Source of the DNA: a virus
Lineage: Duplodnaviria; Caudoviricetes
IMG/VR virus record: IMGVR_UViG_2862784999_000001
Coordinates: 22,584-86,583 of that record
DNA length: 64,000 nt
Direction: 5' to 3' (one strand)
The position numbers and the translations under genes were made by a program. Numbering within the stretch: the first letter of the stretch is position 1; every line of letters begins with the position of its first letter. Below are positions 1 to 64,000 of this stretch, piece by piece. Below the pieces are notes generated by a model, which was not told the origin of the DNA, ran no database searches, and saw only the letters and a program-made list of their open reading frames with translations.

Positions 1-284
1 CTGCGGAACGCTTCAGTGAGCTTCGCCCGCAGACTCCGCGCGAACGCACCACCCGTGTCCGACCCCTGCCGCGTCGCGGCCGGACGTGCCGCCTTCGCAC
101 CTTCGTTGATGCCGTCGCGGATCGCTGGCGCCAGGTGAGTGACCACCTGACGGCCGATGATCTTCCCGATCTCCTCGCCGACCTGCGTAGCCGGCGGCAC
201 AAGAGCGGCCTGCAGTCGGCCGAGGATGCCCGACGCGTTCGGCAGAACATCGACCTCGACTGAGCCGACAGAGATAGCGGGCAC
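1..284 (-). CDS. tape measure protein, N-terminal part (runs off window)
   Basis: GTG start at 284 after a GGGGAGG RBS; reads MPAISVGSVEVDVLPNASGILGRLQAALVPPATQVGEEIG..., a typical actinophage TMP N-terminus; follows the tail assembly chaperones. Not in the ORF track. Confidence 0.85.
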   Translation of the reverse strand, partial: MPAISVGSVEVDVLPNASGILGRLQAALVPPATQVGEEIGKIIGRQVVTHLAPAIRDGINEGAKAARPAATRQGSDTGGAFARSLRAKLTEAFR

Positions 285-306
285 TGAGGGCCTCCCCTCA
301 GCAGCG

Positions 307-768
307 CTACGCGGCGCCTCCGTTGAGCAACTCGAACAGGGTGTTGGCCTGCAGATCCGACATCTGCTGTTTCGCCTTGACGGCCCTCGCGCCGGGCCGG
401 CGGATGGGCTCCGGCGCCGTCGGCCGCTGCGACTTCTTCTCGGTGTTGACGCTGAGCAGCACGTACTCCAGGCGGGCAACCCGGTCCGCGATCACGGCCA
501 AGAGGTGGTCGCTCTGCGACCAGCGGCCCTTCTCCGGTTCGCCCTTCTCCGACTGCTCCGCAAGCTCTTCATCCGACAGGCCGTTACGAAGGGCAGTCCA
601 CGTCGCCGACTCGGACGGCAGATGCTGGATGAGGACCCGCAGGCGGCGCCATGTCATGGCGCCGCGGTGCACGTCGAGGAGGTCGACACCCTGGTAGTAG
701 CGGAGCAGGTCGGCCTCTACCGCCTCCGGGTGCGCCTCGACGACGGAGCGGGTCCACTGGATTTCCCC
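307..768 (-). CDS. tail assembly chaperone, -1 frameshift extension (gpGT-like)
   Basis: The -1 frame from GGGGAAA (762-768) reads GEIQWTRSVVEAHPEAVEADLLRYYQGVDLLDVHRGAMTWRRLRVLIQHLP..., in frame with ORF 307..672; lies between TAC and TMP. Confidence 0.85.
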   Translation of the reverse strand, partial: GEIQWTRSVVEAHPEAVEADLLRYYQGVDLLDVHRGAMTWRRLRVLIQHLPSESATWTALRNGLSDEELAEQSEKGEPEKGRWSQSDHLLAVIADRVARLEYVLLSVNTEKKSQRPTAPEPIRRPGARAVKAKQQMSDLQANTLFELLNGGAA

Positions 769-1151
769 AGGCTCTCACCGGCCAGCGCTGCGGCCCCCTG
801 GGAGAACTCCATGAACTCAACGATGGTGGGGTCGAGTTCGAGGTACAGCTCGTAGTCGTCCGGGTGCAGCACCGCCTGGGCGAACCCGTCGAGGTTGCCC
901 TGATTGAGCATGCGCTGCCACGACGACCGCCACGCCGACGGCGGAATGACCTGCACCTCTTCGCCGCACAGGTCGGTAGTGACGTAGTGGCCGTCTGCTT
1001 CGATCTCCTGGGCCTCAGCCTCAGTGACGTCCGGCTCGTCGACCTCATCGGGTTCGACGTCGCGACGCGACACCGGAGGGCGGGACGCGGATCGGGCCGC
1101 GGTCCGCGGCTTCCTGCTGCTGGCGGTCGACTTGCGGGGTGTGGTGGCCAC
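717..1151 (-). CDS. tail assembly chaperone (gpG-like)
   Basis: GTG start at 1151 (C-terminal part of ORF 717..1943); ends ...AGESLGKSSGPAPSSRRTRRR with the slippery LGK codons; directly after the major tail gene. Confidence 0.85.
   Translation of the reverse strand: MATTPRKSTASSRKPRTAARSASRPPVSRRDVEPDEVDEPDVTEAEAQEIEADGHYVTTDLCGEEVQVIPPSAWRSSWQRMLNQGNLDGFAQAVLHPDDYELYLELDPTIVEFMEFSQGAAALAGESLGKSSGPAPSSRRTRRR
762..768 (-). promoter_or_regulatory. programmed -1 ribosomal frameshift site GGGGAAA
   Basis: CTG GGG AAA TCC in the TAC frame; the -1 frame stays open to 307. Conserved G/GT arrangement of long-tailed phages. Confidence 0.8.
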
Positions 1152-1174
1152 GGCGCGGGTCTCGCTTTCTGTGA

Positions 1175-1237
1175 TGGCGCGGGCAAGGTGCAGAGGTGGG
1201 CGGACCGGGCCCGCGCCAGCATGCCGGTCCGCCCACC
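1175..1237 (-). other. intergenic stem-loop / predicted H-type pseudoknot
   Basis: 14-bp perfect stem 1195-1208/1224-1237; loop sequence UGGCGCGGGC is complementary to GCCCGCGCCA at 1175-1184. Confidence 0.6.
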
Positions 1238-1240
1238 CGT

Positions 1241-1828
1241 TCAGGAGCCCGAGTAGGCGGGCGTCGCGGGGATCTTGTCGACGTGGTAGACCGTGTTGCC
1301 GGCCTCGTCCGGGTAGGTGGTGATCGTCCACTCGTAGCCGCTGATCTCGTCCTGCTTGAACGAGACGTCGGAGCGGTCGTTGATCTCCCCCTGCGGGACG
1401 TAGAAGCCCTTGAAGGACTCGCCGTCGACGACGAGGAACCAGAACGCGCGCCGGTCCGGGACGGGAGAGGCGGTCTCGGCGAACTTGGTGATGCCGTCCT
1501 CGTCCGGCTCCAGGTCCGCCTCGTCCAGCCGGTACTGCAGCGACTGGACTGCGACGCGGCCCGTCTCCCACACCGTCAGCCCGAACGTCCGCACGGACTT
1601 CGTGATCTGGGTGCGGAACGGGGAGGTCAGGCCCCACGGCGTGAACTCCTGAGAGTCCTCGTCGAAGCCGTAGGTCAGACCGTCGTCGCTGATGGCGCCC
1701 AGCGGCGTCCACGGGGCCATAGGCTGATCGGTCGGCGAGGCGAGAGCCGGCGTGCCCACCGGGCTCACCCAGCCCCCACCCGTCGCCCCGACGAGCGAAA
1801 GATCCGAAGATCGAGTGATGTTGACCAT
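1241..1828 (-). CDS. major tail (tube) protein
   Basis: ATG at 1828 after GGAG; LGAISDDG, F-T-P-W-G, vPQGEI-DRSDV, YEWTITTYP motifs typical of actinophage tail tube proteins; gene order. Confidence 0.9.
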   Translation of the reverse strand: MVNITRSSDLSLVGATGGGWVSPVGTPALASPTDQPMAPWTPLGAISDDGLTYGFDEDSQEFTPWGLTSPFRTQITKSVRTFGLTVWETGRVAVQSLQYRLDEADLEPDEDGITKFAETASPVPDRRAFWFLVVDGESFKGFYVPQGEINDRSDVSFKQDEISGYEWTITTYPDEAGNTVYHVDKIPATPAYSGS

Positions 1829-1899
1829 GCTGTGTCTCCAGACAGAGAAGAGCCCGCGCACGGGCAGGAACGGGGGTCCGGCGCGGGCCCAGAGGACGG

Positions 1900-2292
1900 T
1901 CAGGAGACCGGGTGGCAGAAAAGCTCGTAGGTCGCTCCGACACGGCGGAGCAAGGTGTTCTCGTAGGGGCGGATCGCAGGTAGAGATAGGCAGCCGGTTC
2001 GGCCGATCACCGTCGAATCCGAGGTCGAGCCGCGCAGTTCACGCGTCACCCAGTCGTGCACCTCGCGGGCCAACGCGATCGCGTCAGGCCTGCTCGCTGC
2101 GTACACGTTGATATCGACGATCGGACGGGACAGCAGAAGGCCGTCATCGCCGCCGCCCGGGATCTGCTCGATCTGGATCGTCGGTAGCTCACTGAGGAGC
2201 CGGTTGTCGAGCTCGTCACGCACGACCGCGTCCGGAAACCGGGCCGTCCCGCGGGTGATGAGCTCCAGCTCGATATCGACGAGGGCGGTCAC
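1900..2292 (-). CDS. tail terminator
   Basis: GTG at 2292 overlapping the upstream stop; LPTIQIEQIPGGGDD...PIVDINVYA motif; directly before the major tail gene. Confidence 0.75.
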   Translation of the reverse strand: MTALVDIELELITRGTARFPDAVVRDELDNRLLSELPTIQIEQIPGGGDDGLLLSRPIVDINVYAASRPDAIALAREVHDWVTRELRGSTSDSTVIGRTGCLSLPAIRPYENTLLRRVGATYELFCHPVS

Positions 2293-2618
2293 TGATTTCG
2301 CCCGCCGATCTGAGCGGCCCGCAGCAGCACGTGATGCGCGCGGACCTTCTCCGTGCCGTACTCCACCCAGCGGGCGTAGTAGGCCGAGTTCGAGACCGTG
2401 GCTACAGCGCGGTCCCGGCGACGCCCGCCACGGGAAGTACTGTCCGTCGACCACGACGCCTTGTAGTGCCCGGCGGTCGAACTGCCCTCGTCGACGGGAG
2501 ACAAAGCCACGGCGGCGCCCTTGATGACCTTGGCTCGGCGAAGCATTTCCGCTTCCATGCCGGGCATGCGGAGCATCTGCCCGACGCCCTTCTTTTTCAT
2601 CTTGAACCTGGCAGCCAC
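2289..2618 (-). CDS. HK97 gp10-like tail completion/neck protein
   Basis: SPVD...GHYKASW...YARWVEYGT motif; head-tail region. Confidence 0.8.
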   Translation of the reverse strand: MAARFKMKKKGVGQMLRMPGMEAEMLRRAKVIKGAAVALSPVDEGSSTAGHYKASWSTDSTSRGGRRRDRAVATVSNSAYYARWVEYGTEKVRAHHVLLRAAQIGGRNQ

Positions 2619-2633
2619 TGCACCTCCCCTCGA

Positions 2634-3014
2634 TCAGCCGGTGACGCGGTCGGCGGCGAACTGGATGACGCCGCGGGTGCCGGTGAACGGGGAGCGGCCC
2701 CAGTCGCCGGGCTCGCCCGTGATGTCGCAGACAATCCCGCGGACCTTCGCCTTGTCCGTCGTCCTCAACGGCAGGCGAGCATGGCTGGGCTGGCTGGACG
2801 GCACGTACACGGTCCAGCCGACGATGACGGTGTCCCTGGCCTGCTGCTGATCCCCGCCAACCTGCGGTGTCTCCGCTCGCGGAGTGACCACGCAGCCCAC
2901 CAGGTCGAAGGACTCGTCCATGCCTGGAAGCGGCTGACCGCGCGGCCCTCGGCCGGGTGACTCGCCCCTGCGCAGGATCCGCACCGTCTCGCCGTAGGGG
3001 TACGAGCCGGGCAT
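2634..3014 (-). CDS. head-to-tail stopper/closure protein
   Basis: GETVRILR, TDKAKVRG, GEPGDW...SPFTG motifs; position between adaptor and gp10-like gene. Confidence 0.75.
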   Translation of the reverse strand: MPGSYPYGETVRILRRGESPGRGPRGQPLPGMDESFDLVGCVVTPRAETPQVGGDQQQARDTVIVGWTVYVPSSQPSHARLPLRTTDKAKVRGIVCDITGEPGDWGRSPFTGTRGVIQFAADRVTG

Positions 3015-3430
3015 CAGGGGAACCCCCAGCCCGCCTCGAAGTCCTCCACGAACACGCCGTCGTCGTCGATCGGCCAGGACGCCGACGGATCCGCTGATGC
3101 GGGCGTCGGATCGACCGTGAACGCGCCACCCCGGCCGGCCAGGGACTTCAGCGCCGACTTGTCGGCCTTCGTCAGATACAGGCCGCCCGAACCGGACGGA
3201 CGCTGAACCGACATCGGACCGATCGTCTCGTAAGACACCTGCTGCGGATTCACGTAGGCCCGGCCGGCGACCGAGAGGACGACAGCCTCGGCGCCCTCAG
3301 GCAGGGGCGTCACGATCGTCTGGCAGAGCGAAGTCGCCGTCGAAACGAGAAGGTCAGCGCGGTCGCCTTGGATCTCATCGAGACCCAAGTAGAGGCCGAG
3401 CTGCTCGGCTGTCGGAGACGTGAAAGCCAT
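3014..3430 (-). CDS. head-to-tail adaptor
   Basis: ATG at 3430 after AGGAGG; RAYVNPQ...ETIGP...GGLYLT motif. Confidence 0.8.
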   Translation of the reverse strand: MAFTSPTAEQLGLYLGLDEIQGDRADLLVSTATSLCQTIVTPLPEGAEAVVLSVAGRAYVNPQQVSYETIGPMSVQRPSGSGGLYLTKADKSALKSLAGRGGAFTVDPTPASADPSASWPIDDDGVFVEDFEAGWGFP

Positions 3431-3438
3431 GACGCCTC

Positions 3439-4473
3439 CTATCGGGCCAGGCCCTCCACGGCGGAACACCACGCGGCCAGATCGGCCGCCGGATCAAGCT
3501 CGACACTGCGGGCCTTCGCCCGCTTCGACGCCAACCGGTACTCGGCAGAGGTCAGCAACTTCCGCAGCACCGCCTCGTAGCCGGCAACATCCTCGCGATC
3601 GACGAAGATGCCCGCCTCGCCCAGTGATTCGCACAGGCCCGGCGTCGGATGTGCAACGACCGGGATGCCACTCGCGAGCGCTTCCACACCGGTGCGACCC
3701 CACGACTCGTAGGACGACGGCATGAGCAGCACGCGGGTGCGGGCGTACACCTGCTCCCGCATGTCCTCGCCGCGAACATGCTCGACGATCTCCACGTTCG
3801 GCAGGTCCGGGAGGATCTGCTCCCCGTAAGCGCCCTTCACAGCAAGGAACTGCTGATCCGGCATGCGGCGCGCCAAGGCAGCGAGCACCTTGCCACCCTT
3901 CTCCGGATTGCAGTTGACCAGCGTGATCGCCTTCCCAGGCTTGGTCGCATACTCGCCGGCGAAGACGGGCGGGCGCACGATCAGCGAAGACTCCGGCCGA
4001 ACCGACTTCGGGTACTCGGCAAAGAAGAGCTCCGCCTCCCGCTCCATCCACACCGAGTTGTAGACCGCCAGGGCGGTCCCGCCAGCTGCGGCATCCCGGA
4101 ACGTCGCGCGGTGCGTGTTGTGGCAGACCACCACCAGCGGCTTGCCGTAGCCGCGGGCCAAGGACGCCGCCGACGGCACCGTCTCCAGATGGGCGAGCAG
4201 CATGTGCGACCGCTTCACGGCGGTCGGAAAGTCCAGCCGAGACTCCAGCGGAATCACGCGGATCCCGTGGTACTCGTACTCCTTGTGGGCCTTCCCATAC
4301 CGCGACAGCCACACCTGCACGTCGTGGCCACGTTCCACCAGGGGCCGCAGCATCGACACGAGCATGTGCTCCGCGCCCGCATTGTGCTCCGGCGGCATCG
4401 CGTGCACCCGGGCAACGATCGACAGCGGCTTGGCGGTCCCGCCCGGCGCGGACACCGGGACCGCCCTACTCAC
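3439..4473 (-). CDS. glycosyltransferase, GT-B fold (family 4-like)
   Basis: GTG at 4473 overlaps the capsid stop (GTGA); N-terminal AGAEHML...LVERGHDV and C-terminal MPSSYESWGRTGVEALASGIPVV (EX7E) motifs. Confidence 0.9.
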   Translation of the reverse strand: MSRAVPVSAPGGTAKPLSIVARVHAMPPEHNAGAEHMLVSMLRPLVERGHDVQVWLSRYGKAHKEYEYHGIRVIPLESRLDFPTAVKRSHMLLAHLETVPSAASLARGYGKPLVVVCHNTHRATFRDAAAGGTALAVYNSVWMEREAELFFAEYPKSVRPESSLIVRPPVFAGEYATKPGKAITLVNCNPEKGGKVLAALARRMPDQQFLAVKGAYGEQILPDLPNVEIVEHVRGEDMREQVYARTRVLLMPSSYESWGRTGVEALASGIPVVAHPTPGLCESLGEAGIFVDREDVAGYEAVLRKLLTSAEYRLASKRAKARSVELDPAADLAAWCSAVEGLAR

Positions 4474-5426
4474 GAGCCGCTCGGGGTACCGGTGAACTTC
4501 ACGAACGCGTCGGCGTCGCCCATCACGAAGCCGTAGTACGCCTCCGCGAGGATCAACACCAGGTTCTCCTGGAACGCGCTGTGGACGCCGCCGTCCTCGT
4601 CCACGTAGGTCGCCTGGTCGGAGATCCGCACGGTGATGTCCATGCCCACGCCGTAGGCGGCCTGAGTCCAGTCGCCGCCGATCGCGCGCAGACCCGTGTC
4701 CGCAGACGCGGACTGCCGGCGCTGCTTGCCCGACACGCTCCGCGAGTAGGCGAGCGGCTCGCCGATCAGGGTGCCCGCCGACGCCATGTTCGTGCCCGGC
4801 GTCTGCGTGTCGACCAGGATCGGACGGCCGGTCGTGTCCGTCGCCAGCAGCAGCTTCGGCTTCAGCCGGTGGTCGGCGACCGTGCCCGTGTAGTCGTAGT
4901 CCTCGTCGACGACGAGGTCCATGCCCTTGACGAGGTCGGCCCAGATGCCGCCCTGGCCCTGCGCCGTCGTGCCCAGTGCGACGGACTGCGAGGTCATCGC
5001 CAGGTACTCGGCGAAGGGACCGGTCGCACCCTTCATCGTCTTGCCGTGGATCGCCGCATGGTCGAAGGCCCGCGCGAACGCCGTCGGCAGGTCGTTCTGC
5101 AGCTGGGAGTACAGGCCCGCCGTGTTCGTGCGGGCGACCTCCATCGCGACCGGGATGAGCACGGCGAGCTTCTTCGCCGTCATGTGCTTGACGTCGATGC
5201 CGCCGGTCGACAGGGGCTTCTTCTGCCCCTGACCGACCCAGTCGGCGGTCGGCACGTCCATCGGGATCGGCACGGACGTGGTGGCGTCCAAGGCCAGCGG
5301 CGCCTGACGTGCGAGCGCCATGACCGCGGACTGCTCCACCGACTTCTCGAAGATCGGAGCGGTGATGGTCCGCGGGAGGAGCTCCTCGGGCAGACCGGAG
5401 GTAGTGATCGGGGCCGTAGCCACCAT
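4470..5426 (-). CDS. major capsid protein (HK97 fold)
   Basis: 318 aa; WVGQGQKKP, KKLAVLIPV, GRPIL, GDW, SAFQENLVLILAEAYYGF motifs; follows scaffold. Confidence 0.93.
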   Translation of the reverse strand: MVATAPITTSGLPEELLPRTITAPIFEKSVEQSAVMALARQAPLALDATTSVPIPMDVPTADWVGQGQKKPLSTGGIDVKHMTAKKLAVLIPVAMEVARTNTAGLYSQLQNDLPTAFARAFDHAAIHGKTMKGATGPFAEYLAMTSQSVALGTTAQGQGGIWADLVKGMDLVVDEDYDYTGTVADHRLKPKLLLATDTTGRPILVDTQTPGTNMASAGTLIGEPLAYSRSVSGKQRRQSASADTGLRAIGGDWTQAAYGVGMDITVRISDQATYVDEDGGVHSAFQENLVLILAEAYYGFVMGDADAFVKFTGTPSGS

Positions 5427-5437
5427 GATTCCTTCTC

Positions 5438-6097
5438 TCAGCGGCCAGGAAGCCGCGACTTAAGCCATCCGGAGAACTCGTCCTCCGGGCTGGGGGCCTT
5501 CGTTCGGTTGGCGCCGGACGCTTGAGTGCGATCCGGTGCAGGACGCCGCGGGCCCTCCGGGGGCTGGCTCTTCGCCCAGTGCGGCTTGCGCTCCAAAAGC
5601 GCCTGAAGGTCGGCCTCGATGGCCGCCTCGTCGATGTCGCCGTCAGAGTCGATGTACGAGTCGAGGTCGAGCTCACCGAACGCGTCGGCTGGATCGGCGA
5701 ACGCCGCCCGACTGTCTGTTGCGGTGCCAGCGAGGGCCTGCACCTGGCTGCGGACCAGCCGCTGCCGGGTCTTGGCGATCTGCTCCTGCGCTGCCGTGAG
5801 CTGCTCGGTGAGGCGCTCGGACTCGGACAGGTCCGCTTCCTTGCGCTTCTTGAGTTCGGCCAGCAGCGGCTCCTGCTCCTTGAGTCGCTTGCGGAGGTTC
5901 TCGGCCTCGCTGTTCTTCTTGCGCAGCGCCGCTTCGAACTTCTTCCGGTCGAACGGCTTCTCCTCGCCGCCGGCGTCCGCCTCCTGGGCGTCGTCCTGCT
6001 GCTCGATACCGTCCTGTTCCGCAGTGGCCGTCTCCTCGACGGTCTCCTCGGTCCCGGACTCCTGCTGCTCGCTGCTCTGCTCGGTCTCTTCGGGCAT
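5438..6097 (-). CDS. capsid scaffolding protein
   Basis: Acidic N-terminus, coiled coil, DPADA...LLERKPHW, PAPDRTQ; upstream of capsid. Confidence 0.85.
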   Translation of the reverse strand: MPEETEQSSEQQESGTEETVEETATAEQDGIEQQDDAQEADAGGEEKPFDRKKFEAALRKKNSEAENLRKRLKEQEPLLAELKKRKEADLSESERLTEQLTAAQEQIAKTRQRLVRSQVQALAGTATDSRAAFADPADAFGELDLDSYIDSDGDIDEAAIEADLQALLERKPHWAKSQPPEGPRRPAPDRTQASGANRTKAPSPEDEFSGWLKSRLPGR

Positions 6098-6160
6098 GAC
6101 GAATCGGCCCTCCAGGGGCTGTGGAAATGAGAAAGGCCGCCACCAGGGCGACCTCGTTGA

Positions 6161-6934
6161 TCAGAAAGAACCGGGGAGCGGGTTCGAGTCGTGCTCCGTC
6201 AGCGCCCGCCGAAAGCGGGCCAGTTGACTCCCCGAATGGCCAGCGGCGTACTCCTCGTACAACCGCGCCCACTCGGAGGCCTGGGGGGAGGGCTCGAACT
6301 TCTGCCCTCGAAAGACCGGGATGACGCCGCAGTGGCAGCCGTCATGCGCCCGGAAGCCAGCCGTGTCCTGCGCATACACCGAACCGCGGGCAGCCAGCAG
6401 CTTGCAGAACGCGCACGCGCCGAGCGCCGCAGACCGTGCCCACGCTGTCGCCTGCGCGTCCCGACGCACCGCGCCCAGAACCGTCGCCCGCCCGGTATCC
6501 GCAACCAGCTTCTGCGCGACGGCCTCCGCCTTCTTCTCAGCCTGGCCGAGACGTACCTCGACCGGCTGAAGCTGCGCTCCGGTTGCCGCGTCCGGGTCGC
6601 GGTCCCAGACGTCCTTGGCGGCCCACCGTAGGCTCACCTCGGTCTGCTCCGGTGTCGGCGGGTCTGCGACCGGCACGGTGAACGTGCCGGCGACTCTTGC
6701 CGCCTCCCGTTGGGCGTCGTAAAACTCGGCGCCCAACGCCGCTGATGTCTGCGCGTACTGGTCGACCACGGCCTGCATGGCCGTGAACCAGTCCGGCATC
6801 GATGCCCGCAGCCGGGCGGGAAGGATCAGCCGTCGCAGGCCTCGGACATCGCGCACCAGCAGACGGGTCAGGCCGAGCTGCGCGGCCCGGTACCGGTCGG
6901 CGTCCCGGCCCCCGTCAGAGACCGCCGTCGCCAC
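6161..6934 (-). CDS. MuF-like minor head / capsid maturation protein
   Basis: ACAFCKLLAARG...HDGCHC motif; between portal and scaffold. Confidence 0.75.
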   Translation of the reverse strand: MATAVSDGGRDADRYRAAQLGLTRLLVRDVRGLRRLILPARLRASMPDWFTAMQAVVDQYAQTSAALGAEFYDAQREAARVAGTFTVPVADPPTPEQTEVSLRWAAKDVWDRDPDAATGAQLQPVEVRLGQAEKKAEAVAQKLVADTGRATVLGAVRRDAQATAWARSAALGACAFCKLLAARGSVYAQDTAGFRAHDGCHCGVIPVFRGQKFEPSPQASEWARLYEEYAAGHSGSQLARFRRALTEHDSNPLPGSF

Positions 6935-8378
6935 CAGACACCTCCGCAGCCGTCGGCAAGCCGACCGCAGGCCGCTCGTTCACCGCGGCCAGCCGATCCA
7001 GCAGGCCGCCACCGGTAGCTGCCGCCGACGAGCGACGGCGGTCCACGGCAATCCGCTGCCGCTGACCCTCGGTGAACCCGGCCATCTCCAACGTGACGTC
7101 GGAGTCCGCCGGCAGGACACCTGCCTGGACCAGCTTGACGGTCGCGTCGACTTGCGCGGCCACCGTCGGGGTCGCCGGGTTCCGCCACACCGTTTCGATG
7201 CGGCGCGTGCTGTCCGGCGGCTCACCGTCACGAACCCAAAGGGCCAGCCGCATCGCCTGCTGCCATCCCGCACCGAACCGCCGGATCCGGCGCTCCGCCT
7301 TCTTCACCTGCCGGTTATCCGCGAACCGAATCGCGTCCGCTGACGCTGGATTGTCACTGCTGTAGCCCAGTACGTGCGGCGCCACCGACATCTGCGACGC
7401 CATAATCCTGGCATACAGGTCGATGAACTTCGTCATGCCCGACGGATCATGAGCAGCGAACTGACCCACGGTCGGAATGGCGCCGTCCTCGTCCCGCTCC
7501 AACGCCAGCACCCGGCCGATGTACGTCTCCCAGGCGGACTTGGCGTTGCCCTCCGCGTCCTGGAACGCCGACTCCGACGCACCCAGGATGTAGCGCTGCG
7601 GCGCCCCGTAGAACTCGGCGGCAACCTCCATGCCCATCAGCCGGCGGCACGCCGCATCCGTGATCGACATGACCTCCGGGGTGATCTCCGACTTGCCGAC
7701 CCGGTCCGCGGTCCGCTGCCGATTCGCCAACCGAACCACCGGCACGACCCCCAGGCCGTGCATGTCCCGATCGACAACCTCCCAGCCACCCGACGGCGAC
7801 GGCACAGCCATCACCGTCTGGTCCGGCAGATACAGGACCAGCATCCGCTCCTCGGGGCCCGACTCGACGAACGAGTCAGCGGCGCACTCGCGGAGCGCGG
7901 CCGTGCCCATCCGCAGGCGGGCATCCCACATCAGCGTCATGTCCAGCGGCGACTCAGCCGAGATCAAGGGCGGACAGTCGTCCCCACAGTCCCCCGCTCC
8001 GACCGCCAGATACTCGCGGCCGTACACCAGCGCATCCAGGTGCGCGAGGCTCGACTCGTCGAACAAGTCGTTCGCCTCGGCGATCTCCGTCAGCTCCGAA
8101 GCGTCAGCACCATCGGCCCAGCGGAACGCCTCCAAGTCGAGGCGCTCCTCCAGCGATTCGACACCGACCCGCGGCCAGCCGATCACCGTGTGCAAGCCAC
8201 GGAGCTGCGGAGGGATAGAGATACCGAGGTCGCGGACCAGCTGCTCGCCGTTGAAGTAGGCGTCGCGCAACTTGAGTTCCCACCGGTCCCGCAGCATGTC
8301 CGCGCGAAGCACGTTGATCAGCGCGAGCTCGTCATCCGACAACGTCAGCAGCGGCAGGTCAGGAATCGAGACGGTCAC
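6915..8378 (-). CDS. portal protein (SPP1 gp6-like)
   Basis: GTG at 8378; AYFNGEQ, GWPRVGVESLEERL, GKSEI, AEFYGAPQRYILG, NPASADAI motifs. Confidence 0.92.
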   Translation of the reverse strand: MTVSIPDLPLLTLSDDELALINVLRADMLRDRWELKLRDAYFNGEQLVRDLGISIPPQLRGLHTVIGWPRVGVESLEERLDLEAFRWADGADASELTEIAEANDLFDESSLAHLDALVYGREYLAVGAGDCGDDCPPLISAESPLDMTLMWDARLRMGTAALRECAADSFVESGPEERMLVLYLPDQTVMAVPSPSGGWEVVDRDMHGLGVVPVVRLANRQRTADRVGKSEITPEVMSITDAACRRLMGMEVAAEFYGAPQRYILGASESAFQDAEGNAKSAWETYIGRVLALERDEDGAIPTVGQFAAHDPSGMTKFIDLYARIMASQMSVAPHVLGYSSDNPASADAIRFADNRQVKKAERRIRRFGAGWQQAMRLALWVRDGEPPDSTRRIETVWRNPATPTVAAQVDATVKLVQAGVLPADSDVTLEMAGFTEGQRQRIAVDRRRSSAAATGGGLLDRLAAVNERPAVGLPTAAEVSGGDGGL

Positions 8379-10006
8379 CGCAACACCACCACCCGTCCCG
8401 ACTTGCCGGTCTTCTTCTTGCCGAGCCCCTTGGCCATGGCGTCTACTCGGGCTTGCCATGCGAGGACAGCAGCAATGGCGGCGTCGATCTTCTTCGGACT
8501 GTCGGGGTGCTCTTTCATGATCTGGATACCGCTGCGCGACTCCCGCCGGCGAGAGTTCAGGATGTGCCTCGTCAGCACGCTCGACCCGTCGTGTGAAAGC
8601 TCCCCGTCGACGACGCTCGACCGGAACTTCTCCAGCGCGCGCACGATCTGATTGGAACGACCTCCGGTCATCCACCACTCGATCGGATGCTGAGTCGACG
8701 ACTTGAGCTTCAGTCGGCGCCCGTGATCCGCCTCCCACTTCGCCACATGCGACTCCCACCTGGCCGGGTCCGCATACATGCCGACGACCTTGTACTCGCG
8801 GAACGCGTCCTCGACGGCTGCCAGCACCTCGACAGTGGGGACCTGCCAGTCCTGGCCAAAAGGCCCGTCAGGCTGCTCCCAGCAGCCGAGAAGGAAGAGA
8901 TGACCGTCGGACACCCGGCAGCCGACCAAGGCGGTGGCGTCCGTGACGCCGCGGTTTCGTCGCCGCGAACCGTCGAAACCAAGGACAATCTCCTCGCCGC
9001 GACCGACGACCTTGTCGGCGGCGGCTACGCCAGCCCACTCGGGCTGCGAGATCCACGAGTCGGATGCGTGAGTGATCTGATTGAGGAAGTCGGCGCGGGC
9101 CGTCTGCGGGTCTGTACTCGGATCCCAGATCGTGGCAACGATCGTGTCCAGGTCGACGTGCCCGCCGTTACGGTCGGCCGAGTCGCCGTAGGTGTACGCC
9201 AAGCCAGCCGTAAGCGACTGGCGGTCCGTCATGTCGGTCTCAGGCGGGGCCTCGCGATGGTCGTAGTACAGCCCGTCATCCCGAGCCCGGCCCTCCCGGA
9301 TCTTGGCCCAGAACGCCGCCGACTCCTCTGCTACCGATCCCTCTCCGGGAGTGAAGGCGTTTGGGGACTCGATGGTCGTACCGCCGACCTTCGCGGCGTT
9401 GATACGCATCGTCTCCGCTAGCCGGTTGCCGCGGTTCGAACGCACCCACTCCTCGGTCTGGTCCAGCACAGCGAAGACCGGCTTGTTGCCCTTCACTGTT
9501 CGAGCCGACGACGTGATCGGCTCGATCCTCCCCCGTGGCAGATTGACGAAAGTGTCCAGCGGCTCCAGGCCCGGATACTCGTCGATGACCGGCCCCTGCA
9601 GCATCTCCAGCAGCGGCGCCCACGTGTTCTTCGTCTGGGTCTCTGACACCGCGGCGATCTGCACCAGTGGTGTGCGCACCTCAGACCACGGCTTGCCGAC
9701 AGGCTGTCCATCAGCGTCCCAGCCATCTGGGACCACCGGGCCGAGAGCCTCAACGATCGCCAGTGCTGCGAGGAAGGGGCTCTTCCCCCACCCGCGCGGG
9801 CGACTGATGACCCCTCGCCGGAAGCGTCGCTTTCCGGTACGTGGGTCGATCTCGTAGTAGCGGAGGACAAAATCCTCCTGCTCCGGATACAGCAGGAACG
9901 GCTCGTAGTCGCCTCGGTCCGGAGCTGCCAGCATCTCCGAGATCCAGTCGATGACCTCGAATCCGAGGGTCGGGACGGCTCCGGGCTCCGACGGCTTCCA
10001 CGGCAT
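8375..10006 (-). CDS. terminase large subunit
   Basis: ATG at 10006; RPRGWGKSP Walker A, LGFDGS nuclease motif, KIDAAIAAVLA. Confidence 0.93.
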   Translation of the reverse strand: MPWKPSEPGAVPTLGFEVIDWISEMLAAPDRGDYEPFLLYPEQEDFVLRYYEIDPRTGKRRFRRGVISRPRGWGKSPFLAALAIVEALGPVVPDGWDADGQPVGKPWSEVRTPLVQIAAVSETQTKNTWAPLLEMLQGPVIDEYPGLEPLDTFVNLPRGRIEPITSSARTVKGNKPVFAVLDQTEEWVRSNRGNRLAETMRINAAKVGGTTIESPNAFTPGEGSVAEESAAFWAKIREGRARDDGLYYDHREAPPETDMTDRQSLTAGLAYTYGDSADRNGGHVDLDTIVATIWDPSTDPQTARADFLNQITHASDSWISQPEWAGVAAADKVVGRGEEIVLGFDGSRRRNRGVTDATALVGCRVSDGHLFLLGCWEQPDGPFGQDWQVPTVEVLAAVEDAFREYKVVGMYADPARWESHVAKWEADHGRRLKLKSSTQHPIEWWMTGGRSNQIVRALEKFRSSVVDGELSHDGSSVLTRHILNSRRRESRSGIQIMKEHPDSPKKIDAAIAAVLAWQARVDAMAKGLGKKKTGKSGRVVVLR

Positions 10007-10007
10007 G

Positions 10008-10487
10008 TCAGCTCCCCGTCGACTCCTCCGGTGGCGGAAGCGCACGAAGAACACCGCGGCGCTCCCTAGCCGACCGGCCACCCTCGGGCCTCTTGCTATC
10101 GGCTTCGTCGGCCTGCGCGAACTGCATCCGCAGTCGCGCCCTGTCCTCCGGAGTCGCGCCGAACTTCGCCACCCGCAGTCGCAGCTCCCCGGCCGCCGAC
10201 ATCTCCCCCGACCACAGCCGGGCATGCACGACAGCCGTGTCCAGGAGGAAGTCCCAGTCGGTCGACGAGAAGTGCTCCGCCTGGGGCGACGCCTTCCACA
10301 TCTCCCACCAGTCCAGCGTCCTCGCCGGCCACGCGTACTCGACCAGATCGCCGTCCTTCATCACCGACAGGGTCGGGAGTTCGGGCGGCTCGGCCTGCTC
10401 GAAGCGCAGGATCGTCTGAGCGTGCGGGTCCTTGCTATGCCCAGCTCGCCGCCTCGGGTCCTTCGGCGCGGGTCCGCGGCCAGCCAT
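10008..10487 (-). CDS. terminase small subunit
   Basis: MAGRGPAPK...ELRLRVAKFGATPEDRARLR, typical actinophage TerS; upstream of TerL. Confidence 0.88.
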   Translation of the reverse strand: MAGRGPAPKDPRRRAGHSKDPHAQTILRFEQAEPPELPTLSVMKDGDLVEYAWPARTLDWWEMWKASPQAEHFSSTDWDFLLDTAVVHARLWSGEMSAAGELRLRVAKFGATPEDRARLRMQFAQADEADSKRPEGGRSARERRGVLRALPPPEESTGS

Positions 10488-10499
10488 GAGGCTCACCTC

Positions 10500-10800
10500 C
10501 GCCCGTCTGATCTCAAGATCCAAATTCCCCAGACCCAGGGCCGACCTCAGCGCGTATACGGCCCCGATCCCTGAAGATCGCGGGGAGGGGGCATGCCCCC
10601 GGGTGGATCATGGTGGAGCCGGCCGATCAGGATCCCTAGTTCGATCATGGAATTTCAGGCCTTGCCGATCTTGCTCATCTCGATCATGTTCGTGTGTTCG
10701 AACTCGCTTCGTTCGACTGATCGTTCGATCGAGCCTTCGCTCACTCGACCTTGATCCCGAACGTGCGATCGAGTCATGCCTCACCGCGACCACGACCTCA
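10500..10800. other. probable packaging (cos) region
   Basis: Non-coding, lower-GC stretch just upstream of terS, with GGGGAGGGGGCATGCCCCCGGG (about 10582-10603) and about 14 GATC sites. Confidence 0.55.
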
Positions 10801-10843
10801 GGCCTGCCCGACCACGACCCCTAGGCCGGCGCCGCCCTGCCCC

Positions 10844-12046
10844 TCACCCGTACCGGTAGGCGGTGACGTCGAGGGTCTGGCCTGCCGCGACGAGGAGCCC
10901 TGCGGTGACGGTGACCGTGAGGCCGGCTGCCGTCTGGGTCCCTGCCTTAACGGTTGCTGTGGCCTTGCCGATCAGCCCTGAAGTCTGCGCGATGTCCACG
11001 CTGTACGTGCTGCTCGGCATGGGCATGGACCACGTGATGACCTGGTCGTAGCTGGCACCGAGCGCGATGAGAGGCAGCGTCGGAACGGCTCGCCTGATCG
11101 CAACGGTCTTGGCCTTGAGCGCTGCGACGTCTGTCTCCAGTGCTGTTGCCCTGCTGGCAACGGCTGCTGCTGCAGTGTTCGCCTGGTCGGCTTTGGTGCC
11201 GGCGGTTGAGGCTGCCGCCTGTGCTGCGGTTGCTGCGGCTTGGGCTGTCCCCGCTGCCGTGGCCGCACTGTCGGCCGTGGTCTTGGCGCTGGCAGCCGTG
11301 GTGTTGGCTGCGGTGGCTTTCGTGGCGGCGTCTTGTGCCGTGGTCTGCGCCGAGGTGGCCGCGTTCTGTGCAGAGCTCGCCGCGTTCTTCGCGGTGGCGG
11401 CGTCCGAAGTGGCTTGTCCGGCGGCCGTCTTGGCCGCCGCTGCGTCCTTGCTTGCCAAGTTGGCGGTCGACTGGGCGGTATCCGCCGCAGTCTTGGCGTC
11501 CCGCGCGTCGGTCTGGGCCGTGCTCGCTGTGGCCTTCGCCTGACTGGCGTCGGCCTTGGCGGCCGTGCTCGCGGTCTGCGCTTGGTCGGACTGCGCGAGG
11601 GCCTGTGCGGATGCGTTGCTCGCCGCGGTCGCCGTGGTGCTGGCCTGCTGGGCAAGGACTGTCGAATCCTGGGCGACACCGATTGCGGTGCTGGCCTTGT
11701 CGTAGGCGCCCTGGGCCTGGACACCTGCGGAGTCCGCGTCGGCTTGTGCTTCAGCGATGAGCGGCCGGAGGGCCGCGGTCGCCTCCTCGGCTTGGTCGAT
11801 GAGGCCTTGGAGGCGGGCGTGTTCGATGCCGGCGTTCTGCTGGATGGGGGCGAGTTGGGCTGCGATGTCGCCGAGGGTGGCCATGCGCGTGGCTATCTCT
11901 GCGGCGAGCGCGTCCTGATCGGCCTTCTGTGCGGCGAGCCGCTCCGCGACCTCGGCGTTGTCGGCGAGTGCCGCGTTGGCGACGGTATCGACCATCGCTT
12001 TGGTGGCGGCGTCGGGCACCTTGGGGCTGTAGCTGGTGCGCCTCAT
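10844..12046 (-). CDS. Ala/Thr-rich coiled-coil fibre protein with small C-terminal beta domain
   Basis: ATG at 12046 overlapping the upstream stop; long heptad AxxAAxx repeats followed by an about 75-aa beta-rich head. Confidence 0.7.
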   Translation of the reverse strand: MRRTSYSPKVPDAATKAMVDTVANAALADNAEVAERLAAQKADQDALAAEIATRMATLGDIAAQLAPIQQNAGIEHARLQGLIDQAEEATAALRPLIAEAQADADSAGVQAQGAYDKASTAIGVAQDSTVLAQQASTTATAASNASAQALAQSDQAQTASTAAKADASQAKATASTAQTDARDAKTAADTAQSTANLASKDAAAAKTAAGQATSDAATAKNAASSAQNAATSAQTTAQDAATKATAANTTAASAKTTADSAATAAGTAQAAATAAQAAASTAGTKADQANTAAAAVASRATALETDVAALKAKTVAIRRAVPTLPLIALGASYDQVITWSMPMPSSTYSVDIAQTSGLIGKATATVKAGTQTAAGLTVTVTAGLLVAAGQTLDVTAYRYG

Positions 12047-12342
12047 GCCCGGGTCACCGACACCTTCGGCGTCCCGGCCGAGATCAGTTTGACGACGGTC
12101 GGGCCTGCGGTGGGCGGCTCGACTTGCGCGGAGCTGATGGCGGCGGGGAGGACGCGGGAGGCGCGGCCTTCGACGGCGGGGTCGCTGCCGTCGACGGTGA
12201 AGTAGATGGGCGCGGCGCCGTCGTGGGAGAGGACTTCGATCTCGTCGACGTCGTCGGGGAAGTGGATGGTGGTGACGGTGCCGGCGTCGAGGGTGACGCC
12301 GTGAACGCCCCACTCGTCGGCTTGGACGGTGTAGCTAGCCAC
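12043..12342 (-). CDS. small beta-rich hypothetical protein (possible fibre anchor)
   Basis: GTG after GGAGG; translationally coupled to the fibre gene; IYFTVDGSDP motif. Confidence 0.65.
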   Translation of the reverse strand: MASYTVQADEWGVHGVTLDAGTVTTIHFPDDVDEIEVLSHDGAAPIYFTVDGSDPAVEGRASRVLPAAISSAQVEPPTAGPTVVKLISAGTPKVSVTRA

Positions 12343-12586
12343 GGCGTCCTCCGCGCATTGCCTTGGCGTGGGCGCTGGTGGTCATGCCGGTGGCGGCCAT
12401 GTGCCGGAGCTGGCAGTAGCCCTTGGCGCGGGCGCCCATGTACTTGGAGAGCAGACGGTTACAGCGGGACCAGTCTCCGGGTGTGCCCCAGCGGATCTTG
12501 GCTGCGCCTTCGCCGCGGGTCCAGTAGTTGCGGAGGGTTTGGGCGTTGCCGCGGTTCTTGCGGCTTCCTCGACCCTTGCTGGCCAC
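12335..12586 (-). CDS. small basic Cys/His protein (YW..GEGAAKIRWGTPGD family)
   Basis: 83-aa ORF coupled to neighbours; C/C/H residues. Confidence 0.7.
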   Translation of the reverse strand: MASKGRGSRKNRGNAQTLRNYWTRGEGAAKIRWGTPGDWSRCNRLLSKYMGARAKGYCQLRHMAATGMTTSAHAKAMRGGRRG

Positions 12587-12592
12587 AGATCA

Positions 12593-12811
12593 TCACTCCT
12601 TCTGCGGCGCGGGCTCCTGGTGTGCGGGTTCCTGTTCTTCGTCTACCCGTTGGATCTGGGCGCCCAGTCCTGCGGGGATGGCGAGGCAGATGCCGTCGGT
12701 GTCTTTGAAGACGGCCCATCCGTCGGTGATGACGAGGTGGAGGTGGGGGTCTTCGATGAGGACGTCTTCGCGTTTCTGGTCGCGCGGGTGGACGATCAGG
12801 TAGGCGGGCAC
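12593..12811 (-). CDS. hypothetical protein
   Basis: 72-aa ORF packed in the operon. Confidence 0.6.
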   Translation of the reverse strand: MPAYLIVHPRDQKREDVLIEDPHLHLVITDGWAVFKDTDGICLAIPAGLGAQIQRVDEEQEPAHQEPAPQKE

Positions 12812-13002
12812 GCGGTCTCGCCTTCGTATTCGACCTCGATCTGGTGTGGATCGCTGGCTCGCGCGGGCAGGGTCACGGTCACCTTGGCGTTCTCGGGCAG
12901 CATGAAGCCTGCTCGTTCAGCGAGGACGCCCGCGTAGTACGCGAGCTCATCGACGTTCGGGGCCTCGTCTTCGAGGTGGAGTGAGAAGCGGATGCTGGAC
13001 AT
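12796..13002 (-). CDS. hypothetical protein
   Basis: ATG at 13002 after AAGGACCCGCGCC (MSSIRFSLHLEDE...). Confidence 0.55.
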   Translation of the reverse strand: MSSIRFSLHLEDEAPNVDELAYYAGVLAERAGFMLPENAKVTVTLPARASDPHQIEVEYEGETACPPT

Positions 13003-13013
13003 GGCGCGGGTCC

Positions 13014-13301
13014 TTAGAGGAGTCCGGGGTGCTGCTCGGCCGGCCGTGTCCGTCCGGGTCGTGGGTTGGCGCGCTGGGCGTCGTTCCCTTCCCGGCTGCT
13101 CTTCTGTGCGTGGCATTCGGCGCAGACGCCTTGGAGCTGCTTGTGGTCGTCGGTCTTGGCCTTGATGTGGTCGCAGTGCGTCGAGGGCCGAACGCCGCAT
13201 AGAACGCAGGTCGGATTCTTGGCCAGCGTCTCGGCGCGAAGGCGGGCCCAGTTACTGGGCAGCCGGCTCTTACGGTCCGAGTTCTTCCAGCCGCCGCTCA
13301 T
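13014..13301 (-). CDS. HNH endonuclease (packaging-associated, HK97 gp74-like)
   Basis: CVLC...DHI...LQGVCAECHAQKS; RLPSNW N-terminus and EQHPG C-terminus. Confidence 0.88.
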   Translation of the reverse strand: MSGGWKNSDRKSRLPSNWARLRAETLAKNPTCVLCGVRPSTHCDHIKAKTDDHKQLQGVCAECHAQKSSREGNDAQRANPRPGRTRPAEQHPGLL

Positions 13302-13303
13302 CG

Positions 13304-13504
13304 CTACTCCTCGGGGCTGCGTTCGGTGTCACTGCCGAGTGCCCAGTTGGCGAAGCCGGTGCGTTGCCCGGTGGGGCTGCTGGCGACGACAACGCCGTAC
13401 AGGCGGATGGCGGCTGCTTCGGCTTCGTCGAGTGCGCTGTCGCCTTGGGCTTCGACGGTGATCTCGCGGACGCCGTCGGACAGTTTGACGGTGACGTCAG
13501 GCAT
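13304..13504 (-). CDS. hypothetical protein
   Basis: 66-aa coupled ORF. Confidence 0.6.
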   Translation of the reverse strand: MPDVTVKLSDGVREITVEAQGDSALDEAEAAAIRLYGVVVASSPTGQRTGFANWALGSDTERSPEE

Positions 13505-14225
13505 CGGTCGGCTTGGCGCGGAGATTGGCCACTTCAGCTTTCAACTCGGCGAGCTGGGCTACATGGTTGTCCCTGAGGCATTCGCTTGATCGTTTCATGC
13601 CTGCGAGGGTCTGCGCCGCCATGCTGAGGCGCTTCTCTGGTGTGACCTGGTTCCATCGCGCGATGAACTGTCCGGGGGTGGGTGCGACGTCGGGACTCCA
13701 GCCGGGTTCTTCGCCTGTACGAAGCCGCTCCAGTTCCTCTGCCTGCATGTTGCGTTCCTTGCGGATTGCGGCAGCGGCGTTGCGGATGTCGTCCCAGTCG
13801 CGGAGCGGGTCCATACCGAGCGCGTCGGTGAGCTCGCGTTTCCACTTGGCGAGCCGGTCCATGTCGCGGGCGATGTCGGTGCGCTCGTTGGCGGCCTCGA
13901 CGGCGCGGGCGCGCAGTTCGTCGGCCTGTGTCCAGTTGACGGGCTTGCCAGCGATGGTCATCTCGTAGCGGGCATCCCCTGGCAGGTCGCCGCGTGCCGG
14001 GTCGAGGTACGCACTGGTGTCGTTGGCGGGGATCTCGACAGTCTCGGGCGTGACGATGACAGCTCGTGCCCCGATCTGCTGGGCGATGTCCCGCCAGTAG
14101 TCGCGGTACGGCACGTCCGGTCCGATGGCGACACGCTGCGGGACAGACTCGTCGACGACGAGCACGAACGGTGCCCGCTCATCGTTGGCGCCTTCGGGGA
14201 GTTCGAGGATCTGCAGGCGGGCCAT
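13497..14225 (-). CDS. hypothetical protein (coiled coil)
   Basis: 242-aa ORF, GGAGG RBS, coupled to neighbours. Confidence 0.7.
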   Translation of the reverse strand: MARLQILELPEGANDERAPFVLVVDESVPQRVAIGPDVPYRDYWRDIAQQIGARAVIVTPETVEIPANDTSAYLDPARGDLPGDARYEMTIAGKPVNWTQADELRARAVEAANERTDIARDMDRLAKWKRELTDALGMDPLRDWDDIRNAAAAIRKERNMQAEELERLRTGEEPGWSPDVAPTPGQFIARWNQVTPEKRLSMAAQTLAGMKRSSECLRDNHVAQLAELKAEVANLRAKPTDA

Positions 14226-14440
14226 CAGACGTCACCTCCGTCTACCGGAGGGAGGGCGGCGTTTTCGATGAGGTAGTTGCCAGCCTCAACGAGGAATTCA
14301 CCGAGGGCTCGGTATACGTCTTCGGCATGGAGGGTAGTGCCACGGAGCGCAACGGAGAGGGTGCCGATGCGCCCGCCGATGGGGACGGCTCCGGGCAGGC
14401 AGGTTGTGACGTCTACGGGTGCTTCGATTTCTGCAGCCAT
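14225..14440 (-). CDS. hypothetical protein
   Basis: 71 aa; AGGAGCCCGCGCC-ATG start. Confidence 0.55.
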   Translation of the reverse strand: MAAEIEAPVDVTTCLPGAVPIGGRIGTLSVALRGTTLHAEDVYRALGEFLVEAGNYLIENAALPPVDGGDV

Positions 14441-14456
14441 GGCGCGGGCTCCTGGG

Positions 14457-14702
14457 TCAGAGGTCGTCTTCGGCGGCGATGACGATGCGGCGGGCGAACA
14501 GGGTCAGCGTGACCGTGACCGCTTCGTCCTCACTGATGTCGTGCACGCGGATCTTCGTGCCAGCCGGCATTGGGATCTCCACGCCGTTGATGCGCACTGC
14601 GCTCGGCACGAGGATTGGAGCGGCGCCTTCATGCCGGTCGATGATCTCGATGTCGGCGCCGCGTCGCTGGGGCGCCTCGTCCTTGCTGGTGTCGATGGCC
14701 AT
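14457..14702 (-). CDS. hypothetical protein
   Basis: 81 aa; GGAGCCCGCGCC-ATG start. Confidence 0.65.
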   Translation of the reverse strand: MAIDTSKDEAPQRRGADIEIIDRHEGAAPILVPSAVRINGVEIPMPAGTKIRVHDISEDEAVTVTLTLFARRIVIAAEDDL

Positions 14703-14720
14703 GGCGCGGGCTCCGTGGGG

Positions 14721-15104
14721 TCAGTGCGGGTCGATGGGCACGGTGACGAGTCGTAGCGGGTGGTCGCGCTCGTCGAGTGCCTGGAGTGTGAAGGTGAGCA
14801 GTGCGCGGAGCAGGGCTCGTTCCCGTGCGCTGCCGGGGAGCCCGCCGACCTGGTCGACGACGCCGATCGTCTGCCCGTCGGAGTGGCCGTAGACGAGGCT
14901 GACGGGGTTCGGCGCGTAGAGCTTGGCGTACTCCTGCGCGTACTCGTTGAGAGTGCGCATGAGGTCTTCGCCGTCGATGGCGTGGCAGAGGGAGCAGATC
15001 CGGACTGAGGCCGACGCGTGCGCGGGCTTGTTGTAGGACCAGGAGTGCTCGCAGAGACTCTGGGCGCTCATCGCCTGGTGTTCGGGCATGTCAGGGGAAG
15101 CCAT
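14721..15104 (-). CDS. hypothetical protein
   Basis: 127 aa, CEH...CSLC motif; GGAAGGCCCGCGCCC-ATG start. Confidence 0.6.
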   Translation of the reverse strand: MASPDMPEHQAMSAQSLCEHSWSYNKPAHASASVRICSLCHAIDGEDLMRTLNEYAQEYAKLYAPNPVSLVYGHSDGQTIGVVDQVGGLPGSARERALLRALLTFTLQALDERDHPLRLVTVPIDPH

Positions 15105-15125
15105 GGGCGCGGGCCTTCCGTGGGG

Positions 15126-15320
15126 TTACTCGGCGGCTTCACGGCCGTCGAGGCTGTGGTGGGTGTAGACCCAGCCGTCGGATCCGTCACCCATCGGGCT
15201 GGGGCTGGGCGTGGGTCCGCACGGGCAGAGGTCGGTGAGGTCGCGGACGAGCAGGTCGTCGAGCGGGGCGACGTGGACTTCGTTGCCGCCGGTCTGCTTG
15301 GCCAGCCACTGCCCGCTCAT
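15126..15320 (-). CDS. small Cys/His protein (CPCGP...HHSLDGRE)
   Basis: ATG at 15320 overlapping the epimerase stop. Confidence 0.6.
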   Translation of the reverse strand: MSGQWLAKQTGGNEVHVAPLDDLLVRDLTDLCPCGPTPSPSPMGDGSDGWVYTHHSLDGREAAE

Positions 15321-16183
15321 GCGGCGAGCGCCCGCGCGATGCCTTCTTCGAGGCTGACGCGAGGCTGGTACACGTCGAGCATCCGCTTCGGGTCGCACAC
15401 GCGGTGGTGGACGCCTTGGGGTGCGGTGGCGAGGTGCTTCAACTCGGGCTGGTAGCCGGCTGCGATAGTGACGAGGCCGGCGAGTTCGTCGAAGCTGGTC
15501 GCCCTGCCCCAGCCGATGTTCATCGGCCCGGTGGCGTCCTGGTCGACGGCTGCGAGGGTGGCGCCGACGAGATCCGAGATGTGCACCCAGTCGCGCGTGC
15601 TACTGCCGTCGCCCCAGATCTCGAACGGATCCTGCCGCTCGCGGGCCCGGCGGATGAACGCGGGGAACGGGTAGCAGTCGTCTTGATCTTCGCCGTAGCC
15701 GGAGAACGGCCGCAACGAGTGGACGCGGCAGCCTTCGGCTTCGGCGTACTGGGCGAGCTGCTCCCCCGCGAGCTTGGCGAGCCCGTAGGTCGCGTCGGGT
15801 CGTCCGGGCTGCTCGTAGTTGATGTCCGTCTCGACGAGCCGGTGGATCTCGCCGGGCTGCTGAAGCGCGACCGGGTAGGCGGCTGAGCTGGAGAAGTAGA
15901 CGGCGCGCGGGGTGCCGGTGCGGATCAGCCACCGGAAGTACCAGGCGTCCAGCGCTAGATTGGTGGCGACCCCGAGCGGCGATCCGTCGATGCTGGCCCG
16001 GCCGCCGACGACTGCCGCGCAGTGAATGGCGAGGTCGTAGGGCCGCTGGTCGAAGCGGTACAGATCGAGTGCGTCGCGGCCGTCGATGAGGTCGACGCCG
16101 GTGACATCGTCGCCTCGCTCGTCGAGTGCGGCGTGCAGGTGGCGGCCGACGAAGCCCCGGTGGCCGGTGAGGAGAACGCGCAT
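15317..16183 (-). CDS. NAD-dependent NDP-sugar epimerase/dehydratase (extended SDR)
   Basis: TGHRGFVG Rossmann motif, HCAA, SSSAAY, YGLAK (YxxxK), RPFSGYG, GDGSSTRDWVHI. Confidence 0.92.
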   Translation of the reverse strand: MRVLLTGHRGFVGRHLHAALDERGDDVTGVDLIDGRDALDLYRFDQRPYDLAIHCAAVVGGRASIDGSPLGVATNLALDAWYFRWLIRTGTPRAVYFSSSAAYPVALQQPGEIHRLVETDINYEQPGRPDATYGLAKLAGEQLAQYAEAEGCRVHSLRPFSGYGEDQDDCYPFPAFIRRARERQDPFEIWGDGSSTRDWVHISDLVGATLAAVDQDATGPMNIGWGRATSFDELAGLVTIAAGYQPELKHLATAPQGVHHRVCDPKRMLDVYQPRVSLEEGIARALAA

Positions 16184-16782
16184 CAGCCGGCTGCCTTGAC
16201 GGCCCGGTAGACGCCCCAAGGCAGGTGGCTGTCGATGGGCTCCAGTCCGATCCGCGCGCACGCCTCGTCCTGCTGTTCCTTGGACCAGGTGGTGACGCCG
16301 ATCCAGCTGTCGGCTTCGGCGGGCTGGTCGCTGAGTGGCCAGTCGAGGACGAGGATCCCGCCGAGTTTCGTCGCGGCCCGCAGCTTGGCGACGATGTTGA
16401 GGCAGTCGCTGTAGCTGTGGTGGATGAGGACGGCGAGGCTGTAGACGGCGTCCATTCGGCGGCGGCCGAGGTGCTTGGCGATGCCGTCGGCGTCTGCGAG
16501 GACGGCGTCAGCGTCGGGGAGGCGTTCGGCGAGCCGTTCGAGCATGCGTGGCGAGGAGTCGACGGCGGTCACCTCGTAGCCGAGGACGGTCATGGGGATG
16601 GCGACGCGGCCGTCACCGCAGCCGAAGTCGAGCACCTTCGCCCCGTCGGGGATGACGGTGGCGAGCATCTCCGCCTGGTCCTGCCCGGACTCCCAGTACG
16701 CGTCTTCGGACACGCGGCGGAGCGGGTGAATCGCTTCGGGGTCGGCCTGATCCCAGGCCTGGATGACAGCTTCGGCGGTCAC
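16183..16782 (-). CDS. class I SAM-dependent methyltransferase
   Basis: VLDFGCGDGR motif I, AVDSS motif II, AVLIH; coupled between GT2 and epimerase. Confidence 0.9.
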   Translation of the reverse strand: MTAEAVIQAWDQADPEAIHPLRRVSEDAYWESGQDQAEMLATVIPDGAKVLDFGCGDGRVAIPMTVLGYEVTAVDSSPRMLERLAERLPDADAVLADADGIAKHLGRRRMDAVYSLAVLIHHSYSDCLNIVAKLRAATKLGGILVLDWPLSDQPAEADSWIGVTTWSKEQQDEACARIGLEPIDSHLPWGVYRAVKAAG

Positions 16783-17489
16783 GCTGCCTCCTCGACGAGC
16801 TTCCGCAGCTTGACGAGGTCGGCTTCGAGCCCGCCGTTGTCGCGGTAGTCGATGTAGGCGGCGCCGTCAGCCTGGGAGCGTTCCGGGCTGTTGCAGTCCT
16901 CGTAGACGGCGTCGAGGCTGGCCTTCCCGGCGGCCGGGTGCAGGTGCTCGATGACCATGTCGTCGAGGTAGGTGATCCGTCCCATGCCCTTCCCCCAGTC
17001 GAGCCAGACGAGGTCGAGGCAGAGGTGGACGAGCTGTGGCGGCGCCATGTAGTCCAGCGTCGTGACGATGTCGGAGGTCATTGCGACGGCGGTGGCCATG
17101 GCTTGGCCTTGGAGCAGGTCGTTGCCGTAGACGATGCCGGGGCCGCCGGACAGGCACTCCCGGATCCGGGCGTCCCACGCCATCGTTGCGGCCCGGGGCC
17201 GGTGGTCGTCGCCCATGAAGGCGAGGTACCGGTAGTTGGGGGCGTTCTTCACCGCGGCCTGGTTGAGGGTGCCGCACAGCCGCTTCCGCGCCCAGAACAC
17301 AAACCGCACCCGCTGGTCGTCGGCGAGATCCTTCGCCAGCGCCTTGTACGCGGCAAGCTCCGGATCGTCCTTGTCGACACAGAACAGCAGGTCGGCGGTC
17401 GCCCCGGTGTCGTCCCACGCCTGCACGATCTCGGGCACGGCCTGGGGTCGGCCGCGGGTGGGGATGATGACGAGCAGGTCGTCGGCCAT
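16779..17489 (-). CDS. glycosyltransferase, GT-A fold (family 2-like)
   Basis: VIIPTRGRP, FMGDDH (DxD-like), IEHLHP motifs. Confidence 0.85.
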   Translation of the reverse strand: MADDLLVIIPTRGRPQAVPEIVQAWDDTGATADLLFCVDKDDPELAAYKALAKDLADDQRVRFVFWARKRLCGTLNQAAVKNAPNYRYLAFMGDDHRPRAATMAWDARIRECLSGGPGIVYGNDLLQGQAMATAVAMTSDIVTTLDYMAPPQLVHLCLDLVWLDWGKGMGRITYLDDMVIEHLHPAAGKASLDAVYEDCNSPERSQADGAAYIDYRDNGGLEADLVKLRKLVEEAA

Positions 17490-17501
17490 GGCGCGGGCTC
17501 C

Positions 17502-17789
17502 TCAGTTGATCGTGAAGCGCGGGGATTTGATGACGGGCCGCTCTGGTGGGGCCTGGATGCGCACCCAGGTCCGGTAGGTGCCGGGTCCGGGGTCGATGGC
17601 GCCGTCGGGGCCGATGAGGATCATCGCGACGTGATGCCCGTTGTCGGTGCCCCAGGCGGCGGCATGCCAGTCGCCTGGCTCGGGCCGTTCACCGTCTTCG
17701 AGGACGGCGACCTCGACCGTGTATCCGGCGGGGTCGCCGCTGCCCGCGGTGACGGGGGTCATCAGATATTCGCTGCTCTCGCGTTCCAC
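17502..17789 (-). CDS. small Ig-like/BppU-like virion-associated protein
   Basis: 95 aa, beta-rich, LIGP...GTYRTWVRI...PERPV; directly after the large repeat protein. Confidence 0.55.
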   Translation of the reverse strand: MERESSEYLMTPVTAGSGDPAGYTVEVAVLEDGERPEPGDWHAAAWGTDNGHHVAMILIGPDGAIDPGPGTYRTWVRIQAPPERPVIKSPRFTIN

Positions 17790-17797
17790 CAGACCCC

Positions 17798-20557
17798 CTA
17801 CGTGTGCGGCTGCTGCGCTCTCCAGGAGCTGTACGGCGCGCCGGCTTCATGCCGGGGGCGGAGGGTTCCTGCGGCCCAGCGGGTGCGGGGGGCTCCGGCG
17901 GTGAGCGTGTCGAGTTGTTCGACGGGCCCGGGTCCGGTGACGCCGCCTGCCGCGATGAGGGCTGCGAGGACGGCGAGTTGGCCGGTGATTTTCCGCGTGA
18001 CGGCGGGGGTTGCGCTCGTCGTCGCTGTGACGGCGAGGCTGGCTGTGCTGGTGACGGCGACAGTCCCGCTGGCGGCCAGGCTCGCGGTGGCGGTGAGCGC
18101 GGCGGATCCGTCGCCTGCAGCGGTAACGGTTCCGTCGGCGGTTGCCGTTGCGGTCGCCGCGAGTTGCGCGCCACCCGCGGTGGCAAGGTCACCGTGGGCG
18201 GTCGTGCCCGCGCTGACGTCCAGAGTGTCCGCGGGGGCGGAGGTGCCGAGCGCACCTTCGGCTGCTGTCCCCGCGGTAGCTGTGAGGCTCCCGCCGCTGG
18301 CCGTTGCGCGGGTTCCCGCTGCCGCCGCGGTAGCAGTGGCGTCGAGGAGTCCGTTGCCGGCTGCCGCGGTTTGGCCGTCGGCGATGAGGCCAGCGGTTGC
18401 CGTGAGGCTGGCCGACGATTCGCCTGCCGCGCTGACCGCGCCTGCCGCAGTGGCGGTCGCGGTGGCCGCGAGTACGGCGGCGGCCTGGCTGGACGCTGCC
18501 CCGCCGGCTGCCGCTGTCGCGACGGCGGTCAGGTCTGCCGAGCCTTGTGCGGCTCGAATTCCGTCGCTGGTGGCGGTCGCGGTCGCCGCGAGGTCTGCGG
18601 TGCCGGTTCGGCCGGGAACGCCCGAGGCGGCCAGGCCTGCCACGGCTGCGAGTTCTCCGCCCGCTGTTGCCGCGACTGTGCCGCTGGCGGATCCGGTTGC
18701 GGCGGCGGTGAGGCTGCCAGCCCCGGTCGCTGCACGGTCGCCGCTGCTCGTGGCGGTGGCCGTGACGGCCAGGTCGCCGGCGAGGTCGCGCCCGACGCTG
18801 CCGCTGGCCGCGATGGTTGCTGTACCCGCGAGGCTGCTCGCTCCGGTGCCTGCGACGGCTCCTGCCGAGGTCGCTGTGCCGGTGGCCGCGAGTGCTGCCT
18901 GGCCGCTGGCCGCCCTGGCGCCTGCGCTGCTCGTCGTCGCAGTGACCGCGAGGCTTCCTACTCCGACCGTGCTGGTGGTACCAGCCGCTGTCGGTGCGGC
19001 CGTGGCGGCGAGTGTTGCTGCCCCTGCCGCTGCGGTCATTCCGGCTGCTGTCGGGGATGCGGTGGCGGTGAGCGTGCCAGCGCTGGCCGTTGCAGACGAC
19101 CCGGCGGCCGTGAGGGCTGCGGTCGCGGCGAGCGTGGCGGCACCGGCCGCGTCGCGGGTACCGGTCGCACTGCTGACGGCGGTTGCCGCGAGGGTGGCGC
19201 TGCCTGCCGCGGCAACGGCCCCTGAGGCGGATGCGGTTGCTACTGCGGCGAGGCTTCCACCAGCCGCTGTCGCCCGCTGTCCTGTTGCGGTGGGGCTGGC
19301 GGTCGCGGCGAGCGTCCCGCTGCCCGAGCCGCCGAGAGCGCCGGTTGCTGTCGCGGTGGCGGCGCCGGTGAGGCTTCCGTCGCCGGTGACCGCGTTGACG
19401 GGCACGTACTCGACGAGCGCCCACGCGGTGGAGATGCGGCGGGTAGTGGTCTGAGAGGTGTTGGAGCGGTAGCCGATCTGCGCGTTGGCGAGGGTGGCTG
19501 CCGTCCAGGCGGTGCTGGTCTGCGGATTGCTGTAGGCGGTGAGCTGGTACAGGCGGGGGACGGCCGCTTTGTGCGTCGACCAGCCGTTGACGTTGACGGA
19601 AGTCGACGCGGATTCGGAGACGGTGCCGCCGGACTGGCCTTTGATGCGGGTGACGATGCTCGCTGCGGTGGTGGCGTTGGAGCCGATCCGCACGCCGACG
19701 GAGACGAGGCTGATCGCGTCGGAGGCGCCGATCCCTGCGCTAGTCGGGGAGGTGAGGGTGAAGTCGTCGATCGTGGTGGTGCCCGTGGCGATCGTCGAGT
19801 TGTAGCTGGTCGCGTCGTTGGGCGTGACTTCGTTGACGCGGGTCCAGTTGTTCGCGGCGCCCGCGGTGCCGCCGACGACGGTGGCGAAGCCGTTGTTGTC
19901 GCCCTGCCCTGCGGGCTGGAGGTGGACCACGGTGCCGGGGCCGGGGAGGCCGGTCTGTGCCGTGCCCGTCGTGTCGTTGACGGCGATGTCGTCGATGCAG
20001 ATGTCCAGCGAGTTCGCTGACTGGAGGGCGCCGGCACGGACGCGACTGAACCCGTTGATGTTGGTGCACATCTGGTCGCTGACCAGGGTGCCGTCGATGT
20101 ACAGCTTGAACGCGGAGGTCCCGGCCGTGATCGTGCCCGCGACGTCGTTGAAGTCCGCTTCGATCCGGTACCACTGGCCGATGCTGAGCGGGCTGGTGGC
20201 GGAGCCGAGGTCACTGCTGGCCTGATCGTCGCGGAGGACCAGGCTGCCGTCGGTCTTCAGCCGGATCATGCCGGGGAAGTAGCCGGACTGGCCGATCCCG
20301 TACACATTGCAGTCGGCGGCCGGGAGCGCGTTGATGTACAGGTAGAAGCGGTGGAATGTCCGCATGACGACACCGCTGGTCAGCTGGTGCTCGATGTAGG
20401 ACGTGCCCGCGGTCGGGGTGACGCGCAGGGAGGCCGCGCCGCCGCGGTGGATGCTGGTGGAGATGGCCGGTGAGCCGCCGACGGTGTTGACGTCCTGCGT
20501 CTCGACGAGGGCTGTCACGGACTGGAGCTCGAAGCCGCACGTCCACATCCGCGCCAC
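17798..20557 (-). CDS. 919-aa fibre/adhesin-like protein: lectin/ConA-like N-terminal domains plus about 23 repeats of 20 aa (Ala/Thr/Gly)
   Basis: GTG after GGGAGG; GQWYRIE, KLYIDG, IDDIAV lectin-like motifs; then L-A-A-T-A-T-x-T-A-x-G with 20-aa period. Confidence 0.8.
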   Translation of the reverse strand: MARMWTCGFELQSVTALVETQDVNTVGGSPAISTSIHRGGAASLRVTPTAGTSYIEHQLTSGVVMRTFHRFYLYINALPAADCNVYGIGQSGYFPGMIRLKTDGSLVLRDDQASSDLGSATSPLSIGQWYRIEADFNDVAGTITAGTSAFKLYIDGTLVSDQMCTNINGFSRVRAGALQSANSLDICIDDIAVNDTTGTAQTGLPGPGTVVHLQPAGQGDNNGFATVVGGTAGAANNWTRVNEVTPNDATSYNSTIATGTTTIDDFTLTSPTSAGIGASDAISLVSVGVRIGSNATTAASIVTRIKGQSGGTVSESASTSVNVNGWSTHKAAVPRLYQLTAYSNPQTSTAWTAATLANAQIGYRSNTSQTTTRRISTAWALVEYVPVNAVTGDGSLTGAATATATGALGGSGSGTLAATASPTATGQRATAAGGSLAAVATASASGAVAAAGSATLAATAVSSATGTRDAAGAATLAATAALTAAGSSATASAGTLTATASPTAAGMTAAAGAATLAATAAPTAAGTTSTVGVGSLAVTATTSSAGARAASGQAALAATGTATSAGAVAGTGASSLAGTATIAASGSVGRDLAGDLAVTATATSSGDRAATGAGSLTAAATGSASGTVAATAGGELAAVAGLAASGVPGRTGTADLAATATATSDGIRAAQGSADLTAVATAAAGGAASSQAAAVLAATATATAAGAVSAAGESSASLTATAGLIADGQTAAAGNGLLDATATAAAAGTRATASGGSLTATAGTAAEGALGTSAPADTLDVSAGTTAHGDLATAGGAQLAATATATADGTVTAAGDGSAALTATASLAASGTVAVTSTASLAVTATTSATPAVTRKITGQLAVLAALIAAGGVTGPGPVEQLDTLTAGAPRTRWAAGTLRPRHEAGAPYSSWRAQQPHT

Positions 20558-20590
20558 GGCGACCTCCCGACGGTCAGGCCGCGGTCAGGA

Positions 20591-20986
20591 TCAGGAGGCC
20601 TGCGGTGAGAGGGAGAGGCTGAGCGACGTCGCCGTGAACGTGTCGCCCGACGACCACGCCTTCGACGAGCTGAGGGCGACGGAGAACAGGAACGTGCCGC
20701 CGGAGGCTGCGGACCATACGGAGATGTCGGTGATCGTCTCGCTGGTGCCGCCGTTCGTCCACGACGGGTTAGTGCCGGTGAGGGCGAGCGCGGACCCGGA
20801 CGAGGACGCGGCGAACGTGAAGACGGGCCGGGTCGTCGAGCCGGCGGACACCGCGGTGGTTCCGGCCGCCCCGGGGTTCGCGGTGTGGATCTGCGCGTAG
20901 GTGGTGATCGGCCCATAGGCCGCGCCGGCCGTCCGCAGGGTGTTGAGCCAGCTGGATACCAGGGAGGTGGAGAGGCCCTCAGCCAT
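20591..20986 (-). CDS. small beta-sandwich fibre subunit (gp80-like minor virion protein)
   Basis: 131 aa; IHTANPG..G, ETIT..SVWSAASGGTFL...L...K....GDTF motifs seen in phage fibre/minor tail proteins. Confidence 0.7.
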   Translation of the reverse strand: MAEGLSTSLVSSWLNTLRTAGAAYGPITTYAQIHTANPGAAGTTAVSAGSTTRPVFTFAASSSGSALALTGTNPSWTNGGTSETITDISVWSAASGGTFLFSVALSSSKAWSSGDTFTATSLSLSLSPQAS

Positions 20987-21095
20987 CGGTGTTCGTCTCC
21001 TCTGTGTCGGGAGACGCGTCGGCCTCCGGCTGCGGGGGGTGGGTGACTTCGCCCTCGGCGTGGAGGGTGATCGTGATCGTGTGCGTGTCGGCCAC
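20979..21095 (-). CDS. 38-aa hypothetical protein
   Basis: GGAGG RBS, GTG start, MADTHTITITLHAEGEVTHPP...; stop overlaps the next gene. Not in the ORF track. Confidence 0.55.
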   Translation of the reverse strand: MADTHTITITLHAEGEVTHPPQPEADASPDTEETNTDG

Positions 21096-21139
21096 GGCGG
21101 CCTCCGTTCGCGTGAGTTCCGCTGGGGACGTTCGGGGAG

Positions 21140-21206
21140 CGCCGCCGTTCCGGAGTCGAACCGGGACTGGCCAGCTGTGGACGACAGCCCTCGTCTGCCG
21201 ACGACG
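21140..21206 (-). ncRNA. tRNA-like element lacking a D-arm
   Basis: T-arm CCGG-TTCGACT-CCGG, anticodon-like arm GGCTG-TCGTCCA-CAGCT, acceptor-like pairing CGTCGTCG/CGGCGGCG; only 9 nt where the D-arm should be. Confidence 0.5.
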
Positions 21207-21262
21207 TCCCGGCTTAGCGGTCCCGCCGCCCGGCGCTGGGGGCGTAAGAGGCGGCGGGACGA

Positions 21263-21481
21263 TCAGGGGTGTGGGCCTCGGGCGGCGCCAGAGAATGGGA
21301 GCTCGGTGGCGTCAGCGGATCCGAGGTCGTGCTCGGCGACGTGGTCACGCACGACCGCCAGGTCGAACGAGAGGTACATCGTCGAGCCGGACTGGCCCGC
21401 GAACGGGACAGCGGACACGGGGATATCGAGGCCTGCGGCACAGACGGGACAGGTGATCGTGCTGGTTCCGACTGCTGCCAC
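21263..21481 (-). CDS. hypothetical protein (CPVC...H..EH)
   Basis: GTG at 21481 after GGGAGG. Confidence 0.55.
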   Translation of the reverse strand: MAAVGTSTITCPVCAAGLDIPVSAVPFAGQSGSTMYLSFDLAVVRDHVAEHDLGSADATELPFSGAARGPHP

Positions 21482-21503
21482 GGTCTGCCTCCCATGTGTT
21501 GTG

Positions 21504-21600
21504 CGTCCGCCCCAGACCCCCACAGGACTGGGGCGGACGAGGGGGCCGAGCGCGTGGCGCTTCAAGGCCCGGCCTGCGCGACCACCCGCGCAGGGGCTTT
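21504..21600. other. two intergenic stem-loops in the late leader
   Basis: CGTCCGCCCCAG/CTGGGGCGGACG (21504-21539) and CCTGCGCG/CGCGCAGG (about 21573-21594). Confidence 0.6.
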
Positions 21601-21845
21601 CAGGCGGCGTGAGCGTCTGCCTCGCGCGCCGGGATTTTCGGGGGCGGCGTGGGGGTGATGACCCGCTGGGTTTCCTTGTCCCGTTCAGCGGGATCGATCT
21701 CCATCAGGTCGTACCGGGCGTTGCGGCCCTTGCCGTAGACCTTGATGCGCCCTTCGGATGCCCAGCGCCAGATCGTGCCGACGGGACGGCCGGTCCAGTA
21801 GGCGGCGTCTGCTGCGGTAGCGAGTGCGATGGAGGGCACGGTCAC
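21600..21845 (-). CDS. small MerR/Xis-like HTH DNA-binding protein
   Basis: AAYWTGRPVGTIWRWASEGRI...RYDL. Confidence 0.75.
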   Translation of the reverse strand: MTVPSIALATAADAAYWTGRPVGTIWRWASEGRIKVYGKGRNARYDLMEIDPAERDKETQRVITPTPPPKIPAREADAHAA

Positions 21846-21860
21846 CTCCGGGAACGACGA

Positions 21861-21884
21861 AGGCCACCCGGTGCCGGGTGGCCT
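21861..21884 (-). terminator. leader terminator/attenuator
   Basis: AGGCCACCCGG-CA-CCGGGTGGCCT hairpin followed by TCGTCGTT, about 30 nt downstream of a promoter. Confidence 0.6.
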
Positions 21885-21911
21885 CAGCGCGAAGTTCTGC
21901 TATCTGAGCAG

Positions 21912-21941
21912 ATGATCGCTTCGGTGATCGGGTTTTGTCAA
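21912..21941 (-). promoter_or_regulatory. putative late promoter
   Basis: TTGACA-N18-GATCAT on the minus strand. Confidence 0.6.
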
Positions 21942-21962
21942 CCCACCGATGTCAACAGCCCC

Positions 21963-22736
21963 TCACGCCACGTTGCGGCGTTTCTCCGTCAGAGACTTGA
22001 GGTCCGCCAGGAGGTACAGCTTGGTGCCGCTGGAGTCTTTCAGTAGGTGATGCAGCTTGCCTCTATGGACCCAGACGTGAGCGGTACCAAGCCTGATGCC
22101 GAGGGCGCGAGTCCCGGCTTCCAGCGTGACCAGGTGTGGGGTCATCGGTACGTCGGGAAGCCGCAACCGTCCGGGCTTTTGAGCGAGGTTGGCCAGTGTT
22201 GGCCAGCTCGGGTCGGGCGACCCGTGTGCGGAACGGACGGCTTCGATGTGCGCGTCGAGGATTTCGTCGCGGTGGAAGTACTCGGCTCCACGGCTGATCC
22301 GAAGGGCTTTGAACTCCTCGTGCCTCGCCGCCTCTTCGGGACGTCCGCCCGGCTCCCACGCAAGGACAGCATCAGGGATGAGATTCCCGAAGCGCTTATG
22401 CGGCTGCGAGGTGTATCCGATCTTCACTAGCGACCCGCGCTGCGCGTAGTAGACGATCGACTCCGGGAAACGGCTGGGCTGCCGGTCCGCTTCATTCTGT
22501 AGATGGCGCGCATGCTTGCCGCGTCCCTCTTTGATGGCCTCGGCGATCGTCTCGCTGTCGAACTCTCCGCCCTCGCGTCGGATCCTCTGAAGTTCTGCCG
22601 CGATGAACATGAACGCCGGATCGCTCTGGTCGACTACGCCGATGAGGCTCTGAACGCTTGGGCGCACACCCGCCGACGCGGTTTCCGCTCTCCCGTATGG
22701 GCGGGCTAGTGGGGCCTTGCGGTTACTCTGAACCAT
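21963..22736 (-). CDS. T5orf172/GIY-YIG-like domain protein with C-terminal HTH
   Basis: VYY...VKIGYT...R...E...H.EF...R...EYF; C-terminal LGIRLGTAHVWVHRGKL. Confidence 0.75.
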   Translation of the reverse strand: MVQSNRKAPLARPYGRAETASAGVRPSVQSLIGVVDQSDPAFMFIAAELQRIRREGGEFDSETIAEAIKEGRGKHARHLQNEADRQPSRFPESIVYYAQRGSLVKIGYTSQPHKRFGNLIPDAVLAWEPGGRPEEAARHEEFKALRISRGAEYFHRDEILDAHIEAVRSAHGSPDPSWPTLANLAQKPGRLRLPDVPMTPHLVTLEAGTRALGIRLGTAHVWVHRGKLHHLLKDSSGTKLYLLADLKSLTEKRRNVA

Positions 22737-22850
22737 GTCGATCTGCTTTCTCCAGGTCGGCCACGCCCCGGGATCGGTCGCACGATCGCCGGGGTCTCAA
22801 CTGCCCCAATTCTACCGTCCTTTGGATCTATTCGGCGGGATTCGCGCAGG

Positions 22851-23072
22851 TCAACGGACGGATGCCGTGTCGCTACGTGGAGCGTTCCGGCAGATCCAGA
22901 ACAGCAGTGCGGACAGTCCGCAGATTCCAACGGCGCAGATGATCAATCCGATGCCGCCGATGATGTGTTCCAGGTCGCCCCAGAAGTAGCTGACGCCGAG
23001 GGCGCCGACGCCCAGCCCGAGCAGGCACGTCAATACGGAAAGCACGCATCCGGCGATGTTCGACCCGCTCAC
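22851..23072 (-). CDS. small membrane protein
   Basis: Two hydrophobic segments; GTG overlapping the upstream stop. Confidence 0.5.
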   Translation of the reverse strand: MSGSNIAGCVLSVLTCLLGLGVGALGVSYFWGDLEHIIGGIGLIICAVGICGLSALLFWICRNAPRSDTASVR

Positions 23073-23527
23073 GGCGCCCACTCCTCGCCCTTGTGGTCGG
23101 GGTGCCCGGCGAACGGTTGGGCGAGCAGACGCAGGGTTCGGCAGGGGTGGCGCTGCGGAGTGCTGCCGCCATGGGTGGGGTACCCCCACCGCCCGTCAAC
23201 GCAGGTGCCGCAGCTCCCGTCATTCACGTCTGGGTGCTCTTCGATCAGTGCGAGCTTGGCGTCGAGGTCGGCGATGACGTCGGGGTCGGGTGCTGGCTCC
23301 TCGAACTGGGTCATGACCGACGCCTCATGGACCTCGTGACCGCACGGGTCGAAGGACCCGAGTGGCCAGCCGATGGATTGGCCGCCCAGGGAGGTCGTCA
23401 TGCCCGACGTCGGGCGGGAGCAGACCGGGCAGCACGCTCCGGGCTCCCATGTGCCCCGCACGATCCGCTGCTGACGGTCGCGGGCTTCGGCATACCGGGC
23501 GCGCAGAAAGTCGGTGATCTCGCTCAT
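23069..23527 (-). CDS. DUF6221-like protein
   Basis: ITDFLRAR...ADLDAKLALI...TLRLLAQPFAGHPD..EEW.P. Confidence 0.75.
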   Translation of the reverse strand: MSEITDFLRARYAEARDRQQRIVRGTWEPGACCPVCSRPTSGMTTSLGGQSIGWPLGSFDPCGHEVHEASVMTQFEEPAPDPDVIADLDAKLALIEEHPDVNDGSCGTCVDGRWGYPTHGGSTPQRHPCRTLRLLAQPFAGHPDHKGEEWAP

Positions 23528-23696
23528 ATGGCGGCTCGTGGCAACCAGACCCATGCGGCCGGTTCAAGGTCGGGGTCGTCGTCAGCGCTGTCGAACCACG
23601 AGTCGAGGCACACCTTGCAGAGGGGAAACCAGTAGCCCGAGCTGGTCTTCCATCGGGCGACCGTGGGGCCACAGCTGCCGAGATTGATGACGCAGT

Positions 23697-24092
23697 TCAC
23701 GCCGCTGCCTCTTCCGTCGGCAACGCCCAGCAGGCATCAGTGCAGTCGCGCCCCTCGTGTGGCAGCCCGCCCTCGCTCATCTCCTCGAAGGAGACGGTCC
23801 GCATCGCCTGGAGGCACCAGGCGCCCTTGGGTGTAAGCCATGCGCCGTTGACGCTCGATCCGTGCTCGGTCAGCTCGGCCACGTCGATGACGGACATGAT
23901 GATGTGGTGCGCCGCGCCACCGCCGGTGAGGGTTTCCGCTAGCCGCCAGCCTTCATTCTCGTAGTAGGGGGCGAGCGAGAGGAGGTCGCGGACCAGCACG
24001 TAAGCCTCGTCGGGGTTACCGCAGCCGCAGAGTCCGAGGTCTTCGTAGAAGATCCTGTTCAGATGGTCGCGGACCGCTTCATCCACGCTCAT
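23697..24092 (-). CDS. hypothetical protein
   Basis: LCGCGNP...LTEHGSSV.GAWLT.KG; ATG overlap. Confidence 0.7.
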   Translation of the reverse strand: MSVDEAVRDHLNRIFYEDLGLCGCGNPDEAYVLVRDLLSLAPYYENEGWRLAETLTGGGAAHHIIMSVIDVAELTEHGSSVNGAWLTPKGAWCLQAMRTVSFEEMSEGGLPHEGRDCTDACWALPTEEAAA

Positions 24093-24808
24093 GCCGCTAC
24101 CCCCGCCGCTTCGGCGAGTACGGCGTCTTGTGCGGCCCGGAGTTCCCGCCACTCCCCCAGCGTCTCCCACCGCTGCCCGCAGGTGTCGCAGTGGACGCGG
24201 TGGCTGTCGGCGCGGGCGGTGAGCGGCTTCCAGCAGAGTTGCCCGTCGGGCCGGGCCGGGCAGTTGCCGATTTTGACGCGGCCGGGGCGGCGGACGTCGT
24301 TGACGATCGCCGCGCACTCGGCGTGCAGCTTCCGCAGGTCGTCGATGTCTTGGCCGACTGAGTCGTAGGAGTCGGCAGCCCACGGCAGATTGTTGAGCAG
24401 GAACGTCACCAGATGCGGGACCGTTTGTGCCGCACTGCCGCGCCAGGGTGCGACGGTCCAGCCGAGGGCCTGCCGCCACGAGTCCTCGACCGCCGACAGC
24501 CTGGCCGCGACACCGCCGGGCCCGACGAGGGAGAGTACTTCGAGGCGGGGCGGGATCGGCGGCGTCTTCGTCCCCGAACTTCCCCCGCCTGTCCGGGAGG
24601 CGCCCCGCATCAGTGCGGCCGTCGTGTTCAGGCGCTGGAAGAGGGCGGGGAGTTCGGTGAGCCGCACGCGGGTCTTGTCTTCACAGGGCCGGCATATCTG
24701 GCGGCCGAGCTCGTCGGCCCACAACTGGTGGGCCCGGGTTCCGTCGGCGGGTCCGGCGGCGCAGGTCGGCCATTCGTATCCGTCGTCGGGGGTGGGGTGG
24801 TCGTGCAT
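24089..24808 (-). CDS. Zn-binding phage protein
   Basis: CxxC pairs at both ends (ICRPC; CP...C...CDTC). Confidence 0.7.
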   Translation of the reverse strand: MHDHPTPDDGYEWPTCAAGPADGTRAHQLWADELGRQICRPCEDKTRVRLTELPALFQRLNTTAALMRGASRTGGGSSGTKTPPIPPRLEVLSLVGPGGVAARLSAVEDSWRQALGWTVAPWRGSAAQTVPHLVTFLLNNLPWAADSYDSVGQDIDDLRKLHAECAAIVNDVRRPGRVKIGNCPARPDGQLCWKPLTARADSHRVHCDTCGQRWETLGEWRELRAAQDAVLAEAAGVAA

Positions 24809-25142
24809 CGTGCGGCTCCTCGGCGGTGGTACGGGAAGCAGTGACGCTAGGGCCAATGGTGCCCTATGTGACCGACAAGCCGGGCCAATGGCCCTGTCCT
24901 AGTCCTCATTGGGGCCGGCTTGGCGTCGCGCCGTGTAGTAGGTGAGGGCGGCACGTTGCCGGCGGCTCGCTGTCTGTCCGGTCGCGAGGTATCGGACGAG
25001 CACCCAGAAGCGGGCGGTGAATCGCTTGAGGCGTTCCATCTGTGAGGCCCTCTCGGATCGTTGGTGCATGGACTGTCGTGCGGGAGTGGTCGCTTTATCG
25101 ATTCCTACCCTGCTCCGTTACCGGCCTTGCAACACTGCCGCC

Positions 25143-25340
25143 ATGAGCGACGTCGTCTACATGGTGCGGGCGCGAACCGAAGCGGCCTGCAAGCGGGAGT
25201 TGGCGCGGATCTGCGAGCGTATGGACGCCGAGGTCGCCACCGATCCCACGGACGCAGCTGGCCGTCACTGGGTTGCGCGGGCTGTTCCCCGAACGGCAAA
25301 GGCCCCGACCGCGGACGGTCGAGGCCCTGTCTCCGGCTAG
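25143..25340 (+). CDS. small hypothetical protein
   Basis: ATG at 25143, 65 aa, opposite strand to flanking genes. Confidence 0.5.
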   Translation: MSDVVYMVRARTEAACKRELARICERMDAEVATDPTDAAGRHWVARAVPRTAKAPTADGRGPVSG

Positions 25341-25343
25341 CAG

Positions 25344-25829
25344 CTACTCGTCTTCCTGCTCCAGTTGTGCGGCGAGGGCGTTGAAGGCGGTCACGTAGCG
25401 GTTGGCTGCCGAGAGCGTCTGGCTTTCGGGGGTGACGTTGAACGTCTGTGCGGCCCCGTTCCCGAAGGTCACGTTGATGACGGCCGCACCCTTGTTCTTG
25501 CGGCCGGTGGCGGCAGCTGAAGCGCCCATCGTTGCCGCCCCGGCAATGAGCCGGGTCGCTGTCCAGCCCTTGTGGGCGCCGGCGTTGACGAACTCCGCGG
25601 ATCCGCCCTTGATCGGCCCGAGGTTGGTGACGCCCATCTTCGACGACGGCCACATTCTCATCGTCGCGGCCGTGTTCATCGTGCGCTCGGCCGGATGGGC
25701 TTCTCGCCACGCTTTGAGCGCGGCCTTGTCGGCGGCCTTCTGGTCGGCTGCTTCACCGCGGATCCGCTGCTTCTCTGCCTTCGCGGCAGCCTTCTGTGCG
25801 GTCTTCTCCGGGTCCTGCTTGAAGAACAT
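25344..25829 (-). CDS. hypothetical protein (moron-like)
   Basis: GAGGGGG RBS; basic helix then WTATRLIAGAATMG. Confidence 0.7.
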   Translation of the reverse strand: MFFKQDPEKTAQKAAAKAEKQRIRGEAADQKAADKAALKAWREAHPAERTMNTAATMRMWPSSKMGVTNLGPIKGGSAEFVNAGAHKGWTATRLIAGAATMGASAAATGRKNKGAAVINVTFGNGAAQTFNVTPESQTLSAANRYVTAFNALAAQLEQEDE

Positions 25830-25938
25830 GACGCCCCCTCGGTGCGAGTCCAAGGGGGCATCATGCGCCTGCTGCCGGAGCGGTGGGGTCGGGAGTGCCC
25901 GAGTTGTAGCCGATCGAGGACATCGAGATGGAGCGTGG

Positions 25939-26211
25939 CTACGTCCACACGCCGTCGATGTAGGCGCGGGCCGCGGCGTCGACGTCGGCTGTCTGCCCGG
26001 CGGCGATGGCGAGGAGTGGCGCCTGGTCGTTGAGGTGCGGGTTCATGCCGATCATCCAGTTGCGGGCGGTCGCCTCCTCTTCCTGGTCGGCTATGTGCCG
26101 GAAGATGCGGTGTGCGGCTTCCCGCTGTTCGGCGTCGGTGAGACGGTCGGTGAGCGGTTCGCCGAGCCAGGCGGTCAGGTCGGTGGTGGTGCGGTCGGAT
26201 GTTCGGGTCAC
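25939..26211 (-). CDS. Xre/MbcA/ParS antitoxin C-terminal-like protein
   Basis: ARNWMIGMNPHLNDQAPLLAI...V..AARAY motif. Confidence 0.6.
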   Translation of the reverse strand: MTRTSDRTTTDLTAWLGEPLTDRLTDAEQREAAHRIFRHIADQEEEATARNWMIGMNPHLNDQAPLLAIAAGQTADVDAAARAYIDGVWT

Positions 26212-26262
26212 GCCTGCTCCTTCATGCTCGCCGGGCGAGCGTCGCTTCTGTGATCGACCGGG

Positions 26263-26424
26263 CTACAGCGCCGAGTCGAAGGTGATCGGTCGGACTGGCG
26301 GCCGGTCGGCGCGGACGGTGATCCGGCCTGCGGTGTCGCGGCTGGCCGGCTTGATGGCGGACAGGGGCGTGTGCGGGCGCCGGGCCGGTGGGGCGGAGCG
26401 GCGGGGGATGTCGGTGACGGTCAT
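26263..26424 (-). CDS. small basic hypothetical protein
   Basis: ATG at 26424, 53 aa. Confidence 0.4.
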   Translation of the reverse strand: MTVTDIPRRSAPPARRPHTPLSAIKPASRDTAGRITVRADRPPVRPITFDSAL

Positions 26425-26467
26425 GTCAGCAGTGTGCTCTCGGCTCCTTCTCATCGGGTCCTTTCGG

Positions 26468-26977
26468 TTAGAGCCCACGGCTGTGGGCGAGTTCGGCTGC
26501 GCGTTCGAGGTAGCGGGCGGGGAGTCGGGGGTCGCGCTGGTTGTCGTTCCAGCTGGGGATGGTGTTGGCGTGGGGGAAGTCGCGGCGGATCGCTTCGAGG
26601 AGCACCACGCAGGCGTCGTCGGCCTGGCCGCGACTGTCGGCTGCGGCCTGGATGGCGCCGATGAGGCAGCGGGCGCCCTGCTCGTTTCGCAGCCCTCCGG
26701 TGCACCAGCCGGCTGCGTCGAGGCGGAGCCGGGCGCGGTGGAGGGTGGCGGCGATCGGCGTGGGGTACGGGCAGGGCGCCGCAGTGGGGGTGAGCGGCAA
26801 TGGCGCGGTGATCTCGGGGATGGGGTCGGCGGCGGGGATGTGGGCGGTGTCGACTTCGAAGGTGAGGTTGGCGAGGGTGAGGCGTGCGTCCATGACGAGG
26901 CCCACCTCGACCAGCCGCGCGTCCAGGTCGAGTTCGACCGGGGCGGCGGCTCTCGCGGTCGTGGCGGGCGCGGTCAT
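26468..26977 (-). CDS. DUF6197-like protein
   Basis: L.RA...L...GWC.G......G.RCLIGAI...IPSWND. Confidence 0.7.
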   Translation of the reverse strand: MTAPATTARAAAPVELDLDARLVEVGLVMDARLTLANLTFEVDTAHIPAADPIPEITAPLPLTPTAAPCPYPTPIAATLHRARLRLDAAGWCTGGLRNEQGARCLIGAIQAAADSRGQADDACVVLLEAIRRDFPHANTIPSWNDNQRDPRLPARYLERAAELAHSRGL

Positions 26978-27768
26978 CAGGCGGCGACCTTGGCGGGTGC
27001 TCCGGTGCCCTTGCATTCGGGGCAGACGACGAGGAGTTGTTCGTTGCCGAATGCGGCATGGATCTTGCCGTGGCCGGAGCACTTCCAGCACTTCCCGGCG
27101 GCGATGGCCTTGCCGACGGGCATGAACTTGTTCTGCTTGATCCACTGCTCGTCGGTCATGCCGGAGTCGGTGACGACCTTCGACGGCATCGGCTCGGGCT
27201 GCGGGTCGGCGGCCTGCTTGGCTTCTTCGCTGGCCTGCGCGTACCAGGCGCCGCCGACGCTGCTGCCGCCGTGCTTCTGACGTTCGTGGGTGCGTAGGCC
27301 GGCGGTGGCGGCCTTGGCGTCGCGGTAGCGGGGCTTCTCCTTCTTGCCGCAGGGGCAGGCCCAGCCGAGCAGGCCGGTGCTCTTGTCGGGGCCGAACCGG
27401 CTGGCCTTGTAGACGGCCCACTTAGAGACTCGCTGCTTGGTGGGCTTGGCCGGGCAGCGCTTGGCGCCGGTGAAGGCGCCGCTCTTCTTGTCCTTGGTGT
27501 AGACCTGCCCGAGACCCTTACAGGTGGGGCAGCCTTCATGGGTCAGCTTGAGGATCGCGGCGTTCTTGCGGGAGAGGACGGTGTCGTCATGGTTCTCCAG
27601 CCTCTTCACCGCGAAGAGGACCATCCGGGATCCGATCTGGGCGTGGAGGGGGCCGGTACGGGGGACCTTGACGCGGCCGACGGACTTCTTCCGCGACGAG
27701 GTGCGGGCGGCGGGCTTGCGGCCCTTCGCGGCGGTGCGCCGGGCCGGCTGCTTGCGCTTCGGGGGCAT
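26977..27768 (-). CDS. basic protein with DnaJ-type zinc fingers
   Basis: CPTCKGLG, CWKCSGHG, CPECKGTG plus CPC...H...H; downstream of traB. Confidence 0.75.
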   Translation of the reverse strand: MPPKRKQPARRTAAKGRKPAARTSSRKKSVGRVKVPRTGPLHAQIGSRMVLFAVKRLENHDDTVLSRKNAAILKLTHEGCPTCKGLGQVYTKDKKSGAFTGAKRCPAKPTKQRVSKWAVYKASRFGPDKSTGLLGWACPCGKKEKPRYRDAKAATAGLRTHERQKHGGSSVGGAWYAQASEEAKQAADPQPEPMPSKVVTDSGMTDEQWIKQNKFMPVGKAIAAGKCWKCSGHGKIHAAFGNEQLLVVCPECKGTGAPAKVAA

Positions 27769-27793
27769 GATCGGAACTCCTCTTCAAGAACGT

Positions 27794-27950
27794 CATATAT
27801 ATGGATCAATAGGGTGGCAATGGGCCGTCTTTGGCCCGGCAAGGCCCCGTCTACGGCCCGGCTAGGCGATCAAGGGGATCCGCTGGTAGCCGGGCCATAG
27901 ACGGCCCGAAGACGGGGGTCAGGCGGCCCGAAGACGGGCTTTAGCCGGGT
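27794..27950. repeat. direct and inverted repeat cluster after traB (candidate clt)
   Basis: CCGTCTnnGGCCCGGC twice (27825-27862), inverted copy 27887-27904, CGGCCCGAAGACGGG twice (27902-27938), CATATATATG palindrome at 27794. Confidence 0.55.
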
Positions 27951-29997
27951 CAATGAGCCCCGCAGCGGCCTGCTCGACCGCTCCACGCGACCAACCTCGG
28001 ACCTGCTTGCCGTCCCACTCCTGGCGGGTCGATGCCACCGCTGGCGCATGCTTGCGCAGCACCTGCGCCAGACTCGTCGCATCCAGTTCGAAGCCGGCTT
28101 CGCCAAGCGCGGGCAGCAGTTCCTCGGTCGTCGGCAAGAAGGGCTTCTCCCCGAACGTCCGCAGCAGGAAGGCGACGGTGCGCGCGTCGTCCACGCCGCC
28201 CTGCGCGTCGAGGGCTTCGAGCCGGTCTGCGAGTGAGACCTCGCCCGCCTGGCCGTCTCGGCGGATGACGTGCAGGAGGTCCGCCGCGGCGAGGCTGGCG
28301 TGGTCGAACCAGGGCCGGCCTGCCTGCTCGCGCTCCCTGACGGCCTGCCGGATCTGGTCTCGCTCGAAGCGGTTCCAGCGCCACAGGACGGGCCGGTCGA
28401 AGCCGGGGCCTGCCATATAGAACTTGCCTGCGTCGTAGACGCGTTCGTCATCGACTGCGGGCCGCAGCCGGTCCGGGCGGTAGCCCATGGCGCTGGCTCC
28501 CTTTCCGAGGACGAGGGGAATGTCCTCGCTTCGGGAGGCGAGCATGACGCGGTAGGTGACCGCGCTGGCGATGGCGTCGCCGAGTGAGTCCTGGGTGGCT
28601 TCCTGCGCAGCGAAGATCAGGTAGACGCCGGTCTCCCGACCGATACGGATGATCTCGATGGCGAGGTCTTTGGCCTCCTGCGGCAGGAAGATGAACTCGT
28701 CGACGATGCCGAAGATCGCCGGGTCCTCGGGGGTGGGTTCCCACAGGTCACCCATCTCCTTGGCCGACTTGACCTGGTTGCGGCCGGACGCGATATCGCG
28801 CATCCACCGGAGCTTCTCTGTGCATTCCTTGCCTCCGCGGATGGGCGGCAGGGCCATGACCTCAGAGAACTCGCGGATGCCGTCCTTGACGGGGTCCATC
28901 TCGATGGCGATGGCGTCCCGGCATGCCGTGATTACTTCGGCGAGGCTTCGCAGTGCACCCTTGGTCTTCGCGGACCCGGACGAGCCGATGATCAGCATGA
29001 ACATTCCACGCAGGCGCAGCTCCAGCGATGAACCGTCCATGCAGCGGCCGTAGACCACGGCGTCCCGAACCGAGAGGCTGTTCGGCGCGTGGACCGCAGG
29101 GCGCGGCATGTCGGCGAACGGGTCCGTCTGCACGAGGCGCAGCGTGACGTGGGAGTTGTCGTCGAGGTCCGGCTCGATGAGCGTTCCGCCAGTCCCGATC
29201 CCGAAGTGGGAGTCCAGTTGGTCGGCGACCGCGTTGACCTTGCCGGGGGTGGCTCCCTTGAGGACGACGTCGATCTCCCAGCCCCAGCCGCGGTATCCGA
29301 GGACGCGCACGCTGCGCGTTCCGATGCCCTCCCAGGCAAACGCACGCGAGATGCACTCCTCGACCTGGCCCGGGGACTGGCAGACGGCGAGAGGATAGGG
29401 CTCGTCGGAGTCCGGGTTGTCCTGCTCGGCGATCATCATCTGGGGTGCGATGTCGGGACGCTGGTCGCGGTAACGGCCGTACAGGGTGATGCCGACGCCC
29501 GCCGCGAGACCGGTCACGGTCGGAGGGATCGCGGTGGACAGGCCAACCGCGTCGAGACTGGTGCCCTCAGCGAGCGCGATCCAGCCGGCCAGGTTCAGCC
29601 CGGCGGTGACGCCTCCCGTCCAGCCGAGGAACCGCCACCGGGAGTGCCGCTCCTGCTTGACCTTGTTCCAGTCGGACGACTTCGCCATGCCACCGATGAC
29701 CTCTTGGAGATCGTGGGCGCGGACGTAGCGCCAGCCGAGGAACGAGACGGCCTTCATCCCGATGCTGAAGTAGCGGACGGACAGCCCGGTGAAGCGCGCG
29801 GTCCGGGAAAGGGCGACCATGCTGGCCCCGCCCGCCTTCGCGAGGACGGGCACGCGCGGCTCGTAGGTGGCGACGATGCCGGGCGCGATGTCGTCGACGT
29901 CCTCACCGGAAAGGTCGTCGGGGACTTCGAGCTCGCCCGGGATCACCTTAGACAGGTCCCAGCCGGCGGGGAAGTCGGGGTGCTGATCGAGGCTCAT
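27919..29997 (-). CDS. traB: TraB-like FtsK/SpoIIIE conjugal DNA translocase
   Basis: 692 aa; N-terminal TM segments, GSSGSAKT Walker A, IFGIVDE Walker B, GRETGVYLIFAAQ, C-terminal winged-helix-like region; Streptomyces plasmid TraB architecture. Confidence 0.8.
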   Translation of the reverse strand: MSLDQHPDFPAGWDLSKVIPGELEVPDDLSGEDVDDIAPGIVATYEPRVPVLAKAGGASMVALSRTARFTGLSVRYFSIGMKAVSFLGWRYVRAHDLQEVIGGMAKSSDWNKVKQERHSRWRFLGWTGGVTAGLNLAGWIALAEGTSLDAVGLSTAIPPTVTGLAAGVGITLYGRYRDQRPDIAPQMMIAEQDNPDSDEPYPLAVCQSPGQVEECISRAFAWEGIGTRSVRVLGYRGWGWEIDVVLKGATPGKVNAVADQLDSHFGIGTGGTLIEPDLDDNSHVTLRLVQTDPFADMPRPAVHAPNSLSVRDAVVYGRCMDGSSLELRLRGMFMLIIGSSGSAKTKGALRSLAEVITACRDAIAIEMDPVKDGIREFSEVMALPPIRGGKECTEKLRWMRDIASGRNQVKSAKEMGDLWEPTPEDPAIFGIVDEFIFLPQEAKDLAIEIIRIGRETGVYLIFAAQEATQDSLGDAIASAVTYRVMLASRSEDIPLVLGKGASAMGYRPDRLRPAVDDERVYDAGKFYMAGPGFDRPVLWRWNRFERDQIRQAVREREQAGRPWFDHASLAAADLLHVIRRDGQAGEVSLADRLEALDAQGGVDDARTVAFLLRTFGEKPFLPTTEELLPALGEAGFELDATSLAQVLRKHAPAVASTRQEWDGKQVRGWSRGAVEQAAAGLIDPAKARLRAA

Positions 29998-31325
29998 GAC
30001 GCGTCCTTCTGGCGGGCGTTACGGGTGCGGAGCAGATCGGCGTGCGCGCGTCCCGCGGCACGGTTGTATCGGGGCGTGTCGCCCTTCGTCCGTCGGGGCG
30101 GATTCGGCTTGTAGCCAGAGCGGGGTGTTTGGATCGCACGCTGCGCGTTCGTGGTCTTGCTGAGGGTGCTGACGGGGGTGCCGGTGAGGGCGGCTTCGAC
30201 GCGCTTTTCGGCGGCGCGGCGGGAGCTGATGGACGTGATGGACTCGCCCGGGTCGGTGCCCTCGATGTTGCGGTAGGCGCGCGGCCACACGGCCGAGTCG
30301 TCCGGCTCCTTGCCGAGCGCGGCGCCGATCTTCACGGCCTCCTTCCAGACCTCCGGAAACTCCCGCTGCCGGGTCTCTCGAAGTTCCGTGCGTGCCTTCT
30401 CGGCAGCCTCCCTTGCGACCTTCGCGTCGGCGGCGCGCTGCTTAGCTTCGGCGGCCAGACGCGCGGCCTCGGCGCGCTCGGTCTTGCGCTTCGCTCGCCG
30501 CTCGCGGCGGGTGAGTGCTCCGTCGCGCTTCCGGATGCGGCCGTGCTCGTGGAGATCCCACACACCGGGGCCGGCGACCGAGGCGAAGGCAGTCGCGATG
30601 GCCGTGGCGGGGTCGAAGGCGTTAAGGCCGTGCCACAGGTTGATCGCGGCGGCGATGAACGCGAGGAGCCAGGCGATGAGGCGGTAGTGCCAGTGCGGCC
30701 GGCGGGCGGCTACCGCGGCGGCGGCACCCTTGAGGACGACCCAGGCTCCGCCTTCGAGCATGAGCGGTGCGGCCATCAGCCAGAGGGCGTTGGGGTCGTA
30801 GAACGCGGCGACCTGTACGGGGAGGGCGACGATCGCGCAGACGATGTAGAAGCCGCGGGCGTAGTCGCTCCACTTGTCCTCGGCCTTGGCCTGCTCAGCC
30901 TCGCCAGCCTCGGCCGCGTGCTTCTTCTTCTCGGCGGTCTGCGCCGCTTCCTCGCGAGCCCGGTCGGCGTCCTCCCGTCGCCGGTTGTGTTCGGCGATCC
31001 GCGCTTCGGAGGCGGCCTGTTCTTCGGCTTCCTTCCGCTCGTTGCGGTTGTTGGCGAGGGCGAGCTTCCGTGCTTCCTCGGCGGCCTTGGTGCGGATCGC
31101 TTCGGCTTCGGCTTCGGCGAGAATGCGCGCCTTCTCGACCTCGGCTTCGCTGCGGGCCCGGATCGCTGCGGCCTCGGCGGCAGCAACCAGGTCGACGGCC
31201 GGCTCGGCGGTCTCGACCGGCTGGGGGCTGCTCTGTTCCTTGTCGGGCTGGGTGATGCGCCAGTCCGCGAACTGCACGGCGCGCGGCCTGGTGCTTCCGT
31301 TGGCGATAGACGGGCTGGCGGTCAT
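29994..31325 (-). CDS. Spd/DUF2637-like membrane spread protein
   Basis: Coiled coil, four TM segments (APLMLEGGAWV, AAINLWHG), coiled coil; coupled to traB. Confidence 0.7.
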   Translation of the reverse strand: MTASPSIANGSTRPRAVQFADWRITQPDKEQSSPQPVETAEPAVDLVAAAEAAAIRARSEAEVEKARILAEAEAEAIRTKAAEEARKLALANNRNERKEAEEQAASEARIAEHNRRREDADRAREEAAQTAEKKKHAAEAGEAEQAKAEDKWSDYARGFYIVCAIVALPVQVAAFYDPNALWLMAAPLMLEGGAWVVLKGAAAAVAARRPHWHYRLIAWLLAFIAAAINLWHGLNAFDPATAIATAFASVAGPGVWDLHEHGRIRKRDGALTRRERRAKRKTERAEAARLAAEAKQRAADAKVAREAAEKARTELRETRQREFPEVWKEAVKIGAALGKEPDDSAVWPRAYRNIEGTDPGESITSISSRRAAEKRVEAALTGTPVSTLSKTTNAQRAIQTPRSGYKPNPPRRTKGDTPRYNRAAGRAHADLLRTRNARQKDAS

Positions 31326-31346
31326 GAGACTCGGTGTCCTTTCAGG

Positions 31347-31556
31347 TCAGCCGCGAGTGCGGCGGTCGACGAGGGCGGCGGTGATGCCGAAGACGGCGAA
31401 CAGAACGACGAAACTGCCTGTCGTCACCAGCGGCTTCGGGAGTCCGGCGAGACTGAGGACGACGGTCGTCGCCATGGAGGCGATCACGGACGGGATGAAG
31501 ATCGCGGACATCTGGGGGAGCGGATAGCGGCGCTTGAAGAAGGCGATGATCCGCAT
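31347..31556 (-). CDS. small membrane protein
   Basis: Two TM segments. Confidence 0.6.
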   Translation of the reverse strand: MRIIAFFKRRYPLPQMSAIFIPSVIASMATTVVLSLAGLPKPLVTTGSFVVLFAVFGITAALVDRRTRG

Positions 31557-31557
31557 G

Positions 31558-31761
31558 TCACTCCCCCGTCCTGCGTCGGCTGCGGGTGGAGCGCCAGCCG
31601 AACGGGCCGGGCAGGTCCATCGACGTGGTGCGACGGCCGGTGGACGAGATCGTGTGGCGCGGGCCGGATCCGCCGCCCAACGTGACCGACCAGGAACGCC
31701 GGTTGATGTTGAGCCGGACACCGGGGAAGATCCGGAAGCTCTGGCGGAACGTGATCGGCAT
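31558..31761 (-). CDS. DUF4236-like protein
   Basis: FRQSFRIFPGVRLNIN..S.S.T.G. Confidence 0.75.
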   Translation of the reverse strand: MPITFRQSFRIFPGVRLNINRRSWSVTLGGGSGPRHTISSTGRRTTSMDLPGPFGWRSTRSRRRTGE

Positions 31762-32072
31762 CAGACGCCCGCCGATCCGTGGCTGGTGTGGTCGGTGGCC
31801 ATGCCTTCCAGAACGGCAAGCCGCGCTTGGGTGTGGTTGCGGGTCGCCCGGATCTCGACCGCGCAGCCCTCGACGGAACACCGGTACACCTGCGTCGTGA
31901 CGCCCTTCATGACCGCCATCAGCAGCCAGATGCCAGACGACAACATCGACAGGGCCACGGTGACCAGAGTCAGCGCCCCGACATCATGTACCGCCAGGTT
32001 CGCTACGGTGACGCCGGTGGTCACGCTGATCACCGCGCCGCCCGCCACCTCGGCGGGGTTCAGCTTCTTCAT
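31761..32072 (-). CDS. small membrane protein with C..C/H..H tail
   Basis: Two TM segments, then YRCSVEGC...H..H. Confidence 0.65.
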   Translation of the reverse strand: MKKLNPAEVAGGAVISVTTGVTVANLAVHDVGALTLVTVALSMLSSGIWLLMAVMKGVTTQVYRCSVEGCAVEIRATRNHTQARLAVLEGMATDHTSHGSAGV

Positions 32073-32083
32073 GGGGACCTCTC

Positions 32084-32380
32084 TCAGATGGGCGCGCTGG
32101 TGCGCGCCTTGTGGAATTCGCGAATGAACTCGTCGGTCAGGCCGGAGCCGATCGCGGCTCCGACCGGGCCGATGCCGGTCACGGAGGCGGCCCACAACTC
32201 CAGCCAAGCCGCCCGGAACGCGATGTAGTTGAGGACGGGGCGGGCGGCACGCAGCGGGAACACGACCGCCCCCAGCCCGACCATCACGAGGAGGGCCAGG
32301 AGCCGCACCGTCCACCGGCCCACGAACCGGGCCGCCAGCGTGAGCCGGCCGGGCTTCGCGGTGATCAGATAGGCGTGCAC
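32084..32380 (-). CDS. membrane protein
   Basis: AGGAG RBS; hydrophobic segment. Confidence 0.6.
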   Translation of the reverse strand: MHAYLITAKPGRLTLAARFVGRWTVRLLALLVMVGLGAVVFPLRAARPVLNYIAFRAAWLELWAASVTGIGPVGAAIGSGLTDEFIREFHKARTSAPI

Positions 32381-32399
32381 GGGAAGCTCCTCTCGGCGA

Positions 32400-32996
32400 T
32401 CAGCGGGTGGCGGGGGTTCGGACGGCCGCGTCGAGGGCGTCCCACACGCGTGTGCCGGGTCCGAGGTCGGGGTCGATGACCGTCACCTGCCAGGCGTCGG
32501 CGATCTCCTTCATGGCGTCCCGGCTCACCCCGGCCCAGATCTGGCGGAGGATCCGGGGCGGCAGGTAGGCGCCGAACTCGGTGTACGGCTCGCCGTCCCG
32601 CGTCGTCGCCGTGTAGCCCTGGCCCTGCGGAAGCAGCCACGGATGGGCGATCAGCACGATCACGCCGGCCGCCTCACCCGCCTTGCGGATCCGGGACATG
32701 AGCAGCTCGTCGGCGACCAGACCGGACACGGCCGCCCGCTGCTGCCAGCGCAGACCGTCGAAGCCGACACCGTCGAACCCAGGCTGGGACTGGTCGGTGA
32801 GGAACCCGGCCCGGTTCAGGCGGGCCAGCGTCGGAGCGATCTCGACGGTCTCCTCGGCGGCACCATCCCGGTAGCCGGGCCACATCGACAGCTCGCCGTC
32901 CACCCAGCGGGCCATCAAGTCGGCCAGCTCGGGCAAGGTGCGGGCCCGGCGCCACAGCTTCATGTCGGCTTGGCGCTTACGCCAGTTGGTGAACAT
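32400..32996 (-). CDS. DUF6919-like protein
   Basis: LNRAGFLTDQSQPG...QRAAVSG motif. Confidence 0.7.
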   Translation of the reverse strand: MFTNWRKRQADMKLWRRARTLPELADLMARWVDGELSMWPGYRDGAAEETVEIAPTLARLNRAGFLTDQSQPGFDGVGFDGLRWQQRAAVSGLVADELLMSRIRKAGEAAGVIVLIAHPWLLPQGQGYTATTRDGEPYTEFGAYLPPRILRQIWAGVSRDAMKEIADAWQVTVIDPDLGPGTRVWDALDAAVRTPATR

Positions 32997-33274
32997 CAGG
33001 CGGCCTCGGTCCAGGCGGTGAGCGCGTTCAGCTGGTCGACGAGCCGGGGTCCGAACGGCTGCGCAGCGTCGATCTCCTCGGCCCGGTCGAAGATCGCGGC
33101 CAGGGTCGGGGAGTCGTTCGACCGGTCCGCGGCGATCGCACGAAGCAGGAGCTCGGCGCCCTCGTCGCCGCGGACGGCCTCCCAGGAGTCATCGACCTGG
33201 GTGGCGCGGAGGCCAGCGGAGATCTCCCGGACAGTCGAGGAGACGGTGCGGAGGTCGGCATCGAAAACGAACAT
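32996..33274 (-). CDS. hypothetical protein
   Basis: 92 aa, coupled. Confidence 0.65.
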   Translation of the reverse strand: MFVFDADLRTVSSTVREISAGLRATQVDDSWEAVRGDEGAELLLRAIAADRSNDSPTLAAIFDRAEEIDAAQPFGPRLVDQLNALTAWTEAA

Positions 33275-33629
33275 GGGGGATCACAGACCCTTTCAAGGTC
33301 ACAGGAACAGTCGGGGTAGAGCTGAGGTGGAGAGCCGCGCCGGCGGGTGCCGGGGGGGGAAGGATTTCTCCGCCAGCGCGGCCGTTCAGGGGCCCTACTT
33401 GGGCAAGGGGGTCTCGCTTCGCCGGTTGGCTTCGGCGACCTTCTTCGACATCGCGGCGCGCTCGTCGGCGGTCACCGTCGGCCTGCCACGACGAGGAATC
33501 GGTCCGACTCCAGGTCCATGACGACCTCGACAGGCTGACCAGCCTTGCGGAGCTCGGCCGCCTTCTGCTCGGCCGGCCACGAGCCGCGTGGGCCACCGGC
33601 GGGGAAGCTGTCCAGGATCTCGGCGCCCA

Positions 33630-34031
33630 TCACGCACCCGCCTTCACGGGCCCGTAGGCGGCTGCGAGTTCGGCCGCCTGAGTGATGAGGTCGAGGACGT
33701 CGGCCAGATCCCGGCCGGGCTTCTCCGCCCAGGCGTCGATCTGCGCGAACGGCGCCTTCAAGTGGACCTGGAGGATCTGCTCCATCAGGTCCCGGCCGAC
33801 AACCTGCGTATCCTCGTCGCCGACACCGTTAGCGCGGGCTGCCCGCATAGCTGCGGACAGGTCACGCTCGAAGGTGGGCTCCCAACCGGTCAGCTTCAAA
33901 AGATCGGCAGTCGCCGTCAGGTGTGCGGAGATACTGGCGCCGCTCGGGCGTTCACCGGACACACCGATCCACGTCGCAACCGGGATCCGGAACGACACAG
34001 CCTGCGCGGCGAAAGCGAAGTCAGCCATCAC
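33630..34031 (-). CDS. DUF6197-like protein
   Basis: HLTATADLL...GW...IDAWAEKPGR...DVLDL. Confidence 0.6.
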   Translation of the reverse strand: MMADFAFAAQAVSFRIPVATWIGVSGERPSGASISAHLTATADLLKLTGWEPTFERDLSAAMRAARANGVGDEDTQVVGRDLMEQILQVHLKAPFAQIDAWAEKPGRDLADVLDLITQAAELAAAYGPVKAGA

Positions 34032-34261
34032 GCACCCACCTTCGGCCGGACGTAGGAGGCCAGGTCGTGCGCCAGGCGGTCCGCGGGAGACATCGCCGCG
34101 GTGGGCCTGTCGAGGGCGACGGCCTCGGCGAGGCTGACCGCGACGACCTCCGTGCCGTTGATGACCGCGGTGTCGCCGACGCCCATGCCGGACACGACCC
34201 GCTCGATACGGCGGTGCTCGGCGATGACGGGGCTGGTGTCGACCTCGATCGCGGCGCCCAT
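34028..34261 (-). CDS. hypothetical protein
   Basis: 77 aa, coupled. Confidence 0.55.
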   Translation of the reverse strand: MGAAIEVDTSPVIAEHRRIERVVSGMGVGDTAVINGTEVVAVSLAEAVALDRPTAAMSPADRLAHDLASYVRPKVGA

Positions 34262-34899
34262 CAGACGGCCTTCACGAGGAACAGCACCCCGGCGTCGGCG
34301 AGGATGCCCGCGTTCTCGGCGAGGTTCTGCTGCGCGTTGCTGATCGCGTAGAACTCCGCAGCCGACAGGCTTGCGGCGGGCTTTGCACTCAGCTCGTCGT
34401 AGCGGGCGGCGTTCGTCTTGTAGCGGGCGACGGCCTTCCGCACGGCCTCCGGGGCGGCGGCGCCGGCCATGGCTGCGCGGACAACGGGCAGGTCCGTGGG
34501 GTAGACCGCCGACTCCTCTTCCAGGTCGGTGGTGACCTGGACGGGGCCGACGCCCTGCACGTTCACGGTGAGGATGAGCTCGATGGCCATCCACGTGGAC
34601 GAGCCGTCGGAGGTGCTGCGCTCGACGTGGCGGGCGGTGACGGTGCCGCCGACCCGCTCGAAGATGGCGTTCAGCTCGACCTGCGACCAGACGATGTGGC
34701 GGGTCGCGGTCTCGCCGAGGTCTTCGCGCGGCTGGTAGCTGCCGCGGAAGCCGAGCGCCTTGCCGACCTTGGCGGCCAGCTCGCGCTGCGGGGCGGCCAG
34801 GGCGTGCTCGATGCGGTGCATCGCCTGCACCGCCGCCGGGGGAAGCGGGGAGGTGGGGCGCTGGGCGCCCGCACGGTTCTGTACGATCTGCGTAGCCAC
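34261..34899 (-). CDS. hypothetical protein, first gene of the transfer operon
   Basis: GAGGAG RBS, GTG start, 212 aa. Confidence 0.7.
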   Translation of the reverse strand: MATQIVQNRAGAQRPTSPLPPAAVQAMHRIEHALAAPQRELAAKVGKALGFRGSYQPREDLGETATRHIVWSQVELNAIFERVGGTVTARHVERSTSDGSSTWMAIELILTVNVQGVGPVQVTTDLEEESAVYPTDLPVVRAAMAGAAAPEAVRKAVARYKTNAARYDELSAKPAASLSAAEFYAISNAQQNLAENAGILADAGVLFLVKAV

Positions 34900-35033
34900 A
34901 GGGTCTCCTCGTTAGAGCCTGGTGGTGAGGCCCTGGCCAGGGAGTGGAGTCCCTGAGCTGGGGCCGTTTTCGTTTGTGGGGCGCAGTCGGTGGAGCGACT
35001 GCTGACGCTTTGGGCGGTGGAGCGCCCTCGGCT

Positions 35034-35112
35034 TCAACACCATACTGAAGATGTTCTGAGGCTGTGTCAACACTCTATTGAGAACTGGCGCGTTGACTTC
35101 TACTCTGGCCTC
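35034..35112. promoter_or_regulatory. divergent promoters with operator repeats
   Basis: Minus strand TTGACA-N17-CAGTAT (35070-35042); plus strand TTGAGA-N17-TACTCT (35078-35106) 6 nt before ATG (leaderless); TCAACAC repeated at 35034 and 35067. Confidence 0.7.
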
Positions 35113-35457
35113 ATGACAGATGCGTTCACGGAGTCCCTGGAGGCGAAAGTCGCCGAAGTAGCAGCCATAGACGACCTGCTTGCGCGAGGCCTTGCCGCGC
35201 TCGAAGCCCGCCAGAAACTGGCGTCGAGCGACCAGGACCTCTACGCGATCCAGCAAGCGGCCGTGCAAGGGCTGCGCCCAGGACGCACGTGGGCGGAAGT
35301 CGGAGAACTCTTCGGGCGCAGCTACGCCTGGGCGGAAGCCATCGCCAAGGGGCGGAGTTCGAAGCGGAGCAAGACTGACCATGCCGTCGAGTCAACGCCC
35401 CCCGCGGGCGCGGCAGAAGGACAGCCGACGGACACCGGCACGCCAGATCAGCCGTAG
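35113..35457 (+). CDS. HTH repressor, likely controlling the transfer operon
   Basis: GRTWAEVGELFGRSYAWAEAIA HTH; divergent from the tra operon. Confidence 0.7.
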   Translation: MTDAFTESLEAKVAEVAAIDDLLARGLAALEARQKLASSDQDLYAIQQAAVQGLRPGRTWAEVGELFGRSYAWAEAIAKGRSSKRSKTDHAVESTPPAGAAEGQPTDTGTPDQP

Positions 35458-35529
35458 GTAGACACGGGGGCGACACCGCCTAGCCGTCGCCCCGCCAGAC
35501 CCGAGCGCCACGAGCACGGGAGCCAGATA

Positions 35530-36180
35530 GTGGACGTCGCGACCTGGACAGGCCGTACCGCCTGCCTGCTTCAGCAGGCCATGCGGATGACCAACGAGGA
35601 GTTCGCCGAACGCCTCGGCCTGTCCGACCGAACGATCAGCCGATGGCATTCATCGCCCGCGATGACCCACCGGCCTGAAGTCCAGCAGATCTTGGACCTG
35701 GCATACGAGAGGGCAGGTGAGGCGGTGCACCGACGGTTCGCGCTCCTGATGCGACCAGCCGAGCCGGCTGTTGCCCAGCCAGCTGTTGCGGCGCAGGCGC
35801 TGCGGGTGGCGATAGCAGTCGTACTGCGCGGCGACGAGGTTCTCCTCGTGTGCCGCCGCGGGGACGGGGAGCTGCGCTGGCAGTTCCCGGCCGGCATGGT
35901 CAAGCCGGGCGCGGCGCCGGAGTCGGTGGCGGTGCAGGAGACGCACGGCGAGACCGGCGTGCACTGCACGATCCGCGCGCAGCTCGGCGAGCGCATCCAC
36001 CCGGTGACCGGCGTGGTCGCCTCCTACTTCCTGGCCGATCACCTGGCCGGTGAGGCGTCGAACCGTGATCCGTTGGAGAACGTCGACGTGGCCTGGGTGC
36101 AGCGTTCGGCGTTGACCCGCTTCATTCCGCAGGACCAGATTTTCCCGCCCATCCTGAACGCCCTGGAGGCTGCTGCGTGA
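35530..36180 (+). CDS. XRE-HTH-NUDIX fusion protein
   Basis: MTNEEFAERLGLSDRTISRW HTH plus WQFPAGMVKPGAAPESVAVQETHGETG (degenerate Nudix box). Confidence 0.85.
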   Translation: MDVATWTGRTACLLQQAMRMTNEEFAERLGLSDRTISRWHSSPAMTHRPEVQQILDLAYERAGEAVHRRFALLMRPAEPAVAQPAVAAQALRVAIAVVLRGDEVLLVCRRGDGELRWQFPAGMVKPGAAPESVAVQETHGETGVHCTIRAQLGERIHPVTGVVASYFLADHLAGEASNRDPLENVDVAWVQRSALTRFIPQDQIFPPILNALEAAA

Positions 36181-36590
36181 CGACCGAGACGACGACCGAG
36201 AAGCCTCCCGTATCGGTGGCGATCATCACCGACGGCGGCAAAGTCCTGATGGCGCGCCGCAGGGCCGCGGAGGGCGAGATCTCGTGGGTGTTCCCGGGGG
36301 GCGCGATCGAGGCCGGCGAGTCGCCGGAGCAGGCTGCGGTCCGCGAGGTCGACGAGGAGACCGGGCTGAAGGTCGAGTCGGTCAAGGTGCTCGGCGACCG
36401 GGTGCATCCGAAGAGCGGGGTGCCGATGCACTACGTCGCGGTGCGCCTGGTCGGCGGGGAGGCCCGGGTCGCGGACGATGAGGAGCTCGACGCCGTCGCC
36501 TGGATCACGCACGCCGAGATCGCCGACTACGTGCCCTACGGCCTGTTCGGGCCGGTGCAGGAGTACCTCGACGAGGTCCTGCCGCACTGA
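36177..36590 (+). CDS. NUDIX hydrolase (pSAM2 Pif-like)
   Basis: Intact Nudix box FPGGAIEAGESPEQAAVREVDEETG; RVHPKSG. Confidence 0.9.
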   Translation: MTTETTTEKPPVSVAIITDGGKVLMARRRAAEGEISWVFPGGAIEAGESPEQAAVREVDEETGLKVESVKVLGDRVHPKSGVPMHYVAVRLVGGEARVADDEELDAVAWITHAEIADYVPYGLFGPVQEYLDEVLPH

Positions 36591-36908
36591 TCGAGTTTCA
36601 GCCACGTTCCGGCCGGATTGTCGCGGGCATCCCGTAGACACTCGCTGCACCCAGCAGCATTCACCGACATGGGGCAGCAGTCAGCGTCATCCAGCGACAC
36701 CGAAGTGCGGGCCGGTTACGTAGACAGCTGCACGAAACCGCAGCTCAGGCCACCTACCGAAAAGCGCACGCTGCACCATCGAGATCCTGCCGACAGAGGT
36801 AGGTTCCAGAAACGCGAACGGCCCGGTGCGTCAACACCGGGCCGGTTCAACCAGCGGTACCAGCCGCTGATCATCCGTTCACTCACGCCAGCGAGAGAGG
36901 GACTATCC

Positions 36909-37214
36909 ATGAGCGTAGCGCAAGGCTGCACGCTGCCCCAGACCGAATCCCCGAGCACTGCCGACCTGCTCGACACCCCACTCCCCCAGTTGCTGGCCGA
37001 CCTGGGCGCCGTGCTGGTCGAGTCCGGGATCACCGAGTACGGGTTCTCCGGGTACGCGCATCGGGAGGGTGGCCGGCTGCTGTTGGCGATGCGCCGGGGG
37101 CAGCCGGCGCTGGAGCGGGACTGTGTCGCGCGGGCGCTGCTGGGTAACGCGCTGGGGGTTCCGATGCCGGAGCTTCCGGAGCCGTTCCGGGTGTCTGACC
37201 TGGCGACGCTGTAG
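36909..37214 (+). CDS. hypothetical protein (ImmA/IrrE-like fold remnant possible)
   Basis: GAGAGGGA RBS; GFSG...LLLAM...ERDCVARALLG; no HEXXH; preceded by hairpin 36817-36849. Confidence 0.6.
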   Translation: MSVAQGCTLPQTESPSTADLLDTPLPQLLADLGAVLVESGITEYGFSGYAHREGGRLLLAMRRGQPALERDCVARALLGNALGVPMPELPEPFRVSDLATL

Positions 37215-37225
37215 CTCCTTCCACT

Positions 37226-37269
37226 CTATGCACCCCTGCATTGACAGGAGCTATGCAGGGGTGCATAGT
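37226..37269 (+). promoter_or_regulatory. promoter embedded in a 16-bp perfect inverted repeat
   Basis: CTATGCACCCCTGCAT / ATGCAGGGGTGCATAG flanking TTGACA; TTGACA-N17-CATAGT. Confidence 0.8.
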
Positions 37270-37307
37270 TACCGACGTCGGAGCACCACAGACCAGCAGG
37301 GGGCGTC

Positions 37308-37802
37308 ATGTTCAGCGAGATCGGCGAGCGATACCGCAGCGAGAACGGCACCACCTACATCGTCGTCGAACCCAGCACACCGGGCAGTGGCGGCGCCCTG
37401 CTGCTCGAAGACTTCGAGATCCTGGAGAAGCCCGACAGCTTCGACTGGGGCCCCGCGCTCATCGCCTCGGGCAACATGGACGGCCCCCTCACCCGCATCG
37501 ACGACAACCCGGAAATGACGCGCCTGGTACTCAAGCGCATGGAGCGCATCCGGATTGAAGAGGCCGTGTGGGCGAAGGTGCCGGCCGACCAGCACCGGCG
37601 GTTCTACAACGCGATGGTCGACGTCCAGCGCTGCACGGTAGCGATGGACAAGGCGCAGGCCGAAGTCCTCGCTTACGCCGGAACGCGGGCCCGCGAGCTG
37701 CAGAAGATGGTCGACATCGTCGGCAGCCAGTCCGCCGTGGCGCGACTGCTCGACGTCGAGCAGTCAACGATCAGCCGGGCGCTGCGACACCAGAACGACT
37801 AG
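37308..37802 (+). CDS. protein with C-terminal HTH
   Basis: GSQSAVARLLDVEQSTISRAL. Confidence 0.75.
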   Translation: MFSEIGERYRSENGTTYIVVEPSTPGSGGALLLEDFEILEKPDSFDWGPALIASGNMDGPLTRIDDNPEMTRLVLKRMERIRIEEAVWAKVPADQHRRFYNAMVDVQRCTVAMDKAQAEVLAYAGTRARELQKMVDIVGSQSAVARLLDVEQSTISRALRHQND

Positions 37803-37812
37803 GACGGCCGCC

Positions 37813-37850
37813 AAAGCCCCCGCCACCTCGGTCGAGGTGGCGGGGGCTTT
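37813..37850. terminator. intrinsic terminator
   Basis: AAAGCCCCCGCCACCTCG...CGAGGTGGCGGGGGCTTT. Confidence 0.8.
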
Positions 37851-37903
37851 CGCGTGTGAGCTGGGGTTTTCAACTCGGCTGTCACTCATTCTAGTTACAC
37901 CCC

Positions 37904-37934
37904 TTGCCATAACGTAGCGCGGCGCTACATTATG
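37904..37934 (+). promoter_or_regulatory. promoter with palindromic operator
   Basis: TTGCCA-N18-CATTAT overlapping CATAACGTAGCGC-G-GCGCTACATTATG. Confidence 0.7.
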
Positions 37935-37958
37935 GAGTCATCGACCAAGGGGGACCCG

Positions 37959-38501
37959 ATGAACACCACCGCCGCCGCACTCCAGGCCAACGTCACCGTC
38001 GCCACCATCCGCACCTGGTGCCGCCGCGGCGTCGTCACCGCCGCCAAGCAGGCCGGACGCTGGATCATCGACACCGCCTCCCTCGCCGCCCGCATCGCCA
38101 TCGGCGCCATGCGCACCCGGAAGGCCACCCACGTGATCGACCTCAACGCGACCTACAGCGGCCAGCTGCTCCCCGACGAGGCGCCCCGGACGTTCACCGT
38201 CACGGTCAAGCGGCGCGTCTCCCCCGACGGCGAGCACCTCACCGTCATCCGCAGCATCATTCCCCTGGTTGCCGACAAGCTCGACGCCATCGCCGATCTC
38301 GGCGACCGCATCGCGAGCCTCAACGCTCTGGCGGGGGCGAACATCGTCATCAGCGACACCGCGCACGACGACTGGGAGGGTGACCCGATCGCCCGCGAGC
38401 GTGGACTGTTGCGCACCACCTACCGCGGCGGCGCAGCCGGAATCTCTGTCGACGACGTGTTCGAGCTTGCGGCCCAGATCCGCACCCAACTCGCGGCCTG
38501 A
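37959..38501 (+). CDS. HTH_17/MerR-type DNA-binding protein
   Basis: MNTTAAALQANVTVATIRTWCRRG...A.K.AGRWIID. Confidence 0.75.
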   Translation: MNTTAAALQANVTVATIRTWCRRGVVTAAKQAGRWIIDTASLAARIAIGAMRTRKATHVIDLNATYSGQLLPDEAPRTFTVTVKRRVSPDGEHLTVIRSIIPLVADKLDAIADLGDRIASLNALAGANIVISDTAHDDWEGDPIARERGLLRTTYRGGAAGISVDDVFELAAQIRTQLAA

Positions 38502-38525
38502 CAGCGCCCAACAAGGAGCCCCGAA

Positions 38526-39233
38526 GTGATCCCCGCCTTCCCGCCCATGCCGGATCAGGACGTCCCGTTCTTCGTGCAGACGTCCGGAACCTACGACACC
38601 GACGACTGGGGTGACCTGGAACGTCACGGCATCGACCCCGACCGCGACTGGTGGTGCGAGGTGGTCCTCCGAACGAGGAGGAGCGACGCCATCGCGAGCC
38701 TGTATCCGCCCGGCGCGCAGCGTCACCAGCCCCTCGTGGAGTTCATCCTCGGCGCCGACGACCTGTACGAGGCCGAGGCTGTCGCGCACCGCGCCATCCG
38801 CGTCGGCCGTTCGATCGCCGCACTCCTCGTCGATCCGGCCGACGCGGCTGCCTGGCAGGCGCTACGAGGACAGGGGCTGCCGGCCGCGCATGTGGATGAG
38901 ATCAGGTCGTGGCTCCGGGCCGTCGAGGAACTGGGGCACCGCTGGGAGCCCCTCACTCTGGAGGCCTCGGGCTGGGCCGGCGAGTTGTGGACGGTGTCGA
39001 TGATCGCCGAGTACCTCGGATACGAGGGCGCGTCCGCCACCAACAGTGCCCGCGTCTGGCTCTCCCGCAAGGGGATCAAGCCGGAGGGTCGCCAGACAGG
39101 GCGCCACGGACAGACCGAATACGACGCTGATCTGATCCGTCAGGCGAAAGAGGCCAGCCCAGGCAAGGGGCGGCGTGGCGCCCAGCGAACAGGTGGGCGC
39201 TTCACGGGCGCGGCCACTCCCTCGCCAGAATGA
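38526..39233 (+). CDS. protein with C-terminal HTH-like region
   Basis: LWTVSMIAEYLGY...SARVWLSRKGI...EYDAD; AAGGAG RBS. Confidence 0.7.
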   Translation: MIPAFPPMPDQDVPFFVQTSGTYDTDDWGDLERHGIDPDRDWWCEVVLRTRRSDAIASLYPPGAQRHQPLVEFILGADDLYEAEAVAHRAIRVGRSIAALLVDPADAAAWQALRGQGLPAAHVDEIRSWLRAVEELGHRWEPLTLEASGWAGELWTVSMIAEYLGYEGASATNSARVWLSRKGIKPEGRQTGRHGQTEYDADLIRQAKEASPGKGRRGAQRTGGRFTGAATPSPE

Positions 39234-39240
39234 GCGACCC

Positions 39241-39278
39241 GCCCCCGCTCCGGTACCCGGGCGGGGGCTTCGTCGTGT
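39241..39278 (+). terminator. intrinsic terminator between convergent operons
   Basis: GCCCCCGC...GCGGGGGC followed by TTCGTCGTGTT. Confidence 0.65.
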
Positions 39279-39764
39279 TCACCGTCGTCGTCGGGCTGGC
39301 CCATACGGGCTCTGCCACGCCGGCCGATCACGGGGGCGGACGGGCTTGCAGTCGGCGTCGATGACCCCGGCCTGCTTGAGGGAGTCGAGGGAGCGGGCGA
39401 TGTTCCGGCCTGCTTCCTCGACGGCGGGCTTGACGGACTCGTAGAGGGTGCGGGCCAGTACGTCGAGGATCTCGCGGGCGCGGCGGGCTCGTTCGATCTG
39501 GACTCGCCGTATCTGTTCCTGAAGTTCCTGCCAGGCACGCATGAACGCTTCGTCCGGGGCTGGCAGTTCAGTGTGGAAAACCAGGCCGGTGGCGTGCCCG
39601 AGCTCCTGCCACTCACCCGCCTCGTCGGCGACGAACACGCTCGGGGTGACGCCCTGGAAGCCGGCCGGGTCGACGGCGGGCTGGCTGCGCATCGCGTCGC
39701 CGCTGACCGTCCAGTCGTCGAGGGTGGAATCGATCTGCTGGAGGATGTCGTCGGCTCGGGTCAC
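39279..39764 (-). CDS. hypothetical protein
   Basis: Last gene of the early operon; PAWQSPYGP C-terminus. Confidence 0.65.
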   Translation of the reverse strand: MTRADDILQQIDSTLDDWTVSGDAMRSQPAVDPAGFQGVTPSVFVADEAGEWQELGHATGLVFHTELPAPDEAFMRAWQELQEQIRRVQIERARRAREILDVLARTLYESVKPAVEEAGRNIARSLDSLKQAGVIDADCKPVRPRDRPAWQSPYGPARRRR

Positions 39765-40240
39765 GGCTGGGTCCTCACGCATTCGGGATGCAGTTCGGCC
39801 GGTGCGAGCCCGGCCTGATCAGCGCGGCTACAGGCAGGGCACGGCGCTGGCTCGGTCGCTGCCGGTTCGTTGGGTGCGACCCGCAGTTGCGCCTCCCGGA
39901 TGATCCCGTCGGTGTTCCACCAGGGCTGGCCAGCCTCGCCCAGAGCGACGCCGTCGAGGATGTCGAGCATCGCTTCCGCGTGGCGGAAGATGCGGTTCAG
40001 GGCGTCGTCTTCGGCGAGATAGCCGTGCCCGCACGGGTGCATGACGATCGGCTGCGCGAGTGTCGCCAGCCGGCTTGGCAACACCTCGACCTTGATCACG
40101 TGACTGCGGCATGTCGAGCAGCGCGGGTACGGAAGCAGGATGGCGGCGCCGTCTCGCATCCGACGCCTCCGGTATTCGATGATCACCACCCAGGCGAGGA
40201 GTTCGGCATCCGTCAGGGGGCACACGTCGAGGTCGTTCAC
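39761..40240 (-). CDS. hypothetical Cys-containing protein
   Basis: GTG overlap; CSTC...PCGH, CPAC. Confidence 0.55.
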   Translation of the reverse strand: MNDLDVCPLTDAELLAWVVIIEYRRRRMRDGAAILLPYPRCSTCRSHVIKVEVLPSRLATLAQPIVMHPCGHGYLAEDDALNRIFRHAEAMLDILDGVALGEAGQPWWNTDGIIREAQLRVAPNEPAATEPAPCPACSRADQAGLAPAELHPECVRTQP

Positions 40241-40482
40241 GGCTGCTCCTTGGCCTGGCCAGTGGGTCCCGCGATCGCGTCGTGCAGCTCGATGAGCCGC
40301 TTGTCCCACCAGCGGGCGAGCGGTACACCGAGCGGGGGCGCGCCTTCCTTCACCCACCGCTCGTACAGGGCGATCACGCGGGTGACGTCGGCTTCGGCGG
40401 ATCGGTGGAGTCCGGCGAAGACGCGGGCCGTGGTCTCCGCGTCGGTCGCTTCGGTCGCTGCCTGCTCGGGCTGGTCGGTCAT
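40237..40482 (-). CDS. hypothetical protein
   Basis: PPLGVPLARWWDKRLIELH. Confidence 0.65.
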   Translation of the reverse strand: MTDQPEQAATEATDAETTARVFAGLHRSAEADVTRVIALYERWVKEGAPPLGVPLARWWDKRLIELHDAIAGPTGQAKEQP

Positions 40483-40796
40483 GGTCGGTTTCCTCCGCAG
40501 GCGTGGACTCGGATGGTTCCGTCGTTCTTCGGCTCGTACAGGCGGTGGCAGTTAGGGCAGGGAATCTTGGGCTGGCCGGGTTCGATGAGGGCTGCAATGT
40601 CGGTGTCGAGGTCGAGCCAGACGAGCAGGGTGACCAGGGCGTCGGCTTCGATGCCGCGCCCGTTACCCATGCGGGTGAAGACGCTGACGGGCAGGCCGAC
40701 TTGGCGGCCGACTCCGCGCCAGGACAGGCCGAGGCTGCGGCGCTGGATGTCGAGGCGGCGGTGGAGTTCGGGAACGTCGAGGCGGTGGCTGCTCAT
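40479..40796 (-). CDS. XRE-like HTH protein
   Basis: LSWRGVGRQVGLPVSVFTRM..G. Confidence 0.7.
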   Translation of the reverse strand: MSSHRLDVPELHRRLDIQRRSLGLSWRGVGRQVGLPVSVFTRMGNGRGIEADALVTLLVWLDLDTDIAALIEPGQPKIPCPNCHRLYEPKNDGTIRVHACGGNRP

Positions 40797-41191
40797 CCGG
40801 CCGCCTCCATCGCCCAGGCCCGGTCGGCTGCGGCCTCGAACAGATGGGCCAGCTGCTCGCTGGTGTGGGTGGCGGCCCAGCCGGTGACGGCTTTGTGGGC
40901 GCGGGCTACGCGCTGGGCGAAGTAGCCGGCCTGCCAGCTGATGTCGGGCCAGCCTTGGTCGGTGACTTCGGGGTCGACGAGACCGCCGAGGAGGATGAGG
41001 GCGACGCCTTCGGCTATGGCGTGGTCTGGGGTGATGACCGCGGCGAAGTCTTCGAACGTTGCCGTACCGAAGAGGGCGCGCCGCAGGGCCATGATCGGAC
41101 CGTCCACAGCGTAGGCGGCAGCCTCGGCGAGTCCGGTCGAGATTGTCGGGGCGGTGGGAAGCGCGGCGAGTTCCGCGACGGACAAGGTCAT
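40793..41191 (-). CDS. hypothetical protein
   Basis: 132-aa coupled ORF. Confidence 0.55.
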   Translation of the reverse strand: MTLSVAELAALPTAPTISTGLAEAAAYAVDGPIMALRRALFGTATFEDFAAVITPDHAIAEGVALILLGGLVDPEVTDQGWPDISWQAGYFAQRVARAHKAVTGWAATHTSEQLAHLFEAAADRAWAMEAAG

Positions 41192-41424
41192 GCTGCCCGC
41201 TCCCGATTGTCGGGTCGGACGGTGATGTCGATGACGTGCCCGGCCAGCCCGAGGATGCCTTCAGCCCAGGTGAGGGTGAGGGTGGCGTTGCCGGTCAGCA
41301 TCATGTTCAGGTGCTTGGTGGACACGCCGAGCTGTCGGGCAACCTCGGCCTGGCTGAGGCCGGCAGCGGCGAGGGCGGCGCGGACCTGGGCGCGGAGTTG
41401 CTCCTCGGCGGTGGACTCGCTCAT
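41188..41424 (-). CDS. XRE-family HTH protein
   Basis: LSQAEVARQLGVSTKHLNMMLTG. Confidence 0.8.
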   Translation of the reverse strand: MSESTAEEQLRAQVRAALAAAGLSQAEVARQLGVSTKHLNMMLTGNATLTLTWAEGILGLAGHVIDITVRPDNRERAA

Positions 41425-41705
41425 GCGGCTGCCTCTCTCCGATTGCTGCGGTGTCTGGCTGTGGCCCTGGCGGCTTCTACTTCGTCGAAGGTGATGACGC
41501 GGCGGCGGAGGGCGATCACGACGGCGTGGGTTCGGGTCTGCGCTCCGAGGCGGACCATCGCTTCCTTGAGCCGCAGGTGGATGCCTTGCTCGGTCGTGTT
41601 CAGGCGGGAGGCGATCTCCCGGCTGGTGTAGCCGGCGGCGGACAGGCGGAGGGCTGCGACTTGTCCGGGGCTCAGCGGCTGGCCTTCGACTCCCGGGTTC
41701 CTCAT
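41421..41705 (-). CDS. LuxR-family HTH protein
   Basis: LSPGQ...L.LSAAGYTSREIASRL...LGAQTRTHAV..A. Confidence 0.85.
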   Translation of the reverse strand: MRNPGVEGQPLSPGQVAALRLSAAGYTSREIASRLNTTEQGIHLRLKEAMVRLGAQTRTHAVVIALRRRVITFDEVEAARATARHRSNRREAAA

Positions 41706-41923
41706 GCGGGCCTCCGCTGCTCGACGGGCGCCAGGTATTCGCCTTCGACGTAAGGGATGCAGTCGTGGTGCGGCAGGTCGGCGGAGATGCGGCACAGCCA
41801 GTCGCCGGTGGGTCCGAGGCAGGCGCGTCCGCGGTGCGGGGGCCCGTCGTCGCGCATGCCGGCGGGGATCGGGCCGCCGCGGTCGGTGAGCCGGCGGCCG
41901 GGCGGGAGTTGGGAGTTGCTCAT
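41702..41923 (-). CDS. hypothetical protein
   Basis: GGAGG RBS, 73 aa. Confidence 0.5.
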   Translation of the reverse strand: MSNSQLPPGRRLTDRGGPIPAGMRDDGPPHRGRACLGPTGDWLCRISADLPHHDCIPYVEGEYLAPVEQRRPA

Positions 41924-42089
41924 GCGGGCCTCCGTTGTTTGATGCGTCCGTCGGGTGTGAGGTGGCCGTCGGCGTCGGCGAGGAGTCGGATGGCCCGTGC
42001 GATGACGGCGCGGTTGGATTCGCCGCGGTAGCAGCGGGTGAGGATGCTGGCGGTCTCTGGGTCGAGGTACACCACCGGGCGCGGGGCGG

Positions 42090-42452
42090 TCACGAAGCAT
42101 CCCGGCGGGCATAGGCGGCGGCAGCCTCGGCGAGATCGCTCGGTGATACGCCGGAATCAAGGACCTGTTGCACGGCCTCTCGGATGTAGCCGATGCGGCC
42201 AGGCGGCGGCCAGGGCAGGCCCTCCGATTCGCGCCAAGCGCGCCACTCGGCAGGGGTGAAGTCGAGCTTCTCTCGGTTGCACGGCTCGCAAGCCGCAGCC
42301 AAGTTACTCAGGTCGCCCGAGCCTCCCTGCGCAACAGGGATGACGTGGTCCACTTCGGTCGGGAACGGGCCGCCGCAGTATGCGCAGTTGGCATCCAGAA
42401 CCTGGCGACGAACTCGCGCCGGGATGTACCGCAAAGGGTCGGTCATGGTCAT
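42090..42452 (-). CDS. HNH endonuclease
   Basis: CAYCG...DHVIP...GG.....NL..AC..CN..K. Confidence 0.88.
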   Translation of the reverse strand: MTMTDPLRYIPARVRRQVLDANCAYCGGPFPTEVDHVIPVAQGGSGDLSNLAAACEPCNREKLDFTPAEWRAWRESEGLPWPPPGRIGYIREAVQQVLDSGVSPSDLAEAAAAYARRDAS

Positions 42453-42549
42453 CTTTCTGTTCGGGTGGGCCGCCGCCCTGCCCGCTGGATGGCGAGGAGG
42501 GCGGCGGTGATCAGTGGTGAGGCGAGGACGCCGACGAGGAACCCGAAGG

Positions 42550-42771
42550 TCATCGACAGTCCGAGCAGGGGTATTTGCCGCACAGGCTGTGGTCGCGGCG
42601 GATGGCTCGGTCGATGGCGGGCGGGATGCTGTGGCTGACGGCGGTCGCCGTGGCGAGGCAGTCGTCGCCGCAGAAGGGTTCGCGGTCCGGGCTGTCGCTC
42701 CAGACGGTGGGGGTCCAGTTCCAGATGGCGCGTCCGCAGAGGGCGCAGTTGAGGGGCTCGTCCTCGGTCAT
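42550..42771 (-). CDS. small Cys-rich protein
   Basis: CALC...FCGDDC. Confidence 0.5.
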   Translation of the reverse strand: MTEDEPLNCALCGRAIWNWTPTVWSDSPDREPFCGDDCLATATAVSHSIPPAIDRAIRRDHSLCGKYPCSDCR

Positions 42772-43034
42772 GCGGCTTCCTTCTCTGTGTGGGCCCAGGC
42801 GGGCGTGTGCGGGCCTGTGAGCGGTTCGGTGGGGCTGGAGTCGCATTCGGACTGCGGGGCCGCCTGCGCCCCCGTGGAGCCCTTCATGACGGCACGCCAT
42901 GCCTTGACCGCCGCCAGCCCCGCGAGCAGCAGGAGCAGAAGCGCGGCTGCGGTGAGGCCGGCGATCCACAGGGCGACCACGTCGAGGAGGAAGCCCGCGG
43001 TGTCGACCGCCTCGACGAACAACGCCGCCCTCAC
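42768..43034 (-). CDS. small membrane protein
   Basis: One TM segment; GTG overlap. Confidence 0.5.
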   Translation of the reverse strand: MRAALFVEAVDTAGFLLDVVALWIAGLTAAALLLLLLAGLAAVKAWRAVMKGSTGAQAAPQSECDSSPTEPLTGPHTPAWAHTEKEAA

Positions 43035-44080
43035 GACGGAACCTCGTCGTAGCAGCCGCAGCGGAACCCGCCGTCGTGGACGGGAGGCGCGGGCGGGACG
43101 GGGATCAGGGTGGGGCAGCCGTCGGGGAAGCCAAGGCAGTACTCGGCGACCTCGGGCTCGGCCTCCGTCGTGGGTGTGGCAGCAGCACCAGACCCGGCAG
43201 CGGGCTGGAGGCTGGCCCGGATCGACGCGCAGATGGCGGGGATGCCGCTTGCCGGGTCGAGGTCGTGCGGCATCTGGCAGTGCGGGCAGCGGGGGCGCGT
43301 CTCGGTGTCTGGTGTTTCGCCAGCCCGACCCGCGACAGCAGCCCCGGACGCGGACTGGTCGGTGGGGCAGCCGCAGCCCCAGTTGTGGGACTCCGGGTAC
43401 GGGCAGTGCTCGGTGTGCTCGACGCCCCACTCGCACTCTTGGCAGCCGGCCATAGCGCGGAGCTGTGCCGAGGCGTCGCGGCAGGGGCGGTACTTGTCCG
43501 GCTCTAGCACGCCGTCGGCCTTCGCCTGTCGGGTCGCGGCGTCGATGGCGTCGGCGCCCTCGTTGAGTGCGTCGGCGCGGGTGGTGGCCGGGTCGGTGCC
43601 GGGCAGCACCGCGAGGACAGCGGCGGCGTGACGGAGGTACGTCTGCCAGAGCGGCTTACCCTCCAGCCGCTCCCCGTCCGCCCACTGCGGTCCTTCGGTA
43701 TGGGCGATGGCGAGCGCCGCCGTCCGGTGCTGCGCATCGACGACGTAGCAGGGGCCGTCGCTGCGATGGAAGATCCCGGTCTCGCTGAGGTCGCCGCAGA
43801 CGCACGGCTCGGCCGGGTCGGTGGGGTTGGCGGGCGGGGACACGACAGACGGCACGGCAGGGTCGTGCAGCCGCGCCTCCTCCGCTGCGCTCGGTTCGAT
43901 CAGGTTGATCAGCCAGCCCGCCTCTCCCTCGTAGAAGACGGGGTCGTCGGTCTGGGCAACGGCCGCACGCTGTACGGCAGCCAGCTCCTGCGCGTGGAGG
44001 ATGAGCGCGCCGTCGATGATGTCCTCGGGCAGTCCGTGCCGCCAGAGCAGGGCGTGGGCGGTCTCGGGGTTCTCGGTCAT
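43031..44080 (-). CDS. mosaic hypothetical protein with several Cys/His micro-domains
   Basis: 349 aa; CVC..H..C, CQEC..H..CP..H..GCGC, CPHC..H motifs. Confidence 0.7.
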   Translation of the reverse strand: MTENPETAHALLWRHGLPEDIIDGALILHAQELAAVQRAAVAQTDDPVFYEGEAGWLINLIEPSAAEEARLHDPAVPSVVSPPANPTDPAEPCVCGDLSETGIFHRSDGPCYVVDAQHRTAALAIAHTEGPQWADGERLEGKPLWQTYLRHAAAVLAVLPGTDPATTRADALNEGADAIDAATRQAKADGVLEPDKYRPCRDASAQLRAMAGCQECEWGVEHTEHCPYPESHNWGCGCPTDQSASGAAVAGRAGETPDTETRPRCPHCQMPHDLDPASGIPAICASIRASLQPAAGSGAAATPTTEAEPEVAEYCLGFPDGCPTLIPVPPAPPVHDGGFRCGCYDEVPS

Positions 44081-44144
44081 TGGTCACTCCGGTCGGTGGG
44101 TGGGGGGCTGCCGGGGCAGGCAGCCCCCACACGGGCAGAAGCAG

Positions 44145-44501
44145 TCAGTTGAGGACGAGGACAGTCACCGGCAGCGCGCCGGGAGTCGAGGCGTCGGCGT
44201 CGTCGCACACCCACACGTAGTCCGGGTCCTCGCCCTGCTCCGGGTCCGGCTTCCGGAAGATCACCCACTTCTCCTGGGTGGATCCGACCCACTCGGACAA
44301 CGTGGCGCGAGGGTCGTCGGCGAGGTTGCACAGGCCGATGAAGACGCGGGCGTGCCGGTTGAAGGCGGCCAGGGCGCGGCGGTCTCCGGGGTGGCCGAGG
44401 GCGAGCATGTCGCCGTCCTCGCCGATGTTGCAGACGGAAATGCCGTAGTGGGTGGCTTCGGTCTGGGGGTTGGTCAGGGGCGAGGCGAGCTTCTGGTCCA
44501 T
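44145..44501 (-). CDS. hypothetical protein
   Basis: AGGAG RBS; IGEDGDMLALGH. Confidence 0.65.
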   Translation of the reverse strand: MDQKLASPLTNPQTEATHYGISVCNIGEDGDMLALGHPGDRRALAAFNRHARVFIGLCNLADDPRATLSEWVGSTQEKWVIFRKPDPEQGEDPDYVWVCDDADASTPGALPVTVLVLN

Positions 44502-44581
44502 GGTGCTGCTCCTGTCGGATGCGAGAATCGGGCCAGCCGGCCGCCGCCTGTTATCGGCAGGCGGCGTCCGGTCTGCGGGGG

Positions 44582-45298
44582 TCATGCGGCGAGGTCGGCC
44601 GCGGTCAGGCTTGCGGCGAACCGTCCGCCGATGAACCGCGCGTAGGCCGGCGGGATCGCCTCGCAGACCTCGCGGATCCCGAGCGGGATGTCGCCGCCCT
44701 CCGGGACCTTGATCCACGGCATGCCCATCGCGTCACAGGCCGCGTTCTGCCACGCGCGGGAGTGCCGCCCGCCGTGGATCGACATGAACGGCCGCCCCGG
44801 GGTGGGCAGGTAGCCGTTCCGGGTGCACAGCGCCACGTGCCTCGGGTGCGCGGGCGCGGTCAGCCCCCAGTTCGTCTCGAACAGCCGGTGCCGGTACATC
44901 GGCAGGTCGAACATCGGCCCGCACAAGGTGATCGGGTCCCGCAGGTCGGACAGTGCCGGCTCCACGTTCTCGATCACGTAGGGGCGGCCCGTCGTGAGCA
45001 TCGCGTCACGCGCCGGATGGATCAGCTCCGGGTACGTCTTGTGGTTGTAGGCGTTCAGGTTCGACTTCGCCTGGCACGGCGGGGATCCGTGGACGAGGTC
45101 GAACTCGTGGCCGTGGGCGCGGATGTACTCGATCGCGTCGCCCTGGACGAACGTGAACGGGTAGTTCGGCTGCGGGGCGATGTCGACGCCGACGACCTTG
45201 AATCCGGCGAGGTGGTAGCCCATGGCCATGCCTCCGGCACAGCAGAAGGTGTCGAGGACGGTGAGTCCGTTCCAGGGGCGGTCGGGCAGGGAGCGCAT
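44582..45298 (-). CDS. short DNA cytosine methyltransferase-like protein
   Basis: LDTFCCAGG motif I, SPPCQ motif IV, IENV motif VI, RHRLFE, EAIPPAY. Confidence 0.85.
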   Translation of the reverse strand: MRSLPDRPWNGLTVLDTFCCAGGMAMGYHLAGFKVVGVDIAPQPNYPFTFVQGDAIEYIRAHGHEFDLVHGSPPCQAKSNLNAYNHKTYPELIHPARDAMLTTGRPYVIENVEPALSDLRDPITLCGPMFDLPMYRHRLFETNWGLTAPAHPRHVALCTRNGYLPTPGRPFMSIHGGRHSRAWQNAACDAMGMPWIKVPEGGDIPLGIREVCEAIPPAYARFIGGRFAASLTAADLAA

Positions 45299-45335
45299 TG
45301 CGGGGTCTCCTTGGGGTGGGCTGGGTGGAACCGGA

Positions 45336-45809
45336 TCAGGAACCGGCAGGGGCGGCGAGGGCGGTCGTGGTCGCCTTGCGGTCGGCGAGCATCCGCAGCC
45401 ACGCGGCGACCTGAGGCCCGGCCTGGACGCCGAAGAACGACACCTCCGGGGCTTCCGGGTCCGCCATGTCGGCGACCTTGTGCAGCACGTCGCTCGCGAA
45501 CGTCCCCAGTGCGAGGGCTGCATCGTCCTTCGGGGCGTCGATGCCGACGGTGGCCCGGGAGAGCAGGTACAGGGCTCCGTAGGCGTCACTGCCGGGGTCT
45601 TCGAGGTCGTAGCAGAGCGCGGCGAGAGCGGCGCGGGCCTGGACGGCGGGCGCCTCCAGCTCGCGCAGCCGGCGGACTTCGGCGACGAGGAGACGCGCGG
45701 TCTCGGCATCGACGACGCCTGACTGTCCGAGGCCGGCGAGGAACGCTTCGGTCTGTACGAGCTGGCCCTCGGTGAGCGGCTGAGCGGCGGTGCGGTCGGT
45801 CATGATCAC
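45336..45809 (-). CDS. hypothetical protein
   Basis: AAGGAG RBS; LVAEVRRLR. Confidence 0.65.
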   Translation of the reverse strand: MIMTDRTAAQPLTEGQLVQTEAFLAGLGQSGVVDAETARLLVAEVRRLRELEAPAVQARAALAALCYDLEDPGSDAYGALYLLSRATVGIDAPKDDAALALGTFASDVLHKVADMADPEAPEVSFFGVQAGPQVAAWLRMLADRKATTTALAAPAGS

Positions 45810-45861
45810 TCCTTGTTGACGGTGCTGTCAGGGTGTGCGCGGTCAGACGTGTGCCGGGCCG

Positions 45862-46161
45862 TCAGGCGGGCTGAGGCTTGTGGGCGTCGCACTCCCAGTT
45901 CGCGCCGATGTGGTCGCGGTAGTGCTGCATGGTGATCAGCTCGGTCCTGCCGACGGTGATCCCTTCGCGCTCGGCTGCGGCCTGCTCGCGCTTGCCCTTG
46001 TTGAGGTGCTCGTGGGCCTGCTGCGCGGTGGCGACGACGCGGCTGCCGGAGACGGCGACGAGCGCAGCGACGATGCAGCCGCAGGGGCGGCGCTGGATCC
46101 ATCCGCAGTCATCGAGCGGGACGGGCTGATCGTTGACGGTGACAGTGAGTCCGGTGGTCAT
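45862..46161 (-). CDS. hypothetical protein
   Basis: AGGAG RBS; PCGC motif. Confidence 0.6.
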   Translation of the reverse strand: MTTGLTVTVNDQPVPLDDCGWIQRRPCGCIVAALVAVSGSRVVATAQQAHEHLNKGKREQAAAEREGITVGRTELITMQHYRDHIGANWECDAHKPQPA

Positions 46162-46358
46162 GGTGTGGCTCCTATGCGGCGTCGTGGGGTGCGCGGGCGT
46201 GGGGTGGGTGGTTGAGGCTGGAAGCCCTGTGCGGCTCTCAGGGGCGCTGGAACGGGTTCGGCGGACCCGGACGGCCCCGGACGGCTCAACGGCCGCCACA
46301 GGCCCGGCGTGGGGCGCGCACAGGGCAGGCGCGCCAGGTAGCCGAGATCCGGTCCCCC

Positions 46359-47306
46359 TCACGCCGCCACCGCCAACCGGGCTGCCGGCGCCGCGACAGC
46401 GGCAACAAGGACGGCGGCCAGCGGCGGCGGGACGGCGTTGCCGACGGTCATGTGGCGTTGCCCCGCGTTGCCGTGGAACCGCAGGCCGGGCCGGAACCCC
46501 TGCAGGGCCGCGCACTCTTCGACGGTGGGCCGCAGATGGTGCACGCCCTCCCGCTCCCGCCAGGCCGGGGTGCCGATGTGGCGTTTCATCGCCTGCCGGG
46601 TGCCGTTGCCGAACGGTTCGGCGCCGCCCGTGTACGTGCCGCCGCCGGTCACCGACGGGGCGGGCCGCCGGGTGTAGCCCCAGCCGATGACGTCGGCCAT
46701 GGCCGTCAACGTCGGCTGGCCGAGTCCGCCGTGGGTGGGTGCGGGGATGACGGCGTCGCGGCTGCGGGAGGCGATGAGGACGGCCCGCTTGCGGTGCTGG
46801 CCCAGCCCGTAGCCGGCGGCGTCGACGACGGCCGCATCGGTGCTGTAGCCCCAGCCGTCCAGGATGCCGGCGTACTGCTGCCAGACGGGGAGCACGGACG
46901 GGACTTGCTCCATGCAGATCCAGTCGGGCATCAGGTCGTACATCCACCGCATCGGCTCCGCCGTCAGGATCGACCGCCCGTCGAGACAGGCCGCGCCGAT
47001 CGCAGCCCGGGTGTCTTTGCCGCGGGACAGGTCTTCGATCGCCTGGTGCACGCGGGGCAGATCTTGCAGGCCGAGCTTCTTCCCGGACTTGTTGAAGCCG
47101 GGGCAGGGCGGGGAAGCGATGTGCCCGCTGGTGCGGCCCTTGAACGGCCACGTCGGGTACTGGGTGACGTCGCAGCGCACCGTCCGGTGCCCGGCATCCA
47201 TGCGGGTGCGGCATGCGGCGGCGTCCAGTTCGAAGCCGATGTCGGTGAGGCCGAGCGCCGGGAGGGCTTCGGACCAGCCGATGCCGGCGAACGTGTGCGG
47301 GATCAC
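46359..47306 (-). CDS. C5 DNA cytosine methyltransferase
   Basis: FAG.G motif I, SPPC, EQV, YGLGQHRKRA, ECAALQGF, VGNAVPP. Confidence 0.9.
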   Translation of the reverse strand: MIPHTFAGIGWSEALPALGLTDIGFELDAAACRTRMDAGHRTVRCDVTQYPTWPFKGRTSGHIASPPCPGFNKSGKKLGLQDLPRVHQAIEDLSRGKDTRAAIGAACLDGRSILTAEPMRWMYDLMPDWICMEQVPSVLPVWQQYAGILDGWGYSTDAAVVDAAGYGLGQHRKRAVLIASRSRDAVIPAPTHGGLGQPTLTAMADVIGWGYTRRPAPSVTGGGTYTGGAEPFGNGTRQAMKRHIGTPAWREREGVHHLRPTVEECAALQGFRPGLRFHGNAGQRHMTVGNAVPPPLAAVLVAAVAAPAARLAVAA

Positions 47307-47539
47307 GCGGCCACCGTCCGGTGCTGCTCGGGCAGGTCGGCGTCGCAGTAGAAGCCGATGCTCAGGTGCATGCCGTGGTCTTCGACGACCCTCCACACCG
47401 CGGTCGCGGTGCAGGCGGGCCGGCCATCCTGCTGGCGCTGGTGGTTGGTGGTGCAGTCGGCGAAGTCGCTGTAGTCGGGCAGCAGCCAGCCGCGGGTGTT
47501 GTGGCGGATACGGGCGGTCGGCTTGCGGCGGCGGGTCAT
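47303..47539 (-). CDS. hypothetical protein
   Basis: 78-aa coupled ORF. Confidence 0.55.
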   Translation of the reverse strand: MTRRRKPTARIRHNTRGWLLPDYSDFADCTTNHQRQQDGRPACTATAVWRVVEDHGMHLSIGFYCDADLPEQHRTVAA

Positions 47540-47730
47540 GCGGCTTCTCCCTGCTGGCGGCGGCGCTCGGCGGCGCGGTGGACTTCGGAGTAGGCCGACA
47601 GGAGTCGGCTGGTGGCCCAGCGGTGCCCGCAGTTAGGGCACTGGTAGCCGTGGACGATCGCGTCGCCGCGGCGCTTCTCGGCTGCCGGGGCTATACCGCG
47701 ACGGCAGCCGTTGGGGCAGGAGTCGGTCAT
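47536..47730 (-). CDS. small zinc-ribbon protein
   Basis: CPNGC...YQCPNCGHRW. Confidence 0.65.
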   Translation of the reverse strand: MTDSCPNGCRRGIAPAAEKRRGDAIVHGYQCPNCGHRWATSRLLSAYSEVHRAAERRRQQGEAA

Positions 47731-49085
47731 GTCTGCGCCATGTCGACGAAGCGGCTGTAGTGGCCCTGGAAGGCGGTGGTGATCGTCGCGGTGGGGCCGC
47801 CGCGGTTCTTGGCGACGATGAAGTCGGCCTCACCGGCGCGCGGGCTTTCGCGGTCGTAGGCGTCCTCGCGGTGGAGGAGGATCACCATGTTGGCGTCCTG
47901 CTCGATCGCTCCGGACTCGCGCAGGTCGGACAACAGCGGCTTCTTGTCGGTGCGCTGTTCGGCGCCGCGGTTGAGCTGCGACATGGCGATCACGGGGACG
48001 TGGAGTTCGGCGGCGAGCTTCTTCAGGCTGCGGCTGATCTTCGCGACTTCCTGCTGCCGGTTCTCGCTGCGCCCGCTCATCTCGCCCTCCATGAGCTGGA
48101 GGTAGTCGATGACGACGAGGCGCAGGTCCCGCTTGCGTTTGATGCGGCGACAGTGGGAGCGGATCTTCGTCAGGGTGAGGCCGGCGTCGTCGACGATGTC
48201 GAGCGGCGCCTGGTTGATCATCGGCCAGGCCTTCGCGAGGCGCGTCCAGTCGTCGTCGGTCATGCCGTTCTGGCTCTGCAGGTGGTGCAGGGCGACGCGG
48301 GCCTGAGCGGACGCGATCTTCATCTTCAGTTCGGTGCGGGACATCTCCAGGCTGAAGAACACGGCCGGGAGGCCTTCGACGATCGTCGCGTGGCGGACGA
48401 TGTCCGTGCCCAGGGTGGACTTCCCGATGGCGGGCCGGGCTGCGATGACGATGAGCTGGCCGGGCTGAAGTCCGTTGGTGAGGGTGTCGAAGTCCGTGAA
48501 CCCGGTCTTCACGCCGCGGGCCGGCCCGTTCTTCTGGAGGTGCTCCAGATGCTCCAGGAAGTCTTCGCCGTCGGAGCCGATGAGGGTGTCCTCGTCGCCG
48601 CTGGCGGTGTCGTCGACGATGCCGTCGACTTCGGCGCGCAGATCGTCGAGGAGTTCCCCGGTCTCGGCGGTGCCGTCGGCGATGACGTGCAGGGTGCGGG
48701 TGCACGCCGATTGCAGGTTCCGCAGGACGGCCTTCTCGCGGACGATCCCGGCGTAGTACTCGCCGTGTGCGGCGCTGGGCGCTTGCTGGACGAGGTGGTG
48801 CAGGTACGGGACGCCGCCGATACGGGTCAGGTCGCCGGTCTTGGCGAGGTCGTCGGCGAGGACGATCGGGTCGACGGGTTCGTCGAGGAGGTAGCGGGAG
48901 ACGATCGCGGCGAAGACGGTCTGGTGGGCGGGCCGGAAGAAGTCGGCCGGGTTCTTGATGATCTCGGTGACGTCGGCGATCGCGTCGCGGGACAACAGCA
49001 TCGAGGAGAGGGTGGCCAGTTCGGCAGGCAGGTCGTGCGGGGCGAGGGTCTCGCGCTGCTCGGGCTCGAAGTCGTCGTGGGTCAC
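47727..49085 (-). CDS. dnaB: replicative DNA helicase
   Basis: GTG at 49085; PHDLPAE, AARPAIGKST, FSLEM, IDYLQL, SQLNR, DLRESGAIEQDA, AKNRGG. Confidence 0.95.
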   Translation of the reverse strand: MTHDDFEPEQRETLAPHDLPAELATLSSMLLSRDAIADVTEIIKNPADFFRPAHQTVFAAIVSRYLLDEPVDPIVLADDLAKTGDLTRIGGVPYLHHLVQQAPSAAHGEYYAGIVREKAVLRNLQSACTRTLHVIADGTAETGELLDDLRAEVDGIVDDTASGDEDTLIGSDGEDFLEHLEHLQKNGPARGVKTGFTDFDTLTNGLQPGQLIVIAARPAIGKSTLGTDIVRHATIVEGLPAVFFSLEMSRTELKMKIASAQARVALHHLQSQNGMTDDDWTRLAKAWPMINQAPLDIVDDAGLTLTKIRSHCRRIKRKRDLRLVVIDYLQLMEGEMSGRSENRQQEVAKISRSLKKLAAELHVPVIAMSQLNRGAEQRTDKKPLLSDLRESGAIEQDANMVILLHREDAYDRESPRAGEADFIVAKNRGGPTATITTAFQGHYSRFVDMAQT

Positions 49086-49663
49086 TGGGTGCCGCCCTTC
49101 CTGCGGTCGTCTCCGGTGAAGCGGGCCACGGTGGCGCCGTCGCCGATGCGGGATGCGGCGCGGTCTCCGAGGACGTTGCGGAGTTCGGCGGTGGTCAGGT
49201 TCGTGGCGATGACCGTCGGCCGCCGGTTCTGCCAGCGGCTGTCGATGAGCTCGCTGATGGCGTCGGCGGTCCAGTCGTTGACGGCGCGGGCGCCGAGGTC
49301 GTCGATGGCGTACAGGTCGGCCTCGCGCCATCTGGTGAGGGCTTCGTGGTCGACGGGCCGGTCGGTGGCGACCTTGACGTCGTAGGTGGTGGCGATGCGG
49401 AACAGGCCGCGCCAGCCGCGGCGGATGAGGGTCTCGTTGAGCTTCCACAGGTGCCACGTCTTCGTGGTGCCGATCTCGCCGGTGAGGATGAGCGAGCCGT
49501 GGCGGCCGTCGAGGTAGCCGTCCATCCAGGCGTGGACGTCGCGGCGGAGGGTGCCGGGCTCGTCGAAGGCGGCGGGCCGGCGGTCGAGGAAGGTCTTGAG
49601 GCGGTTGGCGACGGCTTCGGCTTGGGCTTCGGCCCGCCAGGCGTCGTGGTCGGTGGTGGTCAT
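49082..49663 (-). CDS. DnaC/IstB-like helicase loader ATPase
   Basis: GEIGTTKT Walker A variant, IDDLG, ID.RW...PT...TNL, GDRAASR, F.GDDRR. Confidence 0.85.
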   Translation of the reverse strand: MTTTDHDAWRAEAQAEAVANRLKTFLDRRPAAFDEPGTLRRDVHAWMDGYLDGRHGSLILTGEIGTTKTWHLWKLNETLIRRGWRGLFRIATTYDVKVATDRPVDHEALTRWREADLYAIDDLGARAVNDWTADAISELIDSRWQNRRPTVIATNLTTAELRNVLGDRAASRIGDGATVARFTGDDRRKGGTQ

Positions 49664-50727
49664 GATGCGAACAGGTCCTCGACTTTCGAGTTCGTGTAGT
49701 CGTCGGCGGTGTGTGTGTCGGCGCGGGACCCGGTTCCGGCGACAGAGCGCAGCTGGGGGCGGGTGGCGCGCTCGGAGGCGTACTTGGCGGAGCGGCGGAT
49801 CCACTTCTGCCATTCGGCGGGCCAGTTGGGGCGGCGGACGCATTGGGCACGGAAGTGGTCGACGAACTGTGCGGTCTCGTAGTCGATGTCGAGTCCGGGG
49901 CCGAAGGTGTCGAGGGCCCAGCGGCGCATCGAGTCGGTGAGTGCGAAGCCGTCGATGTCGATGGGGGCGTCGCCGTCAGGCGACGAGGGGGTCGGCTCGC
50001 TACTACCTGAGGTCTTCTCCCCCACCTCAACCACCACGGGGTTTGGGGCAGGGGCAGGGGTAGGGGCAGGGGCAGGGGCAGGGGAATGCGCGTGTGGCGC
50101 GCGCCCGCGCCCGCGCGTAGAGCCTTTCGGACCCCCTTCGGCAGGGGGCTGCGAAGGGGTATCGGAGGGGGTTCCCGAAGGGGCTTTGGAGGGGGTTGCC
50201 GAACCCCTTCGGGACGGGTCCGGGTCGGGGGTGCCGAACGCCTTGCGGAGGGTGCTGATGTGGATGACGACTTGCTGGCGAATGGACGGGCCGTCCTGCC
50301 CCTTGTACTTGGTCGGCTCGTCGTTGAGTTCGTCCAGCGGAATGCGGTCCATCTCGGCGAGCAGGGCGGCCTGGAGGCGGGGTGAGGAGATTTCGAGGGC
50401 GCCGGAGACCATGGCGCCCATGACCTTCGGCATGCGCCAGACGCCGTCGTTGCGGACGAAGGAGCGGATGAGCAGTTCTTCGGTGTCGTCATCCATGACG
50501 ACGAAGTGGGTCTCTTCCAGGCGCTGGAGCAGCTTCTCCAGTTCGGCAGAAGTGAGCCCGCGGGCCTTGCGGGACCAGCGCCGCAGCGTCAGGTCGAGCA
50601 GGCCGGCGTGGTTGAGGTTCGGCTGCGAGATGAGGAACAGGTAGAGGCGCTGCTCCTTCTCGTCGAGCGCGAGAAAGTCGGGGTCCTCCCAGATGCTGGT
50701 GAGAATCCGACCGTGTCCACGGGCCAT
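49660..50727 (-). CDS. phage replication initiator protein
   Basis: IWEDPDF..L....QRLYL.L.SQP N-terminus; low-complexity linker; F.DHF...W...WIRR C-terminus; upstream of loader and helicase. Confidence 0.8.
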   Translation of the reverse strand: MARGHGRILTSIWEDPDFLALDEKEQRLYLFLISQPNLNHAGLLDLTLRRWSRKARGLTSAELEKLLQRLEETHFVVMDDDTEELLIRSFVRNDGVWRMPKVMGAMVSGALEISSPRLQAALLAEMDRIPLDELNDEPTKYKGQDGPSIRQQVVIHISTLRKAFGTPDPDPSRRGSATPSKAPSGTPSDTPSQPPAEGGPKGSTRGRGRAPHAHSPAPAPAPTPAPAPNPVVVEVGEKTSGSSEPTPSSPDGDAPIDIDGFALTDSMRRWALDTFGPGLDIDYETAQFVDHFRAQCVRRPNWPAEWQKWIRRSAKYASERATRPQLRSVAGTGSRADTHTADDYTNSKVEDLFAS

Positions 50728-50943
50728 GAGTAGGTGTCCTTCATAGAGTGCTGGTTTGGGGGCTTTCGGGCGCTCGGAACCAAGCCCTTACGGCGGCCTT
50801 GTTTGTCGTCCTCGTGCCGCCGTGGCACAGCAGCAGCTTACCTCGGGGTGTGTAGGCACATGCAATACGAGAGCAATACATGTTGCGCGACTTCCGCCAC
50901 CGCCGGGGTGTGTTGCTCCTGCACAGTCAGCTACGCTGTCGAC

Positions 50944-51162
50944 ATGACGACGAGAGGGACGCCCGGCCGGATGATCCGCATCGACGACGAGATGTGGGAG
51001 CTCTACGGCCAGCTCTGCGCGGAGGAAGGCACCACGCGCACCGACGAACTGCGTCGTCACATCCACTCTCGGGTCCGCGCCTACTGCAAGGCGAAGGGAC
51101 TCGAGCCGCCCAAGCCGAGGCTCATCGTGCGCCGCAAGAAGCCGGCCGCAGACTCCGACTGA
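50944..51162 (+). CDS. ribbon-helix-helix (ParG/CopG-like) repressor
   Basis: TPGRMIRIDDEMW...CAEEGTTRTDELRRHI; TACGCT -10 box 6 nt before ATG; terminator hairpin about 51188-51210. Confidence 0.75.
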   Translation: MTTRGTPGRMIRIDDEMWELYGQLCAEEGTTRTDELRRHIHSRVRAYCKAKGLEPPKPRLIVRRKKPAADSD

Positions 51163-51221
51163 CATCGGCCCCTCCCCTCTCTCCTCCGGCCCCGCTTCGG
51201 CGGGGCTTCGTCATGTCCGGG

Positions 51222-51638
51222 CTAGGCGGCTTGGCTGCCGAAGATCGCGGCGTATTGGTCGCGCATGGGCTGGTCTTCGACGTGCCGCGGGTGGACGCAT
51301 CGCGCGACGCCGCAGCCCGGCTTGACGGATCCGACGGGTTCGCGCTGCCAGCCGAGGGTGAAGGCGATCCGGTAGGCGGACTGCCGTGCCCCTTCGTGGC
51401 CGACCCGAAGTGCGGTGGTGGTGTACGGCCAGAGCAGGTGCCCGTCGGTTGTGGGTGCTGCTCGCCGCCAGAACAGGTCTTCGTGCGTGGAGCGGCTCGG
51501 GCCGGGCTTGTGTGGCGGGAGTGCGAGCAGGGCGCGGATCTCGCCGACGGTCTCGGTGCGGACGTGGACCTGTCGGGCTATCGCACGGTCGCTGTAGCCG
51601 GCGCGCAGGAGTTCTTCGATGGCTGCTCGGGTGCTCAT
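51222..51638 (-). CDS. HTH plus degenerate HNH-like protein
   Basis: GYSDRAIARQ HTH; AYRIAF...CG...CV.P.H. Confidence 0.65.
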   Translation of the reverse strand: MSTRAAIEELLRAGYSDRAIARQVHVRTETVGEIRALLALPPHKPGPSRSTHEDLFWRRAAPTTDGHLLWPYTTTALRVGHEGARQSAYRIAFTLGWQREPVGSVKPGCGVARCVHPRHVEDQPMRDQYAAIFGSQAA

Positions 51639-52048
51639 GCCGCGGCCTCCAACTGCTGCCGCTTGGCCGCCCATCGCTGCTGCTGAAGGTGGTTGGCGCA
51701 GAGTCCGCGTCCGGCGGCAGCCGACTTGCAGCCGCCCCGGGCGCACAGCTGGTCGGCGGGGAGCATGCCGGCTTCGGCTTCCCAGTCCTTGATGCGCCGC
51801 TCGTAGACGTTGAGGCGGACGGAGACGGCGTGCCGTTCGACGTCGTGGCGGCGCAGCCAGAGTGCGGCTTCGCGAAGTTCGTCGGGGTTGAGCGGCGGGA
51901 GGGGGTGGCCGCCGTTGAGGACGCGTTCGACGGCGTACCAGTCGATCCGGTAGGTGCTGAACTCGGTCTCCTTGACGGGCGGCACGAACCGGGCGTCCCG
52001 GCCGCGGGCGATCTCGGCGATGAAGGGTCGTTCTCGCATCTCAGGCAC
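51635..52048 (-). CDS. HTH plus zinc-finger protein
   Basis: IDWYAVERVLNG; C...GC......GLC..H. Confidence 0.6.
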   Translation of the reverse strand: MPEMRERPFIAEIARGRDARFVPPVKETEFSTYRIDWYAVERVLNGGHPLPPLNPDELREAALWLRRHDVERHAVSVRLNVYERRIKDWEAEAGMLPADQLCARGGCKSAAAGRGLCANHLQQQRWAAKRQQLEAAA

Positions 52049-52316
52049 GGGGGTCCTCCGTCTCGTGGTTGTCGGGGTCGTTGGCGTACCGCTCAAGGAG
52101 CTGGAGGCTGTGCACGGTCTGGCCGCGCCGTTCGACCCGCCGTTCGTGCCGGTCGAGGAGGATGCCGATCAGCAGCCAGGCGCAGAGGATGGCGAGCGTG
52201 CCGACGGCGATCACGGCCCAAATCCCGTAGACGGCGACGAGGTTGATGAACCAGTCGGCGGCGGGGTGCAGGCTGCTTCCGGCGTTCCGGTAGGCGTCGA
52301 CCTGTTCGGGGCTCAT
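52041..52316 (-). CDS. membrane protein
   Basis: AGGAGG RBS; one TM segment. Confidence 0.55.
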   Translation of the reverse strand: MSPEQVDAYRNAGSSLHPAADWFINLVAVYGIWAVIAVGTLAILCAWLLIGILLDRHERRVERRGQTVHSLQLLERYANDPDNHETEDPRA

Positions 52317-52407
52317 GTCCGCCTCCTGTTGCGGCGGTCGATGATCGCGGCGGTGACGGCGACGATCGACAGGAGCAGGCCCGCGGCGCCGAAGATGAGG
52401 GAAAGCA

Positions 52408-52746
52408 TCAGGCGGCCTCCGCCCGGTCGGCGGCGGTGCGGCGCCGGTAGACGGCTATCGAGTGACCCTTGGTGGCGGGCGCCGTGGACGGCACGTAGGT
52501 GCGGGTGTGGATCAGGTAGTTGTGGCCCATCCCCCGCAACACGCCCGGCAGGACACCACCGGCGACCTCAGGCAGCTGGTCGCGGAGGTCGTTGGCGGAG
52601 ACGGTGTCGTGGTCGCGCATCCAGATGAGGACGGCCTGCGCGACAACTTGGCGGTCCCAGTCGGAGGCCTGCCGCACGAGCTGGGCGAGCGTCTTGTCGC
52701 GGACGTCAGCAGCGACCTGCTCGGCGAGAGTGACCCGGCGGCTCAT
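52408..52746 (-). CDS. hypothetical protein
   Basis: SANDLR..LP...YVPST...T.GH.I.VY. Confidence 0.65.
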   Translation of the reverse strand: MSRRVTLAEQVAADVRDKTLAQLVRQASDWDRQVVAQAVLIWMRDHDTVSANDLRDQLPEVAGGVLPGVLRGMGHNYLIHTRTYVPSTAPATKGHSIAVYRRRTAADRAEAA

Positions 52747-52964
52747 GACGTGCGTCCCTTGTGCTTCGTGGCGGCGACGTCCGACCAGGCCTTCATCTCG
52801 GCGAGCAACTGGGAGCGGGTCGCCGGGATGGCGGTGGCCGCCGCGAGGGCGAGCGTGGCGTGGATCTGGGCCGCGGCCAGGCAGTCTTGCCGCTTCTGCT
52901 GCGGCGAGGCCTTCGCGAGCTCAATCAGTCGTTCAGACTCGGAGTAGTGCTCGGGTCCTGTCAC
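52743..52964 (-). CDS. hypothetical protein
   Basis: TGPEHY..SERL...AQIHATLALAAATA; AAGGAG RBS. Confidence 0.65.
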   Translation of the reverse strand: MTGPEHYSESERLIELAKASPQQKRQDCLAAAQIHATLALAAATAIPATRSQLLAEMKAWSDVAATKHKGRTS

Positions 52965-53032
52965 GGCGTGGTCTCCTTGAGTGGTGGCGACCGGCCGCAT
53001 TACGGGTGCGGCCGGCCGCCGAATCGGGTGGG

Positions 53033-53818
53033 TTACTGCTTGGGCGCGGGCTCGGGCTGCTGCTGCGTTTCGGGCTCGGTGTTCAGCCAGTGCAGGAGCG
53101 GGCCGGCGACGTCGCGTGCTCCCTGCGGGCGCGGGATGACCTTGCGGGTCAGCTCCGGGCAACGGGACTTGAGGACTTCGAGGGTGTTGTCGATGTCCAT
53201 CGCGACGGCGACGTCGAACTCGTACTCGATGCCCTTGCGCTGCTCCGGCCGGGTGCCGACCTGCTTCGGCTTGCCGTTCTCCAGCACCCACTCCGTGTAG
53301 GAGCGCATCGAGGCGACGACGTGGCCGGGGTAGGCGAGGATCGCGGCGACCATGTCGTTCTGCATGGGGGTGCCGTCTTTCCACCCGGCGAACTTGTTGC
53401 CGCCGTACTTCGCCTTCGCCTTCTCAACCTGGTCGAGGGTGCCGTCGGTGCCCTTCCAAAAGTGGGAGAGAGAGTCGACGAACACCGTCGGGTAGCCAGA
53501 CTGGGCGGCGGCGTCGAGGGCGCGGGCGAGGTCGCGGGGGTCGTAGCGCTCCATGGCGAGGGTGTCGAACTGGATGCCGCCGACACCGGCGTAGAGGCTG
53601 GCGGCGCCCCTCTCGGTGTCGATGACGGCGAACCGGCGGCCCGCGGACAGGCCGTGGCAAATGCTGAGGCCGGTCCACGTCTTGCCGGAGCCGGACAGTC
53701 CCTGGATAGACAGGCGGGCCTTGCGGCCGGCCTTGCTGGCGGGGGCGAACGAGAACTGCGGGGAGTCGTCGGCCGCGGGGCGGGGCGCGGAGCGGACGGG
53801 CTGGCCGAGCTGGGACAT
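53033..53818 (-). CDS. AAA_24/Sak4-like recombination ATPase
   Basis: GLSGSGKT Walker A, IDTE, VDSLSHFW, EYEFD. Confidence 0.85.
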   Translation of the reverse strand: MSQLGQPVRSAPRPAADDSPQFSFAPASKAGRKARLSIQGLSGSGKTWTGLSICHGLSAGRRFAVIDTERGAASLYAGVGGIQFDTLAMERYDPRDLARALDAAAQSGYPTVFVDSLSHFWKGTDGTLDQVEKAKAKYGGNKFAGWKDGTPMQNDMVAAILAYPGHVVASMRSYTEWVLENGKPKQVGTRPEQRKGIEYEFDVAVAMDIDNTLEVLKSRCPELTRKVIPRPQGARDVAGPLLHWLNTEPETQQQPEPAPKQ

Positions 53819-53828
53819 TCGGTGTCTC

Positions 53829-54668
53829 CTAGGCGTACTGGCGCTCGACCCACGAGGGCAGCGCAGTCATCGGGTTGGGCAGATAGCCGGGCCATTCGCC
53901 GGACTGGCTGCAGATGGCGTAGGCGTTGAGGGCGACCTGGTTGAGGTGCCGGCCGATCTCGCGGGCCATCGGGTCGCAGGTCGTGACGACCACCAGGTAC
54001 GGCGGCTCCTTCTCCTGCAGCACGAACTGGAAGGGCTTCTCGGGGTCGGCGACATCGAGGGCGACGCCGGCGTCGAGGTACCACTCCTGCTGCTGCATGT
54101 AGCCGTGCTCGTTGAACGCCTTCTCCAGGTCTTCGCGGCGGCAGGAGCGGGCGGTCTTGTAGTCGACGATCTGGCCGTCGTGGCGCAGCCAGTCGAAGCG
54201 GGCCCGGCGCCAGACGCCGCCGTCTTCCCAGAAGGCGGACTGTTCGGCGGTGCCGCTGCCGGGTTCGAGGAGGGCCGCCGCTTCGGGGTCGGCGCGCAGG
54301 GCGGCGGCCATGGCGTTGACCTGGTCGAGTTCGTGGCGCTTGAGCGGGATGTTCCCGGCTTCACGTATCGCGGCGACCTCGTCCTTGATCGCGTTGGTGT
54401 TCCACTTGTCGGCGTCGACGAGGACGAGTTCGGGGCCGTCGTCGAGGACGAGCTTGTGGGCTGCGGTGCCGAGTTCGAGGGCCTTCTTCGGCGGCTCCCG
54501 GTTGTCCAGCCAGTACTTGAACTTGGCCGGGCATTCGGCGACGAGCTTGCGGGCCCCGCTGGACGAGAGGCTGCCGCCCGGAATGGGGTCGCTGTGGTAC
54601 AGCTCGGCGTCGATGTCGTACAGGCCCGGCTCGACAGCCGGGGCCTCGACCTCCACCGCGGCGGTCAT
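53829..54668 (-). CDS. RecE/exonuclease VIII-like PD-(D/E)XK nuclease
   Basis: YH.D...LSSS, GTAAH, RARFD, DYKT, Y..Q..WY, EKEPPY. Confidence 0.88.
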   Translation of the reverse strand: MTAAVEVEAPAVEPGLYDIDAELYHSDPIPGGSLSSSGARKLVAECPAKFKYWLDNREPPKKALELGTAAHKLVLDDGPELVLVDADKWNTNAIKDEVAAIREAGNIPLKRHELDQVNAMAAALRADPEAAALLEPGSGTAEQSAFWEDGGVWRRARFDWLRHDGQIVDYKTARSCRREDLEKAFNEHGYMQQQEWYLDAGVALDVADPEKPFQFVLQEKEPPYLVVVTTCDPMAREIGRHLNQVALNAYAICSQSGEWPGYLPNPMTALPSWVERQYA

Positions 54669-54994
54669 GCGACTGCCTCGGCGCAGTTCTCGCAGCGGCC
54701 GTCGAAGGTGAACGGGCCGGTGCTGTCACCGCACTTGCAGCCGAGCGGCGCCTGCCCGGTCGCGATGCGGCGCAGCTTGGTCAGGCCCTCCTCGTCGTAG
54801 CGGGCGAGGTGGAGGGCGGCCGAGAGCGCCGGGTAGGCGTCGCGGAGGACGGCCCGGTTGCGGACGTCGGCGGATTCGATCGCCGCCATGAGGTGGACGG
54901 TGAACGTGCCGGGCTGGGCGCCGCCTGTGCGGTCGTAGCGCCACAGCACGTGACGTGCGGTCTCCGGCGGGATGGTGGTGCTTTCGGTGCTCAT
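54665..54994 (-). CDS. hypothetical protein
   Basis: PGTF...L..AI..AD..N...L...YP motif. Confidence 0.7.
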   Translation of the reverse strand: MSTESTTIPPETARHVLWRYDRTGGAQPGTFTVHLMAAIESADVRNRAVLRDAYPALSAALHLARYDEEGLTKLRRIATGQAPLGCKCGDSTGPFTFDGRCENCAEAVA

Positions 54995-55121
54995 GTGACT
55001 CGCTTTCGGGTGCAGTGGTTGGGGGCCAGCTCCCCGGGCCGGGGGGGGGTGCTCCGGGGAGCTGGCCCTGGGTGGCGCGGAGCTGGGGGAAACTCGACGC
55101 GCCGGACTGTGGAGTTGTGGA

Positions 55122-56237
55122 TCAGAGGCGGATCGGCATGACGATGTGGCGGTAGCTGCTGGCTTCGGGGTCAGCAGCGGTGATCACGATCGGTTTGGTC
55201 GGGCCGAACAGGCCGATCCGCACGTCGGGGGTGTCGGTGACCGCGAGGGCCTCCTGCAGCCAGTGCGGCTTGCAGGCGATCTGGATGGCCGGCCCGTCGA
55301 GGTGCTGCCCGTCGAGGTGGTTCATGGCGGTGGCGCCGGTGTCGTCGCCGGCCGCGCGCACGGTGATGTCGTCGGAGCCGAAGCCGAGGAGAATCTTCGG
55401 CTTGCCGTCTCCTGCGACGAGCACGGTCCGGCGGATCGTGTCGACGAGGTCGGCGACCGGGACGATGGCTTCGGTGGTGAAGCCCCCGGTCGGGAACTTT
55501 CCGAAGGGGATCCGCTTGCCGGGATCGATGAGACCGATCGTCGAGTAGCGGACCTGGTCGCCGATCCCGAACGTCTTGCCCTTGAAGGACAGGCCGATCT
55601 CACCGTCGAGGCCCTTGACCGCGGCCTCCAGCGAGCTACCCACCACTAGCGCTTCGAGCTGGCCCTGGTCGCCTGCCGGCGTCCACGGGATGGTGCGGGC
55701 CGCCATGCGGTACCGGTCGGTGGCCCACACCAGCAGCCGGTCGCCGTCGGCTACGAACTGGATGGCGGAGCGCCACAGTTCGTTGCCGATGGTCTTCGCG
55801 TCGCTGTCGGTGGCCTTCGCAACCTGCCGCACAGCGGATGCGAGTTCACGGGAGTCGACGGTTCCGTCGACGCTGCGACGCTCCGACAGCCGCGGGAAGT
55901 CGTGGGCCGCAAGGATGCTCAGCCGGAAGACGTCGCGACCGGCGGCCAGCTCCAGCTGCTGGTCGGCGTCCGTCAGCTCGATGAGCTCCGAGTTGTAGGC
56001 GCCGACCACCTGGGCTGCCATCCGCCCGGGGACGACGATCCGGCCCGGTTCCATGACGTCGGCAGGCAGAGTCGCCCGCGCGTCGCCGCTGTAGCTGGTC
56101 CCGGAGATCGACACCTGGTCCTCCGCGGCCTCGATGAGGAGGCCGGCGAAGACCGGGTTGGTGGGCTTGGCGTCGAGCTGGCTGGCCGTCCAGGCGAGGA
56201 GGTCAGCGAACTGGCGCCGCGCGAGGCGGACCTTCAC
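55122..56237 (-). CDS. dnaN: DNA polymerase III beta sliding clamp
   Basis: 371 aa; P..P.FAGLLIEA, PGRIVVPGR, ATDRYRMA, KP, IVMPIRL C-terminus. Confidence 0.88.
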   Translation of the reverse strand: MKVRLARRQFADLLAWTASQLDAKPTNPVFAGLLIEAAEDQVSISGTSYSGDARATLPADVMEPGRIVVPGRMAAQVVGAYNSELIELTDADQQLELAAGRDVFRLSILAAHDFPRLSERRSVDGTVDSRELASAVRQVAKATDSDAKTIGNELWRSAIQFVADGDRLLVWATDRYRMAARTIPWTPAGDQGQLEALVVGSSLEAAVKGLDGEIGLSFKGKTFGIGDQVRYSTIGLIDPGKRIPFGKFPTGGFTTEAIVPVADLVDTIRRTVLVAGDGKPKILLGFGSDDITVRAAGDDTGATAMNHLDGQHLDGPAIQIACKPHWLQEALAVTDTPDVRIGLFGPTKPIVITAADPEASSYRHIVMPIRL

Positions 56238-56448
56238 GCTGCTTCCGCCTCTCCGATGTTCTCGTCGTCGACCTCGGCCTCATCGGTGCGCGCCTCGGGC
56301 TGGGCGTAGCCCTTGGTCTGCAGCGCGGACAGCGGGAACAGGGTGGGGTGACTGATCTCGATGGTGTTGGACTCGTTCATGGGGGTCTCCAAGTAGTGGT
56401 GCCGGCGGGCGGATGCGGGATCGACGCCCACCGGCGGGTAGGTGGGGG

Positions 56449-56793
56449 TCAGGCGGCCTCGGCGAACGTGCTCGCCTGGTTCTCGATCAGGGCGGCCGGG
56501 ACGTCGAAGCCGCGCAGGGTCAGCAGCTTTCGGGCGATGCGTCGCACATCCGGGCTGGTGGGCGTCTCGCGCCACTGGGGACGGCTGCCGGCCGGGGAGA
56601 GGAGCGCCCACACGTACATGTAGGCCTCGAACTGGTTCTGCCAGATGCGGCCCACCTGGTAGCGGTCCTCGACCTGGCCGAGGTTCAGGCGGGACAGCGT
56701 CTTGACGTCACAGTCCTCACAAAGCCTCTCGAAGTGATAGTTGCCGGGTTCGTCGAAGGCAGGGCAGGTGATCTGCTCGCCGGTGTTCAACAT
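56449..56793 (-). CDS. hypothetical protein
   Basis: 114 aa; GGGAG RBS. Confidence 0.6.
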   Translation of the reverse strand: MLNTGEQITCPAFDEPGNYHFERLCEDCDVKTLSRLNLGQVEDRYQVGRIWQNQFEAYMYVWALLSPAGSRPQWRETPTSPDVRRIARKLLTLRGFDVPAALIENQASTFAEAA

Positions 56794-56924
56794 TCGGGGC
56801 TCCCTCTGGGATGCTTGATCTCGGATCCCCGGGCGTCTCTAGCGCTCGGGGCTTCTTTGTTCGCCGGCCGCCCAACCTCTTGCGGCCGGGCGGCCGGGAG
56901 TTCAGGTGGTGGCGTGGGGGGCCG

Positions 56925-57269
56925 TCACCAGGCCCCTTCGGGTAGGTCATAGGCCGGGTTCGGTACGTAGTCCGGGTGGTCCTCGCCGACTTCCTCGTTG
57001 CTCAAGGGATTGCTCGACCGCTCCGGCTCGGCGGCCTGACCCCGGGTGGTGATGCGGGCAGTGAGTCGGGCTTCGTGGTGCTGCCGGTTGCAGCGGTTGC
57101 AGGCGTGCCGTCCGCGGCCGAGGCGGGTCCAGCCGGCTTCGATCCCGGCGTCGACGGCTTCGGCGCCAGTCGCGTACACGGCGGTGCTGTTGCCGTCCTC
57201 CAGGGAGTCGAGGCAGTCGTCGACGTCGCAGTCGAGGACGACCCCGTCGGGGACGCTGCGCGTGCTCAC
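56925..57269 (-). CDS. hypothetical Cys-containing protein
   Basis: CD...C...GW......HAC..C. Confidence 0.55.
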   Translation of the reverse strand: MSTRSVPDGVVLDCDVDDCLDSLEDGNSTAVYATGAEAVDAGIEAGWTRLGRGRHACNRCNRQHHEARLTARITTRGQAAEPERSSNPLSNEEVGEDHPDYVPNPAYDLPEGAW

Positions 57270-57595
57270 GCGACCGCCTCCAACTCCGGCTCCAGAACAG
57301 GCCGCGGCGTTTCCACCGTCTCCTCGCTGTCGAACTTCAACTGCTTCTCCAGCTCGGCGATCTGCGCGTCGCGCGCCTGCAACTGGGCGGCCTGCCGGTT
57401 GATGAGCTGCTCGGACTGCTGCAGTCGCCCCTCGGCGATCTCGGCGCGCGCCCGCAGTACCCGAGTCCTGGCACCGAGGTCCCGGAACCGCTCGTGGCAC
57501 CAGCTGATGTATTCGCGGTCCGCGGCCCGGTTGCGGCGCAGCTCCGCGTTGCCCGCGCCGGCCCGTCGGCTGCCGACCCCTCCGAGGAGCTTCAC
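57266..57595 (-). CDS. coiled-coil hypothetical protein
   Basis: GGAGG RBS; coupled. Confidence 0.6.
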   Translation of the reverse strand: MKLLGGVGSRRAGAGNAELRRNRAADREYISWCHERFRDLGARTRVLRARAEIAEGRLQQSEQLINRQAAQLQARDAQIAELEKQLKFDSEETVETPRPVLEPELEAVA

Positions 57596-57960
57596 GCCGC
57601 CACCTCCGGCCGGAGGCTGGCCGCGGTGTCGCGGAGCAGCTTGGCCGCTTCCCGCTTGCCGTGCCCCTTCGCGTCGTTCCAGGTGACGACCGCCGCTTCC
57701 GGGATGCGGGCGAGGATGGCCTGCTCGGCGGACCAGACGCGAAGGTCACGGCCCGCGTACCGGGGTGTGCCGTGGGCGGCGATGTTGAGGGCGCCGATGA
57801 TGTCGACACGGCAGTTGGTGAGCTTGGTGCCGCCCGCGGCCTGCCGGTGGTCGTACAGGTCCCGCTTGCAGTGCCCGTTCTCGTCGATGACGTCCGCGGC
57901 TTTGCCGAGGAGTTCGGCGATCTCGGTGTCGGTCGGCGGGGTGAGAGTCTCGGTGGTCAC
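57592..57960 (-). CDS. DUF6197-like protein
   Basis: L.KAAD.I...G.C......GAL......WND..G. Confidence 0.7.
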   Translation of the reverse strand: MTTETLTPPTDTEIAELLGKAADVIDENGHCKRDLYDHRQAAGGTKLTNCRVDIIGALNIAAHGTPRYAGRDLRVWSAEQAILARIPEAAVVTWNDAKGHGKREAAKLLRDTAASLRPEVAA

Positions 57961-58054
57961 TGGCCCTCCTGGCGGGCGCGGATGCGGTGGGAGATGCGCT
58001 CCCCGGCGAGGAGCAGGAACGGGAAGCCGGCGCAGAGGACGATGGCGATGTAGA

Positions 58055-58294
58055 TCACGGCCGCCTCCGGATGTGCTCCGGCTTCAGGCCGAGCTGGTCG
58101 AGGAGTTCGAGGTAGCTGGCCGCGATCAGCGGGTCCCGGGCGAGCTCCCGGCCGACGAGCCTGGGCATCAGGTCGTCGCGCGGGTCGGGGTGTTCGCGGC
58201 CGATCTGGTCGGCGACTCGGACCGCGGCCCGCCGGTGTACCGCCTCGTCGACGAGACCGACGGTGAGCGCGTCCTGGGAGAGTTCGCTGTTCAC
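58055..58294 (-). CDS. hypothetical protein
   Basis: GTG overlap, 79 aa. Confidence 0.55.
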   Translation of the reverse strand: MNSELSQDALTVGLVDEAVHRRAAVRVADQIGREHPDPRDDLMPRLVGRELARDPLIAASYLELLDQLGLKPEHIRRRP

Positions 58295-58593
58295 GCCGCC
58301 ACCGCCTTCGCGGCAGTGCGCAGCGCGTGCAACACCTGCATCTGCGTGCGGCCAGCGGCCCGTTCCCACCCGGTGACCGATCGGCCGCCGAGGTGGTCGA
58401 CGAGGGCGTTCCAGGCTTCGATCGTGGCCTGCTCGGCGTCGATCGAGCTGCGGCCCGGGATGAAGCCGGCGGCCCGGTCGATGGCGTCGGTGATCGGGTT
58501 GCGGTGCGGGTCCCAGCCCTCCGCCTCCAGCAGGTCCGCGGCGCCTTCGACGATGCGGCCGACACGGGTGCGGGTCACGGTCAGCGTCACCAT
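58291..58593 (-). CDS. DUF6197-like protein
   Basis: AADLLEAEGW...WERAAGRTQ.QV...LR.AA. Confidence 0.65.
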   Translation of the reverse strand: MVTLTVTRTRVGRIVEGAADLLEAEGWDPHRNPITDAIDRAAGFIPGRSSIDAEQATIEAWNALVDHLGGRSVTGWERAAGRTQMQVLHALRTAAKAVAA

Positions 58594-58812
58594 CTAGGCC
58601 ACCTGCCAGAGGCTGCGGTTGCGGTTGACAGCGGCGGCCTCGGCGAAGACGACGGCGAGCTTGTCGAGGGTGTCCTGATCGGCGCCCGCCAGGTTCAGGA
58701 CGGCGGCCGAGCCGAGCCCGACAGTGAGGCCGCCGTTCGTCGTGTCCAGGCCGACCGCGTCGACGTCGTCGCCGACGAACACGATCGCCTGCGATACACG
58801 GGTCTCGCTCAT
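58594..58812 (-). CDS. hypothetical protein
   Basis: 72-aa coupled ORF. Confidence 0.5.
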   Translation of the reverse strand: MSETRVSQAIVFVGDDVDAVGLDTTNGGLTVGLGSAAVLNLAGADQDTLDKLAVVFAEAAAVNRNRSLWQVA

Positions 58813-59174
58813 CACGCCTCCAGGGCGGTCAGGTTGGGGTAGCCGGCCTCGGCCGCGTCGTGCTGCTGGAAGACCAGCTCGCCTGCCGCGATGGCCTGGC
58901 TGGTGTCGGAGTGGAGGCCGCAGTGCTGGACCAGGCCGGTCAGCGGCACGTGCAGCATCGGGTGCGACGGAGACGTCATCTCCGGCCCAGCCACCCGGTC
59001 GTATGGCTGGCCGTCCCATTCCCAGGCGGTGCCGTCCACGTCCAGGTAGGGGTGCGTCAGAACCCACAGGCGGCGGTCTGCTGTGCGGAAGATCCGCGGC
59101 GTGACCATGTCGGCTGTCAGGGGGATGCCGGTTCCGGCGATCCGGGACGCGAGGTCGCGGTTGAAGGCGGTCAT
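58812..59174 (-). CDS. hypothetical protein
   Basis: DVDGTAWEW.G motif. Confidence 0.6.
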   Translation of the reverse strand: MTAFNRDLASRIAGTGIPLTADMVTPRIFRTADRRLWVLTHPYLDVDGTAWEWDGQPYDRVAGPEMTSPSHPMLHVPLTGLVQHCGLHSDTSQAIAAGELVFQQHDAAEAGYPNLTALEA

Positions 59175-59716
59175 GACGCCGCCTGCCGTCCGGCGTGCGC
59201 CTCGTGCTTGCGGCTGGCCCAGGGCTTTCCGCTCGCGCTCGTCCGGACCGTCCACTCGATCGGGCCGTGACACTTCCGCAGCGGCCGGTGATACCAGGAG
59301 CGGGACATGGCCAGTTCGCCGCAGCCGGGGCAGGCGATCTTCGGGCCGATCGGCGAGCCCGTCATGCCGGTGCGCTCATCCAAGTACGGCCGGCGGACCG
59401 ACACATCGCCGTCGACAGCCTGGTAGCGGTTGAAGTCCGGCAGGTCGGAGCCGTCGCCGCACATCTCCAGCGCCTCATCCTCGGACTCGGCAGAAACCGG
59501 GATCAGGTACACGCTGGTGACCTCGAAGGCGAGGTAGAACTCGCGCTCGTTATGACCCCAGCCACCGGGCAGCAGCTTGAGCACTCGATCGCTCAGTTCG
59601 CCGGACGGGACGGGGCGAGGCCACCGGGTACCGAAGTGCTCGTGGTCCCCGGCGTGGCCGAGTTCCTTCGTGCAGCCGGCGAACTCGTTGCCCTCGTGGG
59701 GCTCGTCGCACTTCAC
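59171..59716 (-). CDS. hypothetical Cys/His protein
   Basis: C...C....GH.G.H N-terminal motif. Confidence 0.65.
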   Translation of the reverse strand: MKCDEPHEGNEFAGCTKELGHAGDHEHFGTRWPRPVPSGELSDRVLKLLPGGWGHNEREFYLAFEVTSVYLIPVSAESEDEALEMCGDGSDLPDFNRYQAVDGDVSVRRPYLDERTGMTGSPIGPKIACPGCGELAMSRSWYHRPLRKCHGPIEWTVRTSASGKPWASRKHEAHAGRQAAS

Positions 59717-60528
59717 GCCGTCACCTCGGATCCCTCGGCGGCCTGGTCGGCGCGCACCTCCAGGGCTTCGGTCGCGTCGTCCAAGGCGGCCAGGTAGCCG
59801 TCCCGGTACGCTTTCGACTGCTCGCCGTCCTCGTCCGGCGCGGGTACGTCCATCGCCGCAACCGCCTTCGAAGCCTCAGAGAAGACGCTGGAGCGGAAGG
59901 CGCGCGGCTGGGCGAACGGGTCGTCTGCCTGCGGCATCACCTGGTGGTAGAGCCACTGGGCACCCAGAGCGTCGGCGCCTGGGTCGTCCGCGTCGAAGAT
60001 GAACGACGACAGCGACTGGCCGGTCGCCACGAGGGCGTTCTCCAACTCGGCGATCCGGGCGTGCGCCTCGACGACCATCCCCCGCAGGTGCTTCACGTCG
60101 CGGGTGAGCTGGTCGACGTTCAGGCCAGGTGCGGGCGCGGGGTTCCAGGTGTGCTGGACGCCGTCGACCTTGGCCCGGTGCATCCAGCCGTGTCCGAACT
60201 GCTCGGTGCAGCGCACGTCCGGTCGGCCGGAGCGGAGCAGACCGCAGAAGCCGCCTGGCGGGGGGAGTTGCAGGTCGTGCCACTCGCCGTGGTGCAGTTC
60301 CTCCGTGCGGTAGCTGCCCATCGAGCGCTGGAAGCGGAGGCGGTTGCTGGTCTCCGGGTGCCAAGCCTCGTGCCAGTTCTCGCGGTGGCCGACCGGAAGG
60401 ACGCACTGCACGGGCAGTGACCAGTGGACGGAGATGCAGCGGGACTCGTCCGACCGGTTCGGGCGGACCGCGTTCTGACCGTCAGTCCCGTGCGCGGCGC
60501 GGGCGGCGATGTCGGGGTAGGCGGTCAT
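59713..60528 (-). CDS. hypothetical Cys/His protein
   Basis: Two C...C....GH...H modules, then coiled coil. Confidence 0.65.
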   Translation of the reverse strand: MTAYPDIAARAAHGTDGQNAVRPNRSDESRCISVHWSLPVQCVLPVGHRENWHEAWHPETSNRLRFQRSMGSYRTEELHHGEWHDLQLPPPGGFCGLLRSGRPDVRCTEQFGHGWMHRAKVDGVQHTWNPAPAPGLNVDQLTRDVKHLRGMVVEAHARIAELENALVATGQSLSSFIFDADDPGADALGAQWLYHQVMPQADDPFAQPRAFRSSVFSEASKAVAAMDVPAPDEDGEQSKAYRDGYLAALDDATEALEVRADQAAEGSEVTA

Positions 60529-60851
60529 CGGGCACCGCCAGCAAGCATCCGGAGAGCGTCACGGACGTCGATCGGCAGCAGGGCCTCGTCTACCGGAAGG
60601 GACTCGACCGTGAACGTGCCGAGGACCGAGAAGCCGCTGGCGATGCAGCCACGCGACAGCGCCGAGTTCACCTCGACGTAGAAGGAGCGGTCACCGAGAA
60701 CGGTCTTGGCGTGAGAGCGGATCGCCTCCGACAGTTCGTCCACCGTCGAAGCAGTGACCGTCACCGGCGCCAAAGGCGTGCCGCCGATGCTGTGGATCCG
60801 ATCGAAAGCGATGCGGTACCGCACCATCGAGGTCTGCGAGTATGTGGACAA
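60525..60851 (-). CDS. hypothetical protein
   Basis: AGGAG RBS; YRIAFDRI. Confidence 0.6.
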   Translation of the reverse strand: MSTYSQTSMVRYRIAFDRIHSIGGTPLAPVTVTASTVDELSEAIRSHAKTVLGDRSFYVEVNSALSRGCIASGFSVLGTFTVESLPVDEALLPIDVRDALRMLAGGAR

Positions 60852-60956
60852 GGTCCACTCCTGTTCTGTCAGGGACGTGTGGGTGGATCGGTGCGACCCT
60901 CGGGTCGCGGGGCCCCGGCTGCCGGAGTGCGATCCGGCGAAGGGGCCATCCGCCTG

Positions 60957-61250
60957 TCAGGCGGCAGCGCGGGCCGGCTTCGCGAACGGCTGGACGGTGA
61001 ACTGCTCGGTGATGGCCCGGATGTTGAGGCCGGAGAACCACACCTTGTTGCCGTTGTTCACGTGGGGGATTTCGCGGGCGAAGGCCATCAGGCGGAGCTT
61101 GCGGGCGACGAAAGGCAGCCACAGGGCGGCCTCTTCCGGCGTGTAGTGGAAGAGCTCGCCTTCGGGTGTGCTCGGCGCGGGGATGTTCTCGCGGATGGTG
61201 GGGGCGCTCCTCTTGCGGGGCGCGGTCTTCGTGGCCTCGGGGGCGGTCAC
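60957..61250 (-). CDS. excisionase-like DNA-binding protein
   Basis: YTPEEAA.WLP...R.LR..A..REIPH...G.KV.F; directly after cro. Confidence 0.65.
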   Translation of the reverse strand: MTAPEATKTAPRKRSAPTIRENIPAPSTPEGELFHYTPEEAALWLPFVARKLRLMAFAREIPHVNNGNKVWFSGLNIRAITEQFTVQPFAKPARAAA

Positions 61251-61453
61251 GGGGTCTCCTTGTGGGTGATGTCGTCGGGGGTGACACCCAGCGCTGCCGC
61301 GACCTTCTTGATGTTGTCGTCGCCGAGTCCGGCGAGTCCGTGCTCGACTCGCGAGAGATGCGACCGGTGGATCCCCGTCTTTGCGGAGAGCGTGCGCAGG
61401 CTCATATTGAGAGCCCTCCTTCTGTAGCGGATAGCGCTGGAGTGCGGTCTCAC
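61247..61453 (-). CDS. Cro-like XRE regulator
   Basis: SLRTLSAKTGIHRSHLSRVEHG; divergent from the repressor. Confidence 0.85.
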   Translation of the reverse strand: MRPHSSAIRYRRRALNMSLRTLSAKTGIHRSHLSRVEHGLAGLGDDNIKKVAAALGVTPDDITHKETP

Positions 61454-61460
61454 GCCTCAA

Positions 61461-61489
61461 AAGCTAGCCAACAGGAGTGCTTCGGGCAA
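61461..61489 (-). promoter_or_regulatory. early lytic promoter (leaderless cro)
   Basis: TTGCCC-N17-TAGCTT, 7 nt before GTG. Confidence 0.6.
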
Positions 61490-61669
61490 GCCCTGCGAGT
61501 GCATTGCGGGCACTTTTTTAGAGCCTCGACAGGGGCGCACGCCCCCTACCTACCGGTAAGCACGGTGCGCCCCATGCAACCCAAACGCTCTATTTGCGTG
61601 CTCAACCGCAGGTCAAAAGGCTGAATCCCGGCTAGGTGGTTGCATGGAGGTAGTGCATGATGTGGAGAC

Positions 61670-62188
61670 ATGGAGTCAGAGCGAGACTGGGAACGACTGG
61701 GTCAAGCCTTCGCTGAAGCGCGCAAGGCGGCCGACCTCACCCAGATCGAGGTCGCCGAGCGGCTGTCCGTGACGCGCACGCCCATCCAAGCCATCGAGCG
61801 CGGCCGGCAGCCCAACGGCCGGCCCTTCAACAAAGTCACCAGCACGATGCGGGCGTATGCCCGCCTCGTCGGCTGGACCGAGGATTCCCCCAACCGCATC
61901 CTCGCGGGTCACGAACCCGATACCGCCCCCACGATTGAAGAGCAGGCCGCAGAGCGGCAGTCGACACTGCCGCCGGCGATCGACCTGGAGCTGCGTTCGG
62001 GAAAGACTCTCGACAGCACAGTGGTGCACCTCGGGTCCGAGGATGAGGACTCGCGCATCATCGTCGTCCTCAAGGGCTCGGACGACATCAGCGACGAGGA
62101 GCTCGACAAGCTCTGGAAGCAGTGGCGTCAGACCCGGCGACACCTTCAGGGCCTCCCTTCCGGCACGGACGCCCCACAAGAGCCGTAG
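61670..62188 (+). CDS. immunity repressor (XRE HTH)
   Basis: LTQIEVAERLSVTRTPIQAIERG; between cro and integrase. Confidence 0.85.
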   Translation: MESERDWERLGQAFAEARKAADLTQIEVAERLSVTRTPIQAIERGRQPNGRPFNKVTSTMRAYARLVGWTEDSPNRILAGHEPDTAPTIEEQAAERQSTLPPAIDLELRSGKTLDSTVVHLGSEDEDSRIIVVLKGSDDISDEELDKLWKQWRQTRRHLQGLPSGTDAPQEP

Positions 62189-62286
62189 GCATTTTCGGCC
62201 CCAGACGGTCGACTGTGACTCAAAAGTGTGCTTCGATCGACGGACCGTCACCGAGGGGGGGCACTGCTCGGATCGGGGAAGTGCGT

Positions 62287-62691
62287 ATGTGGGTCATGCA
62301 CGTTGAGCGTGTTGAGGGTGACTACATAGAGCCGGAGATCATCGATCTCGAAGACGGCACCGGATGCCTGTTCAGGGTCCACGAGTCAGACATCAGCGAG
62401 GACGGTCCCAAGCGCCTGTCACAGCTGTTGACGGACCAGGCGCAGCGGTGGGCACCGCGACCGCCTGGCTCCGCGCCGGGGCCCGTGGTGAAGGTGCAGT
62501 GGCTGTGCCTTCCCGGGCTGCCGGACCGGTTCGCTATCGGTGTGGAGGACAAGGCCGATTCGATCGACTACACGGTGGACTCGTCCCTGTTGAGCCAGCG
62601 TGCCGCCGACTATCTCGGCCGTCTCGACACGGAGCGCTCCCCGTACTGGCAGCGTGTACCAGAGGGGTATCACGACGGCGACGCCGTCTGA
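62287..62691 (+). CDS. hypothetical protein in the lysogeny cassette
   Basis: 134 aa, apparently two tandem related domains; between repressor and integrase. Confidence 0.65.
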   Translation: MWVMHVERVEGDYIEPEIIDLEDGTGCLFRVHESDISEDGPKRLSQLLTDQAQRWAPRPPGSAPGPVVKVQWLCLPGLPDRFAIGVEDKADSIDYTVDSSLLSQRAADYLGRLDTERSPYWQRVPEGYHDGDAV

Positions 62692-62712
62692 TCCTGGGCG
62701 AAGGGAACGGCC

Positions 62713-63966
62713 GTGGCGCACGCCGAGAAGGTCTTCAAGGTCAAGAACGGGAAGAAGACCACCAAGTACACGTGGCGGTGCCGCTACAAGAGGCCAGACG
62801 GCAGCTTCGGCAGCGAGCCCGGCTTCCCGACGAGGAAACTCGCCGAGGACTGGGGTGATCGTCAGGAAGCGGCGATCAAGGAAGGCCGCTGGATTGACCC
62901 TGAACTGTCGCGTAAGAAGTTCGGTGTTTTCGTACACGAGTGGATGGCGGCTCAGAAGCCGCGCGGTCGGACGACGATGAACCGCTGGGCGCGGCTCGAA
63001 GGCCACATCCTGCCGCGATGGAAGGACGCCCCACTCGTCTCGATCAACTGGTTCGACGTGGAGGCCTGGGCGCGCACCCTCACATGCGCGCGCAGCACCA
63101 CGAAGGACTGCGTGCAGCTGATGAGCCGCATCATGAACGGCGCTGTCGACGCCCGGCACCTCATCGTCAACCCGATGGCGGGACGGCGTCTCACCGGGCT
63201 GCCGGCCGATCCGGCGAAGAAGAAGGCGGACGAGGACCAGGTGGCCACGCCGGAGGCGGTCCTCGAACTGTCGCGGCGCCTCGGCCCCGTGTACGGACTG
63301 CATATCGTCACAGACGCGTTCACCGGGCTGCGCTACGAAGAGCTCGTCGGCCTGCACCGGGACAACACGCTGCTGGAGCGGCGTCAGAAGTACGACGGCG
63401 GGGTCTTCACCTGTCCGATCATTCGGGTCGATGGAGATACGGGCGTGCTCGCCGAGTACGACGTCCGTGACGAGGAGGGGAAGCGGAAGGCGTTCCGCGG
63501 GCTGGAGCCTCCGAAGAACGACAAGTCCGGTCGGGACGTGGACGTCCCCCCGTTCCTGGCGGTGCTGCTGGAGAAGCATCTCGCGGAGTGGCCGCACGAG
63601 TTCGTGTTCACGACGCTGTCCGGCAAGTGGTGGTGGCGCAGCCACTGGCACACGATCCTGCGGCCGGCGGCGGACGGCAGGGAAGCCCGGCCCAAGGCCC
63701 GCGGTAACGCGGTGAAAGAGGGGTGGGAGCCGATCATGCCAGGGCTGACGATGCGGGATCTCCGGCATACGCATGACACCTGGCAGGAGCAGATCGGCGT
63801 GCGCCCTGTGTTGGGGTACGAGCAGATGGGGCACAAGTACCCTGGGATCAAGGGCACGTACCGGCATCCGACTCCGCCGATGAGGCAGGACCGGCTCGAT
63901 GGCTTGCAGGCGCTTTACGAGCGGGCGATGAGCAATCTGGGGTGGACGAGCATCTGGGAGAGTTGA
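62713..63966 (+). CDS. int: tyrosine integrase
   Basis: TGLRYEEL (R), PK (K), RDLRHT (HxxR variant), MGH, TY (catalytic Y); arm-binding N-terminus. Confidence 0.92.
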   Translation: MAHAEKVFKVKNGKKTTKYTWRCRYKRPDGSFGSEPGFPTRKLAEDWGDRQEAAIKEGRWIDPELSRKKFGVFVHEWMAAQKPRGRTTMNRWARLEGHILPRWKDAPLVSINWFDVEAWARTLTCARSTTKDCVQLMSRIMNGAVDARHLIVNPMAGRRLTGLPADPAKKKADEDQVATPEAVLELSRRLGPVYGLHIVTDAFTGLRYEELVGLHRDNTLLERRQKYDGGVFTCPIIRVDGDTGVLAEYDVRDEEGKRKAFRGLEPPKNDKSGRDVDVPPFLAVLLEKHLAEWPHEFVFTTLSGKWWWRSHWHTILRPAADGREARPKARGNAVKEGWEPIMPGLTMRDLRHTHDTWQEQIGVRPVLGYEQMGHKYPGIKGTYRHPTPPMRQDRLDGLQALYERAMSNLGWTSIWES

Positions 63967-64000
63967 TCTCCCAAGGATCCCCTAAACGATCAGTTGTAGA

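Follow-up and report, generated by a model that had tools for sequence, protein, structure and literature searches.

A putative plasmid-type DNA-transfer cassette with a clt-like repeat array in a temperate Streptomyces phage

Between the early and late genes of a temperate Streptomyces phage lies a leftward cassette that is probably a native plasmid-type module for the transfer or spreading of double-stranded DNA (dsDNA), pumping phage DNA between compartments. This reading draws on gene content, homology, synteny, a repeat array and the co-variation of that array with the C-terminus of the adjoining TraB-like protein. If it is true, phage DNA may pass between hyphae without virus particles.

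The phage genome and the slot of the cassette

The DNA analyzed here (the window) covers 64 kb of a virus record that is 86.6 kb long and encodes a full set of virion genes. Family searches placed a tyrosine integrase, early genes and virion genes together on this single record of 86,583 bp (G000), and no ParA/ParB families were matched among the G000 ORFs scanned. A preliminary description had labelled the DNA a prophage; G000 is instead a virus contig, a whole phage genome without host flanks, and its two ends are neighbours inside a relative, G003, that assembles as a circle with a 27-nt terminal repeat. Chromosomally integrated relatives of G000 exist among the genome loci. The record is the complete genome of a temperate Streptomyces siphovirus, and the window is most of it. 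The cassette and its surroundings comprise the following features (window positions).

1241..10225, minus strand: late genes for tail tube, head-tail connector, capsid, VG15, portal and large terminase (Pfam)
26263..26478, minus: Arg/Pro-rich ORF, 71 aa, last ORF of the block as first drawn (GC3 0.86)
26468..26995, minus: DUF6197 protein, about 175 aa (PF19698, E 2.1e-19; frame from GC frame plot)
26977..27768, minus: 263-aa protein with basic N-terminus and DnaJ-type CxxCxGxG Zn finger (PF00684, E 8.5e-7)
27800..27945 (about), no strand: clt-like array, 7-8-mers in direct and then inverted orientation, just 3' of traB and ahead of the Zn-finger gene
27919..29997, minus: TraB-like FtsK-family dsDNA translocase, 692 aa (phrog_12531 'FtsK/SpoIIIE-like', E 1.5e-74)
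29994..31325, minus: SpdB2-like membrane protein, 443 aa, stop overlapping the traB start by 4 nt (hydrophobicity, weak DUF2637)
31347..31559, minus: Spd-like small membrane protein, 70 aa, two hydrophobic helices (hydrophobic segments)
31558..31761, minus: DUF4236 protein, 67 aa (PF14020, E 9.5e-17; homologues in 5/6 viral loci)
31761..32075, minus: 104-aa protein with hydrophobic helices (hydrophobic segments)
32084..32380, minus: 98-aa membrane protein (one strong hydrophobic segment)
32400..32996, minus: DUF6919 protein, 198 aa (PF21897, E 8.9e-36)
32996..34031, minus: three small ORFs (92 aa at 32996-33274; 53 aa at 33472-33633; 133-aa DUF6197 at 33630-34031)
34261..34899, minus: 212-aa protein, first gene of the leftward operon (GC3 0.94)
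35042..35074, minus: promoter-like site TTGACA-17-CAGTAT facing the operon (read from sequence)
35113..35457, plus: possible ORF of 114 aa, HTH-like in one stretch as read by eye, candidate small regulator (GC by codon position 0.72/0.54/0.75)
35530..36180, plus: HTH-NUDIX fusion, 216 aa, divergent from the operon (NUDIX PF00293, E 6.2e-13)
36177..36590, plus: NUDIX hydrolase, 137 aa, 4-nt overlap with the preceding gene (PF00293, E 1.7e-24)
49082..56237, minus: early/replication genes, IstB/DnaC-like, AAA_24, PDDEXK and beta clamp (Pfam)

The gene content of the leftward operon described earlier is present within 26263-36590, with the small membrane proteins, SpdB2-like protein, TraB-like protein, repeat cluster and Zn-finger protein. 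The 98-aa membrane protein is kept with the cassette in 6/6 viral loci (38-96% identity), and in all six a homologue of the Zn-finger protein lies directly downstream of traB; this protein scores 29.6 bits against PF00684, under the cut-off of 32.7, and weakly matches phrog_6060, a 'Q-like' antiterminator (E 9.8e-8). Homologues of the 53-aa ORF occur in four of the six. Among the same six loci, the 212-aa protein, for which family searches gave no match, has a homologue in L008 only, as does the DUF6197 protein at 26468..26995 (62% identity), and the 71-aa ORF has neither a homologue there nor a family match. The phage encodes four DUF6197 paralogues, the one at 26468..26995 included, and they are common to the cassette and the phage early region.

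TraB homologues with 61-76% identity were present in 6/6 viral loci found. In all three viral records of at least 87 kb (G001, G002 and G003) AAA_24/PDDEXK-type early genes lie to one side of the cassette and TerL to the other, and in the 7 of 21 genome loci that were extended to about 60 kb, all chromosomal Streptomyces regions, phage early genes lie upstream and virion genes downstream of it (7/7). Seventeen loci (L040-L056, 13 of them longer than 20 kb) share phage genes on both sides within flanks of ±10 kb. Slot and orientation are constant among related phages and prophages although their virion modules differ, and the recurrence at the same position that had been proposed as a check was found both in the viral records and in the extended prophages.

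The tra, spd and nud genes are like those that serve transfer and regulation in AICEs as described in PMC2440964, which would suit an independent AICE, or the remnant of one, inserted in a prophage and excising and transferring alone. We consider this extremely improbable given the constant slot and orientation in three viral genomes and seven chromosomal prophages. Pfam, PHROG and NCBIfam searches of 26263-36590 gave no match to integrase, excisionase or Rep families, in agreement with the preliminary description, and a search for att-like direct repeats flanking the block returned only chance-like pairs of 65-86% identity, none of them clean. The composition of the block is likewise not distinct, its GC of 0.68-0.70 being like that of the remainder of the window. 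Together with the DUF6197 paralogues shared with the early region, these results uphold the earlier view that the block is not an independent AICE insertion. The cassette is a native phage module in a fixed slot between early/replication and late/virion genes.

The TraB-like translocase and its SpdB2-like partner

Sequence comparisons support the identification of the block as a plasmid-type TraB/Spd module. The TraB-like protein is laid out as N-terminal hydrophobic helices, a motor with Walker A (GSSGSAKT) and Walker B (VDEF) motifs, and a C-terminal winged helix. In the profile search suggested earlier, the top NCBIfam match is plasmid_TraB (NF041214), but at 37.5 bits versus a cut-off of 800, and no Pfam family, FtsK_SpoIIIE included, was matched at E<=0.01. 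The protein scored 202 and 181 bits against plasmid translocases and 40 bits against EccC-like genes, and it had no match to the host FtsK locus. A structure search returned the FtsK motor 2ius_A as its sole match at Z>=8 (Z 10.4, rmsd 5.4, 179 aligned), comparison with FtsK 2iuu gave an E of 0.005, and the full-length model was poor (mean pLDDT 50). The C-terminal 105 residues were modelled with high confidence (pLDDT 85) as a winged helix with the order alpha-beta-alpha-alpha-beta-beta; structural matches to it were weak (Z 4.3-5.5), and Foldseek gave no match to this model at E<=0.001.

In the SpdB2-like protein, hydrophobic segments at 158-176, 180-198 and 216-234 are above threshold and a fourth is likely, while the N-terminal part is Ala/Glu-rich, with a coiled coil read by eye. 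DUF2637 was matched in three of six SpdB2-like family members (best E 2.3e-4), and the Atlas lead for the protein is 'putative SpdB2' (0.86).

The repeat array at the end of traB

The repeat cluster noticed earlier is real. Located at about 27800-27945, it is the densest CCGTCT/AGACGG cluster in the record: five copies fall within 150 nt, and nowhere else in the 86.6 kb does a stretch of that length have more than two; clusters of at least five copies arose in 2 of 1000 random placements. The array of ~150 bp consists of three CCCGTCT-type copies, the first of which sits in the final traB codons, then a spacer and two to three inverted AGACGG copies. It has the layout of a plasmid clt site and is a putative clt. 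Arrays are present in 24/24 loci, where the top 7-mer occurs four times or more in a 260-nt stretch spanning the traB stop, and fall into seven motif variants (CCCGTCT in 9 loci, CGTCTy in 1, CCCGTCC in 2, CCCGGTC in 1, TGCTCG in 6, TGCTCA in 3 and CGTGAC in 2). The C-terminal 110 aa of TraB are 61-75% identical to those of G000 within its motif class (8 loci) versus 29-49% in other classes (14 loci), while for the Zn-finger protein the identity to G000 is 51-76% within the class and 84% in L051, a locus of another motif class. The array motif follows the TraB C-terminal domain, not the adjoining Zn-finger protein, although this co-variation could partly reflect physical linkage, as array and C-terminus are adjacent.

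A decaying plasmid or AICE relic, passed along by temperate-phage recombination and without working function, might also be suspected from the absence of Rep and Int in the block, the deviant Walker A motif and the accessory ORFs around the core, which differ between loci. This seems quite improbable, as TraB, the SpdB2-like protein and the downstream genes are full-length and intact in every long locus examined (36-93% identity), the catalytic Lys/Thr and Walker B are invariant in a 15-sequence alignment, as are the Ala and Lys of the deviant Walker A, and all 24 loci keep an array whose motif copies change together. Intact genes and maintained arrays suggest purifying selection.

Known systems and a proposed mechanism

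The tested clt of pWTY27 is described as 16 bp inside traA plus 159 bp, with 7-bp direct and inverted repeats bound by TraA (PMC3583192). Going by published descriptions (PMC3583192, PMC4447253), pWTY27 TraA and pSVH1 TraB resemble the phage TraB in length (~690 aa), N-terminal membrane helices and C-terminal winged helix; their clt sites, like the phage array, start within the 3' part of tra and run on for ~150 bp, with 7-8-bp direct and inverted repeats; and pSVH1-type SpdB2 has an N-terminal coiled coil and four TM helices, as the phage protein probably does, and is likewise encoded beside traB. The phage element differs in having no GntR-type TraR/Kor regulator, and pWTY27 and pSVH1 are described as 12-14-kb plasmids, whereas the replicon here is an 86.6-kb virion-forming phage.

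The closest plasmid TraB relatives found, those of pFP1 (NC_006912.1) and NZ_CP108056.1, are 34-35% identical over the motor. Gene order in pFP1-type plasmids is the same as in the phage, running from a DUF2637/SpdB2-like gene (annotated DUF2637 in pFP1) through TraB to a basic protein of about 257 aa. In NZ_CP108056.1, the 480-aa ORF before traB is 27% identical to the phage SpdB2-like protein (E 6.8e-12), the ORF after traB is 31% identical to the N-terminal part of the Zn-finger protein (E 1.5e-4), and a DUF6919 homologue is 43% identical to the protein at 32400..32996 (E 2.8e-41). As in the phage, a repeat array follows traB on this plasmid, with CTCTAC in six copies and the same flanking inverted repeat, CGCAGGTCA...TGACCTGC. 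Unlike the phage, pFP1-type plasmids have a longer TraB (863 aa, the match covering residues 180-572 only), GntR regulators instead of HTH-NUDIX, an extra zinc-binding ORF before traB and no virion genes annotated in the stretches viewed.

The best matches in the phage collection were FtsK-like translocases of large Streptomyces phages (Mildred21, NootNoot, Peebs and others), with 31-35% identity over 72-89% of the protein, N-terminal part included; 89 Streptomyces phage records have such a homologue, those listed being 130-134 kb. In Mildred21, the one of these that was inspected, it is isolated among tRNA genes and lacks the SpdB2-like neighbour and the array of G000, so an FtsK-like protein does not by itself imply transfer in a phage. 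That of G000, together with its membrane partners, could serve the lytic or lysogenic cycle otherwise than by moving phage DNA between compartments, for example in host chromosome segregation or at sporulation septa, in superinfection exclusion, or in genome entry or exit. The cassette, placed between the early and late genes, is in line with leftward phage transcription, and the array could alternatively function within the transcript or be bound as an operator by a different protein: it folds as a strong 18-bp hairpin (z -5.2), without a U tract, a conserved ATTGATCC-ATAT element lies 3' of it and upstream of the next gene, and the Zn-finger protein has its weak match to a 'Q-like' antiterminator. 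We regard such a role as a real, if unlikely, possibility. Against it, an SpdB2-like protein, a winged-helix TraB and an array starting inside traB form the layout of plasmid transfer regions, common to pFP1-type plasmids; motif copies switch in concert between classes, following TraB rather than the next gene; and the presence of the array on the phage's own genome suggests that phage DNA is what would be moved.

The AICE pSAM2 is described as encoding TraSA, Spd, KorSA and the NUDIX protein Pif (PMC2440964). According to that account, such AICEs share with the phage TraB-type transfer genes, prophage-like integration and NUDIX genes, the last likeness being the presence of such genes; unlike them, the block has no Rep, Int, Xis or att borders of its own.

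The earlier notion of a phage-conjugative hybrid stands in that a plasmid-type module is native to a virion-encoding phage, but its novelty was overstated, as phages with transfer genes are already known from pZL12 (2010) and from the SpdB2 homologues of phiC31 and VWB. The plasmid-phage pZL12, or phage ZL12, was reportedly presented by Zhong et al. in J Bacteriol that year. It is the one tested precedent for movement of phage DNA without virus particles and is described as combining virions with a tra locus (PMC3583192, PMC4487206), and the phiC31 and VWB homologues were noted in 2015 (PMC4447253). Like G000, pZL12 (GQ919031, 90,435 bp) is a ~90-kb replicon with a full virion gene set. Immediately upstream of its late genes, in the corresponding slot, the FtsK-like pZL12.71c is accompanied by a large ORF, small ORFs and a gene for a membrane protein, with a divergent regulator and a NUDIX-like gene in the region. 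The two translocases, however, have little in common (23% identity over 198 aa, E 0.004), and only six G000 proteins match pZL12 at E<=1e-3. pZL12 has a plasmid lifestyle with ParA/ParB, a plain terminator hairpin after the FtsK-like gene and a GntR regulator, whereas G000 has a tyrosine integrase and relatives in chromosomes, the repeat array and HTH-NUDIX.

For the transfer cassette we infer DNA binding, pumping and the timing of expression, as well as the outcome, which may be spread within a mycelium, mating between mycelia, or both. The cassette would be expressed from its own leftward promoter while the phage genome is free dsDNA, a stage that could follow infection, or excision and replication. 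TraB would form an FtsK-like ring in the membrane, its C-terminal winged helix docking on the 7-8-bp repeat array (clt) that starts in the last traB codons. With the SpdB2-like protein as pore and the small membrane proteins as helpers, the motor would drive phage DNA through septal cross-walls and may also move it into contacting mycelium. The divergent HTH-NUDIX and NUDIX proteins could provide Kor/Pif-like repression or donor-donor immunity. The earlier proposals that the phage circle is conjugated and spread, and that separate repressors govern the two routes, stay hypothetical.

The claim that the operon has its own promoter is weak: the TTGACA-17-CAGTAT site is present, but a consensus promoter scan listed nothing for 35042..35074 at its threshold. 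Coding bias in the 114-aa ORF beyond it is only moderate, and the ORF has no Pfam family match. The two divergent NUDIX genes had been recognized correctly, but the "HTH repressor" described alongside them is, from the domain match at 35530-36180, the first NUDIX protein's own N-terminal domain; this protein has a weak HTH_3 match at residues 17-39 and homologues in 5/6 viral loci. The second, the 137-aa NUDIX hydrolase, is 37.5% identical over 72 aa (E 3.4e-10) to the pZL12.76c region, which lies inside the tra region of pZL12.

A plasmid-type gene cassette in a temperate phage genome

The 86,583-bp virus record, of which the window covers bases 22584-86583, is rated complete by CheckV, and the homologues of its two end genes lie next to one another in the related viral record G003. 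G003 is classed by IMG/VR as having direct terminal repeats, and the 27 nt that its ends have in common are what circular assembly gives. Together, the complete rating and the adjacency of the end genes in G003 indicate that the record holds an entire temperate phage genome, as opposed to a prophage flanked by host DNA. The virion-encoding prophage of the preliminary description does carry virion genes, but what was sequenced is the phage genome itself. G+C content is uniform at approximately 69% across the window, so genes were called by third-position G+C.

Landmarks of the phage genome and of the cassette (window coordinates)
1-10225, minus strand: late genes, with Pfam matches to tail tube, HK97 gp10-like protein, capsid, VG15, SPP1-type portal and large terminase
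26977-27768, minus strand: Zn-finger gene
27800-27945: array of clt-like repeats
27919-29997, minus strand: traB, encoding the 692-aa TraB-like translocase
29994-31325, minus strand: gene for the 443-aa SpdB2-like protein
49000-60500, minus strand (the same strand as the late genes): early genes, with Pfam matches to IstB/DnaC-like protein, AAA_24, PDDEXK and beta clamp
61247-62188, early side: cI/cro-type HTH genes (family matches)

The tape measure gene, tail genes and a tyrosine integrase gene lie to the left of the window, elsewhere in the record. Positions 1-20000 of the record (L003) contain an HTH gene (645-881), an ImmA/IrrE M78 peptidase gene (2587-3288), an ATP-dependent DNA ligase gene beside a DUF6233 gene (5597-6661) and the tyrosine integrase gene (9062-10366); no tRNA gene was found near this integrase, or anywhere in the window or the left 20 kb of the record. 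Within the window, genes for a DnaN-type beta clamp, a C5-cytosine methyltransferase and an HNH endonuclease are located at 55122-56237, 46359-47396 and 42090-42452, respectively. The interval between the cassette and the terminase holds genes for an NAD-dependent epimerase/dehydratase, a SAM methyltransferase and a 236-aa ORF (15317-17489, minus strand), which may constitute a sugar- or DNA-modification moron, followed by 1.75 kb in which no gene was called (17789-19539); the highest window G+C, 0.736, is at 18001-20000. Six soil and rhizosphere metagenome runs contained only 5-11% of the element's words, and no RNA run holding the element was present among the sequencing runs listed.

ORF calls and family matches recovered every element that had been named within 26263-36590. 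Upstream of the 443-aa ORF are small ORFs with hydrophobic helices and ORFs with DUF4236, DUF6919 and DUF6197 domains, while downstream of traB are a gene for a 263-aa protein, basic at its N-terminus and with CxxCxGxG fingers, and then a DUF6197 gene. This one phage has four DUF6197 paralogues, two in the cassette region (26468-26995 and 33630-34031) and two in the early region (57592-57960 and 58291-58593). Divergent from the operon are an HTH-NUDIX fusion gene and a NUDIX gene (NUDIX domains at E 6.2e-13 and 1.7e-24), both of which are kept with the cassette in five of six viral loci; a NUDIX hydrolase encoded together with transfer genes, a feature of NUDIX conjugal immunity of the Pif type, is present. 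Regarding the proposed operon promoter, TTGACA-17-CAGTAT is readable by eye, but a consensus promoter scan of 34800-35600 returned nothing at threshold. Just upstream of the Zn-finger gene (27780-27815, minus strand), all six aligned loci have a conserved ATTGATCC-ATAT element, a possible promoter or operator, together with a purine-rich stretch for ribosome binding, which reads GAGGAG in the window.

Position of the cassette in related phages and prophages

The preliminary description had argued that the block is not an independently inserted AICE, and the analysis bore this out. An AICE would be expected to carry its own Int and Xis, a Rep of the RepSA, RepAM or Prim-Pol type, and att borders around its tra genes. 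Family searches detected no integrase, excisionase or Rep within 26263-36590, and the sole integrase found lies approximately 40 kb from the cassette, at the phage's own end. The search for att-like direct repeats flanking the block yielded only pairs of 65-86% identity scattered in coding DNA, which we treated as chance, and no clean repeat. We consider it very improbable that the cassette is an independent AICE, as neither the genes nor the borders of one are found and the block occupies the same slot in relatives.

Homologous blocks were indeed found at the same position in other phages, namely in the viral records G001-G003 and in seven chromosomal prophages. The translocase gene occurs in six viral-contig loci at 61-76% identity, and the genes for the SpdB2-like protein, the translocase, the basic/Zn-finger protein and a 98-aa membrane protein are common to all six. 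In G001, G002 and G003 (87.5-90.5 kb) the cassette lies, along the direction of phage transcription, between AAA_24/PDDEXK-type early genes and the terminase gene. Of five related viral records only one has the capsid in common, so the virion module does not define the group; the terminases are 33-39% identical by tblastn. Among species-representative bacterial genomes we found 21 loci, seven of which, those with a correctly assigned contig, were extended to approximately 60 kb; two stretches from another contig of G012 (L069 and L070) were left out. In all seven, phage early genes were upstream of the cassette and virion genes downstream, the latter called by homology to the proteomes of this record and its relatives (G000-G004) or by Pfam matches to portal, prohead protease, capsid, tail tube, tape measure, Dit and terminase. 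The 10-kb flanks on either side of 17 loci (L040-L056, of which 13 exceed 20 kb) likewise had phage genes in common on both sides. This fixed slot across viral and chromosomal loci identifies the cassette as a native, portable module of a mosaic set of temperate Streptomyces phages.

The TerL nuclease family PF20441 was tried as a terminase marker and abandoned, as matches in only five of 14 genomes showed it to be too insensitive for these terminases; a match on the traB contig was shown for G007 and G008 only, with the match in G010 being of unchecked contig identity. Protein comparisons and Pfam scans of the flanks were used in its place. In the chromosomal relative G015 (L052, 17932-20976; L073), traB and the tail genes share one strand, and the terminase and portal genes are on the other.

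The translocase, its partner protein and the repeat array

The 692-aa ORF matched phrog_12531, annotated as FtsK/SpoIIIE-like, at 1.5e-74, and had no Pfam match at E<=0.01, PF01580 included. Its best NCBIfam match was plasmid_TraB (NF041214) at 37.5 bits, far under the cut-off of 800. This model also scores only 20-34 bits for the translocases of plasmids NZ_CP108056.1 and CP108176.1 and for pZL12.71c, so the group that it spans is narrower than the functional class.

Matches to the TraB-like translocase
Mildred21 phage gene: 244 bits
Plasmid translocases: 202 and 181 bits
EccC-like host genes: 35-40 bits
pZL12.71c: 33.5 bits, E 0.004
Host FtsK locus: no match

TraB homologues fall into more than 120 protein clusters of 55-93% identity, and all named ones are from Streptomyces. 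More distant relatives of the translocase, 34-48% identical, occur outside this genus in contigs of a Catenulispora MAG (L050), a Micromonospora MAG (L057) and Glycomyces (L058); in L050 a CCCGGTC array is present 3' of the translocase gene.

A motor of the FtsK/SpoIIIE type with Walker A and Walker B motifs is present in TraB. The only structural match with Z of at least 8 was the FtsK motor 2ius_A (Z 10.4, rmsd 5.4, 179 residues aligned), obtained from a full-length model built with 15 close sequences that is poor overall (pLDDT 50) and usable for matching only at residues 206-469; a profile match to FtsK 2iuu (E 0.005) spans both Walker motifs. The Walker A motif, GSSGSAKT at residues 338-345, deviates in having Ala for the usual P-loop Gly, and the Walker B motif is VDEF. 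Within the 15-sequence family alignment the Walker A residues G, S, G, A and K (338, 340, 341, 343 and 344) are invariant, and we regard it as quite improbable that the cassette is a decaying relic. That the FtsK-like protein serves some other function of the phage is a stronger competitor, albeit still an unlikely one; its closest match in the comparison is a phage gene, with the two plasmid translocases next. For N-terminal membrane anchoring, the candidates are Gly/Thr-rich hydrophobic stretches at approximately residues 120-175, which are under the hydropathy threshold, and long helices that the model places, at low pLDDT, at 108-145 and 159-179.

A model of the C-terminal 126 residues, computed with 50 sequences, had a mean pLDDT of 85.3, and its elements follow the order helix-strand-helix-helix-strand-strand. 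Based on this model, the TraB C-terminus is predicted to have a winged-helix fold; the matches listed for it are mostly winged-helix proteins but weak (Z 4.3-5.5; Foldseek E>=0.15), and a Foldseek search of the PDB returned nothing at E<=0.001.

The stop codon of the 443-aa ORF overlaps the traB start. Its product has an Ala/Glu-rich region at residues 40-150 and three hydrophobic segments over threshold, with a likely fourth. Read from sequence, this fits the SpdB2 architecture of an N-terminal coiled coil, four TM helices and a C-terminal domain encoded beside traB, and the layout agrees with the description of SpdB2 in PMC4447253. DUF2637 scored 16.3 bits on this protein, under the 22.8 cut-off, although three of six family members match it (best E 2.3e-4), and an Atlas annotation of "putative SpdB2" (0.86) is taken as a lead only. 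By tblastn the protein had no match in phages and two partial matches in plasmids, with the low-complexity filter probably hiding the coiled coil from this search.

The 150-bp gap that separates traB from the gene after it contains three CCCGTCT-type copies, then a spacer, then two to three copies in inverted orientation; the first copy of all lies within the last traB codons. This array, at 27800-27945, is the 6-mer density peak of the record, with five copies per 150 nt versus at most two elsewhere, and a cluster as dense arose in two of 1000 random placements. Its layout corresponds to the clt feature of short direct and inverted repeats beside or overlapping a tra gene. The array folds as a hairpin (z -5.2), which is a caveat on the clt reading. 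The architecture was found 3' of traB in all 24 loci compared, with a motif that varies between them.

Motif classes of the array
CCCGTCT: 9 loci
CGTCTy: 1 locus
CCCGTCC: 2 loci
CCCGGTC: 1 locus
TGCTCG: 6 loci
TGCTCA: 3 loci
CGTGAC: 2 loci

The copies within an array change in concert, which argues for a sequence-specific binding protein. Relative to the window's TraB, the last 110 aa are 61-75% identical inside the motif class (8 loci) and 29-49% identical outside it (14 loci). In contrast, the Zn-finger protein is 84% identical in a TGCTCG-class locus and 51-76% identical inside the window's own class. On these sequence comparisons the motif class follows the C-terminal domain of TraB and not the adjacent Zn-finger protein. 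We infer from this co-variation that the predicted winged helix of TraB may read the repeats, while noting that the motif and the TraB C-terminus are physically adjacent, so that linkage contributes to their correlation.

The array layout matches clt sites tested in plasmids. PMC3583192 describes the pWTY27 clt as 16 bp inside traA plus 159 bp, containing 7-bp direct repeats and inverted repeats and bound by TraA, and states that pSVH1 TraB uses helix alpha-3 of the winged helix to read 8-bp repeats. A similar array, with six copies of CTCTAC and the same flanking inverted repeat, is present in plasmid NZ_CP108056.1, and none of that type was found in pZL12, in its relative NZ_CP108705.1 or in Mildred21.

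Proposed function and relation to known elements

We lean, by a modest step beyond even, towards a function of the cassette in moving the DNA of the phage genome, by analogy with plasmids; our estimates for this reading's rivals were made separately and are not a partition. By analogy with the plasmid systems covered in PMC4447253, TraB would attach to the array on a free, double-stranded phage genome and would pump phage DNA across septal cross-walls with the SpdB2-like protein as a pore and the small membrane proteins, possibly also into a second mycelium. A role like that of Kor and Pif would fall to the HTH-NUDIX and NUDIX genes (by analogy with PMC2440964). A bolder proposal, which we hold tentatively and somewhat short of even, is that these widespread mosaic temperate Streptomyces phages amount to conjugative prophages. 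Each would be equipped with a plasmid-derived TraB-clt-SpdB2 apparatus that has a recognition code of its own, would move its double-stranded genome through septa and between mycelia without virions, and would use the HTH-NUDIX pair as a Pif-like switch between routes. Across the group, at least five plainly distinct repeat motifs would be paired with differing TraB winged helices.

Should the cassette work as in plasmids, a second route of spread would be open to the temperate phages of mycelial bacteria; being particle-independent, this route would escape receptor-based resistance, and through it one infection could lysogenise a whole mycelium and its spores. If the conjugative-prophage proposal is true, the spread of a virus in a multicellular bacterium gains a cell-to-cell route comparable to plasmid spreading. 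The findings bear on module exchange among prophages, plasmids and AICEs, on the host range of gene transfer in antibiotic producers and on how pocks and plaques are read. The matched pairs of TraB C-terminus and repeat motif over 24 loci can also serve as a natural experiment on how FtsK-like winged helices recognise DNA.

The gene order of the cassette is the same as that of the plasmids NZ_CP108056.1 and pFP1, in which a GntR regulator gene is followed by small ORFs and genes for a 480-aa DUF2637 protein, the translocase and a protein of approximately 257 aa. The 443-aa protein matches the ORF in the same position of NZ_CP108056.1 at E 6.8e-12, and the 263-aa and DUF6919 proteins match their counterparts there at E 1.5e-4 and 2.8e-41, respectively.

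Like the Streptomyces plasmid-phage pZL12, the phage described here unites virion genes and a tra locus in a single replicon. pZL12 (90,435 bp, circular) carries virion genes, ParAB and an integrase. Immediately upstream of its late genes there are genes for an FtsK-like protein, a membrane protein and a NUDIX-like protein, as well as a large ORF and, in divergent orientation, a GntR regulator gene. In contrast, the translocase of the present element is non-orthologous, being of the pFP1/pWTY27 type with an array, and the element's family is integrated in many chromosomes. The element encodes an integrase, and the 74, 20 and 8 ORFs scanned gave no match to a ParA or ParB family, some small ORFs being outside the scan; maintenance genes of the pZL12 type (ParA/ParB, RepA) together with orthologous tra genes were not found. 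Plaques, virions and a plasmid/phage cycle were reportedly shown for pZL12 in a 2010 study. Thoma et al. (PMC4447253, 2015) note SpdB2 homologues in phages, citing the phiC31 and VWB genome papers.

The idea itself is therefore known already, from the testing of pZL12 in 2010 and the phage SpdB2 homologues of 2015, and the preliminary interpretation overstated its novelty. Its structural part, a plasmid-type module native to the phage, held up in gene content, synteny and the array. The parts of the literature consulted, mostly outside subscription journals, contain no description of this prophage family, its clt arrays or their motif classes, and the gain here is breadth and a precise, testable cis site.

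The 88,191-bp circular plasmid NZ_CP108705.1, whose capsid is 86% identical to that of the window, was considered as a cassette carrier and set aside, as it is without this TraB and has in the same slot a distant 717-aa FtsK-like gene (22%, E 6e-5). It is a phage-plasmid of the pZL12 type (L038/L039) with ParAB, a PhlD-type polyketide synthase and an integrase, and a glycosyltransferase gene adjoins its capsid gene.
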